A stretch of DNA of 32,000 nucleotides from Candidatus Saganbacteria bacterium (lineage in GTDB: Bacteria > Margulisbacteria > WOR-1 > JAKLHX01), in assembly GCA_026387835.1 (NCBI GenBank), contig JAPLKZ010000007.1, positions 65,284 through 97,283 of the forward strand. Reading direction: 5' to 3'. The notes under the pieces were generated by a model that saw nothing but the letters and a program-made list of their open reading frames with translations, searched no databases and had not been told where the DNA came from. Below are positions 1-32,000 of this stretch, piece after piece; positions within the stretch are counted from its first letter, which is position 1; each line of letters begins with the position of its first letter. Made by a program: the position numbers and the translations under genes.

Positions 1-315
1 GCAGGCCTGTCAGATACTTTTATTGGCGGAGTATCCTCGGCAATCACGGAGATCGGTTTTCTTAAAAAGAAATATTATATCTATGAGCCGGAGGAAAATG
101 GCAATGATTTCTCAATTGAAAGTGCGCCAAACATGTTCCAAAAACTTAACATCGCAAGAACAATCGATGAATTAAGCGATAATCTTACCTCCGGCAGGCA
201 GGCGCTGGCCGCAGAGGGAGAATACTTCTTCGGGTTGAAGACAAACAACAAGCAGGAATATGAAGAGAAAGTCAAGTCTGCTTTTGCAAGGTGGACCGGT
301 GGAAATGAGCAATAA
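1..315 (+). CDS. 3' end of an uncharacterised transferase-like protein (5' end outside the window), paralogous to the next gene
   Basis: Frame 1 is open from nt 1 to TAA 313-315. The ORF track only shows the last 60 aa, from an internal Met. The tail SDTFIGGVSSAITEIGFLKKKYYIY aligns with EADIVIGGVTTVILDAILAGKFAIIC near the C-terminus of the following ORF. Confidence 0.6.
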   Translation, partial: AGLSDTFIGGVSSAITEIGFLKKKYYIYEPEENGNDFSIESAPNMFQKLNIARTIDELSDNLTSGRQALAAEGEYFFGLKTNNKQEYEEKVKSAFARWTGGNEQ

Positions 316-2263
316 GAATATTAGCAACAAAAAACTGATCGTTCTTGGCAGAACTGCAAGCGAAGGCGACTGCAGGCGTATAGTTGCCGGTTGCGATGAT
401 GCGCTTATTTGCGACTTTTCGGAATATTATCAGATAAACCGTGACGAACTTTTAAAGCGCGCCAAAGAGGGCCTGCATATCGAACTTTCGGCAATATTTC
501 ACAAAGTGCAGGAGGATATGAGAGATAAATATCTTGACTTTATTGCTGATTGGCCCAATAAAGTATTATGGCGCGGGAAGGATTTTAAAGAGCTTTTTGC
601 CTGGAAGGGAATAAGCCTTTGGTGGTTCAGCGAGCCGGCGAGGAAGGTTATCGGGGAATACGGAGAATATTCAAAGATCTGCGAGATATTCACAATAAGA
701 GATATTATTAGTTCGTGCGGTATTGATAGCGTTCAATTAATTTCGTGCCCAAAAGCCTTTCGCCCCACGCTAAAGAAGATCTTTCCGAAAATAAGGATCT
801 CACATATTGGTCCCGCTAAGGAATGCGGACTATTAAAACATCTGCTCAGAAGAATAATAGTAATGTTTAATGCAATCCTCATAAAGTTCATTTTTAATGA
901 CAAAAGCAATAGATACGGAAAAGATAGGATCGGTATTATCTCATTCAATCTTTATAATTGGATAGAGAGCAATAAGGTGCCGGTAGACCGCCTGTACCAG
1001 GGACTTGTTGAAGACAAAAGCCTCGGGAATGTGTTTGACTGGATATTTGTCACATCCGCTAATATGGTCGATCTGATCCGCAAAAAAAAACTGAAGGATA
1101 CTTTGGGGCTTTTCAGAAGGATCAGGGACCATTATGGAAGATCATCATTAACATTCGTGGAAAACAAGATCGGTTTCAGCCAAATTGTATTACGGTTTGT
1201 CGATTGTTCCGCAATAATCAGATATTTGTTGCTGGCAAGAAAGAAAGAGTTTAGGGACAGCCTGACAATCGAAGGGGTCAACATATTTGATATTTTTCAT
1301 AATGCCTTTGTCAAATCATTTGTTGTGAATACATTTGAGTCCCAGATGTTGTCGGAATGTTTTTATCGCCTGAATAGGGACGTAAAACACGAGACATATG
1401 TAACTTATGCGGAATTCTTCCCGACCGGCAGGGCGGTGATACACGGGGTAAAGAGGGCTGATACAAAATCCAGGATAGTCTGGCATCAGCATTCTATGCA
1501 AACCAAAGGAAAGACAATGTTTATCAACAGGATCGGTGAAACAAATAAGTCCGGAAGTAAAAATTATGTGCAGTCTTTTCCGATAGCGGATAAATATCTG
1601 ATGTGGGGAAAGCAGGCAAGGTCGGTAGTCGCTCCGGGTTTTCCGGAGAGCAGGATAAAACTTATAGGGTCCTATAAGTATGTTGATAATTTCTATGCAA
1701 TTGCAAGCCATAAGGAGGAATCAAAAGGCGGTAAAAAAAAGATATTGATAGTGCCCTCAAATTACCGCAGGGACTGGCTTTTCCTGTTTAATATCATTTT
1801 TAACGCATTAAAAGATGCGGGAAATCAATATGATGTGAAGGTGACAAAACATCCGGCTGTCCAAAAAGAGATGTTCATTAACGATCTTAAGAGATTTAAA
1901 GGCGGGGTGGATGTTGTCTACAGGGACAGCACGTCAGATGCTCTTACAGAAGCGGATATAGTGATAGGAGGGGTCACTACGGTCATTCTCGACGCAATAC
2001 TGGCCGGGAAATTTGCTATTATATGTAAGAGTCCTAATGATATATACTATGGTATAGACAAGGATGATTTTCCGGAGAATTCGCAGGAGGTGGGAATAGC
2101 TTTTGTCTGCAATCATCAGGAACTGCGAAAAAGCCTGCAGGATTTTAGCAGCAGCGGAGTTGATGAGCTTATTAATAAAAGAAGAAAACTTGTTGACGAT
2201 ATTCTTGAATATCGCGGTCCGTTGGTGAAAGAAAAGTTTTGGGAAGAGGTAAGACAATACTAA
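305..2263 (+). CDS. Large uncharacterised protein with a C-terminal GT-B-like, cytidine-nucleotide-type (TagF / sialyl- / beta-Kdo-transferase-like) domain
   Basis: The track ORF is 260-2263 (667 aa). I prefer ATG 305, which has AAGGTGGA 9 nt upstream and gives the N-terminus MSNKNISNKKLIVLG; ATG 260 remains possible. Three collinear C-terminal motifs match the TagF-like gene at 14966: KILIVPSNYRRD (cf IYYIPTFRSRKE), VKVTKHP (cf LIRFHP), EADIVIGGVTTVILDAILAGK (cf KADILITDYSSICFDYLLMDK). I recognise no family for the N-terminal ~450 aa. Confidence 0.7.
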   Translation: MSNKNISNKKLIVLGRTASEGDCRRIVAGCDDALICDFSEYYQINRDELLKRAKEGLHIELSAIFHKVQEDMRDKYLDFIADWPNKVLWRGKDFKELFAWKGISLWWFSEPARKVIGEYGEYSKICEIFTIRDIISSCGIDSVQLISCPKAFRPTLKKIFPKIRISHIGPAKECGLLKHLLRRIIVMFNAILIKFIFNDKSNRYGKDRIGIISFNLYNWIESNKVPVDRLYQGLVEDKSLGNVFDWIFVTSANMVDLIRKKKLKDTLGLFRRIRDHYGRSSLTFVENKIGFSQIVLRFVDCSAIIRYLLLARKKEFRDSLTIEGVNIFDIFHNAFVKSFVVNTFESQMLSECFYRLNRDVKHETYVTYAEFFPTGRAVIHGVKRADTKSRIVWHQHSMQTKGKTMFINRIGETNKSGSKNYVQSFPIADKYLMWGKQARSVVAPGFPESRIKLIGSYKYVDNFYAIASHKEESKGGKKKILIVPSNYRRDWLFLFNIIFNALKDAGNQYDVKVTKHPAVQKEMFINDLKRFKGGVDVVYRDSTSDALTEADIVIGGVTTVILDAILAGKFAIICKSPNDIYYGIDKDDFPENSQEVGIAFVCNHQELRKSLQDFSSSGVDELINKRRKLVDDILEYRGPLVKEKFWEEVRQY

Positions 2264-2272
2264 TATATTAAC

Positions 2273-2818
2273 ATGCAACAAGAAAAAATAAGACTAAATA
2301 TAGGTTGCGGCAATGATATCAGGCCAGGTTATATCAATTGCGACAAAGTAGCAATAGAAGGGGTGGATAAAGCAGTTGATCTTGATGCTAGGCTGCCCTT
2401 TGAGGATAATAGTGTTAATGAAATAGTCCTCATCGATGTGCTTGAGCATGTTCAGGATTTTATAGGATCTATGGAAGAGCTTTGCAGGATCTTGGAAAAA
2501 AATGGGCGGCTTATTATACAGGTACCTTATTGGAATAGCTGGTGCGCCGTGGCCGATCCGACGCACAGGCGTGGTTTTCATGAAAAAGTATTCAATTTTT
2601 TTGATCCGGACAGGGAAGAATGCAGGGAAAGGCACTATTACACAAAAGCCAGGTTCAGGATTATTTCTTTAAATCCGGTTTTGTACCCGTTTTCACCATC
2701 CTTCAGATCCAAAAAAAGAGAAATAAAGAATAAATTATTGAAAAAGGCGGTGTTTTTTCTGGGCAACTATTTGAATAATATCATCATAGATCTGTCTGTG
2801 ATACTTGAAAAAGCATAA
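2273..2818 (+). CDS. Small class I SAM-dependent methyltransferase (Methyltransf_11-like)
   Basis: It has the glycine-rich motif I (IRLNIGCGND) and an acidic loop (LPFEDNSVNEIVLIDVLEHV), followed by LEKNGRLIIQVPY. The protein is 181 aa. Confidence 0.85.
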   Translation: MQQEKIRLNIGCGNDIRPGYINCDKVAIEGVDKAVDLDARLPFEDNSVNEIVLIDVLEHVQDFIGSMEELCRILEKNGRLIIQVPYWNSWCAVADPTHRRGFHEKVFNFFDPDREECRERHYYTKARFRIISLNPVLYPFSPSFRSKKREIKNKLLKKAVFFLGNYLNNIIIDLSVILEKA

Positions 2819-2828
2819 GGAGAAGAAC

Positions 2829-3590
2829 ATGGAAAATCTGAAGAAGAGGCTTGGCGAAAAAAAACTGACGGTTGGAAGCTGGATCCAAATCCCGGATACA
2901 TTTACCGCGGAAATAATGGCAAAGTCAGGATTTGATTGGCTGGCGATCGACATGGAACATGGCTTGATAGATATGAAGGACGTTTTCAGGCTGATACAGG
3001 TGATTGATCTTGCAGGGTCGGTTCCCCTTGTGCGGCTCAATGTAAATGATGCCAGCACCATTAGGCGTGTGATGGACGCGGGAGCGGCCGGAGTGATCGT
3101 TCCTATGGTCAACTCTGCTGATGATGCCCAAAAAGCGGTTGAGGCCGTAAAATATCCCCCCCAAGGCAAGAGGAGCTTCGGTTTGGGCAGGGCGCATGGT
3201 TATGGCAGGAAATTTAAGGAATATATCTCGGCGTCAAACTCACGTAGCATTCTAGTGGTCCAGATAGAGCATATAGATGCAGTAAGGAATCTGGATGAAA
3301 TTTTAGAAATAAAGGGGATTGATGCGGTGATAATCGGTCCGTATGATCTTTCCGGCTCCATGGGTATCCCGGGGAAATTTAATGACACAAAGTTTATAAA
3401 AGTAATCGGAGAGATCAGCAAAAAGGTAAAGAGCAAAAAGATCGCGCTGGGATTCCATCTTGTTCAACCAGGCGCAGGAGAGCTCAATAAAAAGATAAAA
3501 GAGGGCTTCACTTTTATCGCTTATGGAATGGATACTATATATCTGTCAAACGCCCTGTCAAACGCGGTTAATGATATAAGAAAAGGATAA
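2829..3590 (+). CDS. HpcH/HpaI-family class II (metal-dependent) pyruvate aldolase
   Basis: The sequence LTVGSWIQIPDTFTAEIMAKSGFDWLAIDMEHG...VPLVRLNVNDASTIRRVMDAGAAGVIVPMVNSADDAQKAVEAVKYPPQGKRSFG matches the 2,4-dihydroxyhept-2-enedioate / 2-keto-3-deoxy-sugar-acid aldolase family. ATG 2829 has AAGGAG 6 nt upstream. The TTG 2805 start in the track is unlikely. Confidence 0.9.
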   Translation: MENLKKRLGEKKLTVGSWIQIPDTFTAEIMAKSGFDWLAIDMEHGLIDMKDVFRLIQVIDLAGSVPLVRLNVNDASTIRRVMDAGAAGVIVPMVNSADDAQKAVEAVKYPPQGKRSFGLGRAHGYGRKFKEYISASNSRSILVVQIEHIDAVRNLDEILEIKGIDAVIIGPYDLSGSMGIPGKFNDTKFIKVIGEISKKVKSKKIALGFHLVQPGAGELNKKIKEGFTFIAYGMDTIYLSNALSNAVNDIRKG

Positions 3591-3594
3591 TAGC

Positions 3595-4581
3595 GTGAAG
3601 GAATTTGATCTGATGCGGCCGAAGGGCGCCTACGAGGAGGTGCTTCTCCAAAGAGAGAAAGACGGCTTTGCTTTTTTCTCAAAGTATAAAGACAGTTTTA
3701 TCGATATAGATTGCCCTGCCTGCGGTGAAAGGGGTGAAAAAGCTTTTGAGAAATACGGTTTTACACATAAGATCTGCGATAAATGCAAGACCCTGTTCTG
3801 TTCTCCGAGGCCGAATGACGAGCTGTTAGGTGTTTATTATAATGAATATGAAGCGCCTAAAATGTGGACCAAACTGCTTGTAAAAGCGGATGCAAGCAGA
3901 AAGGCTCTCCAGTATGCTCCGCGCGCGGAAAAAATTGTTGATCTTATGAAAAAGCGCGGAAAAAACGGCGGCCTCGCTGTTGACATAGGTGCCGGATCGG
4001 GAGCCTTTTCTATAGCACTCAAAAATACCGGTTTCTTTTCAGATGTGATAACGCTTGATTTCTCAAAGGACTGTGTGGCTGAATGCAAAAGATCAGGGTT
4101 GAATGCACGCCTTGGCACAGTAACCGATCTTTCTGATTCATCTGCCAACCTCATCTGTATGAACGATCTTTTGGAACATCTGTTTGATCCGCTCACTTTT
4201 CTGAAAAAATGCGCGAATGCGCTTCGCCCGAAGGGTGTTGTCTCGATCGCCACGCCCAACGGGCAGGGTTTTGATTTTCAGATACTTAAGGAAAAGACCG
4301 GGAATATTACACCGCCGGAACACCTCAATTATTTCAATCCGGCCTCGCTGTCTATGCTGCTTAACAGGGCCGGGTTTGAAACGATATCTGCCGAAACGCC
4401 GGGGATACTTGATGTGGACATTATTTTGAACGGAAAAAAGGTCGGCTTTCCCCTCAAGCAAAAAAATGAATATCTTGACAGCCTTATGGTACAGGACGAG
4501 AGTATACGAAAAAAATTCCAGAAGTTTTTATCGGAGAACGGCTTGTCCAGCCATATGCTGGTAATGGCAAAGAAAAAATGA
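3595..4581 (+). CDS. SAM-dependent methyltransferase with an N-terminal CxxC...CxxC zinc ribbon (paralogue 1)
   Basis: It carries the zinc ribbon CPACG...CDKCKTLFCSPRP, motif I (VDIGAGSGAF), NDLLEHLFDP and PPEHLNYFNP. It is 328 aa with a GTG start and is collinear with the ORF at 5368-6354. Confidence 0.8.
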   Translation: MKEFDLMRPKGAYEEVLLQREKDGFAFFSKYKDSFIDIDCPACGERGEKAFEKYGFTHKICDKCKTLFCSPRPNDELLGVYYNEYEAPKMWTKLLVKADASRKALQYAPRAEKIVDLMKKRGKNGGLAVDIGAGSGAFSIALKNTGFFSDVITLDFSKDCVAECKRSGLNARLGTVTDLSDSSANLICMNDLLEHLFDPLTFLKKCANALRPKGVVSIATPNGQGFDFQILKEKTGNITPPEHLNYFNPASLSMLLNRAGFETISAETPGILDVDIILNGKKVGFPLKQKNEYLDSLMVQDESIRKKFQKFLSENGLSSHMLVMAKKK

Positions 4582-4594
4582 AACTGAGATGTAA

Positions 4595-5371
4595 ATGAAT
4601 ATTATAGGAATAATTCCCGCGCGCATGGCGTCCAGCAGATTTCCCGGGAAACCACTGGCAAAGATACTTGGCATCCCGATGATCGGGCACGTGTACTTCA
4701 GGAGCAGGATGTGTAAGACGCTCAATGAAGTGTATGTGGCGACGTGCGATAAGGAAGTGTTTGAATATTGCAATTCCATTGGTGCAAAGGCTGTGATGAC
4801 CAAAGATACGCATGAGAGAGCCTCTGACCGCGCGGCCGAGGCGATGCTGAAGATAGAAAAGGAAACAGGGGAGAAGATCGATATCGTGGTGATGATACAG
4901 GGCGACGAGCCGATGCTGTATCCTGACATGATCGACGATGCTGTGAAGCCGCTCATAGACGACAAGAATATCTTTGTCTCCAACCTCATGGCGCCAATGA
5001 CAAAAGAAGAGCAGGAAGATCCCAATGAGGTCAAGGTGGTATGCGATAACGATAATTTTGCACTATATTTTTCGAGGGAGCCGATCCCTTCCTGGAAAAA
5101 AGGGGCAAAAGAAGTTCCGATGTTCAAACAGGTCTGCATAATCCCTTTCAGGAGGGATTTTCTTCTGAAATTCAACGAGCTTGTGCCAACTCCTCTTGAG
5201 ATAGTGGAATCGGTGGATATGCTTAGGGTGCTGGAGCATGGTTATAAGGTAAAAATGATCAGGAATGACAGGCAGACATACAGCGTTGACACGCAACAGG
5301 ACTTAAAAGATGTCGAGGAAGCGATGCGCCCTGACAGCCTGATAAAAAAATACAAAGGGCAGGGCAAATGA
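4595..5371 (+). CDS. kdsB: KdsB-family cytidylyltransferase (CMP-3-deoxy-ulosonate synthetase-like, CTP_transf_3)
   Basis: It aligns along its whole length with E. coli KdsB as I recall that sequence: IIPARMASSRFPGKPL..ILGIPMIGHV, QGDEPML, VKVVCDNDNFALYFSREPIP, PTPLEIVESVDMLRVLEHGYKV, VDTQQDLKDVE. The substrate may not be Kdo itself. Confidence 0.88.
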   Translation: MNIIGIIPARMASSRFPGKPLAKILGIPMIGHVYFRSRMCKTLNEVYVATCDKEVFEYCNSIGAKAVMTKDTHERASDRAAEAMLKIEKETGEKIDIVVMIQGDEPMLYPDMIDDAVKPLIDDKNIFVSNLMAPMTKEEQEDPNEVKVVCDNDNFALYFSREPIPSWKKGAKEVPMFKQVCIIPFRRDFLLKFNELVPTPLEIVESVDMLRVLEHGYKVKMIRNDRQTYSVDTQQDLKDVEEAMRPDSLIKKYKGQGK

Positions 5372-6354
5372 AAGAAGAAGAGATCAGAAAGCGCGACGTA
5401 TTTAACAAGTATCTTGAGCTGGTAAAGGAAGATATCGATACGATCTTCAAAGACAAGGGCGCGTTCATAGACGCGGCTTGTCCGGCCTGCGGCTCGGACG
5501 AGAACACCTTTCAATTTGAAAAATCCGGGTTTAAATACGTGCTTTGCAATAAATGCGGCACTTTGTTCGCCAACCCGAGGCCTACGCTGAAGGCGCTCAC
5601 GGATTTCTACTCGTCTTCAAAGTCCGGGGATTTCTGGGTAAAAGAGTTCTTTCTTCCAGTGGCGGAAGTGCGCAGGGAAAAATTATTCAAACCCAGGGCA
5701 GAACTTGTCAGCGGCAGGTTACAAGAGCCGGAAGGTTTTGTCGGGGATGTCGGGGCGGGTTTCGGTATCTTTCTTGAGGAACTTGGCAAGGTCTGGAAGA
5801 AAGCAAAAATGGCGGCTATCGAGCCTTCTATAGAAATGTCGGACATATGCACTAAAAAAGGCTTTACCGTGATACGCAATGCGGTAGAGGATGTCACGGG
5901 ATGGGACGGCAAATTCTCGGTCTTAACTGCATTTGAGCTGTTTGAGCACCTGCAGGACCCGGGTTCTTTTCTTGAAAAGATACACTCTCTTCTGTCCAAA
6001 GGCGGGCACCTGCTTCTTTCGACGCTGAATGGGGAGGGTTTTGACATTCAGATACTGTGGGAGCGCTCAAAGAGCGTCTCTCCCCCGCACCATCTCAACT
6101 TTTTCAACCCCGATTCAATGCGAATATTACTTGAAAAAAAAGGGTTTGCCGTTGAATCTATAACCACTCCAGGAAAACTGGACTGGGATATTGTTGAGGG
6201 AGCTTACCGGAAAGAAGGGCAGGATCCCGGAAGATTGTGGAAGCTTTTATCTCAAAAAGGCAATGAGCAGGCAAAAGAAAAACTCCAGGAATGGATAACA
6301 AAAAATAATTTTAGCTCCCACATGATGGCGATCGCTCGCAAAGGAAATCAATGA
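5368..6354 (+). CDS. SAM-dependent methyltransferase with an N-terminal zinc ribbon (paralogue 2)
   Basis: It carries CPACG...[34 protein letters not shown] and [10 protein letters not shown], with the C-terminal tail [10 protein letters not shown] (cf SSHMLVMAKK in paralogue 1). It is 328 aa and overlaps the upstream gene by ATGA. Confidence 0.8.
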
Positions 6355-6938
6355 AGATTATTTTTCAAATGTTTATTGAAGAGATCCTTGATGTTGTGCG
6401 TTTGTTGCTGCGCAATTATCCCGGCAGGATCGGGTATAAGTTAAGGCGGGAATACTGGAAAAGAGCCTTTCTGCATTGCGGATCAAAATTCAATATTGAT
6501 ATTGAAGGCATTATTTCCGGATCAAAAAATATTATTTTGAAGGATCACGTGACATTTAGCACAAGAGTCACTATAGATGCAAATCAAGCGAAACTAACAA
6601 TCGGAAACAGATTTAGTTGCAGCAATAATGTGTTTATGGGTGCTACTGGAGGAGAGATGATCATAGGAAATGATGTAATGATCGGCCCAAATGTGGTTCT
6701 GCGGGCATCAAATCATGTTTTTAACAGGACAGATATTCCCATGAGAGATCAGGGGCATTCGTTCGGCAAAATAATTATCGAGGACGATGTTTGGATAGGA
6801 GCCAACGCGGTCATTTTGCCGAATGTGACGATTGGTAAAGGTGCTATCATCGCGGCCGGCGCCGTAGTGACGAAGGATGTACCCCCGTATAGTATCGTTG
6901 CAGGTGTGCCGGCAAAAACGATAAAGAGCAGAAAATGA
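6351..6938 (+). CDS. Hexapeptide-repeat (left-handed beta-helix) sugar O-acetyltransferase, WcaF/LacA/NodL-like
   Basis: The sequence [20 protein letters not shown]...[49 protein letters not shown] shows the hexapeptide repeats. It overlaps the upstream gene by ATGA. Confidence 0.9.
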
Positions 6939-7864
6939 AAGTATTTATATCAACAACAACTTTCGCGGAGTATGAAGATCAGCCGCTTAAAATGTTAAAG
7001 GACCACGGTATGGAATTCCAGGTGAATCCGCTGCGCAAGAAGCTCTCTGGTGAAGAGCTGATATCTCTTGCTAAGGACGCGCAGGGTCTTATAGCGGGTA
7101 CTGAAGTCCTGACAGCGGAAGTGCTGAAGGAATTAAAAAGCTTAAAAGTGATCTCCCGCTGCGGTGCGGGACTTGATAATGTGGATCTAAAAGCCGCCAA
7201 AGGCCTCAATATCATGGTCTTTAATACGCCTGACGCGCCGACAGATGCAGTTGCTGAATTGACGCTGGGTCTCATGCTCGATTGCCTGCGCAAGATATCA
7301 GGAGCTGACAGGCAGATCAGGCATGGCAAATGGAATAAACCGATGGGAAATCTTTTAAAAGGCAAAAATGTCGGGATCATCGGATATGGAAGGATAGGAA
7401 AAGCGGTTGGACGCCTGGCAGAGGCCTTTGGCGCGAATGTTTCGGCATATGATGTTGCAAAAGATCCTGACGGCAAAAAATATCTTTCTTTTGATCAGTT
7501 GATCGCCGGTTCAGACATTATAAGTCTGCATGTCCCCGGCAGTAAAACAGGCCATTTGATACATGCAAAAGCTGTTTCAAATATGAAAAACGGCGCGTTT
7601 TTGATCAATGCTTCAAGGGGCGGTCTTGTGGACGAGGAGGCTCTTTATGAGGCTTTAAAGTCGGGAAAACTGGCGGGAGCAGGCATAGACACTTTTGAAA
7701 AGGAACCGTATCAAGGAAAACTCATTGAATTGGATAATGCGGTATTGACTTCTCACATAGGATCTTACGCGAAGGAGTCCAGGATAAATATGGAACAACA
7801 AGCGGTCGAAAATCTTATTCGTGGACTTGAGGAAGCTACTGCTAACGGGAGGAGCAATAAATGA
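6935..7864 (+). CDS. D-isomer-specific 2-hydroxyacid dehydrogenase (phosphoglycerate/glycerate dehydrogenase-like, no ACT domain)
   Basis: It has the NAD motif [17 protein letters not shown] and the catalytic triad context [12 protein letters not shown]...[11 protein letters not shown]...LTSHIG. Confidence 0.9.
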
Positions 7865-8853
7865 TGACTGAAAAAGAATGTTATCAATTGTTCAAGAAAT
7901 ATGCAGAAAATTATAAGCCTTTTCAGTTTGATACTGCTAGAAATGATTTTCGTGCTGAATACAAAGGTAAAAATAATCTAATCATTTCGTTCTATAGATA
8001 TTTCAAAGTATTTTATGAGGTCTCTAAAATATGGGGGAAAAACAAATCAAAAGTCGTTGATTTTGGGGTTTTCCCCGGAGTTGTTCCGAAAATATTCCGA
8101 GATCTCTTTTTGAATGATAATTTTGACTATATCGGAGTTGGATTGGGTTTTACCGATGATTTTATTAAGGAGATGGAGAAATTAAAAATAAAGTTACATG
8201 AAACTGAGTTGGACCCATCTTATTTTATGCCTAAAAAAGTCAATCAACTGGATTGTTCTGACGCAGATATAGTTCTTTTTTTGGATGTTATAGAACATCT
8301 GGCTAATCCCACCAATGCGCTTGACGTTGCCAATCACTCCCTAAAAAAAGGCGGATGGCTTATTCTGACGACTGACAATATAACTAATGCGAATAATGCG
8401 ATCCTAATGTTGCTCGGGAAAACGCCATTGCCGCATCCGTTGTTAACAAACATGTATTTCATCGGAGATTGGCGCCCCCATTTCAGAGAATATTCTAAAG
8501 AAGATTTGATGTGGCTGTTACGGAACAGCGGTTTTGAAATTGAAAAACACGAGTATTTTGACAGAAAACAAGGCGAATATTATTTAAACAATGGAAGGAT
8601 AGAAAGACAACGCCAATCTGTTGATAACAGCAAAATAGACAGAAGGCTAAAAATTAAAATCATAAGGAACATTAAAAAAGCAGTAATGGCTTTGTTGAAA
8701 ATTGCATTTTCTTTCTCCCCTCATTTCCGCTCTCATCAAATTATTGTGGCCAGAAAGGTATTTGAAACAGGGGAAATGAAAAAGAAAAGGCCGGAAATGC
8801 AAACTTCGACCGAGGGATGGAATGCTGTCAGGCAAAAATATTTGGGTTATTAA
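7861..8853 (+). CDS. Probable class I methyltransferase with a degenerate motif I
   Basis: It has VVDFGVFPG in the motif I position, then DADIVLFLDVIEHLANP, LKKGGWLILTTDN and REYSKEDLMWLLRNSGFEI. The gene is markedly AT-rich relative to its neighbours. Confidence 0.65.
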   Translation: MMTEKECYQLFKKYAENYKPFQFDTARNDFRAEYKGKNNLIISFYRYFKVFYEVSKIWGKNKSKVVDFGVFPGVVPKIFRDLFLNDNFDYIGVGLGFTDDFIKEMEKLKIKLHETELDPSYFMPKKVNQLDCSDADIVLFLDVIEHLANPTNALDVANHSLKKGGWLILTTDNITNANNAILMLLGKTPLPHPLLTNMYFIGDWRPHFREYSKEDLMWLLRNSGFEIEKHEYFDRKQGEYYLNNGRIERQRQSVDNSKIDRRLKIKIIRNIKKAVMALLKIAFSFSPHFRSHQIIVARKVFETGEMKKKRPEMQTSTEGWNAVRQKYLGY

Positions 8854-8886
8854 CCAAGAAAATTATATAGAACTGGAGGAAATAAT

Positions 8887-9753
8887 ATGAAAATCATAGT
8901 ATTCGGGGGCGCGGGTTTTTTGGGCAGCCACGTGGCGGACGCGCTGACAGAAAAAGGGCACAAAGTCACGGTATTTGACCTGATAAAGTCGCCTTATCTA
9001 AAAGAAGGCCAAAACAGCATCATAGGTGATGTCACTGATCCTGAATGCGTCAGCAAGGCGGTGGCGGGACAGGAGATCGTATATAACTTCGCGGGAATAG
9101 CGGACATGGACGCGGCAAAAATAAAACCGCTTGAAACAGTAAAGAATAACATATACGGAAACACCGTGCTTCTCGAGGCCTGCAGGAAATCAAAGGTCAA
9201 GAGGTTTGTCTTTGCCAGTACTCTTTATGTTTACAGCAAGGCGGGTTCTTTTTACAGGAGCAGCAAGCAGGCGAACGAGCTTTTGATAGAGAACTACCAC
9301 GATATCTATGGCCTCGATTTTACGATACTGAGATACGGATCGCTATACGGGCCAAGAGCGGATGAAAACAACTGGATACACAGGGTGGTAAATCAGGCGC
9401 TGAAAGAAAATAAGATCACCAGGCACGGCGACGGTGAGGAACTGCGCGAGTACATCCACGTGCTGGATGCTGCCAGGCTGAGCGCGGACATACTGTCAGA
9501 TGATTACAATAACCAGTACGTGATAATAGCCGGCCACCAGCAGATGAAGATAAAAGACCTTATGGTGATGATAAGGGAAATACTGAATAACAAGATAAAG
9601 CTCGAATACCTACCCGTCGATTCAACCGAGCACTACGAAATCACTCCGTATGTCTTCAGCCCGAAGATAGCAAAACGTATACAGAGCAATAATTATATTG
9701 ATCTGGGTCAGGGGATACTTGATCTCATCACAAGGATATATGCCGCAAAATGA
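8887..9753 (+). CDS. NAD-dependent epimerase/dehydratase-family SDR (nucleotide-sugar epimerase or ketoreductase)
   Basis: It has MKIIVFGGAGFLGSHVADAL (GxxGxxG) and the YxxxK motif in YRSSKQANE. A GGAGG RBS lies 7 nt upstream. Confidence 0.85.
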   Translation: MKIIVFGGAGFLGSHVADALTEKGHKVTVFDLIKSPYLKEGQNSIIGDVTDPECVSKAVAGQEIVYNFAGIADMDAAKIKPLETVKNNIYGNTVLLEACRKSKVKRFVFASTLYVYSKAGSFYRSSKQANELLIENYHDIYGLDFTILRYGSLYGPRADENNWIHRVVNQALKENKITRHGDGEELREYIHVLDAARLSADILSDDYNNQYVIIAGHQQMKIKDLMVMIREILNNKIKLEYLPVDSTEHYEITPYVFSPKIAKRIQSNNYIDLGQGILDLITRIYAAK

Positions 9754-10397
9754 CAAGAACCAAGGCCATAATATTTGATTTTGACGGGGTGATCGTTGAA
9801 TCAATGGATATAAAAGCCGATGGATTCGCTTTTCTATTTAAGGATTATCCTGATAAGACAGATAAGATCGTTAGATTTCACCTTGACCATGGGGGGATGG
9901 GGAGGATGGAAAAGTTCGAACGGATATATAGAGATTTCCTGGGTCAAAATATTACAGAAACAGAAAAGGTGATCTTAAGCAAAAAACTCACAGAATTCGC
10001 ATATGAAAAAGTCGTGAAATGTCCGTTTGTCGCAGGGGCGAAGGAATTTCTTGAAAAACACAAAGATGACTTTCTCATGTTTGTCGTGTCCGGAACACCC
10101 GATAGTGAGATTAAGAAAATTGCAGGAAAAAGGAAACTTTCCGGATATTTCAAGGAAGTGCTGGGATCACCCAAGAAAAAGACCGAGCTTAACGGGTATA
10201 TTCTTAAAAAATATGATCTAAAGCCTGAGGAAACTGTTTTTATCGGGGATTCGATCGACGATTATATCGGGGTAAAAGACCTGGGGATAAGGTTTATAGG
10301 TAGGATCGACAAAGAAGATCCGTTCAAGGGTCTTGAGATCGAAAGCAGGATAAAAGATCTTTCTGAACTTGAAAGCATGGTGGGTAAAAATGTATAG
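9750..10397 (+). CDS. HAD-superfamily phosphatase (subfamily IA, phosphoglycolate-phosphatase/beta-PGM-like)
   Basis: It has motif I (IIFDFDGVIVES), motif II (VVSGTP) and motif IV (FIGDSIDD). It overlaps the upstream gene by ATGA. Confidence 0.85.
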   Translation: MTRTKAIIFDFDGVIVESMDIKADGFAFLFKDYPDKTDKIVRFHLDHGGMGRMEKFERIYRDFLGQNITETEKVILSKKLTEFAYEKVVKCPFVAGAKEFLEKHKDDFLMFVVSGTPDSEIKKIAGKRKLSGYFKEVLGSPKKKTELNGYILKKYDLKPEETVFIGDSIDDYIGVKDLGIRFIGRIDKEDPFKGLEIESRIKDLSELESMVGKNV

Positions 10398-11043
10398 ATT
10401 GCTGTCGTATCCTTTAAATGAAAAGACCCCCATGTATGGCGATACAAGGCCTGTAATGATCGAGCCATGCAAGCAGATCAGCAGGGGTGATGATTGTGAT
10501 ACGGCTTACGTTACTTTTTCAAACCACAGCGGAACACACATCGATGCCCCAAAGCATTTCCATGCCAAGGGCAGGTCTTTAAGCCAGTTTGGTGCAGAGG
10601 AATTTATTTTTGAAAGACCGCGCATGATGGATTGTCCGAAAAATGAAGACAAACTGGTCATGCCGGATGACATAAAGGACTCGGCCGGCTGTGACCTGCT
10701 GCTGATAAGGACCGGATTTTTTAAATTCAGGGGAAGCGAAAAATATCGGTTGAACAATCCGGGAATTTCAGCAGATGCAGCCCTGTGGATCAGGGAAAAA
10801 TGTCCCGGTATCCGCGCCGTCGGTATCGATACGATATCGATAACTGCTTTTCAAAAAAGGCCGGAAGGAAAGCGAGCGCACCATACTTTCCTTGATCCTG
10901 ATGCAAAAACCGGCAAACCTGTGCTCCTGATAGAAGATATGGATTTGAGCGGCGATCTTGCCGGCCTTAAAAAGGTATTCACGGTACCACTTTATTTTGA
11001 AGGTGTTGACAGCATGCCGTGCACGGTCATAGGGGAATTTTGA
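10390..11043 (+). CDS. Cyclase-family protein (kynurenine-formamidase-like metal hydrolase, PF04199-type)
   Basis: It has the signature FSNHSGTHIDAPKHF (HxGTHxDxPxH). ATG 10390 follows GGTGGG by 5 nt. The TTG 10369 start in the track is less likely. Confidence 0.8.
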   Translation: MYRLLSYPLNEKTPMYGDTRPVMIEPCKQISRGDDCDTAYVTFSNHSGTHIDAPKHFHAKGRSLSQFGAEEFIFERPRMMDCPKNEDKLVMPDDIKDSAGCDLLLIRTGFFKFRGSEKYRLNNPGISADAALWIREKCPGIRAVGIDTISITAFQKRPEGKRAHHTFLDPDAKTGKPVLLIEDMDLSGDLAGLKKVFTVPLYFEGVDSMPCTVIGEF

Positions 11044-11131
11044 TTACGGCAATCAGAAAGAAGGTAATTAGCACTGCTTTACTGATGAGACAAGGTATTA
11101 TCAAGAAAGGAGTTTTTGAAATCAGAAAATA

Positions 11132-12262
11132 ATGAACAAACCTTACGGAGGAAAACTGATCGACAGATACGACCTCCCGGTGAAAACCCCGGCATATGAT
11201 CATGAGGTCACTGTGTCTGATGTTGTGGTGTCTGACCTGTATAATATCGCGGACGGTGTTTTCAGCCCGCTTGAAGGGTTTATGACGGCTAAAGAATTTA
11301 ACAGTGTAGTAATGAAGGGTGTTTTTCGCGATCTTCCATGGACGATACCAATACTTATTGATGTTGACAAGGCGGAAGCCATTGCGGCAGGAAGATCAAA
11401 ACTGGTAGGAATTCGAAATAAAGAAGGCAAACTATTTGCGTCAGTTGAGGTCGAGGATGTCTATGCGCACAATAAAGAACTTCATGCAGAAAAAGTCTTC
11501 GGAACAAATGACAAAAAACACCCCGGGGTAAACTTTGTCCATAACATGAAAGAGTACCTGATCGGCGGAAAGATACTTGTCCACAAGAGGGCCCGACATT
11601 TTGGCAGTTATATGTCTCCGAGACAGACGAGAACGATGTTCGAAAAACTCGATCTTAAAACCATTGCGGGTTTTCAGACAAGAAATGTACTTCACAGAGC
11701 CCACGAATATCTCCAGAGATGCGCTCTGGAGCTGGTGGACGGCCTTTTTCTTCAGCCGATAGTAGGGTGGAAAAAACCGGGCGATTTTACCGCGGAAGCC
11801 GTAATAAAAGCCTACAGAGAATTCATAAAAGATTATTATCCGAGAAAGCGCATCGTTCTTGGCACTTTAAAGACAGCAATGCGCTATGCCGGACCTAAAG
11901 AAGCTGTGTTTCACGCGATCATAAGAAAAAACTTCGGCTGTACCCATTTTATCGTCGGCCGGGATCACGCGGGTGTTGGAGGGTACTACGGCAAATACGA
12001 GGCGCACGATATATTCGACAGGATAAGGGATCTTGGGATCACAATCTTGAGGTTCAAAGAGCCTCTTTACTGCAGTAAATGTGACCTTATAGTCACAGAA
12101 AAGACCTGCGGCCATAATAAAAAATATCACCAGGAAATAAGCGGGACTCTCGTAAGAAGCATCATCAAGAAGGGGGATCAGCCGAAGCACAAGATCTTCA
12201 GGCCTGAGGTTTACGACGTCCTGGTAAGAGAATTTAAGGCGCATCACCTTTTTTATGAATAG
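11132..12262 (+). CDS. sat: Sulfate adenylyltransferase (ATP sulfurylase, homo-oligomeric Sat type)
   Basis: It has GFQTRNVLHRAHEYLQ and HFIVGRDHAGVGGYYGKYEAHDIF, plus a PUA-like N-terminal domain. It is 376 aa. Confidence 0.92.
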   Translation: MNKPYGGKLIDRYDLPVKTPAYDHEVTVSDVVVSDLYNIADGVFSPLEGFMTAKEFNSVVMKGVFRDLPWTIPILIDVDKAEAIAAGRSKLVGIRNKEGKLFASVEVEDVYAHNKELHAEKVFGTNDKKHPGVNFVHNMKEYLIGGKILVHKRARHFGSYMSPRQTRTMFEKLDLKTIAGFQTRNVLHRAHEYLQRCALELVDGLFLQPIVGWKKPGDFTAEAVIKAYREFIKDYYPRKRIVLGTLKTAMRYAGPKEAVFHAIIRKNFGCTHFIVGRDHAGVGGYYGKYEAHDIFDRIRDLGITILRFKEPLYCSKCDLIVTEKTCGHNKKYHQEISGTLVRSIIKKGDQPKHKIFRPEVYDVLVREFKAHHLFYE

Positions 12263-12271
12263 GAGCAAATA

Positions 12272-13696
12272 ATGGATAAGACAAAGATAGTCTGCACTAT
12301 TGGCCCGGCTTCGTGTGACAGGAAAACACTGGAAAAACTTGCGAAAGCCGGGATGAATGTTGCCAGACTGAACGGCTCTCATAACACTCTTGATTGGCAT
12401 GAAAAATCAATTAAACTTATAAGATCGGTCGACAAGAACATCCCGATCCTTCTGGATTTGCCGGGAAGAAAAATCAGGACTGCTAAATTTAAGCATACCT
12501 ACAAGCTTAAAAATGGAAAGACAATAATATTTACTTCGGTAAAAGGGTATAAAAGTTCCGATAAAGTGGCTGTAAATTACAGCGGTCTGCACAGGGACCT
12601 TAAGAGAGGGAATATTATCCTAGCCGATGACGGGACGTTGAAATTCAGGGTTGTCGAGGTAAAAGGCACGAACGTGTTCTGCAGGATACTCACCGACGGG
12701 GAACTCAAAGGCGGCAAGGGGTTGAATGTCCCGTACGTCAAGGTCAATACGCCTCTTATAACTGAAGATGATAAAAGACTCATTAAGTTCGCGATAAAGA
12801 ACAAAGTTGATTGGGTGGGGCTGTCGTTTGTCGAAAACGGCGAACATGTAAGAAAAGTGAAAAAACTTCTGGGAAACAGCGGAATAGGGGTGATAGCAAA
12901 GACAGAGAACAAGTTCGGCATAGACAATATAGAAAGTATCCTGAAAGAATCGGACGGGATCCTAATAGACCGAGGAGACCTGGGTGCCGAGACTTCTATT
13001 GCCAATATAGGGGTGATCCAGAAGAAAGCGATCATAGCGGCGAACAGCAGCGGCAGGCCGGTCATAGTAGCGACGGAGATGCTCCATTCCATGATAGAAA
13101 AACGACAGCCCACAAAAGCAGAGGTTACGGACATAACGAATTCTATAATGGACGGCGCCTCGGCAATAATGTTGTCCGGGGAGACAGCCGTGGGGATAGA
13201 CCCGGTCAATACGGTAAAGGTCATGCGCTCCGTGGCGGACGAAGCAGAAAAATACTTTTCAAGATCCGCAGTCATAGATTCATCGATGACCCAAAAGACA
13301 ATACCCAGCGCAATAGGTAAAAGTATATATGAGATATCAAAAGAGATGCCGATAGACAAGGTTGTCTGTATAACCTTGTCGGGTTATGCCGCAAGGATGA
13401 TAAGCAGGTACAAGCTTGACCAGATGATACTGGCGGTAACGGACAAGATCGAAAAGGCAAGAAAATTCAATCTTTTGTGGGGAGTAACGGGCATTTGCCT
13501 CGGCATTAATTTTGTCAGCAAGGATTATTCGCATATCATCGAGAGCGCAAAACAGCTTTGGAAAGAGGGTTTCCTGAAAAAAGATGACCTGGTAGTGTTT
13601 ACCGCGGTCATACTACCTTATAGGAATGCAAAGATGAACTATCTCCAGATACATAAGATGAGCGATCTGATCGCGCTGTTCAAGTGGGGCAATTGA
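12272..13696 (+). CDS. pyk: Pyruvate kinase (probably the K+-independent subtype)
   Basis: It has KTKIVCTIGPAS, GMNVARLNGSHN, AKTEN, IDRGDLGAE, VATEMLHSM...PTKAEVTDITNSIMDGASAIMLSGETAVG. DLPGRKIR replaces the canonical DTKGPEIR. That puts Lys at the position of rabbit-muscle Glu117, the change reported to remove K+ dependence. This alignment is from memory. Confidence 0.88.
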   Translation: MDKTKIVCTIGPASCDRKTLEKLAKAGMNVARLNGSHNTLDWHEKSIKLIRSVDKNIPILLDLPGRKIRTAKFKHTYKLKNGKTIIFTSVKGYKSSDKVAVNYSGLHRDLKRGNIILADDGTLKFRVVEVKGTNVFCRILTDGELKGGKGLNVPYVKVNTPLITEDDKRLIKFAIKNKVDWVGLSFVENGEHVRKVKKLLGNSGIGVIAKTENKFGIDNIESILKESDGILIDRGDLGAETSIANIGVIQKKAIIAANSSGRPVIVATEMLHSMIEKRQPTKAEVTDITNSIMDGASAIMLSGETAVGIDPVNTVKVMRSVADEAEKYFSRSAVIDSSMTQKTIPSAIGKSIYEISKEMPIDKVVCITLSGYAARMISRYKLDQMILAVTDKIEKARKFNLLWGVTGICLGINFVSKDYSHIIESAKQLWKEGFLKKDDLVVFTAVILPYRNAKMNYLQIHKMSDLIALFKWGN

Positions 13697-13700
13697 TCTC

Positions 13701-14969
13701 ATGCCTATTCCAGTAATATCAACGCTTACAAACCATGAGCTGACGAGGTTCTTTTTCGCCATCGTGCTTTTGTTGAGCTTCGCAAATATTTTCGGTTATA
13801 TTTTCCATAAGTTCAAAATGCCCAGGGTGATCGGTGAAATCTTCGGGGGAATAGTCCTCGGACCGTCTATTATGGGTGCTGTTTTTCCGGGTTTCTTTAC
13901 AGTAATATTTGATGCTTTTCCTTCGGAAGGGAAGCTTCTATCGGTCATGTACTGGTTCGGTCTTGTGCTGTTGATGTTCGTCTCCGGTTATGAGATACCC
14001 AGGGTATTTGAGAAAAAGGACAGGAACCTGATATCCGCCATACTTATCGGTTCCACTGTCATCCCGTTCACCGCAGGGTGGCTGTTCACATATGCTGCTG
14101 ATATGCCATCACTCATGGGTTACGCTCAGAACGCTTTGGCTTTCAGGATAGTGATGGGGATAGCGGTAGCCGTGACGTCCATCCCGGTCATATCGAAGAT
14201 CTTTCTGGACCTTGACATAATAAAGACCGGATTTGCAAAGATAGTGCTGACCGCTTCTACCGCGCATGATCTGATATTGTGGATAGCCCTTGCCGTGGCA
14301 ACCGGACTTGTGAGTTCAAAAGATCTATCGGTATCAGGAATAGCCATGACAGTAGCCGTTACGCTGGTGTTCTTTGTCCTCGGAGCCGCCTTTGTCCCGA
14401 GGATCGTAGCCGCGGGCAACAAGATGAGGGCTAACCTGCTGATAAAATCATCGGTGTTCGGTTATACGCTGTTCATCTGCTTCCTTTTTTCAGCGATAGC
14501 AAGCCTTCTCAACGTCAATATAGTCTTTGGTGCGTTCCTGGCAGGCATCATAATTGGGACAGTTCCGGGAGACGAGTTTGAAAATGCGAGGAAAAGCATA
14601 AAGGAGAACGCTCTTTCGTTCTTTGTGCCCGTGTATTTTGCCATAGTCGGCATCAGGCTTAATTTCATCAGCCAGTTCGATCCCAAGTTCTTTATCTTGT
14701 TCATGCTGGTGGCGCTGGCAGCGCAGGCAGTCGGTACCTTGCTGGCTACGGCAGTGATGAGAAAAGATATCTTCACGGGATTCAATTATGCTGTTGCGAT
14801 GAACACCAGGGGAGGTCCCGGGATAGTCCTGGCTTCCGTCGCGTATGAACTGGGCATCATAAACGGTTCCTTCTTCACTTCGATAGTGACGCTTTCCGTT
14901 TTGACCGCGCTGCTTGCAGGAGTATGGTTCAAGTATGTTCTTTCAAAAGGATGGGAGCTTGCTTCATGA
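13701..14969 (+). CDS. Cation:proton antiporter, CPA2 / Na_H_Exchanger family, membrane domain only (no KTN/RCK domain)
   Basis: It is a polytopic hydrophobic protein of 422 aa. The N-terminal signature FKMPRVIGEIFGGIVLGPSIMG is typical of KefB/NapA-type exchangers. It starts 4 nt after the pyk stop. Confidence 0.82.
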   Translation: MPIPVISTLTNHELTRFFFAIVLLLSFANIFGYIFHKFKMPRVIGEIFGGIVLGPSIMGAVFPGFFTVIFDAFPSEGKLLSVMYWFGLVLLMFVSGYEIPRVFEKKDRNLISAILIGSTVIPFTAGWLFTYAADMPSLMGYAQNALAFRIVMGIAVAVTSIPVISKIFLDLDIIKTGFAKIVLTASTAHDLILWIALAVATGLVSSKDLSVSGIAMTVAVTLVFFVLGAAFVPRIVAAGNKMRANLLIKSSVFGYTLFICFLFSAIASLLNVNIVFGAFLAGIIIGTVPGDEFENARKSIKENALSFFVPVYFAIVGIRLNFISQFDPKFFILFMLVALAAQAVGTLLATAVMRKDIFTGFNYAVAMNTRGGPGIVLASVAYELGIINGSFFTSIVTLSVLTALLAGVWFKYVLSKGWELAS

Positions 14970-16177
14970 GCAAAATAAAAACAATATTAAGTCTCATTTT
15001 TTATACCATGGTCTGCATGGTCATGTTTTTAGCCTATTTTCTGTTAGGATTGGTCCCACGCAGAAAAGATATAGTGGTGTTCGGGAGCTGGGAAGGCAAA
15101 AAGTTTTGTGACAACGCGAAATATCTTTTCTTATACATAGCAAAGAACTGTAAGGAATATAGACCTGTATGGATTAGCCGCAATAATAAGATCATCTCAG
15201 ACCTGAGGGCGCAGGGTTTTGAGGCGTTCCATGCAAGAAGCCTGAAAGGATCCTGGTTCTGCTGGCGTGCGAAGTTCATATTTATTACACACAGCCTGAC
15301 GTATGATGTAAATCCTGTGGTGACACGGGGAGCTGTGATATTAGACCTTTTTCATGCTACATTGCCCATTAAAAAAATGGGCTACGATGTGACACAGGAA
15401 TGTCCCCTGTTAAAAAGAGCAATTAATTTCTTGTCAACGCCTTTTGAATATATAAAAGCCGATTACGCATTCAGCCCGTCTAAGAACATATCTCCAATCC
15501 TGAGCACCGCATTGCGGGTGAAAACGGCTAATATCAAAGTAACGGGATTGCCGAGAAGCGATTATATGCTGCAAGTCAATGATCAGGAATCAAATAAAGA
15601 CTATTACAAAATATTTAAAGGCAGAAAGTTTAAGAATATGATCTATTACATTCCGACTTTTAGGAGCCGAAAGGAGTTCGATTTATTTCATTACGGCTTT
15701 AGTGAGGCCCAAATAAATGATCTTCTGGAAAAAACAGACAGCGTTCTTCTGATACGTTTCCATCCTTTTGATTCTGACAAGTACAAGGATATAGCGCAAA
15801 ATAAAGAAAGAATATTCTTTGATAATACCGATGACCTGTATCCCCTTCTCAAAAAAGCGGATATACTGATCACAGACTATTCCAGCATTTGCTTTGATTA
15901 CCTGCTTATGGATAAACCCATAGTCTTTGCAAATTTCGATTATGCCGATTATCTAAAAGAGCGGCCGTTATATTGCGACTATGCGAAAATCACACCCGGA
16001 GTAAAAGCAGAAAATTGGCCGGATTTAGTTAAAAGCCTGGAATTAATTTTGATTTCCGGCCAAGATCAATTTATTAAGGAGCGTGAAATAATGAAACAAT
16101 ATGTGTATGACTATCTTGATCAAAATGCATGCGCCAGGATCGCACGATTTTTTAGAAGCTTACAAGGGGAACAATAA
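14966..16177 (+). CDS. CDP-glycerol glycerophosphotransferase-family (TagB/TagF-like) teichoic-acid-type phosphotransferase
   Basis: It has IYYIPTFRS, LLIRFHPFD and ADILITDYSSICFDYLLMDKPIVFANFDYADY (Glyphos_transf motifs), plus an N-terminal hydrophobic helix. I chose ATG 14966, which overlaps the antiporter stop by ATGA. The track start of 14924 is unlikely. Confidence 0.85.
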   Translation: MSKIKTILSLIFYTMVCMVMFLAYFLLGLVPRRKDIVVFGSWEGKKFCDNAKYLFLYIAKNCKEYRPVWISRNNKIISDLRAQGFEAFHARSLKGSWFCWRAKFIFITHSLTYDVNPVVTRGAVILDLFHATLPIKKMGYDVTQECPLLKRAINFLSTPFEYIKADYAFSPSKNISPILSTALRVKTANIKVTGLPRSDYMLQVNDQESNKDYYKIFKGRKFKNMIYYIPTFRSRKEFDLFHYGFSEAQINDLLEKTDSVLLIRFHPFDSDKYKDIAQNKERIFFDNTDDLYPLLKKADILITDYSSICFDYLLMDKPIVFANFDYADYLKERPLYCDYAKITPGVKAENWPDLVKSLELILISGQDQFIKEREIMKQYVYDYLDQNACARIARFFRSLQGEQ

Positions 16178-16989
16178 TGATCACATCCTTATATTCAGAT
16201 GCACATCTCAAGGAGGCAAAGGAGCTGTTCCCTGATAAGGTCGGTGATCCCAACTGGCTTAATTCGCAGTGGACGACAGAGGAAATAAATATGTGCAAAG
16301 AACTCTCCTTGCACAAAACTATTTATGCAATGAATATGAATGAATATGAACAGTATATGGGGATAGATCCTCCATCCATGCGACAACAAGCCATAGCCGA
16401 AATCATTACCAAAAACTTTCCAAATAAAAACATAAAAGTACTGTCTATCGGATGCGGTTATGGTGATAAAGAGCTGTATCTGGCAAGGAAGGGCTATGCA
16501 GTTACTGCCTTCGACGTTTCGCCGGTCATGGACTTTTTGCGTGAAAGATATTCCGGTGAGGTGGATTTTACCACTTCTCTTGATGCCAGAAACATGCCAT
16601 TTGTCCCGGAGAGCTTTGATCTGGTCTTAGTGCTGAATATGATTTATGCCATCCCAAATGAGGATTTGCCCGGATTATTTTCTAATATTAATATGATCAT
16701 AAAGAAAGGCGGGGGGTTTATTCTTAGCTCGTCAGCAACAATTGGATTTAGAGAAAAGATAAAAATATTGGCGAAAAAACTATTCGGGAAAAAAGCTTCT
16801 TCTCGAAAACCCGACGGGTGGAAACAGACCGGTTGGAAGAGGGATCGCCGGGAAATGGAACGATATTTGCCTTTCAATGATTTCAAACAAATCCGATATG
16901 ACGGCTCTGTCTGTCGCGATCTGAGTGCTAAGAGAGTGTTCTCAAAAGACCCATATTATGACTTTTGGGTAGCGAAAGGGAAGAAGTAG
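16177..16989 (+). CDS. Class I SAM-dependent methyltransferase
   Basis: It has VLSIGCGYGDKELYLARKGYAVTAFDVSPVM and FDLVLVLNMIYAIP...IKKGGGFILS. TAATG forms a 1-nt overlap with the upstream gene. Confidence 0.8.
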   Translation: MITSLYSDAHLKEAKELFPDKVGDPNWLNSQWTTEEINMCKELSLHKTIYAMNMNEYEQYMGIDPPSMRQQAIAEIITKNFPNKNIKVLSIGCGYGDKELYLARKGYAVTAFDVSPVMDFLRERYSGEVDFTTSLDARNMPFVPESFDLVLVLNMIYAIPNEDLPGLFSNINMIIKKGGGFILSSSATIGFREKIKILAKKLFGKKASSRKPDGWKQTGWKRDRREMERYLPFNDFKQIRYDGSVCRDLSAKRVFSKDPYYDFWVAKGKK

Positions 16990-18131
16990 TGCCTATAAAA
17001 GTATTCTATGACGGCTATTATTTTTCCAGGGAAACGTACGGCGGCATATCAAGAATGTGGGAGAATATACTTTCAGGTCTTCTCTCGGAAGATTCTTTTG
17101 AATGTGTTATTCTCTCTGACAACCCGTGTAATGAAGCGTTTAAAAAAATATCCGCAAAAGGCAAAGGAAAAAATAATCTGAGGCACATCTTTCAGCCGGT
17201 CTTAAGACCCCGCAGAATATTTGATAATATCCGGTTGCGCGGCCTCATACTTGATCTGGCTGCGTTAAGAAACGGCATCTTCCGCGACTATATTTTCCAT
17301 TCAACGCTTAACACTCTGCCGATGTTCACTTTTAAGAACAGGATAGTTACTACTGTGCATGATCTCAATTTTCAGCTTTTCCCGGAGTTGTTGGGAGGCT
17401 CTGCAGGGCATAAGAACTTTGTCCTTTCGGATAAATTGACAATAGAAAGGTCAAAAAAGCTTATTGCAGTGTCGCAAACCACAAAGAGCGATATTTTAAA
17501 ACTGTTTAAAGGCGTTGATCCGGATAAGATCGATGTGATATACCACGGTTTAAACAGCAAATATCTCGATCAGGAGATCATCGGCAATAAAACCGATATA
17601 AAATATTTTCTTTTTGTCGGCGGCAGGAACCTGTACAAAAATTATCCTTTGCTGCTTAGAACATTTGGGAAGCTCTATAAAAAATATAACGGCATTAAAC
17701 TTATTACTGTCGGTCCTGATACCGGAAATAAAGACAAGCAGCTTGAAGAAGGAATAATAAGAGAAAACAAGCTTGAAGATGCTGTTGTTGACAAAGGATA
17801 TCTTTCGGATGAAGAGCTGATACGTCTTTACAAGGGTGCTACCGCCCTTGTTTTTCCGAGCCTGTACGAAGGCTTTGGCTTTCCTCTGCTGGAAGCTATG
17901 TCCTGTGGTTGTCCGGTCATTGCTTCTGATATCCCTGTTTTTAGGGAAATTGGGAAAGATAATGTTGAATATTTTGATCCGAAAAGTCCGGACGAACTGT
18001 TCAGGAAAATGGAAAACCGCCTGGCGGCATTTGCCGAGCCTTCCAGGATAAAGAATGCACACGCTTACGCGAACACTTTCAGATGGGAAACGGCTGTCAA
18101 AAAGACGATGGAAGTTTACAAAAAGATCTAG
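16989..18131 (+). CDS. Glycosyltransferase family 4 (GT-B, Glycos_transf_1)
   Basis: It has ALVFPSLYEGFGFPLLEAMSCGCPVIASDIPVFREI. GTG 16989 gives the N-terminus (M)PIKVFYDGYY, typical of GT4, preceded by a purine-rich GAAAGGGAAGAAG. The track start TTG 16965 is an alternative. Confidence 0.87.
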   Translation: MPIKVFYDGYYFSRETYGGISRMWENILSGLLSEDSFECVILSDNPCNEAFKKISAKGKGKNNLRHIFQPVLRPRRIFDNIRLRGLILDLAALRNGIFRDYIFHSTLNTLPMFTFKNRIVTTVHDLNFQLFPELLGGSAGHKNFVLSDKLTIERSKKLIAVSQTTKSDILKLFKGVDPDKIDVIYHGLNSKYLDQEIIGNKTDIKYFLFVGGRNLYKNYPLLLRTFGKLYKKYNGIKLITVGPDTGNKDKQLEEGIIRENKLEDAVVDKGYLSDEELIRLYKGATALVFPSLYEGFGFPLLEAMSCGCPVIASDIPVFREIGKDNVEYFDPKSPDELFRKMENRLAAFAEPSRIKNAHAYANTFRWETAVKKTMEVYKKI

Positions 18132-18141
18132 GAGGGAAACC

Positions 18142-19251
18142 ATGATACCTGTATCAAGGCCGTCGATAGGCGAAGAAGAACTAAGGGCTGTTAAGGAGAT
18201 CTTTGACAGCGGCTGGCTTGGAATGGGTTCAAAAGTAAAAGAATTTGAGGATAAGGTCCTGGAGTATTTAGGTGCAAAGGGCAGAGGCATTGTGGCGGTG
18301 AATACAGGGACATCCGCTCTTCATCTTGCGGTTGACTCGCTCGGGATAACCAAAGGCGATGAAGTGATAGTGCCTTCTCTGACGTTTGTAGCCTCACTGC
18401 AGGCAATATCGGCGACAGGAGCTGTTCCCGTATTTTGTGATATTGAAGCCGGTACTCTGAACATCAATATTGACGATGCCGCCTCAAAGATCACCAAAAA
18501 TACAAAGGCGGTAATGGCTGTCCATTACAGGGGGGAAGCTTTTGATATGGACAGGCTATTGGAGATAACCAAAAAGAACGGCTTGTCCCTGATCGAAGAC
18601 GCGGCGCACGCGTTTGGTTCGTCTTACAAAGGGAAAAAGATAGGTTCTATAGGAGACATCACCTGTTTTAGTTTTGATCCTATTAAAAACATTACCTGCG
18701 GGGAAGGCGGGGCAGTATTGGCCTCTGATGCGAAACTGATCGAGCTTATGCAGCAAAAAAGGATATTGGGAATTGACAAAGATACCTGGAGCAGATACCG
18801 CAACGAAAGAAACTGGTTCTACGACGTGGTGACCCAAGGTTATAGGTACCACATGAGCAATATAAACGCGGCCATAGGAATGGAACAGCTAAAAAAAATA
18901 GACAAGTTTATTAAAAGAAAGAAAGAAATTGCCTCGCGGTATGACAAGGAATTGTCGGGCGTTAAAGGGCTCGAAATAATCAAGACCAATTACAAAGAAA
19001 CGGCGTTGTTTACATATATCATAAAGGTAAAGAAGAACCGCGACGAACTTATGGACCATTTAAAAAAAGACGGCATCGGTTCCGGGATACACTATATTCC
19101 GAGTCATCATTTTACTTACTACAAAAAATACCGATCGGACCTTCCGGCCACTGATGAAGTATATAAACAGATCTTGACCTTGCCTCTTTATTACGACATG
19201 AAAGACGAGGATGTCTCAGAAGTGATCAGCTCGGTAAGATCTTTTTTTTGA
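18142..19251 (+). CDS. DegT/DnrJ/EryC1/StrS-family PLP-dependent sugar aminotransferase
   Basis: It has MIPVSRPSIGEEELRAVKEIFDSGWLGMG, IEDAAHAFGS and CFSFDPIKNITCGEGGAV (the PLP lysine). ATG 18142 has GGAGGG 5 nt upstream. The track start of 18055 adds an implausible basic extension. Confidence 0.92.
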   Translation: MIPVSRPSIGEEELRAVKEIFDSGWLGMGSKVKEFEDKVLEYLGAKGRGIVAVNTGTSALHLAVDSLGITKGDEVIVPSLTFVASLQAISATGAVPVFCDIEAGTLNINIDDAASKITKNTKAVMAVHYRGEAFDMDRLLEITKKNGLSLIEDAAHAFGSSYKGKKIGSIGDITCFSFDPIKNITCGEGGAVLASDAKLIELMQQKRILGIDKDTWSRYRNERNWFYDVVTQGYRYHMSNINAAIGMEQLKKIDKFIKRKKEIASRYDKELSGVKGLEIIKTNYKETALFTYIIKVKKNRDELMDHLKKDGIGSGIHYIPSHHFTYYKKYRSDLPATDEVYKQILTLPLYYDMKDEDVSEVISSVRSFF

Positions 19252-19264
19252 AGGAGAACTGTTC

Positions 19265-20203
19265 ATGCCCCTGGTAAGCGTAAATATACCGGTCTTTAAC
19301 TGCGAGAGATATATTAAAGAAACAGTGGAAAGTGTTCTTTCTCAAACTTTTCAGGACTATGAGATTATCCTGATAGATGACGGGTCAAAGGACCGGACTT
19401 CTGAAATAATAAAAACCATGACAGATCCAAGGATTAAATATTTTTATCAGGAAAATCAGGGGATAGGCGCCGCAAGAAATTCGGCGATAGAGCGTTCAAG
19501 CGGAAAATACATAGCCTTTCTTGATCACGACGATCTGTGGCTGCCGGAAAAACTAGAAAAACAAATGCGGCTATTTCAAAAAACCCCAAAACCAGGGCTT
19601 GTTTATTGCGATACGACCTTCTTTAATGAAAAAGGAGACCTTTATTCCTTCTACTCCAAAAGCAAACCTAGCAGAGGGATGATATTCAGAGATCTTTTGC
19701 GAAAATATAATCTCTCGCTCGAGACGGTAGTGATAGACAGGAAAGTCCTAAAAGAAACAGGCTTGTTTGATCCGGAAATGATGATGGTGGAGGAATATGA
19801 TCTTTTTCTGAGGATTGCCAGCAAATATCCGGCAGATTATGTGGACGAACCTTTGGCTAAATACAGGATCCATGACAGGAACTACAGCTGGGGCAGAGAG
19901 AGCGATGCCATAAGAGAAGAAAAAAAGGTCCTTGAAAAACTGAACGAATTTATTCCAAACTTCAAAAGTGATTACTCAATTGAACTGACAGGCGTGAAGA
20001 TGAACTTTAAAAAGAGGGAGGGGCTTCTTGAGTGGAAGAGGGGAGAAAAAAACAGGGCAGGCCGGATCTTTACGGAAATATTTAAAGATACGGCAAATAT
20101 TAAAGTTCTTTTGTTGCTGATTTTTAGCAGATTTATGACTTATACGGCTTTTTCCGATTTGATAAGCAAGCTATTAGGCAAAAGGTTCCAATTATTTGAA
20201 TAA
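19265..20203 (+). CDS. Glycosyltransferase family 2
   Basis: It has VSVNIPVFNCERYIKETVESVLSQTFQDYEIILIDDGSKDRT and IAFLDHDDLW. An AAGGAG RBS lies upstream. Confidence 0.9.
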   Translation: MPLVSVNIPVFNCERYIKETVESVLSQTFQDYEIILIDDGSKDRTSEIIKTMTDPRIKYFYQENQGIGAARNSAIERSSGKYIAFLDHDDLWLPEKLEKQMRLFQKTPKPGLVYCDTTFFNEKGDLYSFYSKSKPSRGMIFRDLLRKYNLSLETVVIDRKVLKETGLFDPEMMMVEEYDLFLRIASKYPADYVDEPLAKYRIHDRNYSWGRESDAIREEKKVLEKLNEFIPNFKSDYSIELTGVKMNFKKREGLLEWKRGEKNRAGRIFTEIFKDTANIKVLLLLIFSRFMTYTAFSDLISKLLGKRFQLFE

Positions 20204-20215
20204 CAGGAGGATCCA

Positions 20216-21082
20216 ATGATCCTTGTCACGGGCGCGAACGGAATGGTCGGTTCTTACGTAAAAGAAGTCTTTTGTGATGAAGAGCTCATTTTAACAGATC
20301 TTCCGGAGCTGGATATCAGCAAAAGGGCGTCTCTTGAGGGAAAACTGAATAAATATAGGCCGGAATATGTGCTTCATCTTGCGGCAGAGACCAATGTTGA
20401 CAAATGTGAGACAGAGATTGAGCACGCTTATAAGATCAATGTTGAAGGCACAAAGAATGTGGCCGAAGCTTGCAAACGGCTTGGTTCGACGCTTATCTAC
20501 ATAAGCACCGGATACGTGTTTAACGGAAAAGGCAGGCAGCTCCATAGCGAAAATGACAGGGCCGACCCTCAAAATGTCTATGGCAGGACAAAGCTTGAGG
20601 GGGAAAAGATCGTACGGGAAATTCTCGAAAAATATTATATTTTCAGAGCTGATTGGATGATAGGCGGAGGTCCGCAGCGGGATAAGAAATATGTGGGTCA
20701 GATCATAAGAAAGTGTGAGCAAAATTCGGACATAGAAGCGATTGAGGATCAATATAGCACCCCAACATTTGCCGGGGATTTTTTAGCCGGAATAAAGCTT
20801 GTGACAAAAACACAACCTTGCGGTCTTTATCATCTTGCGAATAAGGGCATCTGCAGCCGGTATGAGATGGCCGTGGAAATTGCAAGACAATTGGGAACAA
20901 AAAATAAAGTAATTCCCGTACCGTCAAGCGTTTTTAAAGCACCCGCAAAAAGGGCGCAATCCACCGCTCTGCGGAACTTTAAGCTTGAGCAACTGGGGCT
21001 TGATATAATGCCTGGATGGAAAATATCACTTGAAAAATATTTGAATGAATGGAGGCATGAACAAAGCTTTTATGCCAAATAA
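20216..21082 (+). CDS. RmlD-like NAD(P)H-dependent 4-ketoreductase (dTDP-4-dehydrorhamnose reductase family)
   Basis: It has MILVTGANGMVGSYV, HLAAETNVDKCE and YGRTKLEGE (YxxxK). It is 288 aa with an AGGAGG RBS. No rmlA/B/C is in the window, so I assign no gene symbol. Confidence 0.82.
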   Translation: MILVTGANGMVGSYVKEVFCDEELILTDLPELDISKRASLEGKLNKYRPEYVLHLAAETNVDKCETEIEHAYKINVEGTKNVAEACKRLGSTLIYISTGYVFNGKGRQLHSENDRADPQNVYGRTKLEGEKIVREILEKYYIFRADWMIGGGPQRDKKYVGQIIRKCEQNSDIEAIEDQYSTPTFAGDFLAGIKLVTKTQPCGLYHLANKGICSRYEMAVEIARQLGTKNKVIPVPSSVFKAPAKRAQSTALRNFKLEQLGLDIMPGWKISLEKYLNEWRHEQSFYAK

Positions 21083-21971
21083 TTGTGTTGCATTAATGTA
21101 TCACAGGATCAGGCCCCGACTTCCTGGAGGCAGGATATATCCTAATGACGTTATAACAGTTTATGTAGATGAGTTTGATAAGCAGGTAGCATTCCTCAAA
21201 AAGAATTTTAGTGTATTATCAAAAAATGAATTTGTGGAATGTGTTGAGAAAGGCCTCATTTTTCCAAAAAAATCAGTATTAATTACATTCGATGACGGGC
21301 AGACGGATATTTATGAGTTTGCATATCCGATCTTGAAGAAACACAATGTTCCTGCAATAGTATTTCTCCCGACAGATTTTATAGGCACAAACAAGGTGAT
21401 TTGGTGGGATGAATTAGAGTCATATTTAATGGGTTCTTCCATTTCCGGTAATGAAATAGCGCTTCAAATGGCTAAAATGCAAGAAGAGGAAAGAAGGAAA
21501 TGGCTAGATAAAATAAAACTGCAGTATAAAACAGGCGATTTAATATTAAATAGATCTGCATTGACGTGGCAAGAAATAAAGGAGATGACCGATCTTATAT
21601 CATTTCAACCGCACACAAAAAACCACGTACGACTTTCAAATGTTTTGCAAGAGGAAGCGAGAAATGAAATATTAGGATCAAAGCAAGCGATCGAAGAAAA
21701 TCTTGGAATTGTTGCTGATGTATTTGCTTATCCCTATGGCGGAATATCAGATTATAACGAAACTCATGAACTTATTCTTACGAATAATGGTTTTAAGCTG
21801 TCATTTTCAACCTCCGAATGGCATATAAATAAAAGAAGCAGAGTTTTTGCTTTGCCAAGAGTAGCCGTTAACTCCTCAGATAATCTTTTTTTGTTTAGAA
21901 TAAAACTGTCGTGGCTCCCGGTTTTGTTAAAAAGGGCCATAAGGAAGATATATAATAAGTGCAAAAAATAA
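21057..21971 (+). CDS. Polysaccharide deacetylase (NodB homology domain, CE4)
   Basis: It has VLITFDDGQTDIYEFAYPILKKHNVPAIVFLPTDFIG and FQPHTKNH. ATG 21057 follows GGAGG; the track start is 21045. Confidence 0.85.
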   Translation: MNKAFMPNNCVALMYHRIRPRLPGGRIYPNDVITVYVDEFDKQVAFLKKNFSVLSKNEFVECVEKGLIFPKKSVLITFDDGQTDIYEFAYPILKKHNVPAIVFLPTDFIGTNKVIWWDELESYLMGSSISGNEIALQMAKMQEEERRKWLDKIKLQYKTGDLILNRSALTWQEIKEMTDLISFQPHTKNHVRLSNVLQEEARNEILGSKQAIEENLGIVADVFAYPYGGISDYNETHELILTNNGFKLSFSTSEWHINKRSRVFALPRVAVNSSDNLFLFRIKLSWLPVLLKRAIRKIYNKCKK

Positions 21972-23002
21972 CTATTGCTCCGGTGTTGGACTTTAGATCG
22001 TTTTTTGGGAAAAGATACGGCTATCCCGAGCCGTTGGACGGCAGTGATGTGTTTTTCTTCGGTTTTGCCAGAACGGCGCTTATGTACGGCCTGAAGGCGC
22101 TTGGCATACAAAAAGGCGGCACGGTATTAATCCCCTCGTATATATGCAATGTTGTACTGGCCCCTTTTAATTATACGGGGATCAATGTTGAATATTTTGA
22201 TGTTAAGCGCGATCTTTCGCCGGATATTGATGATATCAAAAGCAAGATCACAAAAAACGCAAAAGCTATTCTTGCGGTAAATTATTTTGGTTTTCCGTCA
22301 AAAATTGATGAGATAAAGCGGGTCTGTGCTGAAAATAGGCTTTTATATATTGAGGATAATGCCCATGGTTTTTTGAGCGGATATCAGGGGCATCCTTTGG
22401 GTAGCTTTGGCGATATTTCGATATTCAGCATAAGAAAAACGCTTCCGGTACCTAATGGCGCGGCCCTAAAGATCAATAATTCCCGGATATTTGCGAATAT
22501 AGATCCTTTGCTTAAAGCAGGCCGAGGCGACGCGGCGTTCTTATTAAGGCAGCTGAATCTGAATATAGAAGATGTTTTCGGGGTCAATTTGGTCAAGGCG
22601 CTGAAAAATCCGCCGGGCAAAAATGATATCTATGACCCAAAGGACGAAAGTATAGAGGAAGAAACTAATCTGGAAAAATATCTTGTGAGGCGATCAAAAC
22701 TCGCAGAGTTCATCGCCAAAAGAAGCGATTATGAAAACATAAAGAAGGTCCGCAGAAATGCTTTTTCATATTTGCTAAGAACTGTTAAAGATGCCGAGCC
22801 GGTATTTAAGGAACTGCCTGACGGAGTTGTTCCGTACGCCTTTCCGGTTTATGTCAAGGATGTCAAGGGCTTTATCAGAGATATGTGTCAAAAGGGTATT
22901 TACTGTTCTCCCTGGCCTACGCTTCCTTCAAGCTTAAAAGAATGCCCCGGGTTTTATAGGCAGGTAGTCCTCGTCCCGGTTTGGAGGGAATATGGAAACT
23001 AA
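21959..23002 (+). CDS. DegT-like fold-type-I PLP-enzyme homologue of uncertain activity
   Basis: It has ARTALMYGLKALGIQKGGTVLIPSYICNVV, LLYIEDNAHGF and GDISIFSIRKTLPVPNGAAL, arranged as in DegT aminotransferases but divergent. It has a GTG start. Confidence 0.62.
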   Translation: MQKITIAPVLDFRSFFGKRYGYPEPLDGSDVFFFGFARTALMYGLKALGIQKGGTVLIPSYICNVVLAPFNYTGINVEYFDVKRDLSPDIDDIKSKITKNAKAILAVNYFGFPSKIDEIKRVCAENRLLYIEDNAHGFLSGYQGHPLGSFGDISIFSIRKTLPVPNGAALKINNSRIFANIDPLLKAGRGDAAFLLRQLNLNIEDVFGVNLVKALKNPPGKNDIYDPKDESIEEETNLEKYLVRRSKLAEFIAKRSDYENIKKVRRNAFSYLLRTVKDAEPVFKELPDGVVPYAFPVYVKDVKGFIRDMCQKGIYCSPWPTLPSSLKECPGFYRQVVLVPVWREYGN

Positions 23003-24134
23003 GATCATCCGTGATCTTAATGAATTCGAAGCGATAAAAGACAAGTGGAACGCGGCTCAGAAGAGCCCGTCAAACATCTTTTTCCTGAGGCACGAATGGC
23101 TTTTAAACTGGTGGAAGTGCTTTGGCGCAGGCAACGGATTGTTTGTCGTATTGATAATAGAAGGCGATAATATTGTCGCGGCCGCGCCGATGATGATACT
23201 CAGAAAAAAATACTTCGGCGTACTGGAGGTCAGAAAGCTTCAATTCATAGCCCATGAGGTCTCCGATTATCTGGATTTTATTATTGTAAAAGATCATGCG
23301 GATAATTTTGCCCTGTTGATAAAACAGATTGAATCGCTCTCATCATTATGGGACTGGGCCGAATTTCTTTATATACCCCAAACATCCGCGTATTTTGAAT
23401 GCTGGAGCAATATAACGTCAGAATTCTTCAGCAGCAGCTTTGAGGAAAAAGATGTCTCCATATTAGCGGATATCGGGCAGTTCGAAAATTTTGCGGGATA
23501 TCTTAAAAGCCTGCATAAAAAGGTAAGGTCCGATGTTGTGCGGCAGTTTAACAATATTAAAAAACTTGGGGAGCTTAAGTTGGAAGTGTGCAATGAACGC
23601 GGTAAAATAGACGGTTTGCTTAACGTTTTTTTTGATCTGCACAAGAAAAAATGGAAAAAAGAAAAGCACGTAAGCCAGTTCCATGATGAATCGCTTATGA
23701 ACAGGTACCGCTTGCTTTCAAGAGATCTGGACGGCAGCGGAATGCTGGAAATGTCATGCCTTTACTGCGCCGGTAATATCGTTGCCATGCATTACGGGTT
23801 CGTTTACGCTGATAGATATTATTGGTATACGCCGACTTATAACCCCCAGTACCGGCAATATTCCCCCGGAAAGCTTTTGCTCGCGAGCCTTATAGAAAAC
23901 GCGATAAAAAGAGGCATTAAAATATTCGATCTTTTGAGAGGAAATGAGCAGTATAAATATTTCTGGACCCGGAAACGGGAGCTGCTATTTGGGACTGTTT
24001 TTGTGAACAGGCGCCTGCCATCCGTAATTAAATATCTTTTCTCAAAAGGGATAAAAGACATGTTTTTGAGAACTGTTGCCGGGCAAAAGCTTAAGAGCAT
24101 TAAAGCAAAAATCAGGTTTTTAATAAAAAAATGA
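22992..24134 (+). CDS. CelD/BioF2-like GNAT (Acetyltransf_6, FemAB-related) acyl/aminoacyl-transferase
   Basis: It has a Trp-rich N-terminus (HEWLLNWWKCFG) and the C-terminal sequence YSPGKLLLASLIENAIKRGIKIFDLLRGNEQYKYFW, characteristic of the CelD-type family. A GGAGGG RBS lies upstream. Confidence 0.7.
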   Translation: METKIIRDLNEFEAIKDKWNAAQKSPSNIFFLRHEWLLNWWKCFGAGNGLFVVLIIEGDNIVAAAPMMILRKKYFGVLEVRKLQFIAHEVSDYLDFIIVKDHADNFALLIKQIESLSSLWDWAEFLYIPQTSAYFECWSNITSEFFSSSFEEKDVSILADIGQFENFAGYLKSLHKKVRSDVVRQFNNIKKLGELKLEVCNERGKIDGLLNVFFDLHKKKWKKEKHVSQFHDESLMNRYRLLSRDLDGSGMLEMSCLYCAGNIVAMHYGFVYADRYYWYTPTYNPQYRQYSPGKLLLASLIENAIKRGIKIFDLLRGNEQYKYFWTRKRELLFGTVFVNRRLPSVIKYLFSKGIKDMFLRTVAGQKLKSIKAKIRFLIKK

Positions 24135-25270
24135 AGAAGATCGTATTTTACAGCGATTCCGCTGAATTCGGCGGAGCCGAAAAATATCTGGTCGATTTGA
24201 TCAATAAGCTCGACAGGGCCAAGTATCGATCAATATGCGTTCTTCCAAAAAACAAAAACAGCTTCAAATTCAGGGGCAAAATCAATAATACAAAAATATA
24301 TGAGCTTTCAAGACCGCGAATATGGCTTGGCCTGACAGGTATATTAATGAAGGAAAAACCTGATATTGTCCACCTCAATATGCATGTTCCTTTCTCATGC
24401 TTTTTTGCTATTCTCGCTTCGAAATTGACCAAAGTACATGGATTGCTGGCTACTGTTCATTCAGTAGTGCCGCCTGCATCGAGATCTTTATTGTTGAAGT
24501 TTATTAAGCATCGGCTTTCAAATTTATTGCTTACTAAAATAGATGCGTTTATCTGCGTTTCAAGGAACAGCAAAGAAATGTTTGCCGAAAATTACAAAAT
24601 CGATAATGACAAAATATCTGTTGTCTATAATGGCATAGACATGAGTGATGCGGAAGGGTCTGATGCAGCAGGGCTAAAAAAACAACTTGGGATAAACGGG
24701 CGCGACAGGATCGTCGGTGTTGTATCAAGAATTGTCAAAGATAAAGGTGTTGATGATTTTCTCCGGGCGTCAAAAAAGGTCCTCGCTTCATGTCCTGATA
24801 CAACTTTCCTGATCGCGGGGGACGGATATCTTGGGGATAAGATGAAGGACCTGTCGGTTTCTCTTGGTATCAGCAAAAAAGTCGTTTTTGCAGGTGAAGT
24901 CAAGGATGTCTTCAGCCATATCAACATTATGGATATTTGTGTTATGCCATCCCGTCACGAATCCATGCCATATGTTATTCTTGAATATATAGCGATGGGG
25001 AAGCCGGCCATTGCCTCAAAAGTGGGCGGAATTCCTGAAGTTTTGGATGATGGGGTAAATGGAATTTTGTTTGAGCCGAAAGACATTGATAAATTAGCTC
25101 AGAAAGCCGTTGAACTGCTCGATAATAAGGAAAAAGCGCTTGAAATATCGCGGAATGCTAAAATAAAATCCGATGAATATACCATCGAAAAAATGATCGA
25201 AAGGACTATCAATGTTTATGAATCTATAGAAAGCCCCATAATAATAAAGGAGAGTATTAATGAAGAATAA
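24131..25270 (+). CDS. Glycosyltransferase family 4
   Basis: It has FGGAEKY at the N-terminus and MPSRHESMPYVILEYIAMGKPAIASKVGGIPEVLDDGVNGILFEPKD. It overlaps the upstream gene by ATGA. Confidence 0.9.
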   Translation: MKKIVFYSDSAEFGGAEKYLVDLINKLDRAKYRSICVLPKNKNSFKFRGKINNTKIYELSRPRIWLGLTGILMKEKPDIVHLNMHVPFSCFFAILASKLTKVHGLLATVHSVVPPASRSLLLKFIKHRLSNLLLTKIDAFICVSRNSKEMFAENYKIDNDKISVVYNGIDMSDAEGSDAAGLKKQLGINGRDRIVGVVSRIVKDKGVDDFLRASKKVLASCPDTTFLIAGDGYLGDKMKDLSVSLGISKKVVFAGEVKDVFSHINIMDICVMPSRHESMPYVILEYIAMGKPAIASKVGGIPEVLDDGVNGILFEPKDIDKLAQKAVELLDNKEKALEISRNAKIKSDEYTIEKMIERTINVYESIESPIIIKESINEE

Positions 25271-25424
25271 AGAAATGCCCGTTAAAAATTATAAAAAACG
25301 AAAACACGTTATATTTGCATATCTTCTTTTTGCTCCGACATTATTAAACATAAATATTGCAAGGTTCGTCATTGAAAGTGAAAATAATATTAGTAATCTT
25401 GTAAATAAAATCATTGAGGTGTAA
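25260..25424 (+). CDS. Unlisted 54-aa small ORF (MKNKEMPVKNYKKRKHVIFAYLLFAPTLLNINIARFVIESENNISNLVNKIIEV), hypothetical
   Basis: It is below the 60-aa track cutoff; I translated it by hand. AAGGAG lies at 25247-25252, 7 nt before ATG 25260. Its TAA stop ends 4 nt before the radical SAM start. It has a basic N-terminus followed by a hydrophobic stretch. Coding status is unproven. Confidence 0.3.
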   Translation: MKNKEMPVKNYKKRKHVIFAYLLFAPTLLNINIARFVIESENNISNLVNKIIEV

Positions 25425-25428
25425 GCAA

Positions 25429-26883
25429 ATGAAAGTGCTGTTTATTTATTCCTTGTGCAGTATAGCCTCAGCGAGCAAGCCCCTAAGATCACCAGAATGG
25501 ATCCAATTCGGGATCTCGTATATATCCGCAATTTTAAAACAAAACGGGCATTCTACAAAACTGATCATATTAAGCAGAATTTCCGGTGAAAAAAACAAAA
25601 ATATCATAGACAAATATATTAATGAGTTTAAGCCTGAATTGGTGTGCTTTACTTCTGTAAGCAGCGAATATTCATTTGTTGTTGAAATAGCAAGATATAT
25701 AAGATCAAACTATCCGGATTTATTTTTATTAATCGGGGGGGCGCATGTTTCACTGAACCCGGAAGGAGCGTTAAATGATTTTGATGCTTTATGTATTGGA
25801 GAAGGGGAATATCCTGTCTTAGAGTTGGTTTCAAGCATCGAAGAAAACAAACCCCCACAGTCAATACCAAATTTATGGATCAAACATGATGATAAAATAG
25901 AAAAAAATCCATCCAGGCCATTCATATCAGATCTTGATGTTTTGCCTTTTCCCGATAGAGATATGTGGCAGGAGTGGATAAAGGAAGATGCCTCTGCAAG
26001 ACACACCGTTTTATTGGGACGCGGTTGCCCGTTTAATTGCAGTTATTGCAGTAATCATGCTTTAAGAAAAATAGCATCAGGAACTTATGTCAGATATAGG
26101 TCTCCGGACAATATCATTAGCGAAATAAATGAACTGGTTGATAAATATCCACAAAAAACCGAGATCTATCTGGAAGTGGAAACAATCGGAGTCAATAAAA
26201 GCTGGACATTAGAATTATGTTCAAAGCTCAGGAGTTTTAACCAGGCACATAAAAACCAAATACATTTTGGGGCTAATTTAAGGATTGTACCCAATGTTAA
26301 TTATCGGGATATATTCCATGCTTTAAAAAATGCAAATTTTAGGTTTATTAATATTGGGCTTGAATCAGGAAGTGAAAAAATACGCCGAGAGATATTGAGA
26401 CGCAATTATTCAAATGCAGACATAATAAATGCGGTAAAATTAGCACGCGAATATGGACTACAGGTCTCTTTTTTTAACATGGTCGGGCTCCCCGGGGAAA
26501 CGGTTGATGATTTTCATGAAACAATCGAAATGAACAAAATATGCTTGCCAGATTGGATTAATTTTTCAATATTTTACCCATATCCCGGGACAGATTTATA
26601 TACTTTTTGTAAAGCTAAAGGTTATTTGGGCGATTCAATTGATACGAGAATGGAAAGGGGGCGAGCAATATTAAATCTTCCATACTTTAGTAAAAAGGAA
26701 GTGGAACATAATTACATTTGGTTCAATTACAATGTTTATAAAGGGCATAAACCATTAATACGGTTATTATCACAGGCATTAAAACTGCAAATTAGGGCTA
26801 ACCCATTCTTATTTGCGGTATATAGCTATTTTAAGTATATTGCTGCGAAAATGCTTAATGTTGCCATAAAAATGCTCATATGA
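25429..26883 (+). CDS. B12-binding-domain radical SAM enzyme (class B radical SAM, possible C-methyltransferase)
   Basis: It has an N-terminal Rossmann-like cobalamin-binding region (KVLFIYS...LVCFTSVSS...LLIGGAHV) and the CxxxCxxC cluster motif GRGCPFNCSYCSNH. ATG 25429 has GAGGTG 7 nt upstream; the track start TTG 25414 is unlikely. GC is about one third in the lines I sampled. Confidence 0.87.
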   Translation: MKVLFIYSLCSIASASKPLRSPEWIQFGISYISAILKQNGHSTKLIILSRISGEKNKNIIDKYINEFKPELVCFTSVSSEYSFVVEIARYIRSNYPDLFLLIGGAHVSLNPEGALNDFDALCIGEGEYPVLELVSSIEENKPPQSIPNLWIKHDDKIEKNPSRPFISDLDVLPFPDRDMWQEWIKEDASARHTVLLGRGCPFNCSYCSNHALRKIASGTYVRYRSPDNIISEINELVDKYPQKTEIYLEVETIGVNKSWTLELCSKLRSFNQAHKNQIHFGANLRIVPNVNYRDIFHALKNANFRFINIGLESGSEKIRREILRRNYSNADIINAVKLAREYGLQVSFFNMVGLPGETVDDFHETIEMNKICLPDWINFSIFYPYPGTDLYTFCKAKGYLGDSIDTRMERGRAILNLPYFSKKEVEHNYIWFNYNVYKGHKPLIRLLSQALKLQIRANPFLFAVYSYFKYIAAKMLNVAIKMLI

Positions 26884-27143
26884 AAAGAAGAAAGTTCCTC
26901 ATTTTCCACACAATGAAAAAACCCGTGATATCAACTAATGTCGGGGGTATTCCGGAGATTATTGAAAATGGTTTTTCAGGATTGCTTATACCCCCAAATG
27001 ATCCTAAAGCGATTGAAAACGCCGTGCTGGATCTGCTGTTTGACAAAGAGAAAGCCCGAGATATAGGCAAAAACGCGCTGGAGGTGTCCAGAAAGATATC
27101 TGTTCAGGACATGGCGTCAAGTGCAGAATATATAAATGAATAA
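26880..27143 (+). pseudogene. C-terminal remnant (~75 aa) of a GT4 glycosyltransferase
   Basis: KKPVISTNVGGIPEIIENGFSGLLIPPNDPKAIENAVLDLLFDKEKARDIGKNA matches only the last part of a GT4, for example GKPAIASKVGGIPEVLDDGVNGILFEPKDIDKLAQKAVELLDNKEKALEISRNA in the gene at 24131. I saw no N-terminal Rossmann half or ExFG motif upstream in a hand translation. Confidence 0.7.
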
Positions 27144-28212
27144 GAAAAAAGTGCTGGTTTTCTATTATGGGGGGGTTTATGGAGGCGTTAATGCGTTCAT
27201 TGATGCTTTCACTTCCATGATAAGCGAGAAGTATTCGTATAAAACGATATCTTTGAGGTCGTTGCAGGGAGAAGGGCCCCGAAAGAACAATCCTCTTTTG
27301 AAAAGCAGGGTTGTATCGATGTTTAATGCATTTTCAAGACTATTTTTGAATATTCGAAGTCAGGAATATGACATTATTGTTTCAAACGAACTAACAACAG
27401 CCGTATTTTGTTGTATCATTAAGGTCTTCCGTAAAAATATAAGGCACGTATGCGTCGTTCATTGTAACTACAAAGATATCCCCATCGGCTTCGCGTGGAG
27501 ATCCGTCATCCAGGCATTCAAAAAAGTATTGATAAAGAATACCGACAAATTTGTTTGCGTATCAAAATTTGTCGCGCAGACGATAAGTGATTACGGGGTT
27601 GAACAGGATAAAATCGAAGTGATCTATAACTGCATAAAATCGCAGGAGAATATACGCATTGACAAAGAGCAAACTTGCAATTCAAGGGTTAATATCGCGT
27701 ACATCGGCCGGCTTTCAAAAGAAAAGGGCGTAGATATTTTGCTGAAAATCGCAGACGGCCTTTTGCCCTTAAAGGAAAAAGTGGCATTTAAAATATTAGG
27801 AGACGGAGCGATGCAGGATCAGGTTGCCAGCTATTCAGGCTTACACCCCGAGTATTTCCGGTATCGCGGATTTGTCAGGGATCCTTTTGACGATAAAGAC
27901 ATGGATATTTTGATAATGCCTTCCCGCAGCGAAGGCTTTCCGATCGTGTTGTTAGAAGCGATGCAGAATGGCGCCTTAATTATAGCGGCAAATGTAGGGG
28001 GTATTCCGGAAATAGTCATAAATGGTTATAATGGAATTCTGTGCGGACAAAGTGATGTTAACGCGTATTGTGAAGCAGTAAAAAGATTAATAAGCGACGG
28101 CGACTTAAGATATAAGCTGCGGCACAACGCAATAGACACAATGAGGAACAAATTTTCTTTTGAGATAGCGAAAGAAAAATATTTAAGTCTTTTGGATCAG
28201 CTGGAAAAATGA
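27136..28212 (+). CDS. Glycosyltransferase family 4
   Basis: It has IMPSRSEGFPIVLLEAMQNGALIIAANVGGIPEIVINGYNGILCGQSD and a full-length two-domain size of 358 aa. Confidence 0.88.
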   Translation: MNKKKVLVFYYGGVYGGVNAFIDAFTSMISEKYSYKTISLRSLQGEGPRKNNPLLKSRVVSMFNAFSRLFLNIRSQEYDIIVSNELTTAVFCCIIKVFRKNIRHVCVVHCNYKDIPIGFAWRSVIQAFKKVLIKNTDKFVCVSKFVAQTISDYGVEQDKIEVIYNCIKSQENIRIDKEQTCNSRVNIAYIGRLSKEKGVDILLKIADGLLPLKEKVAFKILGDGAMQDQVASYSGLHPEYFRYRGFVRDPFDDKDMDILIMPSRSEGFPIVLLEAMQNGALIIAANVGGIPEIVINGYNGILCGQSDVNAYCEAVKRLISDGDLRYKLRHNAIDTMRNKFSFEIAKEKYLSLLDQLEK

Positions 28213-28263
28213 CAGGGGATCCCATATGAATGATATGAAACGGACAGAAAAAGGCAGCTCCAT

Positions 28264-30192
28264 ATGTTAATGGTCTTCCCGTTTATATTCTGTATTTTGG
28301 CGTTTCTCGGCTTTATCAAGCTCTTATCGGATAATAGTAAAGGTTTTTATACCGTCTTGCGGGAGGCTTTTATTTGGACTGCTCTCATGGCGGGGCTAAC
28401 GGCGACTTTGATCATTGAGATCCTGAGCATCTTTAAAGCTATTGTTCCGATTTACGTCTCAATATCATGGTTGGGCGCATCAATAGCCGCAGGAATAGCG
28501 CTTTTTTCGATGCGTCATCGGAGATCCCCCGGGGCTTGTTCAAGGCCGTCTTTAGATCCCTTTGATAAGTCATTGATAGGCACGATTGTTTTCGTTATTG
28601 CCTTGACGTTTGTCATCGCTTTGCTAGCCCCGCCGAATAATTCTGATGCCATGACCTATCATATGGCCCGGGTAGCTCATTGGGCGCAGAACCATAGCGT
28701 GCTTAACTATCCTACTCATACATTGCGTCAGTTATACATGTCCCCGGGCGCAGAATTTATTATCTTGAATTTTCAGGTTTTATTGAGGAATGATTATTTG
28801 GCCAATTTTGTCCAGTGGTTTGCAATGATAGGAAGCATTATCGCAGTTACTCTGCTTGTTAAATTAATGAAGGGCGGCATAAAAGCTCAGATAATTTCCG
28901 GTTTTGTCGTGTCCACGATACCAATGGGTATTATGCAGTCCACCAGCACCCAAACCGATTATCTGACCGCTTTCTGGCTTTTATGCCTGGCATTATTTGT
29001 TGTCAGATCGAACCATGAAAACGGTCCTCTGAATGTTATCGGCGCGGGAGTTGCTTTAGGCCTGGCGGTGCTTACTAAGCCAACGGCCTGCTTTTTTGCC
29101 GCGCCTTTTGTTCTATGGTTGTTTGTCATTTGGTTCAGGAGGGACATGAAGAATTCCTGGAAGACATTTTTACTTGTATTTTTGACCGCGGTATTATTAA
29201 ACTCAGGTTTCTTTTTGAGGAATGTGGCGCTTTTTCACGCTCCTTTCGGGCCTCATGATGACTATACTCAGAGCGAGATACACTCGCCTCGCAATATAGC
29301 GTCAAATATTGTGAAGTATTTTTCTTTGAATTTGAACACCCCTTCCAGTGCGGTAAACAGGCTGATCTATACGGCCATCGCTGATCTTCATCACTTATCT
29401 AAAGTTGATATCAATGACCGGAGGACTTCAGCATTTGCAAACTATTCAGTTGAAACCTACATTCCCCATGAGGATCTTGTGGGTAATCCCATGCATTTAT
29501 TATTGATCATTATTTGCGGGTTGGCTCTTTTCAGTAAAAATATCAGCAGGGGAAATAAAGAATTGCTGTATTATTTTTCTTCGGTAGCCGCGGGTTTTTT
29601 GCTGTTTTTTGTGTTCATCAAATACCAGCCGTGGCTTAACCGTTTGATGCTGCCTGTTTTTCTATTGTTCTCCCCGATTACGGGAATAGCAATGAAAAGG
29701 ATATTTTCCAGAGCGGCCCTGATATTATTTCTACTGATTTTATTTTTTGTGGCAGTCCCGCCGTTAGTGTTCAATATTAAAAAACCTTTGGCAATCCCTC
29801 CGTTCGTGCCTGACAGATATAAATATTCGCTTTTTACCCGGTCAAGGCAATATTTTTATTTTGCCGCCAAGCCGGAAACATATCAATGCTATAAGAAGAT
29901 CGCTGAGACAATTAAAAGGCGCAACTATTCGCAGATCGGAATGGAAGAGTTTAGCAAGGAATATGAATATCCGTTGTGGATCGTTCTTGAGGGCAACGGC
30001 AGAAAATTCCGCATGGAACATGTGGGGGTCACGAATATTTCAAGATCTATCCCCGCTGATTTTACGCCTTCTGTAATTATATGTATCGGATCAGACCCGA
30101 AAATCTCTCAAAAATATGCAAAAAAGTTTAAATATAGAGAAGTAATCGGCTATGACAGCTTTGGTTCGCTGGTTATGCTGTACGGTCAATAG
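28264..30192 (+). CDS. Polytopic GT-C-fold membrane glycosyltransferase (ArnT/PMT, GT39/GT83-like)
   Basis: It is 642 aa with many hydrophobic segments. The first-loop motif LLAPPNNSDAMTYHMARVAHW has an Asp-containing loop as in ArnT/PMT enzymes. It also has LAVLTKPTA and a soluble C-terminal ~130 aa. An O-antigen-polymerase-like role cannot be excluded. Confidence 0.68.
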   Translation: MLMVFPFIFCILAFLGFIKLLSDNSKGFYTVLREAFIWTALMAGLTATLIIEILSIFKAIVPIYVSISWLGASIAAGIALFSMRHRRSPGACSRPSLDPFDKSLIGTIVFVIALTFVIALLAPPNNSDAMTYHMARVAHWAQNHSVLNYPTHTLRQLYMSPGAEFIILNFQVLLRNDYLANFVQWFAMIGSIIAVTLLVKLMKGGIKAQIISGFVVSTIPMGIMQSTSTQTDYLTAFWLLCLALFVVRSNHENGPLNVIGAGVALGLAVLTKPTACFFAAPFVLWLFVIWFRRDMKNSWKTFLLVFLTAVLLNSGFFLRNVALFHAPFGPHDDYTQSEIHSPRNIASNIVKYFSLNLNTPSSAVNRLIYTAIADLHHLSKVDINDRRTSAFANYSVETYIPHEDLVGNPMHLLLIIICGLALFSKNISRGNKELLYYFSSVAAGFLLFFVFIKYQPWLNRLMLPVFLLFSPITGIAMKRIFSRAALILFLLILFFVAVPPLVFNIKKPLAIPPFVPDRYKYSLFTRSRQYFYFAAKPETYQCYKKIAETIKRRNYSQIGMEEFSKEYEYPLWIVLEGNGRKFRMEHVGVTNISRSIPADFTPSVIICIGSDPKISQKYAKKFKYREVIGYDSFGSLVMLYGQ

Positions 30193-30225
30193 TTAACTCT
30201 GTCCGGATATGATAAAATATATTCC

Positions 30226-31026
30226 ATGACCGATGAAAGAAAGGAACAAACTGATTTGCCGGAACATAACAGAGAAACCGGTCTTTCGCTTTCAGTGTTG
30301 ATGCCGGTATACAATGAAAAATCCACGATATCAGAATGTATCGCAAGAGTATTTGCGGTCAAGAGCCCTTATATCTCCAGGATCGAGGTCATTACGGTTG
30401 ACGACGGATCTACCGATGGTACGAGAGATATTTTGCGCGAACTTCAAAAAAAGCACCCCGGGCAATTGATCTATATTGAGCATGAAAGAAATCAAGGAAA
30501 AGGCGCGGCGATCCGGACTGCCATTGACAGGGCAGGGAATGATATCTGCATTATTCAGGATGCGGACCTGGAATATGACCCTAATGATTATCACAAGATA
30601 ATGGCCCCTTTTGTCAAAGAAAATGCCGATGCGGTTTTTGGCTCCAGGTTCTTAACCGGGGATTATAAACGCCTTCTGAATTACAGGCACGCGGTCATAA
30701 ACCGTTTTTTAACTTTTCTGACCAATGTCGTGACAAATATCAATTTTACGGATATGGAAACATGCTATAAAGCTGTACGCACCGAACTTCTAAAATCCAT
30801 ACCGATCAGAGCAAATTGTTTCGATCTCGAACCGGAAATATCGATCAAGCTTGCCAAAAGAGGCGCACATATATTCGAGGTGCCCATAAGTTACAGCGGA
30901 CGGACAAGCGCGGAGGGTAAAAAGATCGGCTGGAAAGACGGTCTTATGGCGCTGAGAACACTGCTTAAATACAGTTTTGTGAATGACAGCAGCAAGAACG
31001 GCCCTAAAGCGGGTAAAAAGACATAA
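30226..31026 (+). CDS. GT2 polyprenyl-phosphate glycosyltransferase (DPM1/ArnC/GtrB-like)
   Basis: It has LSVLMPVYNEKSTI, ITVDDGSTDGT, NQGKGAAI and IIQDADLEYDPNDY. Confidence 0.84.
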   Translation: MTDERKEQTDLPEHNRETGLSLSVLMPVYNEKSTISECIARVFAVKSPYISRIEVITVDDGSTDGTRDILRELQKKHPGQLIYIEHERNQGKGAAIRTAIDRAGNDICIIQDADLEYDPNDYHKIMAPFVKENADAVFGSRFLTGDYKRLLNYRHAVINRFLTFLTNVVTNINFTDMETCYKAVRTELLKSIPIRANCFDLEPEISIKLAKRGAHIFEVPISYSGRTSAEGKKIGWKDGLMALRTLLKYSFVNDSSKNGPKAGKKT

Positions 31027-31039
31027 GGAGCTTATCAAA

Positions 31040-32000
31040 GTGAGAATATGTGTGATCGGAGTCGGTTATGTGGGATTGGTGACCGCCGCATGTCTGGCGG
31101 ACCTGGGCAATGAAGTAGTATGTGTCGACAGCAACAAAAAGAAGATAAGCGCTTTAAAAAAAGGCAGAGTCCCGTTTTATGAGCCGGGGCTGAAAGAATT
31201 GGTCGTTCATAATTTAAAAAATAAAAGACTCGCATTTACGGGCGATCTGACGCTCACGGTGAATAAAGCGGAGATAATATTTATCGCGGTCGGTACACCG
31301 CCAAAAGCCACGGGTGAAGCGGATGTGACGGCCGTTATCCAGGTGACAAAAGGTATTGCGCGGGCCATAAAAAGCAAAGGCATAAAAGTCCGCAAAAGCA
31401 GCCTGGGCTATAAACTTATTGTGAATAAAAGCACTGTCCCTGTCGGGATGGGGGACCTGGTCACAGAGACGCTCTTAAAATACGGTATTCCGAAAAAAAG
31501 TTTCGCAGTCGTCTCAAACCCGGAATTCCTGCGCGAAGGCTCAGCGCTTTCAGATTTCCGGTCGCCCGACCGTTTAGTGATCGGAGCCTCCAATAATAAA
31601 GCTTTCAATTTGATCACCGATCTTTACCGCCCTTTGAACGCGCATATCATTTTTACCAGTATTAAGAACGCGGAGCTTATAAAATATGCTTCGAACGCGT
31701 TCCTTGCAACAAAGATATCTTTTATCAATGAAATGGCGAATATCTGTGAAAGGCTGGGAGCCGATATTATCGAGGTCGCATTTGGCATGGGGCTGGACAA
31801 ACGGATCGGAAGAGGTTTTTTGAACGCCGGCGTCGGGTTCGGAGGCTCATGCTTTCCTAAAGATATTTCCGCATTGATACATCTTGCCAAGAGCCATGGT
31901 TATGAGCCGGTTATACTGAAGTCCACTAACGAATTTAACCGCAGCCAGAGAGAAGCCTTTGTCAGTAAGGTTGAAAAAAAATTGAAGGGCCTGAAAAATA
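31040..32000 (+). CDS. ugd: UDP-glucose 6-dehydrogenase, 5' part (continues beyond the window)
   Basis: It is not in the track because no stop falls inside the window. GTG 31040 lies 9 nt after AAGGAG. The hand translation gives VRICVIGVGYVGLVTAACLADLG, NPEFLREGSA and GFGGSCFPKD (the catalytic Cys motif). Confidence 0.92.
   Translation, partial: MRICVIGVGYVGLVTAACLADLGNEVVCVDSNKKKISALKKGRVPFYEPGLKELVVHNLKNKRLAFTGDLTLTVNKAEIIFIAVGTPPKATGEADVTAVIQVTKGIARAIKSKGIKVRKSSLGYKLIVNKSTVPVGMGDLVTETLLKYGIPKKSFAVVSNPEFLREGSALSDFRSPDRLVIGASNNKAFNLITDLYRPLNAHIIFTSIKNAELIKYASNAFLATKISFINEMANICERLGADIIEVAFGMGLDKRIGRGFLNAGVGFGGSCFPKDISALIHLAKSHGYEPVILKSTNEFNRSQREAFVSKVEKKLKGLKN

Follow-up and report, generated by a model that had tools for sequence, protein, structure and literature searches.

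A conserved gene cassette pairing a class II aldolase with a KdsB-like transferase suggests a PEP-independent route to a CMP-activated ulosonic-type acid

Organization of the gene run

What makes the acid that a KdsB-family CMP-transferase activates, when the gene beside it encodes a pyruvate aldolase? The question is raised by a 32,000-nt stretch of DNA (the window: positions 65,284-97,283 of the forward strand of contig JAPLKZ010000007.1, assembly GCA_026387835.1) from a Candidatus Saganbacteria bacterium (GTDB lineage Bacteria; Margulisbacteria; WOR-1; JAKLHX01). Domain scans of its 32 kb detected neither a DAHP_synth_1 nor a NeuB domain, in agreement with an earlier sequence-only reading, which had recognised no KdsA or NeuB gene there. 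All 30 plus-strand ORFs of the window were scanned with Pfam and NCBIfam models, and every gene named in that reading was confirmed. The densely packed plus-strand gene run at 2273-11043 and the gene preceding it are as follows:

305..2263, plus strand, TagF-like protein, 652 aa (TagF-like C-terminal region)
2273..2818, plus strand, short SAM-dependent methyltransferase, 181 aa (Methyltransf_11, 3.7e-8)
2829..3590, plus strand, class II HpcH/HpaI pyruvate aldolase (PF03328, 1e-34)
3595..4581, plus strand, Methyltransf_23 methyltransferase, 328 aa (PF13489, 9.5e-18)
4595..5371, plus strand, KdsB-family CMP-transferase (CTP_transf_3 PF02348, 7e-48; PRK13368, 313 bits)
5368..6354, plus strand, second Methyltransf_23 methyltransferase, 328 aa (PF13489, 1.2e-21)
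6351..6938, plus strand, hexapeptide-repeat acyltransferase (Hexapep, 1.3e-16)
6935..7864, plus strand, D-isomer-specific 2-hydroxyacid dehydrogenase (2-Hacid_dh PF02826, 4e-54)
7861..8853, plus strand, third large methyltransferase, 330 aa (PF13489, 3e-12)
8887..9753, plus strand, extended SDR of the nucleotide-sugar 4-epimerase type, 288 aa (PF01370, 4e-43)
9750..10397, plus strand, HAD-IA phosphatase (HAD_2, 1.8e-15)
10390..11043, plus strand, Cyclase-family metal-dependent hydrolase-fold protein (PF04199, 3e-25)

The run thus holds four SAM methyltransferases according to the domain scans, and its last gene, unnamed in the earlier reading, belongs to the Cyclase family. The run had been described as ATGA-coupled, which holds for several junctions only: 4-bp overlaps of this kind link the KdsB-like gene, the 5368-6354 methyltransferase, the hexapeptide transferase, the dehydrogenase and the 7861-8853 methyltransferase in a chain, and also the SDR and HAD genes. 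The 3595-4581 methyltransferase gene is separated by 4 nt from the aldolase gene and by 13 nt from the KdsB-like gene, and the HAD and cyclase genes overlap by 8 bp.

Linkage of the aldolase to a cytidylyltransferase

With the aldolase as seed, a genome scan yielded at least 596 relatives, and the best 80 loci, from more than 15 phyla, were analysed. One of two partner cytidylyltransferases is present in 76 of these 80 loci, namely the KdsB-like subfamily in 53 and a single coherent NeuA-like group in 23. In 64 of 75 loci a CTP_transf_3 gene lies at most two genes away from the aldolase, and every locus that extends 8 kb or more to each side of the aldolase has a cytidylyltransferase (42/42). 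Members of the NeuA-like partner group adjoin the aldolase in 19 of 23 cases and never co-occur with the KdsB-like gene (0/23); the remaining NeuA-like genes are confined to loci that also carry a KdsB-like gene. The reverse search, a metagenome scan seeded with the KdsB-like protein, provided 80 loci, and the aldolase was present in 33 of the 38 that extend at least 2 kb upstream. A search for a fusion of aldolase and cytidylyltransferase found none, which counts against the pathway proposed below. The comparison of neighbourhoods that the earlier reading had proposed therefore shows a recurrent linkage, and since the pair recurs in 76/80 genome loci and reciprocally in 33/38 metagenome loci, it is not a product of chance.

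The carriers among the best 80 loci include archaea (Methanoregula, Methanoperedens, Hadarchaeia, and Woesearchaeota) as well as Patescibacteria, Saccharibacteria, Dehalococcoidia, Planctomycetes, Omnitrophota, and Syntrophomonas wolfei. Carriers of the cassette among the archaea, CPR bacteria, Firmicutes, and Dehalococcoidia are expected to be without LPS.

PEP-dependent synthases near the cassette

In all, 41.7 kb of the contig were read, including 9.7 kb ahead of the window. Six genes upstream, about 4 kb before window position 1, stands a PseI equivalog (501 bits), accompanied by PseG, a GNAT, and WbqC. The sequence-only reading had named, as evidence that would tell against it, a canonical synthase adjacent to the window and co-varying with the KdsB-like gene. 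The first half of this was found, since a PseI-type NeuB does lie just outside the window; the co-variation is absent. NeuB occurs in 17 and is missing from 25 of the 42 well-flanked loci, it is found near only 1 of the 23 loci of the NeuA-like partner group, and in the metagenome loci seeded with the KdsB-like protein it appears in 3 of 80. A probe for KdsA, which scored 517 bits with the KdsA equivalog model as validation, had no match in 174 related loci amounting to 1.92 Mb. The linkage of aldolase and transferase is thus conserved in both search directions and does not depend on NeuB or KdsA.

Within the 41.7 kb read, no further CTP_transf_3 gene turned up. A syntenic contig from Omnitrophota carries, for its upstream PseI pathway, a separate CTP_transf_3 gene encoding a PseF-like protein of 235 aa. 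As only 9.7 kb could be read upstream of the window, it is from this synteny that we infer a separate PseF serving the neighbouring PseI.

Residue patterns of the aldolase and the CMP-transferase

The aldolase gene starts at the ATG at 2829 and not at the TTG at 2805, in accordance with the public gene call. The NCBIfam models for HpaI, RhmA, and GarL give its product 150-190 bits, in each case short of the equivalog cut-off, and the closest solved structure is YfaU (2VWS, 9e-44). Relatives sharing 45-73% identity are spread over more than 15 phyla. H44, R69, E147, and D173, invariant in an alignment of 30 relatives, align with the catalytic residues H45, R70, E149, and D175 of HpaI. We propose that 2829-3590 encodes a class II metal-dependent pyruvate aldolase that would form the C-C bond in the cassette's pathway.

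The product of 4595-5371 scores 313 bits with PRK13368, the NCBIfam KdsB subfamily model (cut-off 255), and is about 40% identical, as read from the alignment, to the E. coli K-CKS structure 1GQ9. The subfamily retains the catalytic residues R10, R15, K19, Q98, D100, R157, R213, and D235. In contrast, H181, Y185, E210, and Q211, invariant in all five solved KdsB sequences aligned, are replaced in the aldolase-linked members: H181Q and Q211M in 54/54, E210D in 53/54, and Y185I in 45/54, with M in 4 more. One of these four positions, Y185, has a documented contact with Kdo: in the E. coli enzyme it forms hydrogen bonds, together with Q98, to the C5 hydroxyl, and 5-deoxy-Kdo is not a substrate (PMC12199768). 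Because these four residues are changed and the catalytic ones are kept, we propose that 4595-5371 encodes a KdsB-family transferase with an altered sugar pocket, rather than an ordinary KdsB, and that this would be the activating enzyme.

Other genes of the cassette

The D-2-hydroxyacid dehydrogenase, found in 58 of the best 80 loci, is a core member of the cassette. Among solved structures the P. horikoshii PGDH comes closest to it (1WWK, 3e-58), and it matches TIGR01327 at 4e-72. Each of the catalytic residues Arg, Asp, Glu, and His is retained by 51-53 of 53 members. The HAD phosphatase is present in about 30 loci, and in variant B an IMPase or a DHQS-like phospholyase occurs instead. The SDR, with a tblastn match in 45 of the best 80 loci and a member of the same ORF cluster in 31, and the cyclase-fold protein, in about 24 loci, belong to the accessory set of variant A. 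The nearest solved entries to the SDR (6DNT, 4ZRM, and 6WJ9) are titled NAD-dependent epimerase/dehydratase or UDP-glucose 4-epimerase; the nucleotide-sugar 4-epimerases that it resembles are not known to act on CMP-sugars, a point against the pathway proposed below. Kynurenine formamidases are weak relatives of the cyclase-fold protein.

In about 28 loci, a methyltransferase of the 3595-4581 cluster adjoins the aldolase or KdsB-like gene; in others its place is taken by FkbM or by methyltransferases of clusters c31, c42, and c53. Counterparts of the 2273-2818 and 7861-8853 methyltransferases were not recovered in the best 80 loci, and both are accessory, as is the hexapeptide transferase (12 to 16 of the 80), which is probably an O-acetyltransferase. 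Regarding the roles that the sequence-only reading had assigned, the dehydrogenase and a phosphatase are borne out as conserved; decoration by methyltransferases agrees with their frequency, but an acetyltransferase is only occasional, and the co-operonic pyruvate kinase has to be dropped, with weak matches in 2/80 loci, outside the conserved set.

Pfam gave no match for the 305-2263 protein. The NCBIfam model TIGR04326 ('surface carbohydrate biosynthesis protein', 2.5e-15) and a BFO_1060 glycosyltransferase domain (1e-7) match it below cut-off, and other loci have comparable large, unannotated proteins bordering the cassette. It might tentatively be considered a candidate transferase for the CMP-activated acid.

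Proposed pathway and alternatives

As judged from the scans and alignments, the domain identities are firm and the catalytic residues of aldolase, transferase, and dehydrogenase are intact. On balance, gene association and residue patterns make it probable that the cassette encodes a route to a new CMP-activated ulosonic-type acid that depends on the aldolase and not on PEP. The class II aldolase would build the carbon skeleton from an aldehyde or phospho-aldehyde and pyruvate, with hydroxypyruvate as a possible substitute for the latter; the HAD phosphatase would strip the phosphate from the precursor or the adduct, as KdsC does in the Kdo pathway; and the KdsB-like enzyme would then use CTP to attach CMP as an ester at the anomeric C2 hydroxyl. 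Preparing or tailoring the aldehyde partner or the product may fall to the dehydrogenase, the 4-epimerase-like SDR, and the cyclase-fold protein, O-methyl, methyl-ester, or O-acetyl groups may come from the methyltransferases and the hexapeptide transferase, and the TagF-like or another unannotated large protein (e.g., 305-2263) may transfer the activated acid to a glycan. The view that the transferase acts on what the aldolase makes is a deduction, as are the order of steps and all substrate identities. The earlier idea that the aldolase replaces a KdsA/NeuB-type synthase and feeds the KdsB-family enzyme is thus supported by comparative genomics, through the reciprocal linkage and the changed residues, and its chemistry is a prediction. 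We found no published description of such a cassette in the open-access literature. Against this pathway, a simple Kdo-like scheme offers no obvious place for the dehydrogenase; if this enzyme reduced the 2-keto group of the adduct, CMP activation at the anomeric centre would be impossible.

The dehydrogenase would find a place if, with the phosphatase, it converted 3-phosphoglycerate to hydroxypyruvate for the aldolase, whose product would then be CMP-activated. Hydroxypyruvate could act as the nucleophile, leading to a 3-hydroxy (Ko-like, non-deoxy) 2-ulosonic acid, or it could tautomerise to tartronate semialdehyde and react as electrophile towards pyruvate, leading to a 2-keto-3-deoxy-hexaric (ulosaric) acid. 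The nearest relatives of the dehydrogenase are indeed phosphoglycerate dehydrogenases, and most loci pair the aldolase with a dehydrogenase and a HAD, IMPase, or DHQS-like phospholyase. The aldolase is also close to the hydroxyketoacid aldolase 6R62, which presumably uses hydroxypyruvate as donor, and to the 2-dehydro-3-deoxy-galactarate/glucarate aldolases 1DXE and 4TV5, which cleave to tartronate semialdehyde; speculatively, the cyclase-fold or an FAA_hydrolase-fold protein could be the tautomerase. However, the equivalent of PHGDH R54 (E. coli SerA R60), presumably a phosphate ligand, is missing from 51 of 53 dehydrogenases when aligned with a human reference sequence, and the only ring that a hexaric acid could close is a furanose, which no known KdsB substrate resembles. 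The present data do not tell pyruvate from hydroxypyruvate as donor, and we consider this version unlikely.

It is also quite improbable that aldolase, dehydrogenase, phosphatase, and methyltransferase make a 3-deoxy-aldonic acid (from pyruvate and glyceraldehyde or its 3-phosphate, by 2-keto reduction and then 2-O-methylation) serving as the N-acyl group of a PseI/NeuB nonulosonic acid, with the cytidylyltransferase activating the decorated nonulosonic acid and not the aldolase product. Such a scheme gives the dehydrogenase a clear job and fits the Pse pathway directly upstream on the contig. Furthermore, the flagellin of Treponema denticola carries a nonulosonic acid with a 2-methoxy-4,5,6-trihydroxy-hexanoyl group, a group (PMC13439194) whose skeleton is what aldol addition followed by 2-keto reduction and O-methylation should give. 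Nevertheless, the conserved set has neither a carboxylate-activating enzyme (ATP-grasp or adenylate-forming) nor a dedicated N-acyltransferase, NeuB is absent from most well-flanked loci and from 22/23 of those with the NeuA-like partner, Pse/Leg pathways, where present, bring their own NeuA/PseF-like gene besides the KdsB-like one, and the top 120 aldolase matches include no Treponema protein.

Finally, a normal CMP-Kdo synthetase, or a CMP-Pse synthetase for the neighbouring PseI, next to an unrelated or catabolic aldolase would suit the score above the KdsB cut-off, the PseI upstream, and the single CTP_transf_3 gene seen on the contig, but it is very hard to reconcile with the four residues replaced throughout the subfamily, the failure to find KdsA, the carriers expected to be LPS-free, an aldolase linkage far tighter than that of NeuB, and the PseF-like gene of the Omnitrophota locus.

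Glycan context of the cassette

The genomic setting of the cassette is glycan biosynthesis. In Methanococcoides sp. AM1 it shares a locus with AglB/STT3, which it precedes by about 2 kb; in Ferdinandcohnia sp. it lies within a Wzy/Bac_transf polysaccharide cluster, and in a Spirochaetia MAG alongside ABC-2 transporter and GT2 genes. In some loci, MptE-like/DUF115 proteins, whose fold is that of the Maf nonulosonic-acid transferases, are encoded next to the aldolase. The product of the proposed aldolase-dependent route probably serves surface glycans.

Gene organization of the cassette

The cassette lies on the plus strand, as does every sizeable ORF of the window. The Pfam and NCBIfam scans of 30 plus-strand ORFs yielded the gene order listed below, in which the start of the aldolase gene has been corrected to the ATG at 2829 and the last gene of the run to the one encoding the cyclase-fold protein.

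Table. Genes of the cassette and the gene that precedes it (window positions)
305-2263, plus strand: 652-aa protein with weak TIGR04326 and BFO_1060 matches
2273-2818, plus strand: small methyltransferase
2829-3590, plus strand: HpcH/HpaI aldolase
3595-4581, plus strand: methyltransferase (Methyltransf_23)
4595-5371, plus strand: KdsB-like cytidylyltransferase (CTP_transf_3; NCBIfam KdsB subfamily PRK13368, 313 bits)
5368-6354, plus strand: methyltransferase (Methyltransf_23)
6351-6938, plus strand: hexapeptide transferase
6935-7864, plus strand: D-2-hydroxyacid dehydrogenase
7861-8853, plus strand: methyltransferase
8887-9753, plus strand: extended SDR
9750-10397, plus strand: HAD phosphatase
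10390-11043, plus strand: cyclase-family protein (PF04199)

The junctions are close-packed, with five 4-bp ATGA overlaps, one 8-bp overlap and remaining gaps of 4-33 nt. The domain scans confirmed what the sequence-only reading had proposed, i.e., that the aldolase and the KdsB homologue belong to one tight run and that the 32 kb contain no KdsA- or NeuB-like ORF: neither a DAHP_synth_1 (KdsA) nor a NeuB domain was found in the window, and hence none in 2273-11043. The same reading had described the aldolase as ATGA-coupled with the KdsB homologue, and this detail was incorrect. A promoter and terminator scan of the window gave counts close to the shuffle expectation and was uninformative on the operon limits.

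Past an 88-nt gap at the 3' side of the cassette, and within the glycan operon, there are genes for an ATP sulfurylase, a full-length pyruvate kinase and a CPA2-type Na+/H+ exchanger-family transporter (11132-14969), followed by a TagF-type CDP-glycerol glycerophosphotransferase homologue (14924-16177; this observation also concerns 305-2263) and further glycan genes. No TagD-type glycerol-3-phosphate cytidylyltransferase was found in the window, whose sole cytidylyltransferase is the KdsB-like gene. An ATP sulfurylase-like ORF is also found near the aldolase in two other loci (L024, from Patescibacteria, and L033), and these genes may be a pointer to glycan sulfation; the domain scans revealed no APS kinase domain in the window. 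Further downstream, a 347-aa ORF (21959-23002), whose similarity to the DegT/DnrJ aminotransferase profile is confined to positions 50-204, may encode a divergent or truncated PLP enzyme; its neighbours on the two sides are genes for a polysaccharide deacetylase and a FemAB-like Acetyltransf_6 protein. An 87-aa ORF (26880-27143) is probably a gene fragment, because it matches no more of a GT1 glycosyltransferase than the C-terminal end. Directly 5' of it lies a B12-binding radical SAM gene (25414-26883), and such genes are also seen next to the cassette in many related loci. The window has positive GC skew in each 1-kb bin and all of its genes on one strand, which fits a long leading-strand glycan super-operon.

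The aldolase defines a subfamily of its own

The aldolase, which has a 100% identical counterpart in a Candidatus Saganbacteria MAG, matches the PF03328 TIM-barrel domain over its full length (1e-34; profile positions 5-220 of 221). Residues H44, R69, E147 and D173 are invariant among 30 relatives and align with H45, R70, E149 and D175 of HpaI, which we take from the structural literature on HpaI to be the catalytic His/Arg pair and the Glu/Asp metal ligands, respectively. It scores below all the equivalog cut-offs (HpaI, 188 vs 369 bits; RhmA, 171 vs 441; GarL, 154 vs 393). By these criteria, the protein is a class II member of the HpcH/HpaI family that falls outside the HpaI, RhmA and GarL equivalogs.

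Close relatives sharing 50-73% identity are abundant. A genome scan seeded with the alignment of 30 close relatives, using one genome per GTDB species, provided at least 596 confirmed relatives, and the best 80 of these loci were analyzed. These 80 span more than 15 phyla and include archaea (Methanoregula, Methanoperedens, Hadarchaeia, Woesearchaeota and Micrarchaeota) as well as CPR bacteria, Dehalococcoidia, Planctomycetes, Omnitrophota, Desulfobacterota and the cultured Syntrophomonas wolfei.

The KdsB-like cytidylyltransferase has replaced residues that are invariant in solved KdsBs

The KdsB-like protein matches PF02348 (7e-48) and can be aligned over its whole length with five solved KdsB sequences. 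Across the 54 aldolase-linked members, the residues for nucleotide and metal (R10, R15, K19, Q98, D100, R157, R213 and D235; E. coli KdsB numbering) are kept; the window protein has the CTP-/Mg-binding R10, R15, K19, Q98, D100 and D235, as do 53-54 of the 54 relatives. Four positions that are invariant in the five solved sequences (H181, Y185, E210 and Q211) are changed in the aldolase-linked members: H181Q in 54/54, Y185I in 45/54 (M in 4), E210D in 53/54 and Q211M in 54/54, the window protein having Q, I, D and M, respectively. Going by the structural literature on KdsB, we take H181, E210 and Q211 to be part of the Kdo pocket as well. With these four replacements, the subfamily is a coherent variant whose residues at the changed positions are more hydrophobic, and it is unlikely to use ordinary Kdo. 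The C5 hydroxyl of Kdo is bound by Y185 and Q98 in the E. coli enzyme, for which 5-deoxy-Kdo is not a substrate (PMC12199768); H181 is mentioned there only as a titratable residue in modelling.

The protein scores above the NCBIfam cut-offs, both for the subfamily NF009905 (313 bits, cut-off 255) and for the TIGR00466 kdsB equivalog (159.5 bits, cut-off 155.2), and therefore automatic and public annotation will call it KdsB. By curated score it passes as a member of the equivalog, but by its residues it does not. Public databases probably label the archaeal, CPR and Gram-positive relatives as CMP-Kdo synthetase too, the window protein being the one that was scored. A search of 1.84 billion proteins with the KdsB-like query retrieved no fusion with the aldolase; among the few longer matches, the Pfam additions were only PRD, HAD (KdsC-like) or CTP_transf_like domains.

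The aldolase is linked to one of two cytidylyltransferases

ORFs were called in all loci and clustered, and the window proteins were mapped by tblastn, resulting in the following occurrences.

Table. Occurrence of genes in the 80 aldolase loci
2-hydroxyacid dehydrogenase: 58/80
KdsB-like cytidylyltransferase: 53/80
SDR: 45/80 (31 in the same ORF cluster)
HAD: ~30/80
cyclase-fold protein: ~24/80
NeuB: ~20/80
ATP sulfurylase: 2-3/80
pyruvate kinase: 2/80, weak
TagF-like: 1/80

A CTP_transf_3 gene lies at most two genes from the aldolase in 64/75 loci. When only the loci with at least 8 kb on both sides are considered, this gene is present in 42 of 42 and NeuB in 17 (absent in 25). In the loci that have no KdsB-like gene, a NeuA/PseF-like gene is found directly upstream of the aldolase. 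Clustering of 35 NeuA-like proteins grouped 23 of them together; these never occur together with a KdsB-like gene, are adjacent to the aldolase in 19/23 cases and have NeuB nearby in 1/23. The remaining 12 are found only in loci that also contain a KdsB-like gene, often beside NeuB. Therefore, the aldolase has two mutually exclusive partner cytidylyltransferases, which jointly account for 76/80 loci. One of these partner subfamilies is NeuA/PseF-like and scores 168 bits with TIGR03584, below the cut-off. In the reverse scan of metagenome contigs, seeded with the KdsB-like subfamily, 38 loci extended at least 2 kb upstream, of which 33 contained the aldolase; NeuB was found in 3/80.

This neighbourhood comparison, which the sequence-only reading had suggested as a check, strengthened the core of its proposal, i.e., that an aldolase feeds a CMP-transferase. 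Its further suggestion that a co-operonic pyruvate kinase supplies pyruvate has been dropped, since that gene gives only weak matches in two loci. Pyruvate kinase, ATP sulfurylase and the TagF-like transferase were ruled out as cassette members, each being found in at most 1-3 of 80 loci.

An E. coli KdsA probe (validated with 517 bits against the KdsA equivalog) gave no match in 174 loci totalling 1.92 Mb. Carriers of the cassette include archaea, CPR bacteria, Firmicutes and Dehalococcoidia, all of them groups expected to lack LPS. Judged by KdsA in the loci compared and by these host groups, the KdsB-like genes do not have the genomic setting of a CMP-Kdo synthetase, for which KdsA, KdsC, KdsD and WaaA in an LPS-bearing host would be expected.

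A pseudaminic acid-type module lies upstream of the window

The 9.7 kb of the contig upstream of the window encode, from the far end towards the window, an Aminotran_3 protein, PseG (equivalog match, 315 bits), a methyltransferase, a radical SAM/SPASM protein, a GNAT protein, WbqC, PseI (equivalog match, 501 bits), a FemAB-like protein, a flippase and a 568-aa protein. The pseudaminic acid-type module, from PseG to PseI, extends from 245 to 5653 of the contig read upstream (L007), i.e., window -9451 to -4043. The sequence-only reading had considered that an adjacent KdsA/NeuB-type synthase co-varying with the KdsB homologue would speak against an aldolase route. Since PseI is located ~4 kb outside the window, a NeuB-type synthase is truly adjacent; its assignment is, nevertheless, to a separate module. 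The same arrangement is found in an Omnitrophota MAG, with a full Pse-type set upstream that includes its own 235-aa CTP_transf_3 gene; the syntenic contig (L174) adds PseB-like, PseC-like, HisF/HisH-like and PseF-like genes. Here, the PseI pathway is one unit and the aldolase module another, with one cytidylyltransferase each, and by synteny the contig of the window would also carry a separate PseI-pathway unit with its own cytidylyltransferase.

Genomic settings of the cassette in other organisms

In Methanococcoides sp. AM1, the order of the genes is CTP_transf_3, 425-aa protein, HpcH, 2-Hacid_dh, SDR, Cyclase and HAD, and the same locus has AglB/STT3 ~2 kb further downstream. A Wzy/Bac_transf polysaccharide cluster surrounds the cassette in Ferdinandcohnia sp., and the cassette of a Spirochaetia MAG is accompanied by GT2 genes and an ABC-2 transporter. 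MptE-like/DUF115 proteins, which presumably have the fold of the Maf nonulosonic acid transferases, adjoin the aldolase in several loci. All these settings are those of glycan assembly. In several loci, Methanococcoides included, the gene between those of the NeuA-like cytidylyltransferase and the aldolase encodes a protein of ~425 aa with no Pfam match (ORF cluster c25), which is a candidate for the dedicated transferase of the activated acid. Its positions in three loci are:
L054, 8721-10001
L176, 8721-9998
L083, 8734-10005

The dehydrogenase and the variant gene sets

The core common to the variant gene sets consists of the aldolase, the cytidylyltransferase, the dehydrogenase and a phosphate-removing enzyme. 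The window-type set (variant A) adds the SDR, the HAD protein and the cyclase-fold protein. The nearest solved entries of the SDR are titled NAD-dependent epimerase/dehydratase or UDP-glucose 4-epimerase, and the cyclase-fold protein is only a distant relative of kynurenine formamidases. Variant B replaces this set, in L027, L036, L037, L040, L042, L057, L076, L081 and other loci, by a Gfo/Idh/MocA oxidoreductase and a GmhA-like SIS isomerase, together with an IMPase or, alternatively, a FabG-like SDR and a DHQS-like enzyme. The latter is an AroB-related cyclizing phospholyase (TIGR04425, 439 bits), and its location beside an aldolase predicted to form a 3-deoxy-ulosonate suggests a carbocyclic or otherwise unusual product. 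In Ferdinandcohnia the accessory gene encodes a FAA_hydrolase-fold protein.

The best relatives of the dehydrogenase are short phosphoglycerate dehydrogenases, and its catalytic Arg, Asp, Glu and His are kept in 51-53 of 53 members. As to the two residues that we take to be the cationic phosphate-binding residues of PHGDH, the equivalent of R54 is absent in 51/53 and that of R135 is K/R in 47/53.

Proposed pathway and alternatives

The cassette probably encodes an aldolase-based route to a CMP-activated 2-keto sugar acid, which is the best-supported reading. The computational support for a conserved module is good, while the chemistry is a proposal. The aldolase would join pyruvate, or hydroxypyruvate, to an aldehyde, providing the skeleton of a 2-keto acid sugar; the phosphatase would take off the phosphate, and the dedicated cytidylyltransferase would form the CMP ester. 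Methyl and acetyl groups would be added as decorations, and a linked transferase would consume the CMP donor. In variant B, the SIS isomerase, aldolase, phosphatase and KdsB-like protein would correspond one by one to KdsD, KdsA, KdsC and KdsB. That the aldolase product feeds the transferase is an inference, as is the identity of every substrate.

This cassette resembles the Kdo and nonulosonic acid pathways at the activation and transfer end, but differs from them in the C-C bond-forming enzyme, the residues of the transferase, the dehydrogenase and the host range. As in the Kdo pathway, a 2-keto sugar acid would be built, a HAD-type phosphatase would act, and activation by a KdsB-family enzyme would follow, the SIS-domain sugar-phosphate isomerase of variant B taking the place of KdsD. 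The Kdo pathway, however, relies on the PEP-dependent KdsA (DAHP_synth_1), which gave no match in any of the 174 loci, whereas in the cassette a class II metal-dependent HpcH aldolase, expected to use pyruvate as donor, would make the C-C bond. The four replaced residues of its transferase include Y185, the ligand of the Kdo C5 hydroxyl, and the universal 2-hydroxyacid dehydrogenase belongs to the cassette only. Kdo is a component of Gram-negative LPS and capsules, while the cassette occurs in archaea and other organisms expected to have no LPS. With the nonulosonic acid pathways it shares its location in glycan loci, a CTP_transf_3 cytidylyltransferase at the end of the route, one NeuA/PseF-like partner subfamily and the frequent vicinity of Maf/DUF115-like or TagF-like transferases. 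Nevertheless, it has no NeuB-type PEP-dependent synthase, and steps by a UDP/GDP-sugar dehydratase, an aminotransferase and an N-acetyltransferase are missing from its core; where Pse/Leg genes are adjacent, they form a separate module with its own cytidylyltransferase. The aldolase has the fold, His/Arg pair and Glu/Asp metal ligands of the catabolic HpaI, RhmA/YfaU and GarL (~35-40% identity, as read off the alignments), but it is encoded in glycan loci instead of aromatic or sugar-acid catabolic ones and forms its own cytidylyltransferase-linked subfamily, 45-73% identical across domains of life.

The main weakness of the aldolase-to-CMP-ester route is the universal 2-hydroxyacid dehydrogenase, which has no necessary role in it. 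If this enzyme reduced C2 of the adduct, CMP activation at the anomeric centre would be impossible, and this has motivated two alternatives. According to the first, the dehydrogenase and the phosphatase provide hydroxypyruvate or tartronate semialdehyde, leading to a Ko-like or ulosaric acid; it gives the dehydrogenase a function, and we regard it as unlikely. The second, which we judge slightly less likely still, proposes that the aldolase, the dehydrogenase and a methyltransferase produce a 3-deoxy-2-O-methyl-aldonic acid that is attached as an acyl decoration. Such a skeleton is reported in PMC13439194, a 2-methoxy-4,5,6-trihydroxy-hexanoyl group, on the flagellin nonulosonic acid of Treponema denticola. 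This substituent (3-deoxy-2-O-methyl-hexonoyl) corresponds to a pyruvate aldol addition followed by 2-keto reduction and O-methylation, activities that are all encoded in the cassette, and we found no other natural glycan component with this skeleton in the open-access literature. As an N-acyl side chain, however, it differs from a CMP-activated glycosyl donor. An acid-activating enzyme is missing from the conserved set, NeuB is missing from most loci and the Pse/Leg modules, where present, have separate cytidylyltransferases of their own, all of which argue against this alternative. No description of the genes for the T. denticola substituent was found in the open-access literature, and Treponema did not appear among the best 120 matches of a search seeded with the Spirochaetia aldolase.

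The sequence-only reading knew of no characterised pathway with the logic of the aldolase-to-CMP-ester route and, in agreement with it, we found no description of the aldolase-cytidylyltransferase pairing in full-text open-access literature, flagellin-island papers included. According to a 2026 preprint, ulosonic acids have been observed to date exclusively as CMP-activated compounds, and bacteria contain undescribed CMP-linked keto acids, so this chemical space is known to be incompletely mapped.

Biological significance

CMP-activated keto-acid sugars cap surface glycans that are relevant to immunity, phage recognition and envelope integrity. To our knowledge, all characterised routes to them (Kdo, sialic, pseudaminic and legionaminic acids) proceed through a PEP-dependent synthase. 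In its widest form, a proposal for and against which we see the case as evenly balanced, the cassette would represent a third way to activated keto-acid sugars, after the KdsA and NeuB families, which would be widespread and PEP-independent. A dedicated class II aldolase subfamily, together with either of the two dedicated CMP-transferase subfamilies, would produce an undescribed, often O-methylated ulosonic or ulosaric acid on surface glycans of archaea (including AglB-dependent N-glycans), CPR bacteria, Gram-positives and many uncultured phyla, and the variant cassettes (GFO, SIS, FabG-like, DHQS-like) would produce further relatives. The existence of cultured carriers makes the idea directly testable, and glycoengineers would gain a PEP-free enzymatic route to activated ulosonic acids. 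The orphan "KdsB" genes of archaea and other presumably LPS-less organisms would also be explained, flagging a systematic mis-annotation. Counted as aldolase relatives, the system would concern at least ~600 species-level genomes of both prokaryotic domains, in which a pyruvate aldolase in place of the synthase would be a new biosynthetic logic and, probably, the origin of a new family of acidic sugars too.

Follow-up and report, generated by a model that had tools for sequence, protein, structure and literature searches.

Why should genes for an ATP sulfurylase, a pyruvate kinase and a membrane transporter lie tightly packed among genes for the synthesis of a surface glycan? We investigated this question in a 32,000-nucleotide stretch of Candidatus Saganbacteria DNA (hereafter the window) and in the genome assembly to which it belongs, which is 95% complete in 13 contigs, such that the absences reported below are not absolute.

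Gene order and the ATP sulfurylase

The forward strand carries all 31 large open reading frames (ORFs) of the window. The sat gene (11132-12262), encoding an ATP sulfurylase (Sat) of the homo-oligomeric type with 376 residues, is followed after 9 nt by pyk (12272-13696), which encodes a pyruvate kinase (PK) of 474 residues with barrel, B and C domains, and after a further 4 nt by the gene for a 422-residue transporter of the CPA superfamily with ∼12 hydrophobic segments (13701-14969). The TGA of the transporter gene (14967-14969) overlaps the ATG at position 14966 of the next gene, in an ATGA arrangement typical of coupling. This next gene (14966-16177) encodes a TagF-like phosphotransferase-fold enzyme of 403 residues with a Glyphos_transf domain, and its start is backed by homologue alignments and by a database protein (P0121) of the same length. 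Directly 3′ lies a gene for a SAM methyltransferase (16177-16989) with matches to Methyltransf_25, Methyltransf_11 and Methyltransf_23. An earlier note on this DNA had given the positions of sat, pyk and the exchanger together with the two gaps and the ATGA overlap, and the ORF positions agreed with it exactly. Genes for an HpcH aldolase and a KdsB-like cytidylyltransferase (CTP_transf_3) belong to the same operon as sat and pyk. Promoter-like and terminator-like sites between positions 8500 and 18500 showed no excess over shuffled expectation.

The Sat protein carries a PUA_2 domain (PF14306, 126 bits) and an ATP-sulfurylase domain (PF01747, 287.5 bits), and it passed the cut-offs of both NCBIfam models compared (NF003166, 443.3 against 387; TIGR00339, 329.3 against 322.95). 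Its active-site motifs QTRN, HRAH and GRDHAG are intact, and the segments FQTRNVLHRAHEYL and IVGRDHAGVG align to 8a8d, the best match in the PDB (2.5e-97), and to 1v47. The bifunctional Sat/APS kinase of Aquifex aeolicus (2gks) is of the same homo-oligomeric type and was matched at 5.9e-61, again with the motifs intact. By these sequence criteria the protein was shown to be an ordinary ATP sulfurylase, predicted to form APS from ATP and sulfate. The genome holds a single copy of sat, and a genome-wide profile search detected no PAPS_reduct/CysH, which argues against an assimilatory role. Sat is also sporadic in the phylum, being present in 5 of 146 genomes and in none of the 7 from the same family.

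A pyruvate kinase paralogue inherited with ATP sulfurylase

The window PK has PK and PK_C domains and scored 451 with TIGR01064 (cut-off, 306). A second PK is encoded elsewhere in the genome; it scored 364 bits compared to 310 for the window copy, and the two are 35% identical. The earlier note had allowed that this might be the genome's only pyk as well as its only sat, which does not hold for pyk, and it had proposed placing the enzyme in a tree with housekeeping copies. In such a tree the window PK fell in a clade separate from eight housekeeping PKs (SH-aLRT 99). The difference extends to the active-site motifs, which read IDRGDL, ATEMLH and PTKAE in the window PK compared to the canonical ARGD, ATQML and PTRAE in all eight housekeeping enzymes. 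Because of the second, higher-scoring PK, the deviant motifs and the separate clade, the window PK was shown not to be the glycolytic enzyme of the cell but a member of a widespread paralogue clade inherited with Sat. Five other genomes each carry a housekeeping PK together with a Sat-linked one.

Across this clade, ARGDLG gives way to (I/V)DRGDL in all Sat-linked members, fusions and a mini-PK included, and the Ala-to-Asp change within ARGD was present in 120 of 120 top homologues and 77 of 79 metagenome loci. The Gln-to-Glu change in ATQML is found in full-length Sat-linked PKs, and the same forms carry PTKAE. Since Ala293 and Gln329 of PKM2 are listed among the residues of its PEP-site cavity (PMC11207066), both changes can be placed in that cavity. 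The catalytic Arg, Asn, Lys, Glu, Asp and Thr are retained in all Sat-linked forms, again including the fusions, and ARLNGSH, AKTEN, DRGDLG, ATEML and LSGETA are all present in the window PK. The claim that this PK is catalytically intact is thus consistent with the sequence, in which every canonical catalytic and ADP-site residue is kept. The lysine in place of Glu117, put forward as a signature of K+-independent enzymes, is real (DLPGRKIR) but not distinguishing, because Lys or Arg also stands there in the housekeeping PKs, both in this genome and in others.

In loci gathered with peptide patterns that define the PK clade, so that the rates describe this clade and not PKs or Sats in general, Sat was directly upstream of PK in 65 of 75 genome loci and 50 of 58 metagenome loci (115 of 133 assessable), under more than 10 phylum labels. 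Pairwise distances of PK and Sat co-varied (r = 0.83; Mantel p ≤ 0.001; n = 128). Two genomes of the same class encode PK-barrel::Sat fusions of 729 and 734 residues, and a third encodes a 320-residue mini-PK after Sat. As a conserved unit, the Sat-PK pair is widespread in bacteria. Its usual form is CysC-Sat-PK, with CysC at most 5 kb away in 55 of 70 and 40 of 53 loci. A CPA-like or TauE transporter often accompanies it, and at times a PAPS-type sulfotransferase does; Sulfotransfer_3 adjoins the Sat-linked PK in L089 and L052. The papers searched did not describe the Sat-PK pairing, nor did they yield a natural example of PK-Sat coupling.

Downstream enzymes, transporter and TagF-like protein

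The earlier note had stated that the window encodes neither a CysC-type P-loop nor a sulfotransferase. Indeed, none of the window ORFs contains a Walker A motif or matches APS_kinase or a sulfotransferase family, and cysC and a sulfotransferase gene, which if immediately outside would have made this an ordinary sulfation module, are not next door. Extending the search to the whole genome, as that note had also suggested, detected no cysC, cysH or sulfotransferase gene: Pfam profiles for APS_kinase (PF01583), Sulfotransfer_1 and Sulfotransfer_3 gave no match in the 95%-complete assembly, and a CysC HMM built from 61 module-linked CysCs reached at best 21.8 bits, compared to 170 bits in a control. 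Sulfotransfer_2 and Stf0 gave no match in searches that had no positive control, and no sulfatase-fold protein was found in the 95%-complete genome. Both the APS kinase and the PAPS-binding sulfotransferase of PAPS-dependent glycan sulfation are thus undetected here. Three module-bearing Omnitrophota/Planctomycetota genomes (G150, G151 and G155) likewise combine Sat-PK with no detected CysC or Sulfotransfer_3, whereas the CysC-positive G146 has Sulfotransfer_3 matches. In CysC-less module genomes the partner has a phosphotransferase fold, either TagF-like or a sulfatase fold in which PSTG replaces CxPxR. In Sat-CysC operons and fusions for PAPS synthesis, a transporter is likewise bundled with activation; in Bacillus subtilis, sat-cysC stands with the sulfate permease gene cysP. 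Unlike these operons, and unlike its module relatives, most of which have CysC directly upstream of Sat, the window genome has no detected CysC; its unit adds a dedicated PK paralogue and sits in a glycan operon, with sulfate-reduction genes absent.

The transporter matched Na_H_Exchanger (PF00999) with 133 bits and TIGR00932 with 108.6, under the cut-off of 238.3. It shares its fold and length with NapA and Kef-type CPA2 proteins (4bwz), as well as the 12 hydrophobic segments and the conserved TSIP and NTRGGPG blocks. At the ion site, however, HD replaces the DD of NapA and Gln occupies the position of NapA Lys305; in module homologues the first Asp is Gln, Lys, Glu or Leu. The TIGR00932 score, the missing DD and the missing Lys partner place the protein in the superfamily fold only, rather than among the CPA2 cation:proton antiporters. 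Co-occurrence of sat-pyk-CPA2 triplets had been proposed as a check; beyond the conserved Sat-PK pair, CPA homologues with 33-47% identity were present in 25 of 164 PK-clade loci. The (Q/H)D site resembles that of Kef-type K+/H+ exchangers and not that of anion carriers, which counts against a sulfate-supply role.

The TagF-like protein matched Glyphos_transf (PF04464) with 214 bits, and H-x-T-x-P-x-K, PRxD, PTFR, HP and DYSS are conserved in comparison to TarL (8va1) and Cps3D (8qoy). It thus has the GT-B-type domain and all family motifs of the CDP-alditol phosphotransferases TagF, TarL and Cps3D (3l7i, 8va1 and 8qoy). Against the TarF, TarL and TarB equivalogs, however, it scored 93, 84 and 47.5, far under the respective cut-offs of 550, 1000 and 500, and its clade differs from the TagF/TarL systems in being tied to Sat-PK or CysC. 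Orthologues (42-57% identity by BLAST) come immediately after the Sat-linked PK in L090, L196, L197 and L118, and in L198 an orthologue lies between a weak Sulfotransfer_3 match and CysC. A methyltransferase gene after or near the TagF-like gene recurs in L090, L196, L008 and L092, the type differing in some. In the window, no TagD- or TarI-type CDP-alditol synthase was found, the only cytidylyltransferase there being the KdsB-like CTP_transf_3.

A putative sulfate-activation unit and competing readings

Taken together, these data lead us to favor, as the probable reading of sequence and gene neighborhood, that 11132-16177 is a dedicated sulfate-activation-and-use unit within a surface-glycan operon. 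From the gene linkage and the retained catalytic residues, PK would turn PEP and ADP into ATP beside Sat, so that PEP would pay for the unfavorable activation of sulfate and ADP would be kept low. In the test tube, PAPS synthesis is conventionally driven by PK and PEP, which regenerate ATP. CysDN, the GTPase-coupled ATP sulfurylase in which CysN hydrolyzes GTP, likewise spends a second high-energy compound to pull APS formation, but Sat and PK would be coupled via the ATP/ADP pool or within a Sat-PK complex, with no GTPase subunit. The CPA-like protein fills the slot of TauE-type anion carriers in other versions of the module and may supply sulfate. Activated sulfate would most likely leave the pathway as APS, since APS kinase and PAPS-type sulfotransferases were not detected in the genome. 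The likeliest user of the product would be the TagF-like enzyme encoded by the ATGA-coupled gene, a candidate whose orthologues follow the Sat-linked PK elsewhere, and the end product would be a charged group decorating the glycan that the neighboring genes make. A sulfate-activation module with its kinase and transferase beyond the window had been the first option of the earlier note. Among the options of that note it has the best support: its dedicated module fits the conserved Sat-PK pair, which in most other loci is accompanied by CysC and sulfate-type transporters and in some by Sulfotransfer_3, but its external kinase and transferase were absent from the 95%-complete assembly.

Two features sit uneasily with a plain ATP regenerator: the Asp and Glu changes in the PEP cavity are left unexplained, and the argument that PK removes ADP after CysC is weaker because PK is intact in the CysC-less window genome, G150, G151 and G155. 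A bolder version strikes us as unlikely. In Sat-PK genomes with neither APS kinase nor PAPS-type sulfotransferases (the window genome and the three Omnitrophota/Planctomycetota genomes), APS would be passed directly to a phosphotransferase-fold enzyme (TagF-like here, a sulfatase fold without CxPxR elsewhere) acting as a naturally occurring glycan sulfotransferase that depends on APS and not on PAPS, or a new sulfate-containing group would be attached, with the altered PK as part of the new chemistry. The TagF-like enzyme keeps all CDP-alditol phosphotransferase motifs, however, and may therefore use a CDP-linked donor and not APS.

It is also conceivable, though we consider it unlikely, that the PK paralogue itself performs a new reaction, a sulfuryl or phosphoryl transfer on APS or an enolpyruvate derivative, and that Sat and PK together make a donor that is neither APS nor PAPS and is moved by the TagF-like or sulfatase-fold enzymes. 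The (I/V)DRGDL of every Sat-linked form, the ATEMLH and PTKAE of the full-length forms and the location of the first two changes at the PEP-site cavity would fit such a role, as would the retention of PK in genomes without CysC, where the partners have phosphotransferase folds (TagF-like, or the PSTG sulfatase fold). Peliska and O'Leary are said to have found in 1989 that muscle PK can move a sulfuryl group from sulfoenolpyruvate to ADP. Yet all canonical catalytic and ADP-site residues are retained, and the PK of L089, 64% identical to the window PK, lies beside an ordinary CysC and Sulfotransfer_3, such that its role must fit the standard PAPS route. To our knowledge, no candidate reaction occurs in nature. 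Recruitment of Sat-, PK- or CPA2-family proteins to a different substrate had been raised before and is still conceivable: Sat is canonical, but every Sat-linked PK has the extra Asp, the full-length ones also have the extra Glu, and the CPA protein lacks the DD/K site. The O-methyl phosphoramidate pathway of Campylobacter, cited as a precedent in the earlier note, likewise places sulfate-type enzymes and methyltransferases in a glycan locus and yields a small charged decoration. There the recruited enzyme is the CysC homologue Cj1415, acting on CDP-amidate; the window locus, by comparison, has no CysC, its Sat is canonical and PK is the unusual member.

An ordinary PAPS pathway, with cysC and a sulfotransferase gene in the unassembled 5% or too divergent to detect and the TagF-like enzyme unrelated to sulfate, strikes us as improbable. 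The incomplete assembly, the CysC that adjoins Sat in most relatives, the L198 arrangement and the canonical TagF motifs all speak for it. However, CysC is almost always next to Sat in those relatives, and the flanks here are fully sequenced and contain none; moreover, two independent CysC searches, one with a positive control, were negative, and G150, G151 and G155 show the same absences.

That PK gives pyruvate to the HpcH aldolase, the second option of the earlier note, or regenerates CTP for CMP- or CDP-dependent steps is very improbable. PKs accept other NDPs, the aldolase and KdsB-like genes share the operon, and L015 and L041 also combine CysC-Sat-PK with HpcH, KdsB-like and methyltransferase genes. 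Near the PK clade as a whole, however, just 2 of 164 loci had an HpcH homologue and 4 of 164 a KdsB-like one, compared to Sat upstream in 115 of 133, and in the genomes examined the fusions join PK to Sat and not to an aldolase or cytidylyltransferase. Finally, although the sat, pyk and antiporter families are all common housekeeping ones, the scarcely credible idea that ordinary copies landed in a glycan operon by chance is refuted by the second PK, the Sat fusions, the conserved adjacency and the co-variation at r = 0.83, and is further opposed by the missing sulfate assimilation route and the sporadic distribution of Sat.

Gene layout of the module and its glycan locus

All 31 of the large ORFs in the window lie on the + strand, and the tight packing of the module described in the earlier note was borne out: sat (11132-12262) and pyk (12272-13696) are separated by 9 nt, pyk and the CPA-type exchanger gene (13701-14969) by 4 nt, and the exchanger stop overlaps the ATG of the TagF-like gene at 14966 as ATGA. 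This start is backed by alignments of homologues and by the corresponding database protein, P0121 (403 aa). The sole real gap near the module is the 88 nt upstream of sat; a signal scan of the module region returned promoter-like and terminator-like matches only at the level of shuffled sequence, and an Rfam search of the window gave no match. The sat product matches PUA_2 and ATP-sulfurylase (NF003166, 443 against a cutoff of 387) and the pyk product matches PK and PK_C (TIGR01064, 451 against a cutoff of 306), while the exchanger and the TagF-like protein match Na_H_Exchanger (133 bits) and Glyphos_transf (214 bits), respectively. Family searches of the window ORFs showed that the remainder is a glycan locus, encoding five methyltransferases, an HpcH aldolase, a KdsB-like cytidylyltransferase, a 2-hydroxyacid dehydrogenase, a HAD phosphatase, DegT aminotransferases, GT2/GT4 glycosyltransferases, a B12-radical SAM enzyme, and a PMT_2 protein. 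No Walker A motif was found in any window ORF, in line with the lack of a P-loop noted earlier.

Two further proteins have relatives in other loci that we compared. A 667-aa protein (260-2263, + strand) has no Pfam match and weakly resembles (20% over 590 aa) the 673- and 677-aa proteins of L008 and L092, which are located between KdsB-like and TagF-like genes; a fragment resembling it lies just upstream of Sat in L090 and matches Capsule_synth (KpsC/KpsS family) at 25.5 bits. The 667-aa protein is a candidate keto-acid-sugar transferase for this locus. The B12-binding radical SAM enzyme (25414-26883) shares 54% identity with a counterpart encoded at the beginning of L008, also a Sat-PK locus, and has weaker relatives (21-27% identity) in L010 and L072.

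A pyruvate kinase clade linked to ATP sulfurylase

The window corresponds to positions 65284-97283 of contig C10 in a genome assembly (1.5 Mb, 13 contigs, 95% complete) that contains one Sat and two PKs. The second PK gene lies 118 kb from the window pyk, and its product is 35% identical to the window PK and is the better match to the Pfam model (364 versus 310 bits). The window pyk is therefore not the housekeeping copy, which disposes of the earlier suggestion that it might be the only pyk in the genome. A Sat-linked PK and a higher-scoring housekeeping PK were found together in all five of the other genomes checked. Phylogenetic placement against housekeeping copies, as the earlier note had proposed, separated the full-length Sat-linked PKs (86 rows, SH-aLRT 99) as a single group from 8 housekeeping PKs, with the window PK inside a subclade of 8 rows (support 100).

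The closest PK homologues (57-66% identity) belong to Planctomycetota and Omnitrophota MAGs and to further contigs, and Sat is immediately upstream of PK in every one of these contexts examined. A scan with the conserved peptides ATEMLH and PTKAE yielded, at one genome per species, 80 loci, among whose labels are Alphaproteobacteria, Gallionella, Binatia, Deltaproteobacteria, Acidobacteriota, Verrucomicrobiota, Bacteroidota, Actinomycetota, Elusimicrobiota, Chloroflexota, Omnitrophota, and Planctomycetota; the Sat-linked PK is found under more than 10 phylum labels. Since the scan used peptides diagnostic of this PK clade, the rates below are those of the clade. Of the loci that could be assessed, 65 of 75 from genomes and, among the matches listed, 50 of 58 from metagenomes have Sat directly 5′ of the PK. 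An APS kinase is encoded no more than 5 kb from the PK in 55/70 genome loci and, again among the matches listed, in 40/53 metagenome loci, and the commonest gene order is CysC-Sat-PK. The metagenome matches listed are 42-48% relatives, none of them from the 57-66% subclade of the window, and a PK scan of 401 sampled Omnitrophota genomes found only G150, a genome already known. Pairwise PK and Sat distances are correlated (r = 0.83, Mantel p ≤ 0.001, n = 128), and the seven nearest Sat relatives of the window are from the same loci as the seven nearest PK relatives. Sat-PK is a conserved, co-inherited unit.

Within the window's phylum, Sat is sporadic (5/146 genomes; 0/7 in the same family). 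Two of the five genomes, both from the same class as the window genome, encode PK-barrel::Sat fusions of 729 and 734 aa without the PK C-domain, followed by CysC (L098, 8367-12769, in G102; L099, 8391-11161, in G142), and in a third, CysC and Sat are accompanied by a 320-aa mini-PK. Natural fusions of this kind predict that Sat and PK touch each other directly. The gene after the fusion in G102 encodes a 738-aa APS-kinase fusion, whose C-terminal half resembles a 669-aa uncharacterized protein of L198, in whose vicinity are Sulfotransfer_3-like, TagF-like, and CysC genes.

Both enzymes look competent from their sequences. The QTRN, HRAH, and GRDHAG motifs of Sat are all intact, its best match with a solved structure is 8a8d, the ATP sulfurylase of Methanothermococcus, and its recruitment to another anion was rejected because these motifs are canonical. 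The window PK retains the catalytic Arg, Asn, Lys, Glu, Asp, and Thr residues and the B-domain Lys. The Lys at the Glu117 position, to which attention had been drawn earlier, is real, but it is no special signature of this PK, as the housekeeping PKs of the compared genomes likewise carry K or R there. What sets the Sat-linked PKs apart is (I/V)DRGDL, shared by all forms, fusions and mini-PK included, against ARGD(L/M)G in 8/8 housekeeping PKs; the full-length forms also have ATEMLH in place of ATQML(D/E) and PTKAE in place of PTRAE. The signature Asp of (I/V)DRGDL is found in 120/120 top homologues and, among the matches listed, in 77/79 metagenome loci. A docking paper (PMC11207066) counts Ala293 and Gln329 of human PKM2 as part of the lining of the PEP site, so two extra acidic side chains are located in the active-site cavity of the Sat-linked PK. 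The PK as a replacement for CysC was rejected, since CysC co-occurs with it in most loci.

Probable sulfate activation in the absence of CysC

Bacterial surface-glycan sulfation is thought to require Sat (or CysDN), CysC, and a PAPS sulfotransferase. In the 95%-complete genome of the window, neither a PAPS/APS reductase nor a Pfam match to APS kinase was found, and an HMM built from 61 module-linked CysCs scored at best 21.8 bits, compared with 170 bits in the control. The assembly also gave no Sulfotransfer_1, Sulfotransfer_3, or sulfatase-fold protein, nor any Sulfotransfer_2 or Stf0 match in searches run without a positive control. The expected downstream enzymes are thus absent from the entire assembly, beyond the window alone, which speaks against the earlier proposal that the kinase and transferase lie outside the window. 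The genome cannot reduce sulfate, so that sat has no assimilatory role, and PAPS synthesis appears to be impossible.

In the PK subclade of the window, CysC is present only in L089, which also has Sulfotransfer_3. The CysC-less members pair Sat-PK either with a TagF-like partner (the window, L090, L091, L008, and L092) or with a sulfatase-fold protein encoded directly after it (L009, 11445-12641; L010, 11413-12582), which has PSTG and no C/SxPxR formylglycine motif. These sulfatase-fold proteins weakly match the nucleotide pyrophosphatase family, and the gene for the one in L009 is followed by a radical SAM/SPASM gene. Neither APS kinase nor Sulfotransfer_3 was found in the genomes of L009, L010, and L083; Sulfotransfer_3 matches are present in the CysC-positive Stappia genome (G146). 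A Flavobacteriaceae MAG (G153) was rejected as CysC-less: given its nine Sulfotransfer_3 matches, the assembly has probably simply missed CysC.

All family motifs are conserved in the TagF-like protein, whose homologues (34-55% identity) form a set of their own. Homologues are encoded directly 3′ of the Sat-linked PK on four contigs (L090, L196, L197, and L118) and, in L198, between a weak Sulfotransfer_3 match and CysC. This ties the TagF clade to sulfate-activation genes, a link stronger than the ATGA coupling alone would indicate. Seven gene types (HAD phosphatase, KdsB-like cytidylyltransferase, ~670-aa uncharacterized protein, TagF-like protein, methyltransferase, Sat, and PK) are common to the window (2805-10397), L008 (3366-11440), and L092 (1241-9338), forming a compact cassette in the latter two. 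HpcH, KdsB-like, and methyltransferase genes also adjoin CysC-Sat-PK in L015 (Gallionella) and L041 (Acidobacteria).

Taken together, the module is one of sulfate activation with a dedicated PK, here in a rare CysC-less, TagF-coupled form. Our best reading, which we consider probable though far from secure, is that activation is PEP driven and that APS is used by a non-canonical transferase for glycan decoration. The PK would convert PEP and ADP to ATP beside Sat, so that PEP would pay for the unfavorable APS-forming step; the CPA-like membrane protein may supply sulfate; and a non-canonical transferase, for which the TagF-like enzyme is the likeliest candidate, would use up APS in placing a charged group on the glycan. 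This reading has weak points: without CysC the pathway yields no ADP, yet the PK is retained; the TagF-like protein resembles a normal CDP-alditol enzyme; and ATP regeneration does not account for the PK active-site changes. That the PK performs new chemistry is possible but unlikely, and an ordinary PAPS route hidden by the incompleteness of the assembly is less likely still. We give very little weight to the earlier idea that the PK supplies pyruvate to the HpcH aldolase, as HpcH is near this PK clade in only 2/164 loci, and equally little to a chance arrangement of sat, pyk, and the exchanger gene.

The nearest precedents are Sat-CysC operons and fusions, CysDN, and laboratory PAPS synthesis driven by PK and PEP. 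Full-text literature searches found no description of a natural Sat-PK module, an APS-dependent glycan sulfotransferase, or a "pyruvate kinase-like" sulfation enzyme. A 2024 review (PMC11625862) gives only aryl sulfotransferases as PAPS independent and mentions APS solely as an engineered donor. A PK that travels and co-evolves with Sat, and is sometimes fused to it, is likely a common overlooked part of sulfate activation, whether PEP-driven activation or something stranger, and the CysC-less versions are a natural experiment in how the module acts when PAPS cannot form. Direct use of APS, if true, would mean a new sulfotransferase class and simpler enzymatic sulfation of sugars. The Sat-linked PKs are currently annotated as glycolytic pyruvate kinase and could mark sulfated glycans in uncultured bacteria.

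Carriers and sulfotransferases beside the PK

The CPA protein of the window has a NapA fold, scores below the CPA2 subfamily cutoff, and carries a Gln aligned to NapA Lys305. Its DD motif reads HD, and those of its module homologues read QD, KD, ED, or LD, so that the first Asp of the CPA2 motif is Q, H, K, E, or L across this transporter family, which also has an invariant NTRGGPGIVL block. Homologues (33-47% identity) are found in 25 of 164 loci of this PK clade, placed right after the PK as in the window (L053 and L160) or before CysC (L015, L020, L027, and others). A TauE-family anion carrier occupies the slot adjoining the PK in 13 other loci, and in L089 such a carrier lies between Sat and PK. 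Sulfotransfer_3 genes adjoin the PK in L089 and L052 and were also seen by BLAST in several further loci. Together with the carriers, they set this PK clade firmly within sulfation biology, and a sulfate-supply role for the CPA-like transporter is plausible but unproven. Five PK-clade loci (L052, L085, L086, L087, and L088) have no Sat within 10 kb yet adjoin a TauE or CPA-like carrier, as in L052, where the order is TauE, PK, sulfotransferase; the link between PK and transporter may thus hold without Sat.

Follow-up and report, generated by a model that had tools for sequence, protein, structure and literature searches.

Within the window analyzed here (the whole 32,000-nt stretch of contig JAPLKZ010000007.1, Candidatus Saganbacteria bacterium, GenBank assembly GCA_026387835.1), a foreign segment of 1,915 nt very probably entered a resident GT4 glycosyltransferase gene, fused a new tail to it and displaced the old tail downstream. 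The gene is chimeric in structure, both breakpoints can be placed, the segment is foreign in composition, and the arrangement is present in many independent assemblies. The ancestral locus would have held a single intact GT4 gene, composed of codons 1 to 289 of the gene at 24131 and the sequence now at 26913 to 27143. A foreign, lower-GC segment (24998 to 26912) would have been inserted between codons 289 and 290, shifting the original last ~76 codons 1.9 kb downstream. The segment begins within another GT4 gene, at the corresponding codon, so that its initial 90 codons would have continued the resident reading frame and completed a chimeric GT4 of full length; behind these codons it would also have brought a small open reading frame (sORF) and a gene for a B12-binding radical SAM enzyme. 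The net outcome would be the gain of a radical SAM glycan-tailoring enzyme and the exchange of the transferase's last two beta-strands and C-terminal helices, with no transferase lost.

For annotation, the gene at 24131 is thus best described as a chimera and the 87-codon ORF behind the radical SAM gene as a displaced tail, not a separate gene, and the acquired unit, 1.9 kb in length, begins within the GT4 gene. The insertion architecture is already known from rhs and polymorphic toxin genes, and the locus offers a codon-resolved example of how surface-glycan loci of an uncultured phylum (Candidatus Margulisiibacteriota) may gain tailoring enzymes without breaking the recipient gene.

Structure and composition of the locus

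All features lie on the forward strand. The chimeric gene (GT4a; 24131 to 25270, including the stop) consists of a resident part of 867 nt (codons 1 to 289; 24131 to 24997), which encodes the N-terminal GT-B domain together with the larger portion of the C-terminal one (E277-x7-E285 lies within it), and a foreign 3' end (codons 290 to 379 plus stop; 24998 to 25270), which forms the left end of the insert. The insert continues with the sORF (54 codons; 25260 to 25424; AAGGAG 7 nt upstream) and its cargo, the radical SAM gene with a B12-binding domain (484 aa; 25429 to 26883; ATG start with a GAGGTG Shine-Dalgarno sequence), and ends in a 29-nt tail (26884 to 26912) without similarity to the orthologous GT4 gene of genome G007 described below. 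An alternative start of the radical SAM gene is possible at a TTG (25414). The sORF, a putative gene, matched nothing in Pfam or NCBIfam; in other genomes, no equivalent ORF precedes the radical SAM homologues, and the genome that carries the sORF holds no further copy. The radical SAM stop overlaps the start of the 87-codon stump ORF (26880 to 27143) in an ATGA (26880 to 26883), as first annotated, and the first 11 codons of that ORF (MKRRKFLIFHT) are the ATG at 26880 plus the 29-nt tail of the insert. Its homologous core (26913 to 27143) is the displaced original 3' end, corresponding to ancestral codon 289 to the end. In a three-way codon alignment, the ATG of ancestral codon 289 marks the left joint (24995 to 24997), and its second copy marks the right joint (26913 to 26915). 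The next intact GT4 gene (GT4b; 27136 to 28212) overlaps the end of the stump (ATGAATAA).

The GC content was 40.3% in GT4a codons 1 to 289, 37.4% in the foreign GT4a tail (GC3, 35.6%), 26.6% in the intergenic/sORF stretch, 35.5% in the radical SAM gene, 42.1% in the stump core, and 40.0% in GT4b. The initial annotation had reported a low-GC cassette that starts at 25260 and carries the radical SAM gene; computed GC (35.0% in the complete insert against ~40 to 42% in its flanks) confirmed a discontinuity, real though modest, and the composition agrees with a foreign origin of the radical SAM gene, while the left edge moves to ~24998, since the cassette also takes in the final 90 codons of GT4a. 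Only 0.4% of 1,915-nt windows in the genome (GC content, 46.9%) were at or below 35.0%, although low GC is not unique to the insert, as the genes at 7861 to 8853 and 21045 to 21971 also have 35.3%. No terminal inverted repeats and no long direct, flanking or att-like repeats were found at the insert ends (24998/26912), nor any integrase, recombinase or transposase domain within the insert (Pfam, NCBIfam). The insert thus lacks the hallmarks of a site-specific integrative element or an IS/transposon.

Despite its composite origin, GT4a matched both Rossmann-like domains at full length (Pfam Glyco_transf_4, residues 13 to 172, 83.7 bits; Glycos_transf_1, residues 183 to 344, 130.5 bits), and its AlphaFold2 model was a complete GT-B fold (pLDDT, 92.9), with the joint between helix 281 to 288 and strand 293 to 296. 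K205, E277, E285, and G299 were invariant in a 36-sequence alignment, E277 and E285 being contributed by the resident part and G299 by the foreign part, and the chimeric enzyme is probably active. No close relative of the foreign tail was found in 5.8 billion proteins. The stump ORF has neither N-domain nor EX7E motif and is a fragment, not a member enzyme. Its Pfam match is limited to positions 115 to 170 of 172 of Glycos_transf_1, in accordance with its original description as only the last part of a GT4 resembling the C termini of its neighbors (37.5% identity to the GT4 at 24131 and 39% to that at 27136).

Orthologues and joints

The resident GT4 had only two close orthologues, both from Candidatus Margulisiibacteriota and from a different genus: P0002, encoded in G007 (same family, other genus), and P0003. 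Genomic context comes from G007 only, where the neighboring genes differ from those of the window, and no empty-site strain was seen. Each of the two proteins is a single intact GT4 that corresponds to GT4a codons 1 to 289 followed by the stump, with both joints at codon 289. In G007, DNA matching positions 24129 to 24997 of the window (76.5%) directly abuts DNA matching 26911 to 27013 (82.5%) within one gene for a 367-aa GT4. Identity to this gene ends at 24997 and resumes at 26911/26913, and no resident sequence was lost in the codon alignment.

GT4a codons 1 to 289 were 76.4% (nucleotide) and 73.6% (amino acid) identical to the G007 GT4, evenly along their length. Amino acid identity to P0002 was 73.6% for GT4a residues 1 to 288, 31 to 32% for residues 289 to 363, and 60% for the stump; the corresponding values for P0003 were 65.7%, 32.4%, and 58.3%. 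The foreign tail was thus as distant from the orthologues as unrelated GT4s are. At the nucleotide level, the stump core was 68% identical to P0002 codons 289 to 363 (60% amino acid identity), and the foreign tail was 47% identical to the same codons. P0002 and P0003 resemble each other as closely in the C part (70.5%) as in the N part (70.6%), so the drop in the GT4a tail is not normal C-terminal divergence.

Trees were built for the two GT4 halves separately. The N part of GT4a grouped with P0002 and P0003 (SH-aLRT, 99), and in the C-part tree the stump formed a clade with the same two proteins (support, 98/96). The GT4a tail fell outside this clade; forcing it inside cost 15.6 lnL, which was marginal in the AU test (P = 0.044; 85 columns). 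The insertion point lies four codons past the EX7E motif, and the joint is resolved to within about codons 289 to 292. The two joints share only 3 nt exactly, and the right joint shares 5 nt (CAATG) with G007; an exact sharing of 3 to 5 nt is too short to demonstrate a RecA-type anchor.

The same gene order was assembled independently in at least 10 sequencing runs (99.9 to 100% identity), and 24131 to 28212 contained zero differences in the assemblies for which differences were located.

Alternative explanations

The initial annotation had regarded the locus as a snapshot of diversification and the 87-codon ORF as a remnant of a resident GT4, and both views are supported. In the G007 orthologue, codons 1 to 289 run straight into the stump sequence. 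It had further proposed that a cassette at 25260 to 26880 had taken the place of the 5'-terminal ~0.9 kb of a third GT4 gene, distinct from an unrelated intact neighbor at 24131, with loss of a glycosyl-transfer step and gain of a radical SAM step in exchange. The low identity of the stump to the C terminus of the gene at 24131 (37.5%) and a GC minimum in 25100 to 26900 agree with this proposal, as does the finding that no frame of 25260 to 26880 holds a GT4 N-terminal remnant; this much of the original claim that an upstream N-half is missing stands, but the matching half does exist further upstream, at the 5' end of GT4a, where the 867 nt thought to have been replaced persist as codons 1 to 289. 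The orthologue of that gene continues into the stump sequence at the same codon, the GT4a tail is no closer to the orthologues than unrelated GT4s are, and the two half-trees are congruent only if the N part of GT4a and the stump were once one gene, which argues against a separate GT4. We therefore regard replacement of a third GT4 as hardly tenable; with an intact chimeric GT4, an added radical SAM gene, and a displaced old 3' end, no sugar-adding step was swapped for a radical step.

It is very unlikely, too, that the window preserves the older state and that the G007 and P0003 genes are derived fusions, formed by deletion between a GT4a-like and a neighboring complete stump-type GT4. Such fusions could arise where tandem GT4 paralogues recombine unequally in the conserved EX7E region, and G007 and the window differ in their neighboring genes, but the stump in the window would then have had to lose its N-half in a separate event, giving two independent events with the same codon-level boundary. 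The combination of N-type and stump-type sequence is shared by P0002, P0003, and, more loosely, P0004, with N and C parts equally conserved, the composition of the insert is foreign, and the arrangement required (a full-length GT4a-type gene, the radical SAM gene, and a complete stump-type GT4) was absent in 41 genomes and 5.8 billion proteins. An assembly chimera, with metagenome artefacts at ~24998 or 26880 to 26912, can be dismissed almost entirely: the genome is a 13-contig metagenome-assembled genome, and paralogous GT4 glycan loci can mis-join, but the paralogues share at most about 47% nucleotide identity, too low to confuse an assembler, and contigs from at least 10 independently assembled runs carry the identical arrangement across both junctions, which are therefore genuine.

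Mechanism and related systems

The insertion into the resident gene would be the product of a recombination in which homology or microhomology guided one side, located at the conserved GT4 motif. Candidate routes are homology-facilitated illegitimate recombination and a template switch or strand-annealing repair returning to its point of departure, which fit equally well. The donor would have had the layout GT4-(sORF)-radical SAM-next gene. No donor locus was found, the nearest radical SAM homologue being 65% identical and the GT4a tail having no close relative; genome G014, with GT4-radical SAM-GT4, provides a possible donor arrangement. The 29-nt tail may represent the beginning of the gene that came next in the donor, since a GT4 gene follows the radical SAM gene in both G012 and G014. 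A parallel that favors the insertion comes from G012, where the orthologous radical SAM gene lies between two copies (44 nt, 84% identical) of the first part of the GT4 gene downstream of it.

Glycosyltransferase remnants occur in mosaic O-antigen and capsule gene clusters. As in these, low-GC, horizontally exchanged blocks lie in a surface-polysaccharide locus with gene fragments at the recombination joints; here, unlike there, both breakpoints are placed to the codon, and the missing half of the remnant is part of a still-intact chimeric neighbor. The event is ordinary mosaic glycan-locus evolution, though unusually clean. Some integrative elements carry a replacement for the 3' end of the gene they enter, as do phage 21 and e14 in Escherichia coli icd and many tRNA-gene islands. 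They resemble the present case in that an in-frame replacement 3' end keeps the target gene intact and the original 3' end becomes a stump at the far side, but the 1.9-kb insert has no integrase/recombinase and no att-like repeat, and its replacement end has ~47% DNA identity to the original.

In gene arrangement, the locus resembles C-terminal displacement in rhs, CdiA, and type VI secretion system (T6SS) effector loci (Jackson et al. 2009, BMC Genomics 10:584, as cited in PMC3150448 and PMC5361080), for which one-sided homologous plus illegitimate recombination has been proposed (PMC5361080). In both, a constant 5' gene part is retained, the new 3' end comes with an accessory gene, the former 3' end becomes a downstream "orphan" without a 5' part, and the joint lies at a conserved motif; in our locus a 5' part (73.6% identity) is joined to a foreign 3' part (32%) with incongruent trees, and the orphan is the true partner of the 5' part. 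The gene hit here is a housekeeping-type GT4 instead of a toxin gene, the accessory gene encodes a radical SAM enzyme instead of an immunity protein, and there is a single orphan rather than an array, with no recurrence seen in 40 related genomes. Homology-facilitated illegitimate recombination combines one homologous anchor with one illegitimate joint (PMC3240628; de Vries & Wackernagel 2002 and Prudhomme et al. 2002, as cited in PMC5361080). Foreign DNA beside a homologous GT4 segment, microhomology of a few nucleotides at the other joint, and the lack of mobile-element genes are shared with that process; the differences are that recipient DNA is undeleted, both joints fall at the same codon, and the sharing is only 3 to 5 nt.

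We consider it rather improbable that, in the glycan loci of Margulisbacteria, GT4 gene ends serve repeatedly as entry sites for a mobile B12-radical SAM tailoring cassette, and that the C-terminal sub-domain of GT4 carried along with it (GGxPE loop and C-terminal helices, within the donor-binding half) is functionally matched to the sugar that the radical SAM enzyme modifies. Were this so, a single insertion would install a new sugar chemistry together with a matching transferase specificity, a "specificity swap by C-terminal displacement" analogous to polymorphic toxins. In its favor, the G012 duplication described above is a second, independent case of a gene-end duplication flanking the orthologous radical SAM gene; against its generality, flanking repeats were absent in 10 of the 12 radical SAM loci examined, and no other stump of this kind was present in the 40 relatives.

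The stump ORF

Relatives always carry the stump sequence in frames of 324 to 680 aa, and no stand-alone homologue was found anywhere searched, so the stump is not a conserved gene in its own right. Its dN to G007 (0.273) was 1.7 times that of the N part (0.159), which suggests relaxed constraint, and its dN/dS was ~0.2. The stump appears to be a decaying remnant, possibly still translated by coupling to the radical SAM gene before it and the GT4 after it. The frame stays open because the ATG of the insert tail, overlapping the radical SAM stop, reads into the stump, and the overlap with GT4b is presumably the original junction of the resident GT4 with its downstream neighbor.

A compatible but doubtful extension of the insertion model, concerning only the present role of the stump, is that it persists as a small protein or as a bridging ORF whose translation hands ribosomes on from the radical SAM stop to the GT4b start, so preserving a translational coupling once given by the resident GT4. 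The overlapping stop/start signals at both ends of the open 87-codon frame, the lack of an obvious Shine-Dalgarno sequence for the GT4 at 27136, and a dN/dS still about 0.2 are consistent with this, but the raised dN and the missing stand-alone homologues are not; 87 open codons after limited decay are not improbable by chance, and the assemblies are all near-identical, hence selection is not measurable from them.

The radical SAM enzyme

The cargo enzyme is of the B12-binding (class B) type, with an N-terminal B12-binding domain (PF02310, 60.0 bits; cutoff, 32.1) and a radical SAM core (PF04055, 90.3 bits; cutoff, 29.5) carrying a CxxxCxxC cluster motif (CPFNCSYC). It fell short of all curated NCBIfam cutoffs among the named families tested, which included HpnJ (the best score, 139.3 against 577.6), BchE (120.2 against 481.35), and, with lower scores, HpnR, PhpK, and MCR Gln C-methyltransferase. 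In a search of solved structures, AprD4 (6fd2) was the second-best match (E value, 3.6e-13). Cobalamin-dependent (class B) radical SAM enzymes act on sugars in aminoglycoside pathways, as exemplified by GenK and the B12-domain relative AprD4 (PMC8950095, PMC5461906). The N-terminal B12-binding domain, the CxxxCxxC radical SAM core, and a sugar-modification gene neighborhood are common to these and the window enzyme, which differs in scoring below every named-family cutoff and in having homologues in glycan loci beside GT2 genes. The enzyme probably modifies a glycan sugar, conceivably by methylation, dehydration or rearrangement. C-methylation is the commonest chemistry of its class, but the "probably methylating" role in the initial annotation would be a guess for an enzyme below every named-family cutoff. 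AprD4-type relatives have a B12 domain without methylating (PMC5461906).

Homologues numbered 2,292 at an E value of ≤1e-30 and came from many phyla (best, 65% identical), making this a family of thousands of members that lie consistently in glycan loci and are biochemically uncharacterized. Their neighbors include GT2, FkbM-type methyltransferase, and other B12-radical SAM genes, and one homologue (P0128) is fused to a GT2 domain.

The computed ORF map of the window holds the same five ORFs as the initial annotation: a GT4 glycosyltransferase gene (GT4a, 24131-25270), a 54-codon small ORF (sORF, 25260-25424), a B12-binding radical SAM gene (25429-26883), an 87-codon ORF (the stump, 26880-27143), and a second GT4 gene (GT4b, 27136-28212). 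The ATGA junction, where the radical SAM stop overlaps the stump's start, was likewise recovered. The 87-aa product matches only positions 115-170 of 172 in the Pfam model Glycos_transf_1 and so represents just the tail of a GT4 enzyme; its identity to the GT4a and GT4b tails is 37.5% and 39%, respectively. A GT4 N-terminal remnant was not detected in any frame of 25260-26880.

When 40 related genomes were searched with the DNA of 24131-28212, the corresponding intact gene was located in G007, a genome of the same family but a different genus. One G007 stretch matches window positions 24131-24997 at 76% identity, and directly adjoining it is a match to the stump (26911-27013) at 83% identity. 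The two matches abut (local BLAST; locus L011rc, 7743-8611 and 8607-8709) inside a single 367-aa GT4 gene, the product of which is identical to P0002, a protein from a Candidatus Margulisiibacteriota metagenome-assembled genome. In a codon-by-codon, three-way alignment of GT4a, the stump, and G007, both joints fall at one codon. GT4a tracks G007 to codon 289 (ATG, 24995-24997), with random-like identity beyond; the stump shows no relation to G007 through 26912 and tracks it from the equivalent ATG (26913-26915) on.

Compared with P0002, GT4a codons 1-288 are 73.6% identical in amino acids (76.4% in nucleotides), GT4a codons 289-363 are 32% identical (47%), and stump codons 12-86 are 60% identical (68%). 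A second intact orthologue from Candidatus Margulisiibacteriota, P0003, repeats the pattern (N part, 65.7%; GT4a tail, 32.4%; stump, 58.3%). P0002 and P0003 are equally conserved in both parts when compared with each other (N part, 70.6%; C part, 70.5%), so the divergence of the GT4a tail is not ordinary C-terminal drift. GT4a clusters with both orthologues in the N-part tree (SH-aLRT, 99), and in the C-part tree they cluster with the stump (98/96), with the GT4a tail outside; forcing that tail into the stump clade cost 15.6 log-likelihood units (AU test, P = 0.044). The initial annotation had proposed that a foreign cassette replaced the 5' ~0.9 kb of a resident GT4 gene, exchanging a sugar-adding step for a radical SAM step. 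The foreign cassette and the reading of the stump as a remnant both stand. The replacement and the loss of the transferase step do not, as the 5' 0.87 kb persists in GT4a, where it matches the G007 orthologue, and the N half of the enzyme is still there; nor does the cassette begin at 25260, its left edge lying at ~24998, inside the upstream GT4 gene.

In the simplest history, the resident gene would have consisted of GT4a codons 1-289 followed by the stump, and a 1,915-nt segment (24998-26912) would have entered at codon 289/290 with the resident sequence fully retained and none lost. The segment starts within another GT4 gene, at the codon homologous to the insertion point, and thus reads on in frame for 90 codons, after which it would have brought the sORF, the radical SAM gene, and a 29-nt tail. 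An AAGGAG site precedes the sORF, and the radical SAM gene has its own GAGGTG site; in a promoter/terminator scan, counts were no higher than in shuffled controls. Exact sharing at the two joints is limited to ATG (CAATG in the comparison with G007), and the joints are resolved to about four codons because codons 290-292 are alike in all copies. An AlphaFold2 model of the chimeric GT4 confidently predicts a complete GT-B fold (pLDDT, 92.9), although the model does not tell an active from an inactive enzyme. The modelled joint lies between helix 281-288, just past the EX7E motif (E277, E285), and strand 293-296, so that the exchange would have covered the two final strands together with the GGxPE loop and C-terminal helices.

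The structure is not an assembly artefact. Exact-protein look-ups found the order GT4a, sORF, radical SAM gene, 87-aa ORF, GT4b on independent contigs from at least 10 sequencing runs, with 99.9 to 100% identity to the window. Differences were located in three assemblies, where they number only two, both outside 24131-28212: three extra bases (TCT) after 23056, in a GNAT-like gene (381 versus 380 aa), and G for A at 29754, in the PMT_2 gene. This pair accounts for every difference found across the 2.4 to 13 kb of the window covered. We also rejected the stump as a conserved small gene. Among the 150 best matches listed from 1.84 billion representative proteins, the only short protein was the stump itself and the others were long GT-domain proteins; in the 41 genomes, all other matches lay in open frames of 324 to 680 aa, bar one gene cut by a contig end. 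The dN relative to G007 is 0.273 for the stump and 0.159 for the N part, a comparison with little power at 75 codons; the values fit a degree of relaxation after the tail was displaced.

A site-specific element or transposon would be expected to show features that the insert lacks: Pfam and NCBIfam searches found no recombinase domain in it, and neither terminal inverted repeats nor flanking direct repeats mark its ends. Internal mosaicism of the GT4a N part was rejected because its identity to G007 is uniform throughout (72 to 86% per 30 codons), giving no sign of a crossover further upstream. No donor for gene conversion emerged within the genome, whose closest match to the GT4a tail is 38 to 47% identical. 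Outside the genome, that tail (residues 290-379) returned only itself from 5.8 billion proteins. For the radical SAM gene, the top homologues reach 65% identity, and none of the eight loci of these homologues that were read combines a GT4-sORF-radical SAM order with a related tail. The next-best match to GT4a is just 65% identical; a sister strain without the insert is therefore not on record.

The in-frame left joint at a homologous position is not due to chance and points to pairing of the resident GT4 gene with a donor GT4 gene at a conserved motif. One route to such an insertion would be homology-facilitated illegitimate recombination "at the border" of homology, as described previously (PMC3240628; PMC5361080); the other would be a template switch or strand-annealing repair, with 1.9 kb copied from the donor and a return to the departure point. 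Both routes fit, because both joints are at one codon with a 3- to 5-nt overlap. A donor layout of GT4-radical SAM-next gene is plausible, since the related genome G014 has GT4-radical SAM-GT4 (its upstream GT4 is only 26 to 28% identical). At that locus (L014, G014:C17, ~4970-12300), a GT2 gene 66% identical to window positions 30226-31026 and a PMT_2 gene 43% identical to 28264-30192 are followed by a GT4 gene, the radical SAM orthologue, and another GT4 gene; there, too, the radical SAM gene thus neighbours the genes found at the right of the window, in a different order.

In G012, another Margulisbacteria genome, the radical SAM orthologue (56% amino acid identity) has a 44-nt direct repeat, 84% identical, on both sides (L013, G012:C4, 8801-8844 and 10363-10406). 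The repeat comprises the ribosome-site region and first ~14 codons of a downstream 412-aa GT4 gene. Its upstream copy forms an 18-codon stub, and the AGGAGG of this stub (the GT4 "GG" codons) immediately precedes the radical SAM GTG start. By appearance, the same cassette inserted here independently, at the 5' end of a GT4 gene. The case is the mirror image of the one in the window, and again a radical SAM cassette has a duplicated glycosyltransferase gene end around it. At the other 10 loci among the 12 examined, no such flanking repeats were found.

The radical SAM protein combines a B12-binding domain, a radical SAM core, and a CPFNCSYC cluster motif. It scores far below every named NCBIfam family cut-off (best, HpnJ, 139 versus 577.6), and its best solved-structure matches are 9ccb (an unnamed radical SAM protein) and AprD4. 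The family is large (2,292 proteins at E ≤ 1e-30; top match, 65% identical), with hosts in Elusimicrobia, Omnitrophota, Patescibacteria, Planctomycetota, Chloroflexota, Margulisbacteria, and even Nanoarchaeota. All 11 homologous loci read are glycan gene clusters, and this association gives good support to a putative glycan-tailoring role for the enzyme. Methylation is the commonest chemistry of the class (PMC8950095), and the relative AprD4 is a dehydratase (PMC5461906). GT2 genes predominate among the neighbours of the homologues, and DUF2304, FkbM-type methyltransferases, PMT_2 proteins, and further B12-radical SAM paralogues often accompany them. A GT2 gene of 229 to 295 aa usually adjoins the homologue directly (L027, L028, L030, L031, L033, and L034). 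In P0128 (758 aa), a radical SAM homologue is fused to a GT2 domain. Together, these arrangements point to a functional partnership of the family with a GT2, which may be a polyprenyl-phosphate sugar synthase. The sORF, with its consensus AAGGAG 7 nt upstream, encodes a hydrophobic stretch (VIFAYLLFAPTLLNINIA). It matches no Pfam or NCBIfam family, has no counterpart beside radical SAM homologues, and occurs only once in its genome; a small membrane protein and a donor-gene remnant are both candidates.

O-antigen and capsule loci are familiarly mosaic, and some integrative elements provide the gene they target with a replacement 3' end; both are close comparisons. Architecturally, the GT4a/stump locus comes closest to rhs, CdiA, and T6SS effector genes that have undergone C-terminal displacement (Jackson et al. 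2009, as relayed in PMC3150448 and PMC5361080). The locus shows an already known type of event in an uncultured phylum, cleanly and with codon resolution.

The low GC content claimed initially was borne out by computed segment values, the step being real, though modest: 40.3% for GT4a codons 1-289, 37.4% for codons 290-379, 26.6% for the spacer/sORF, 35.5% for the radical SAM gene, 42.1% for the stump core (26913-27143), and 40.0% for GT4b (whole-genome mean, 46.9%). The insert as a whole is at 35.0%, and only 0.4% of 1,915-nt genome windows are equally low. Two other genes in the window, a 330-aa ORF (7861-8853) and a polysaccharide deacetylase gene (21045-21971), are at 35.3% GC and may be separate acquisitions inside the same glycan locus.
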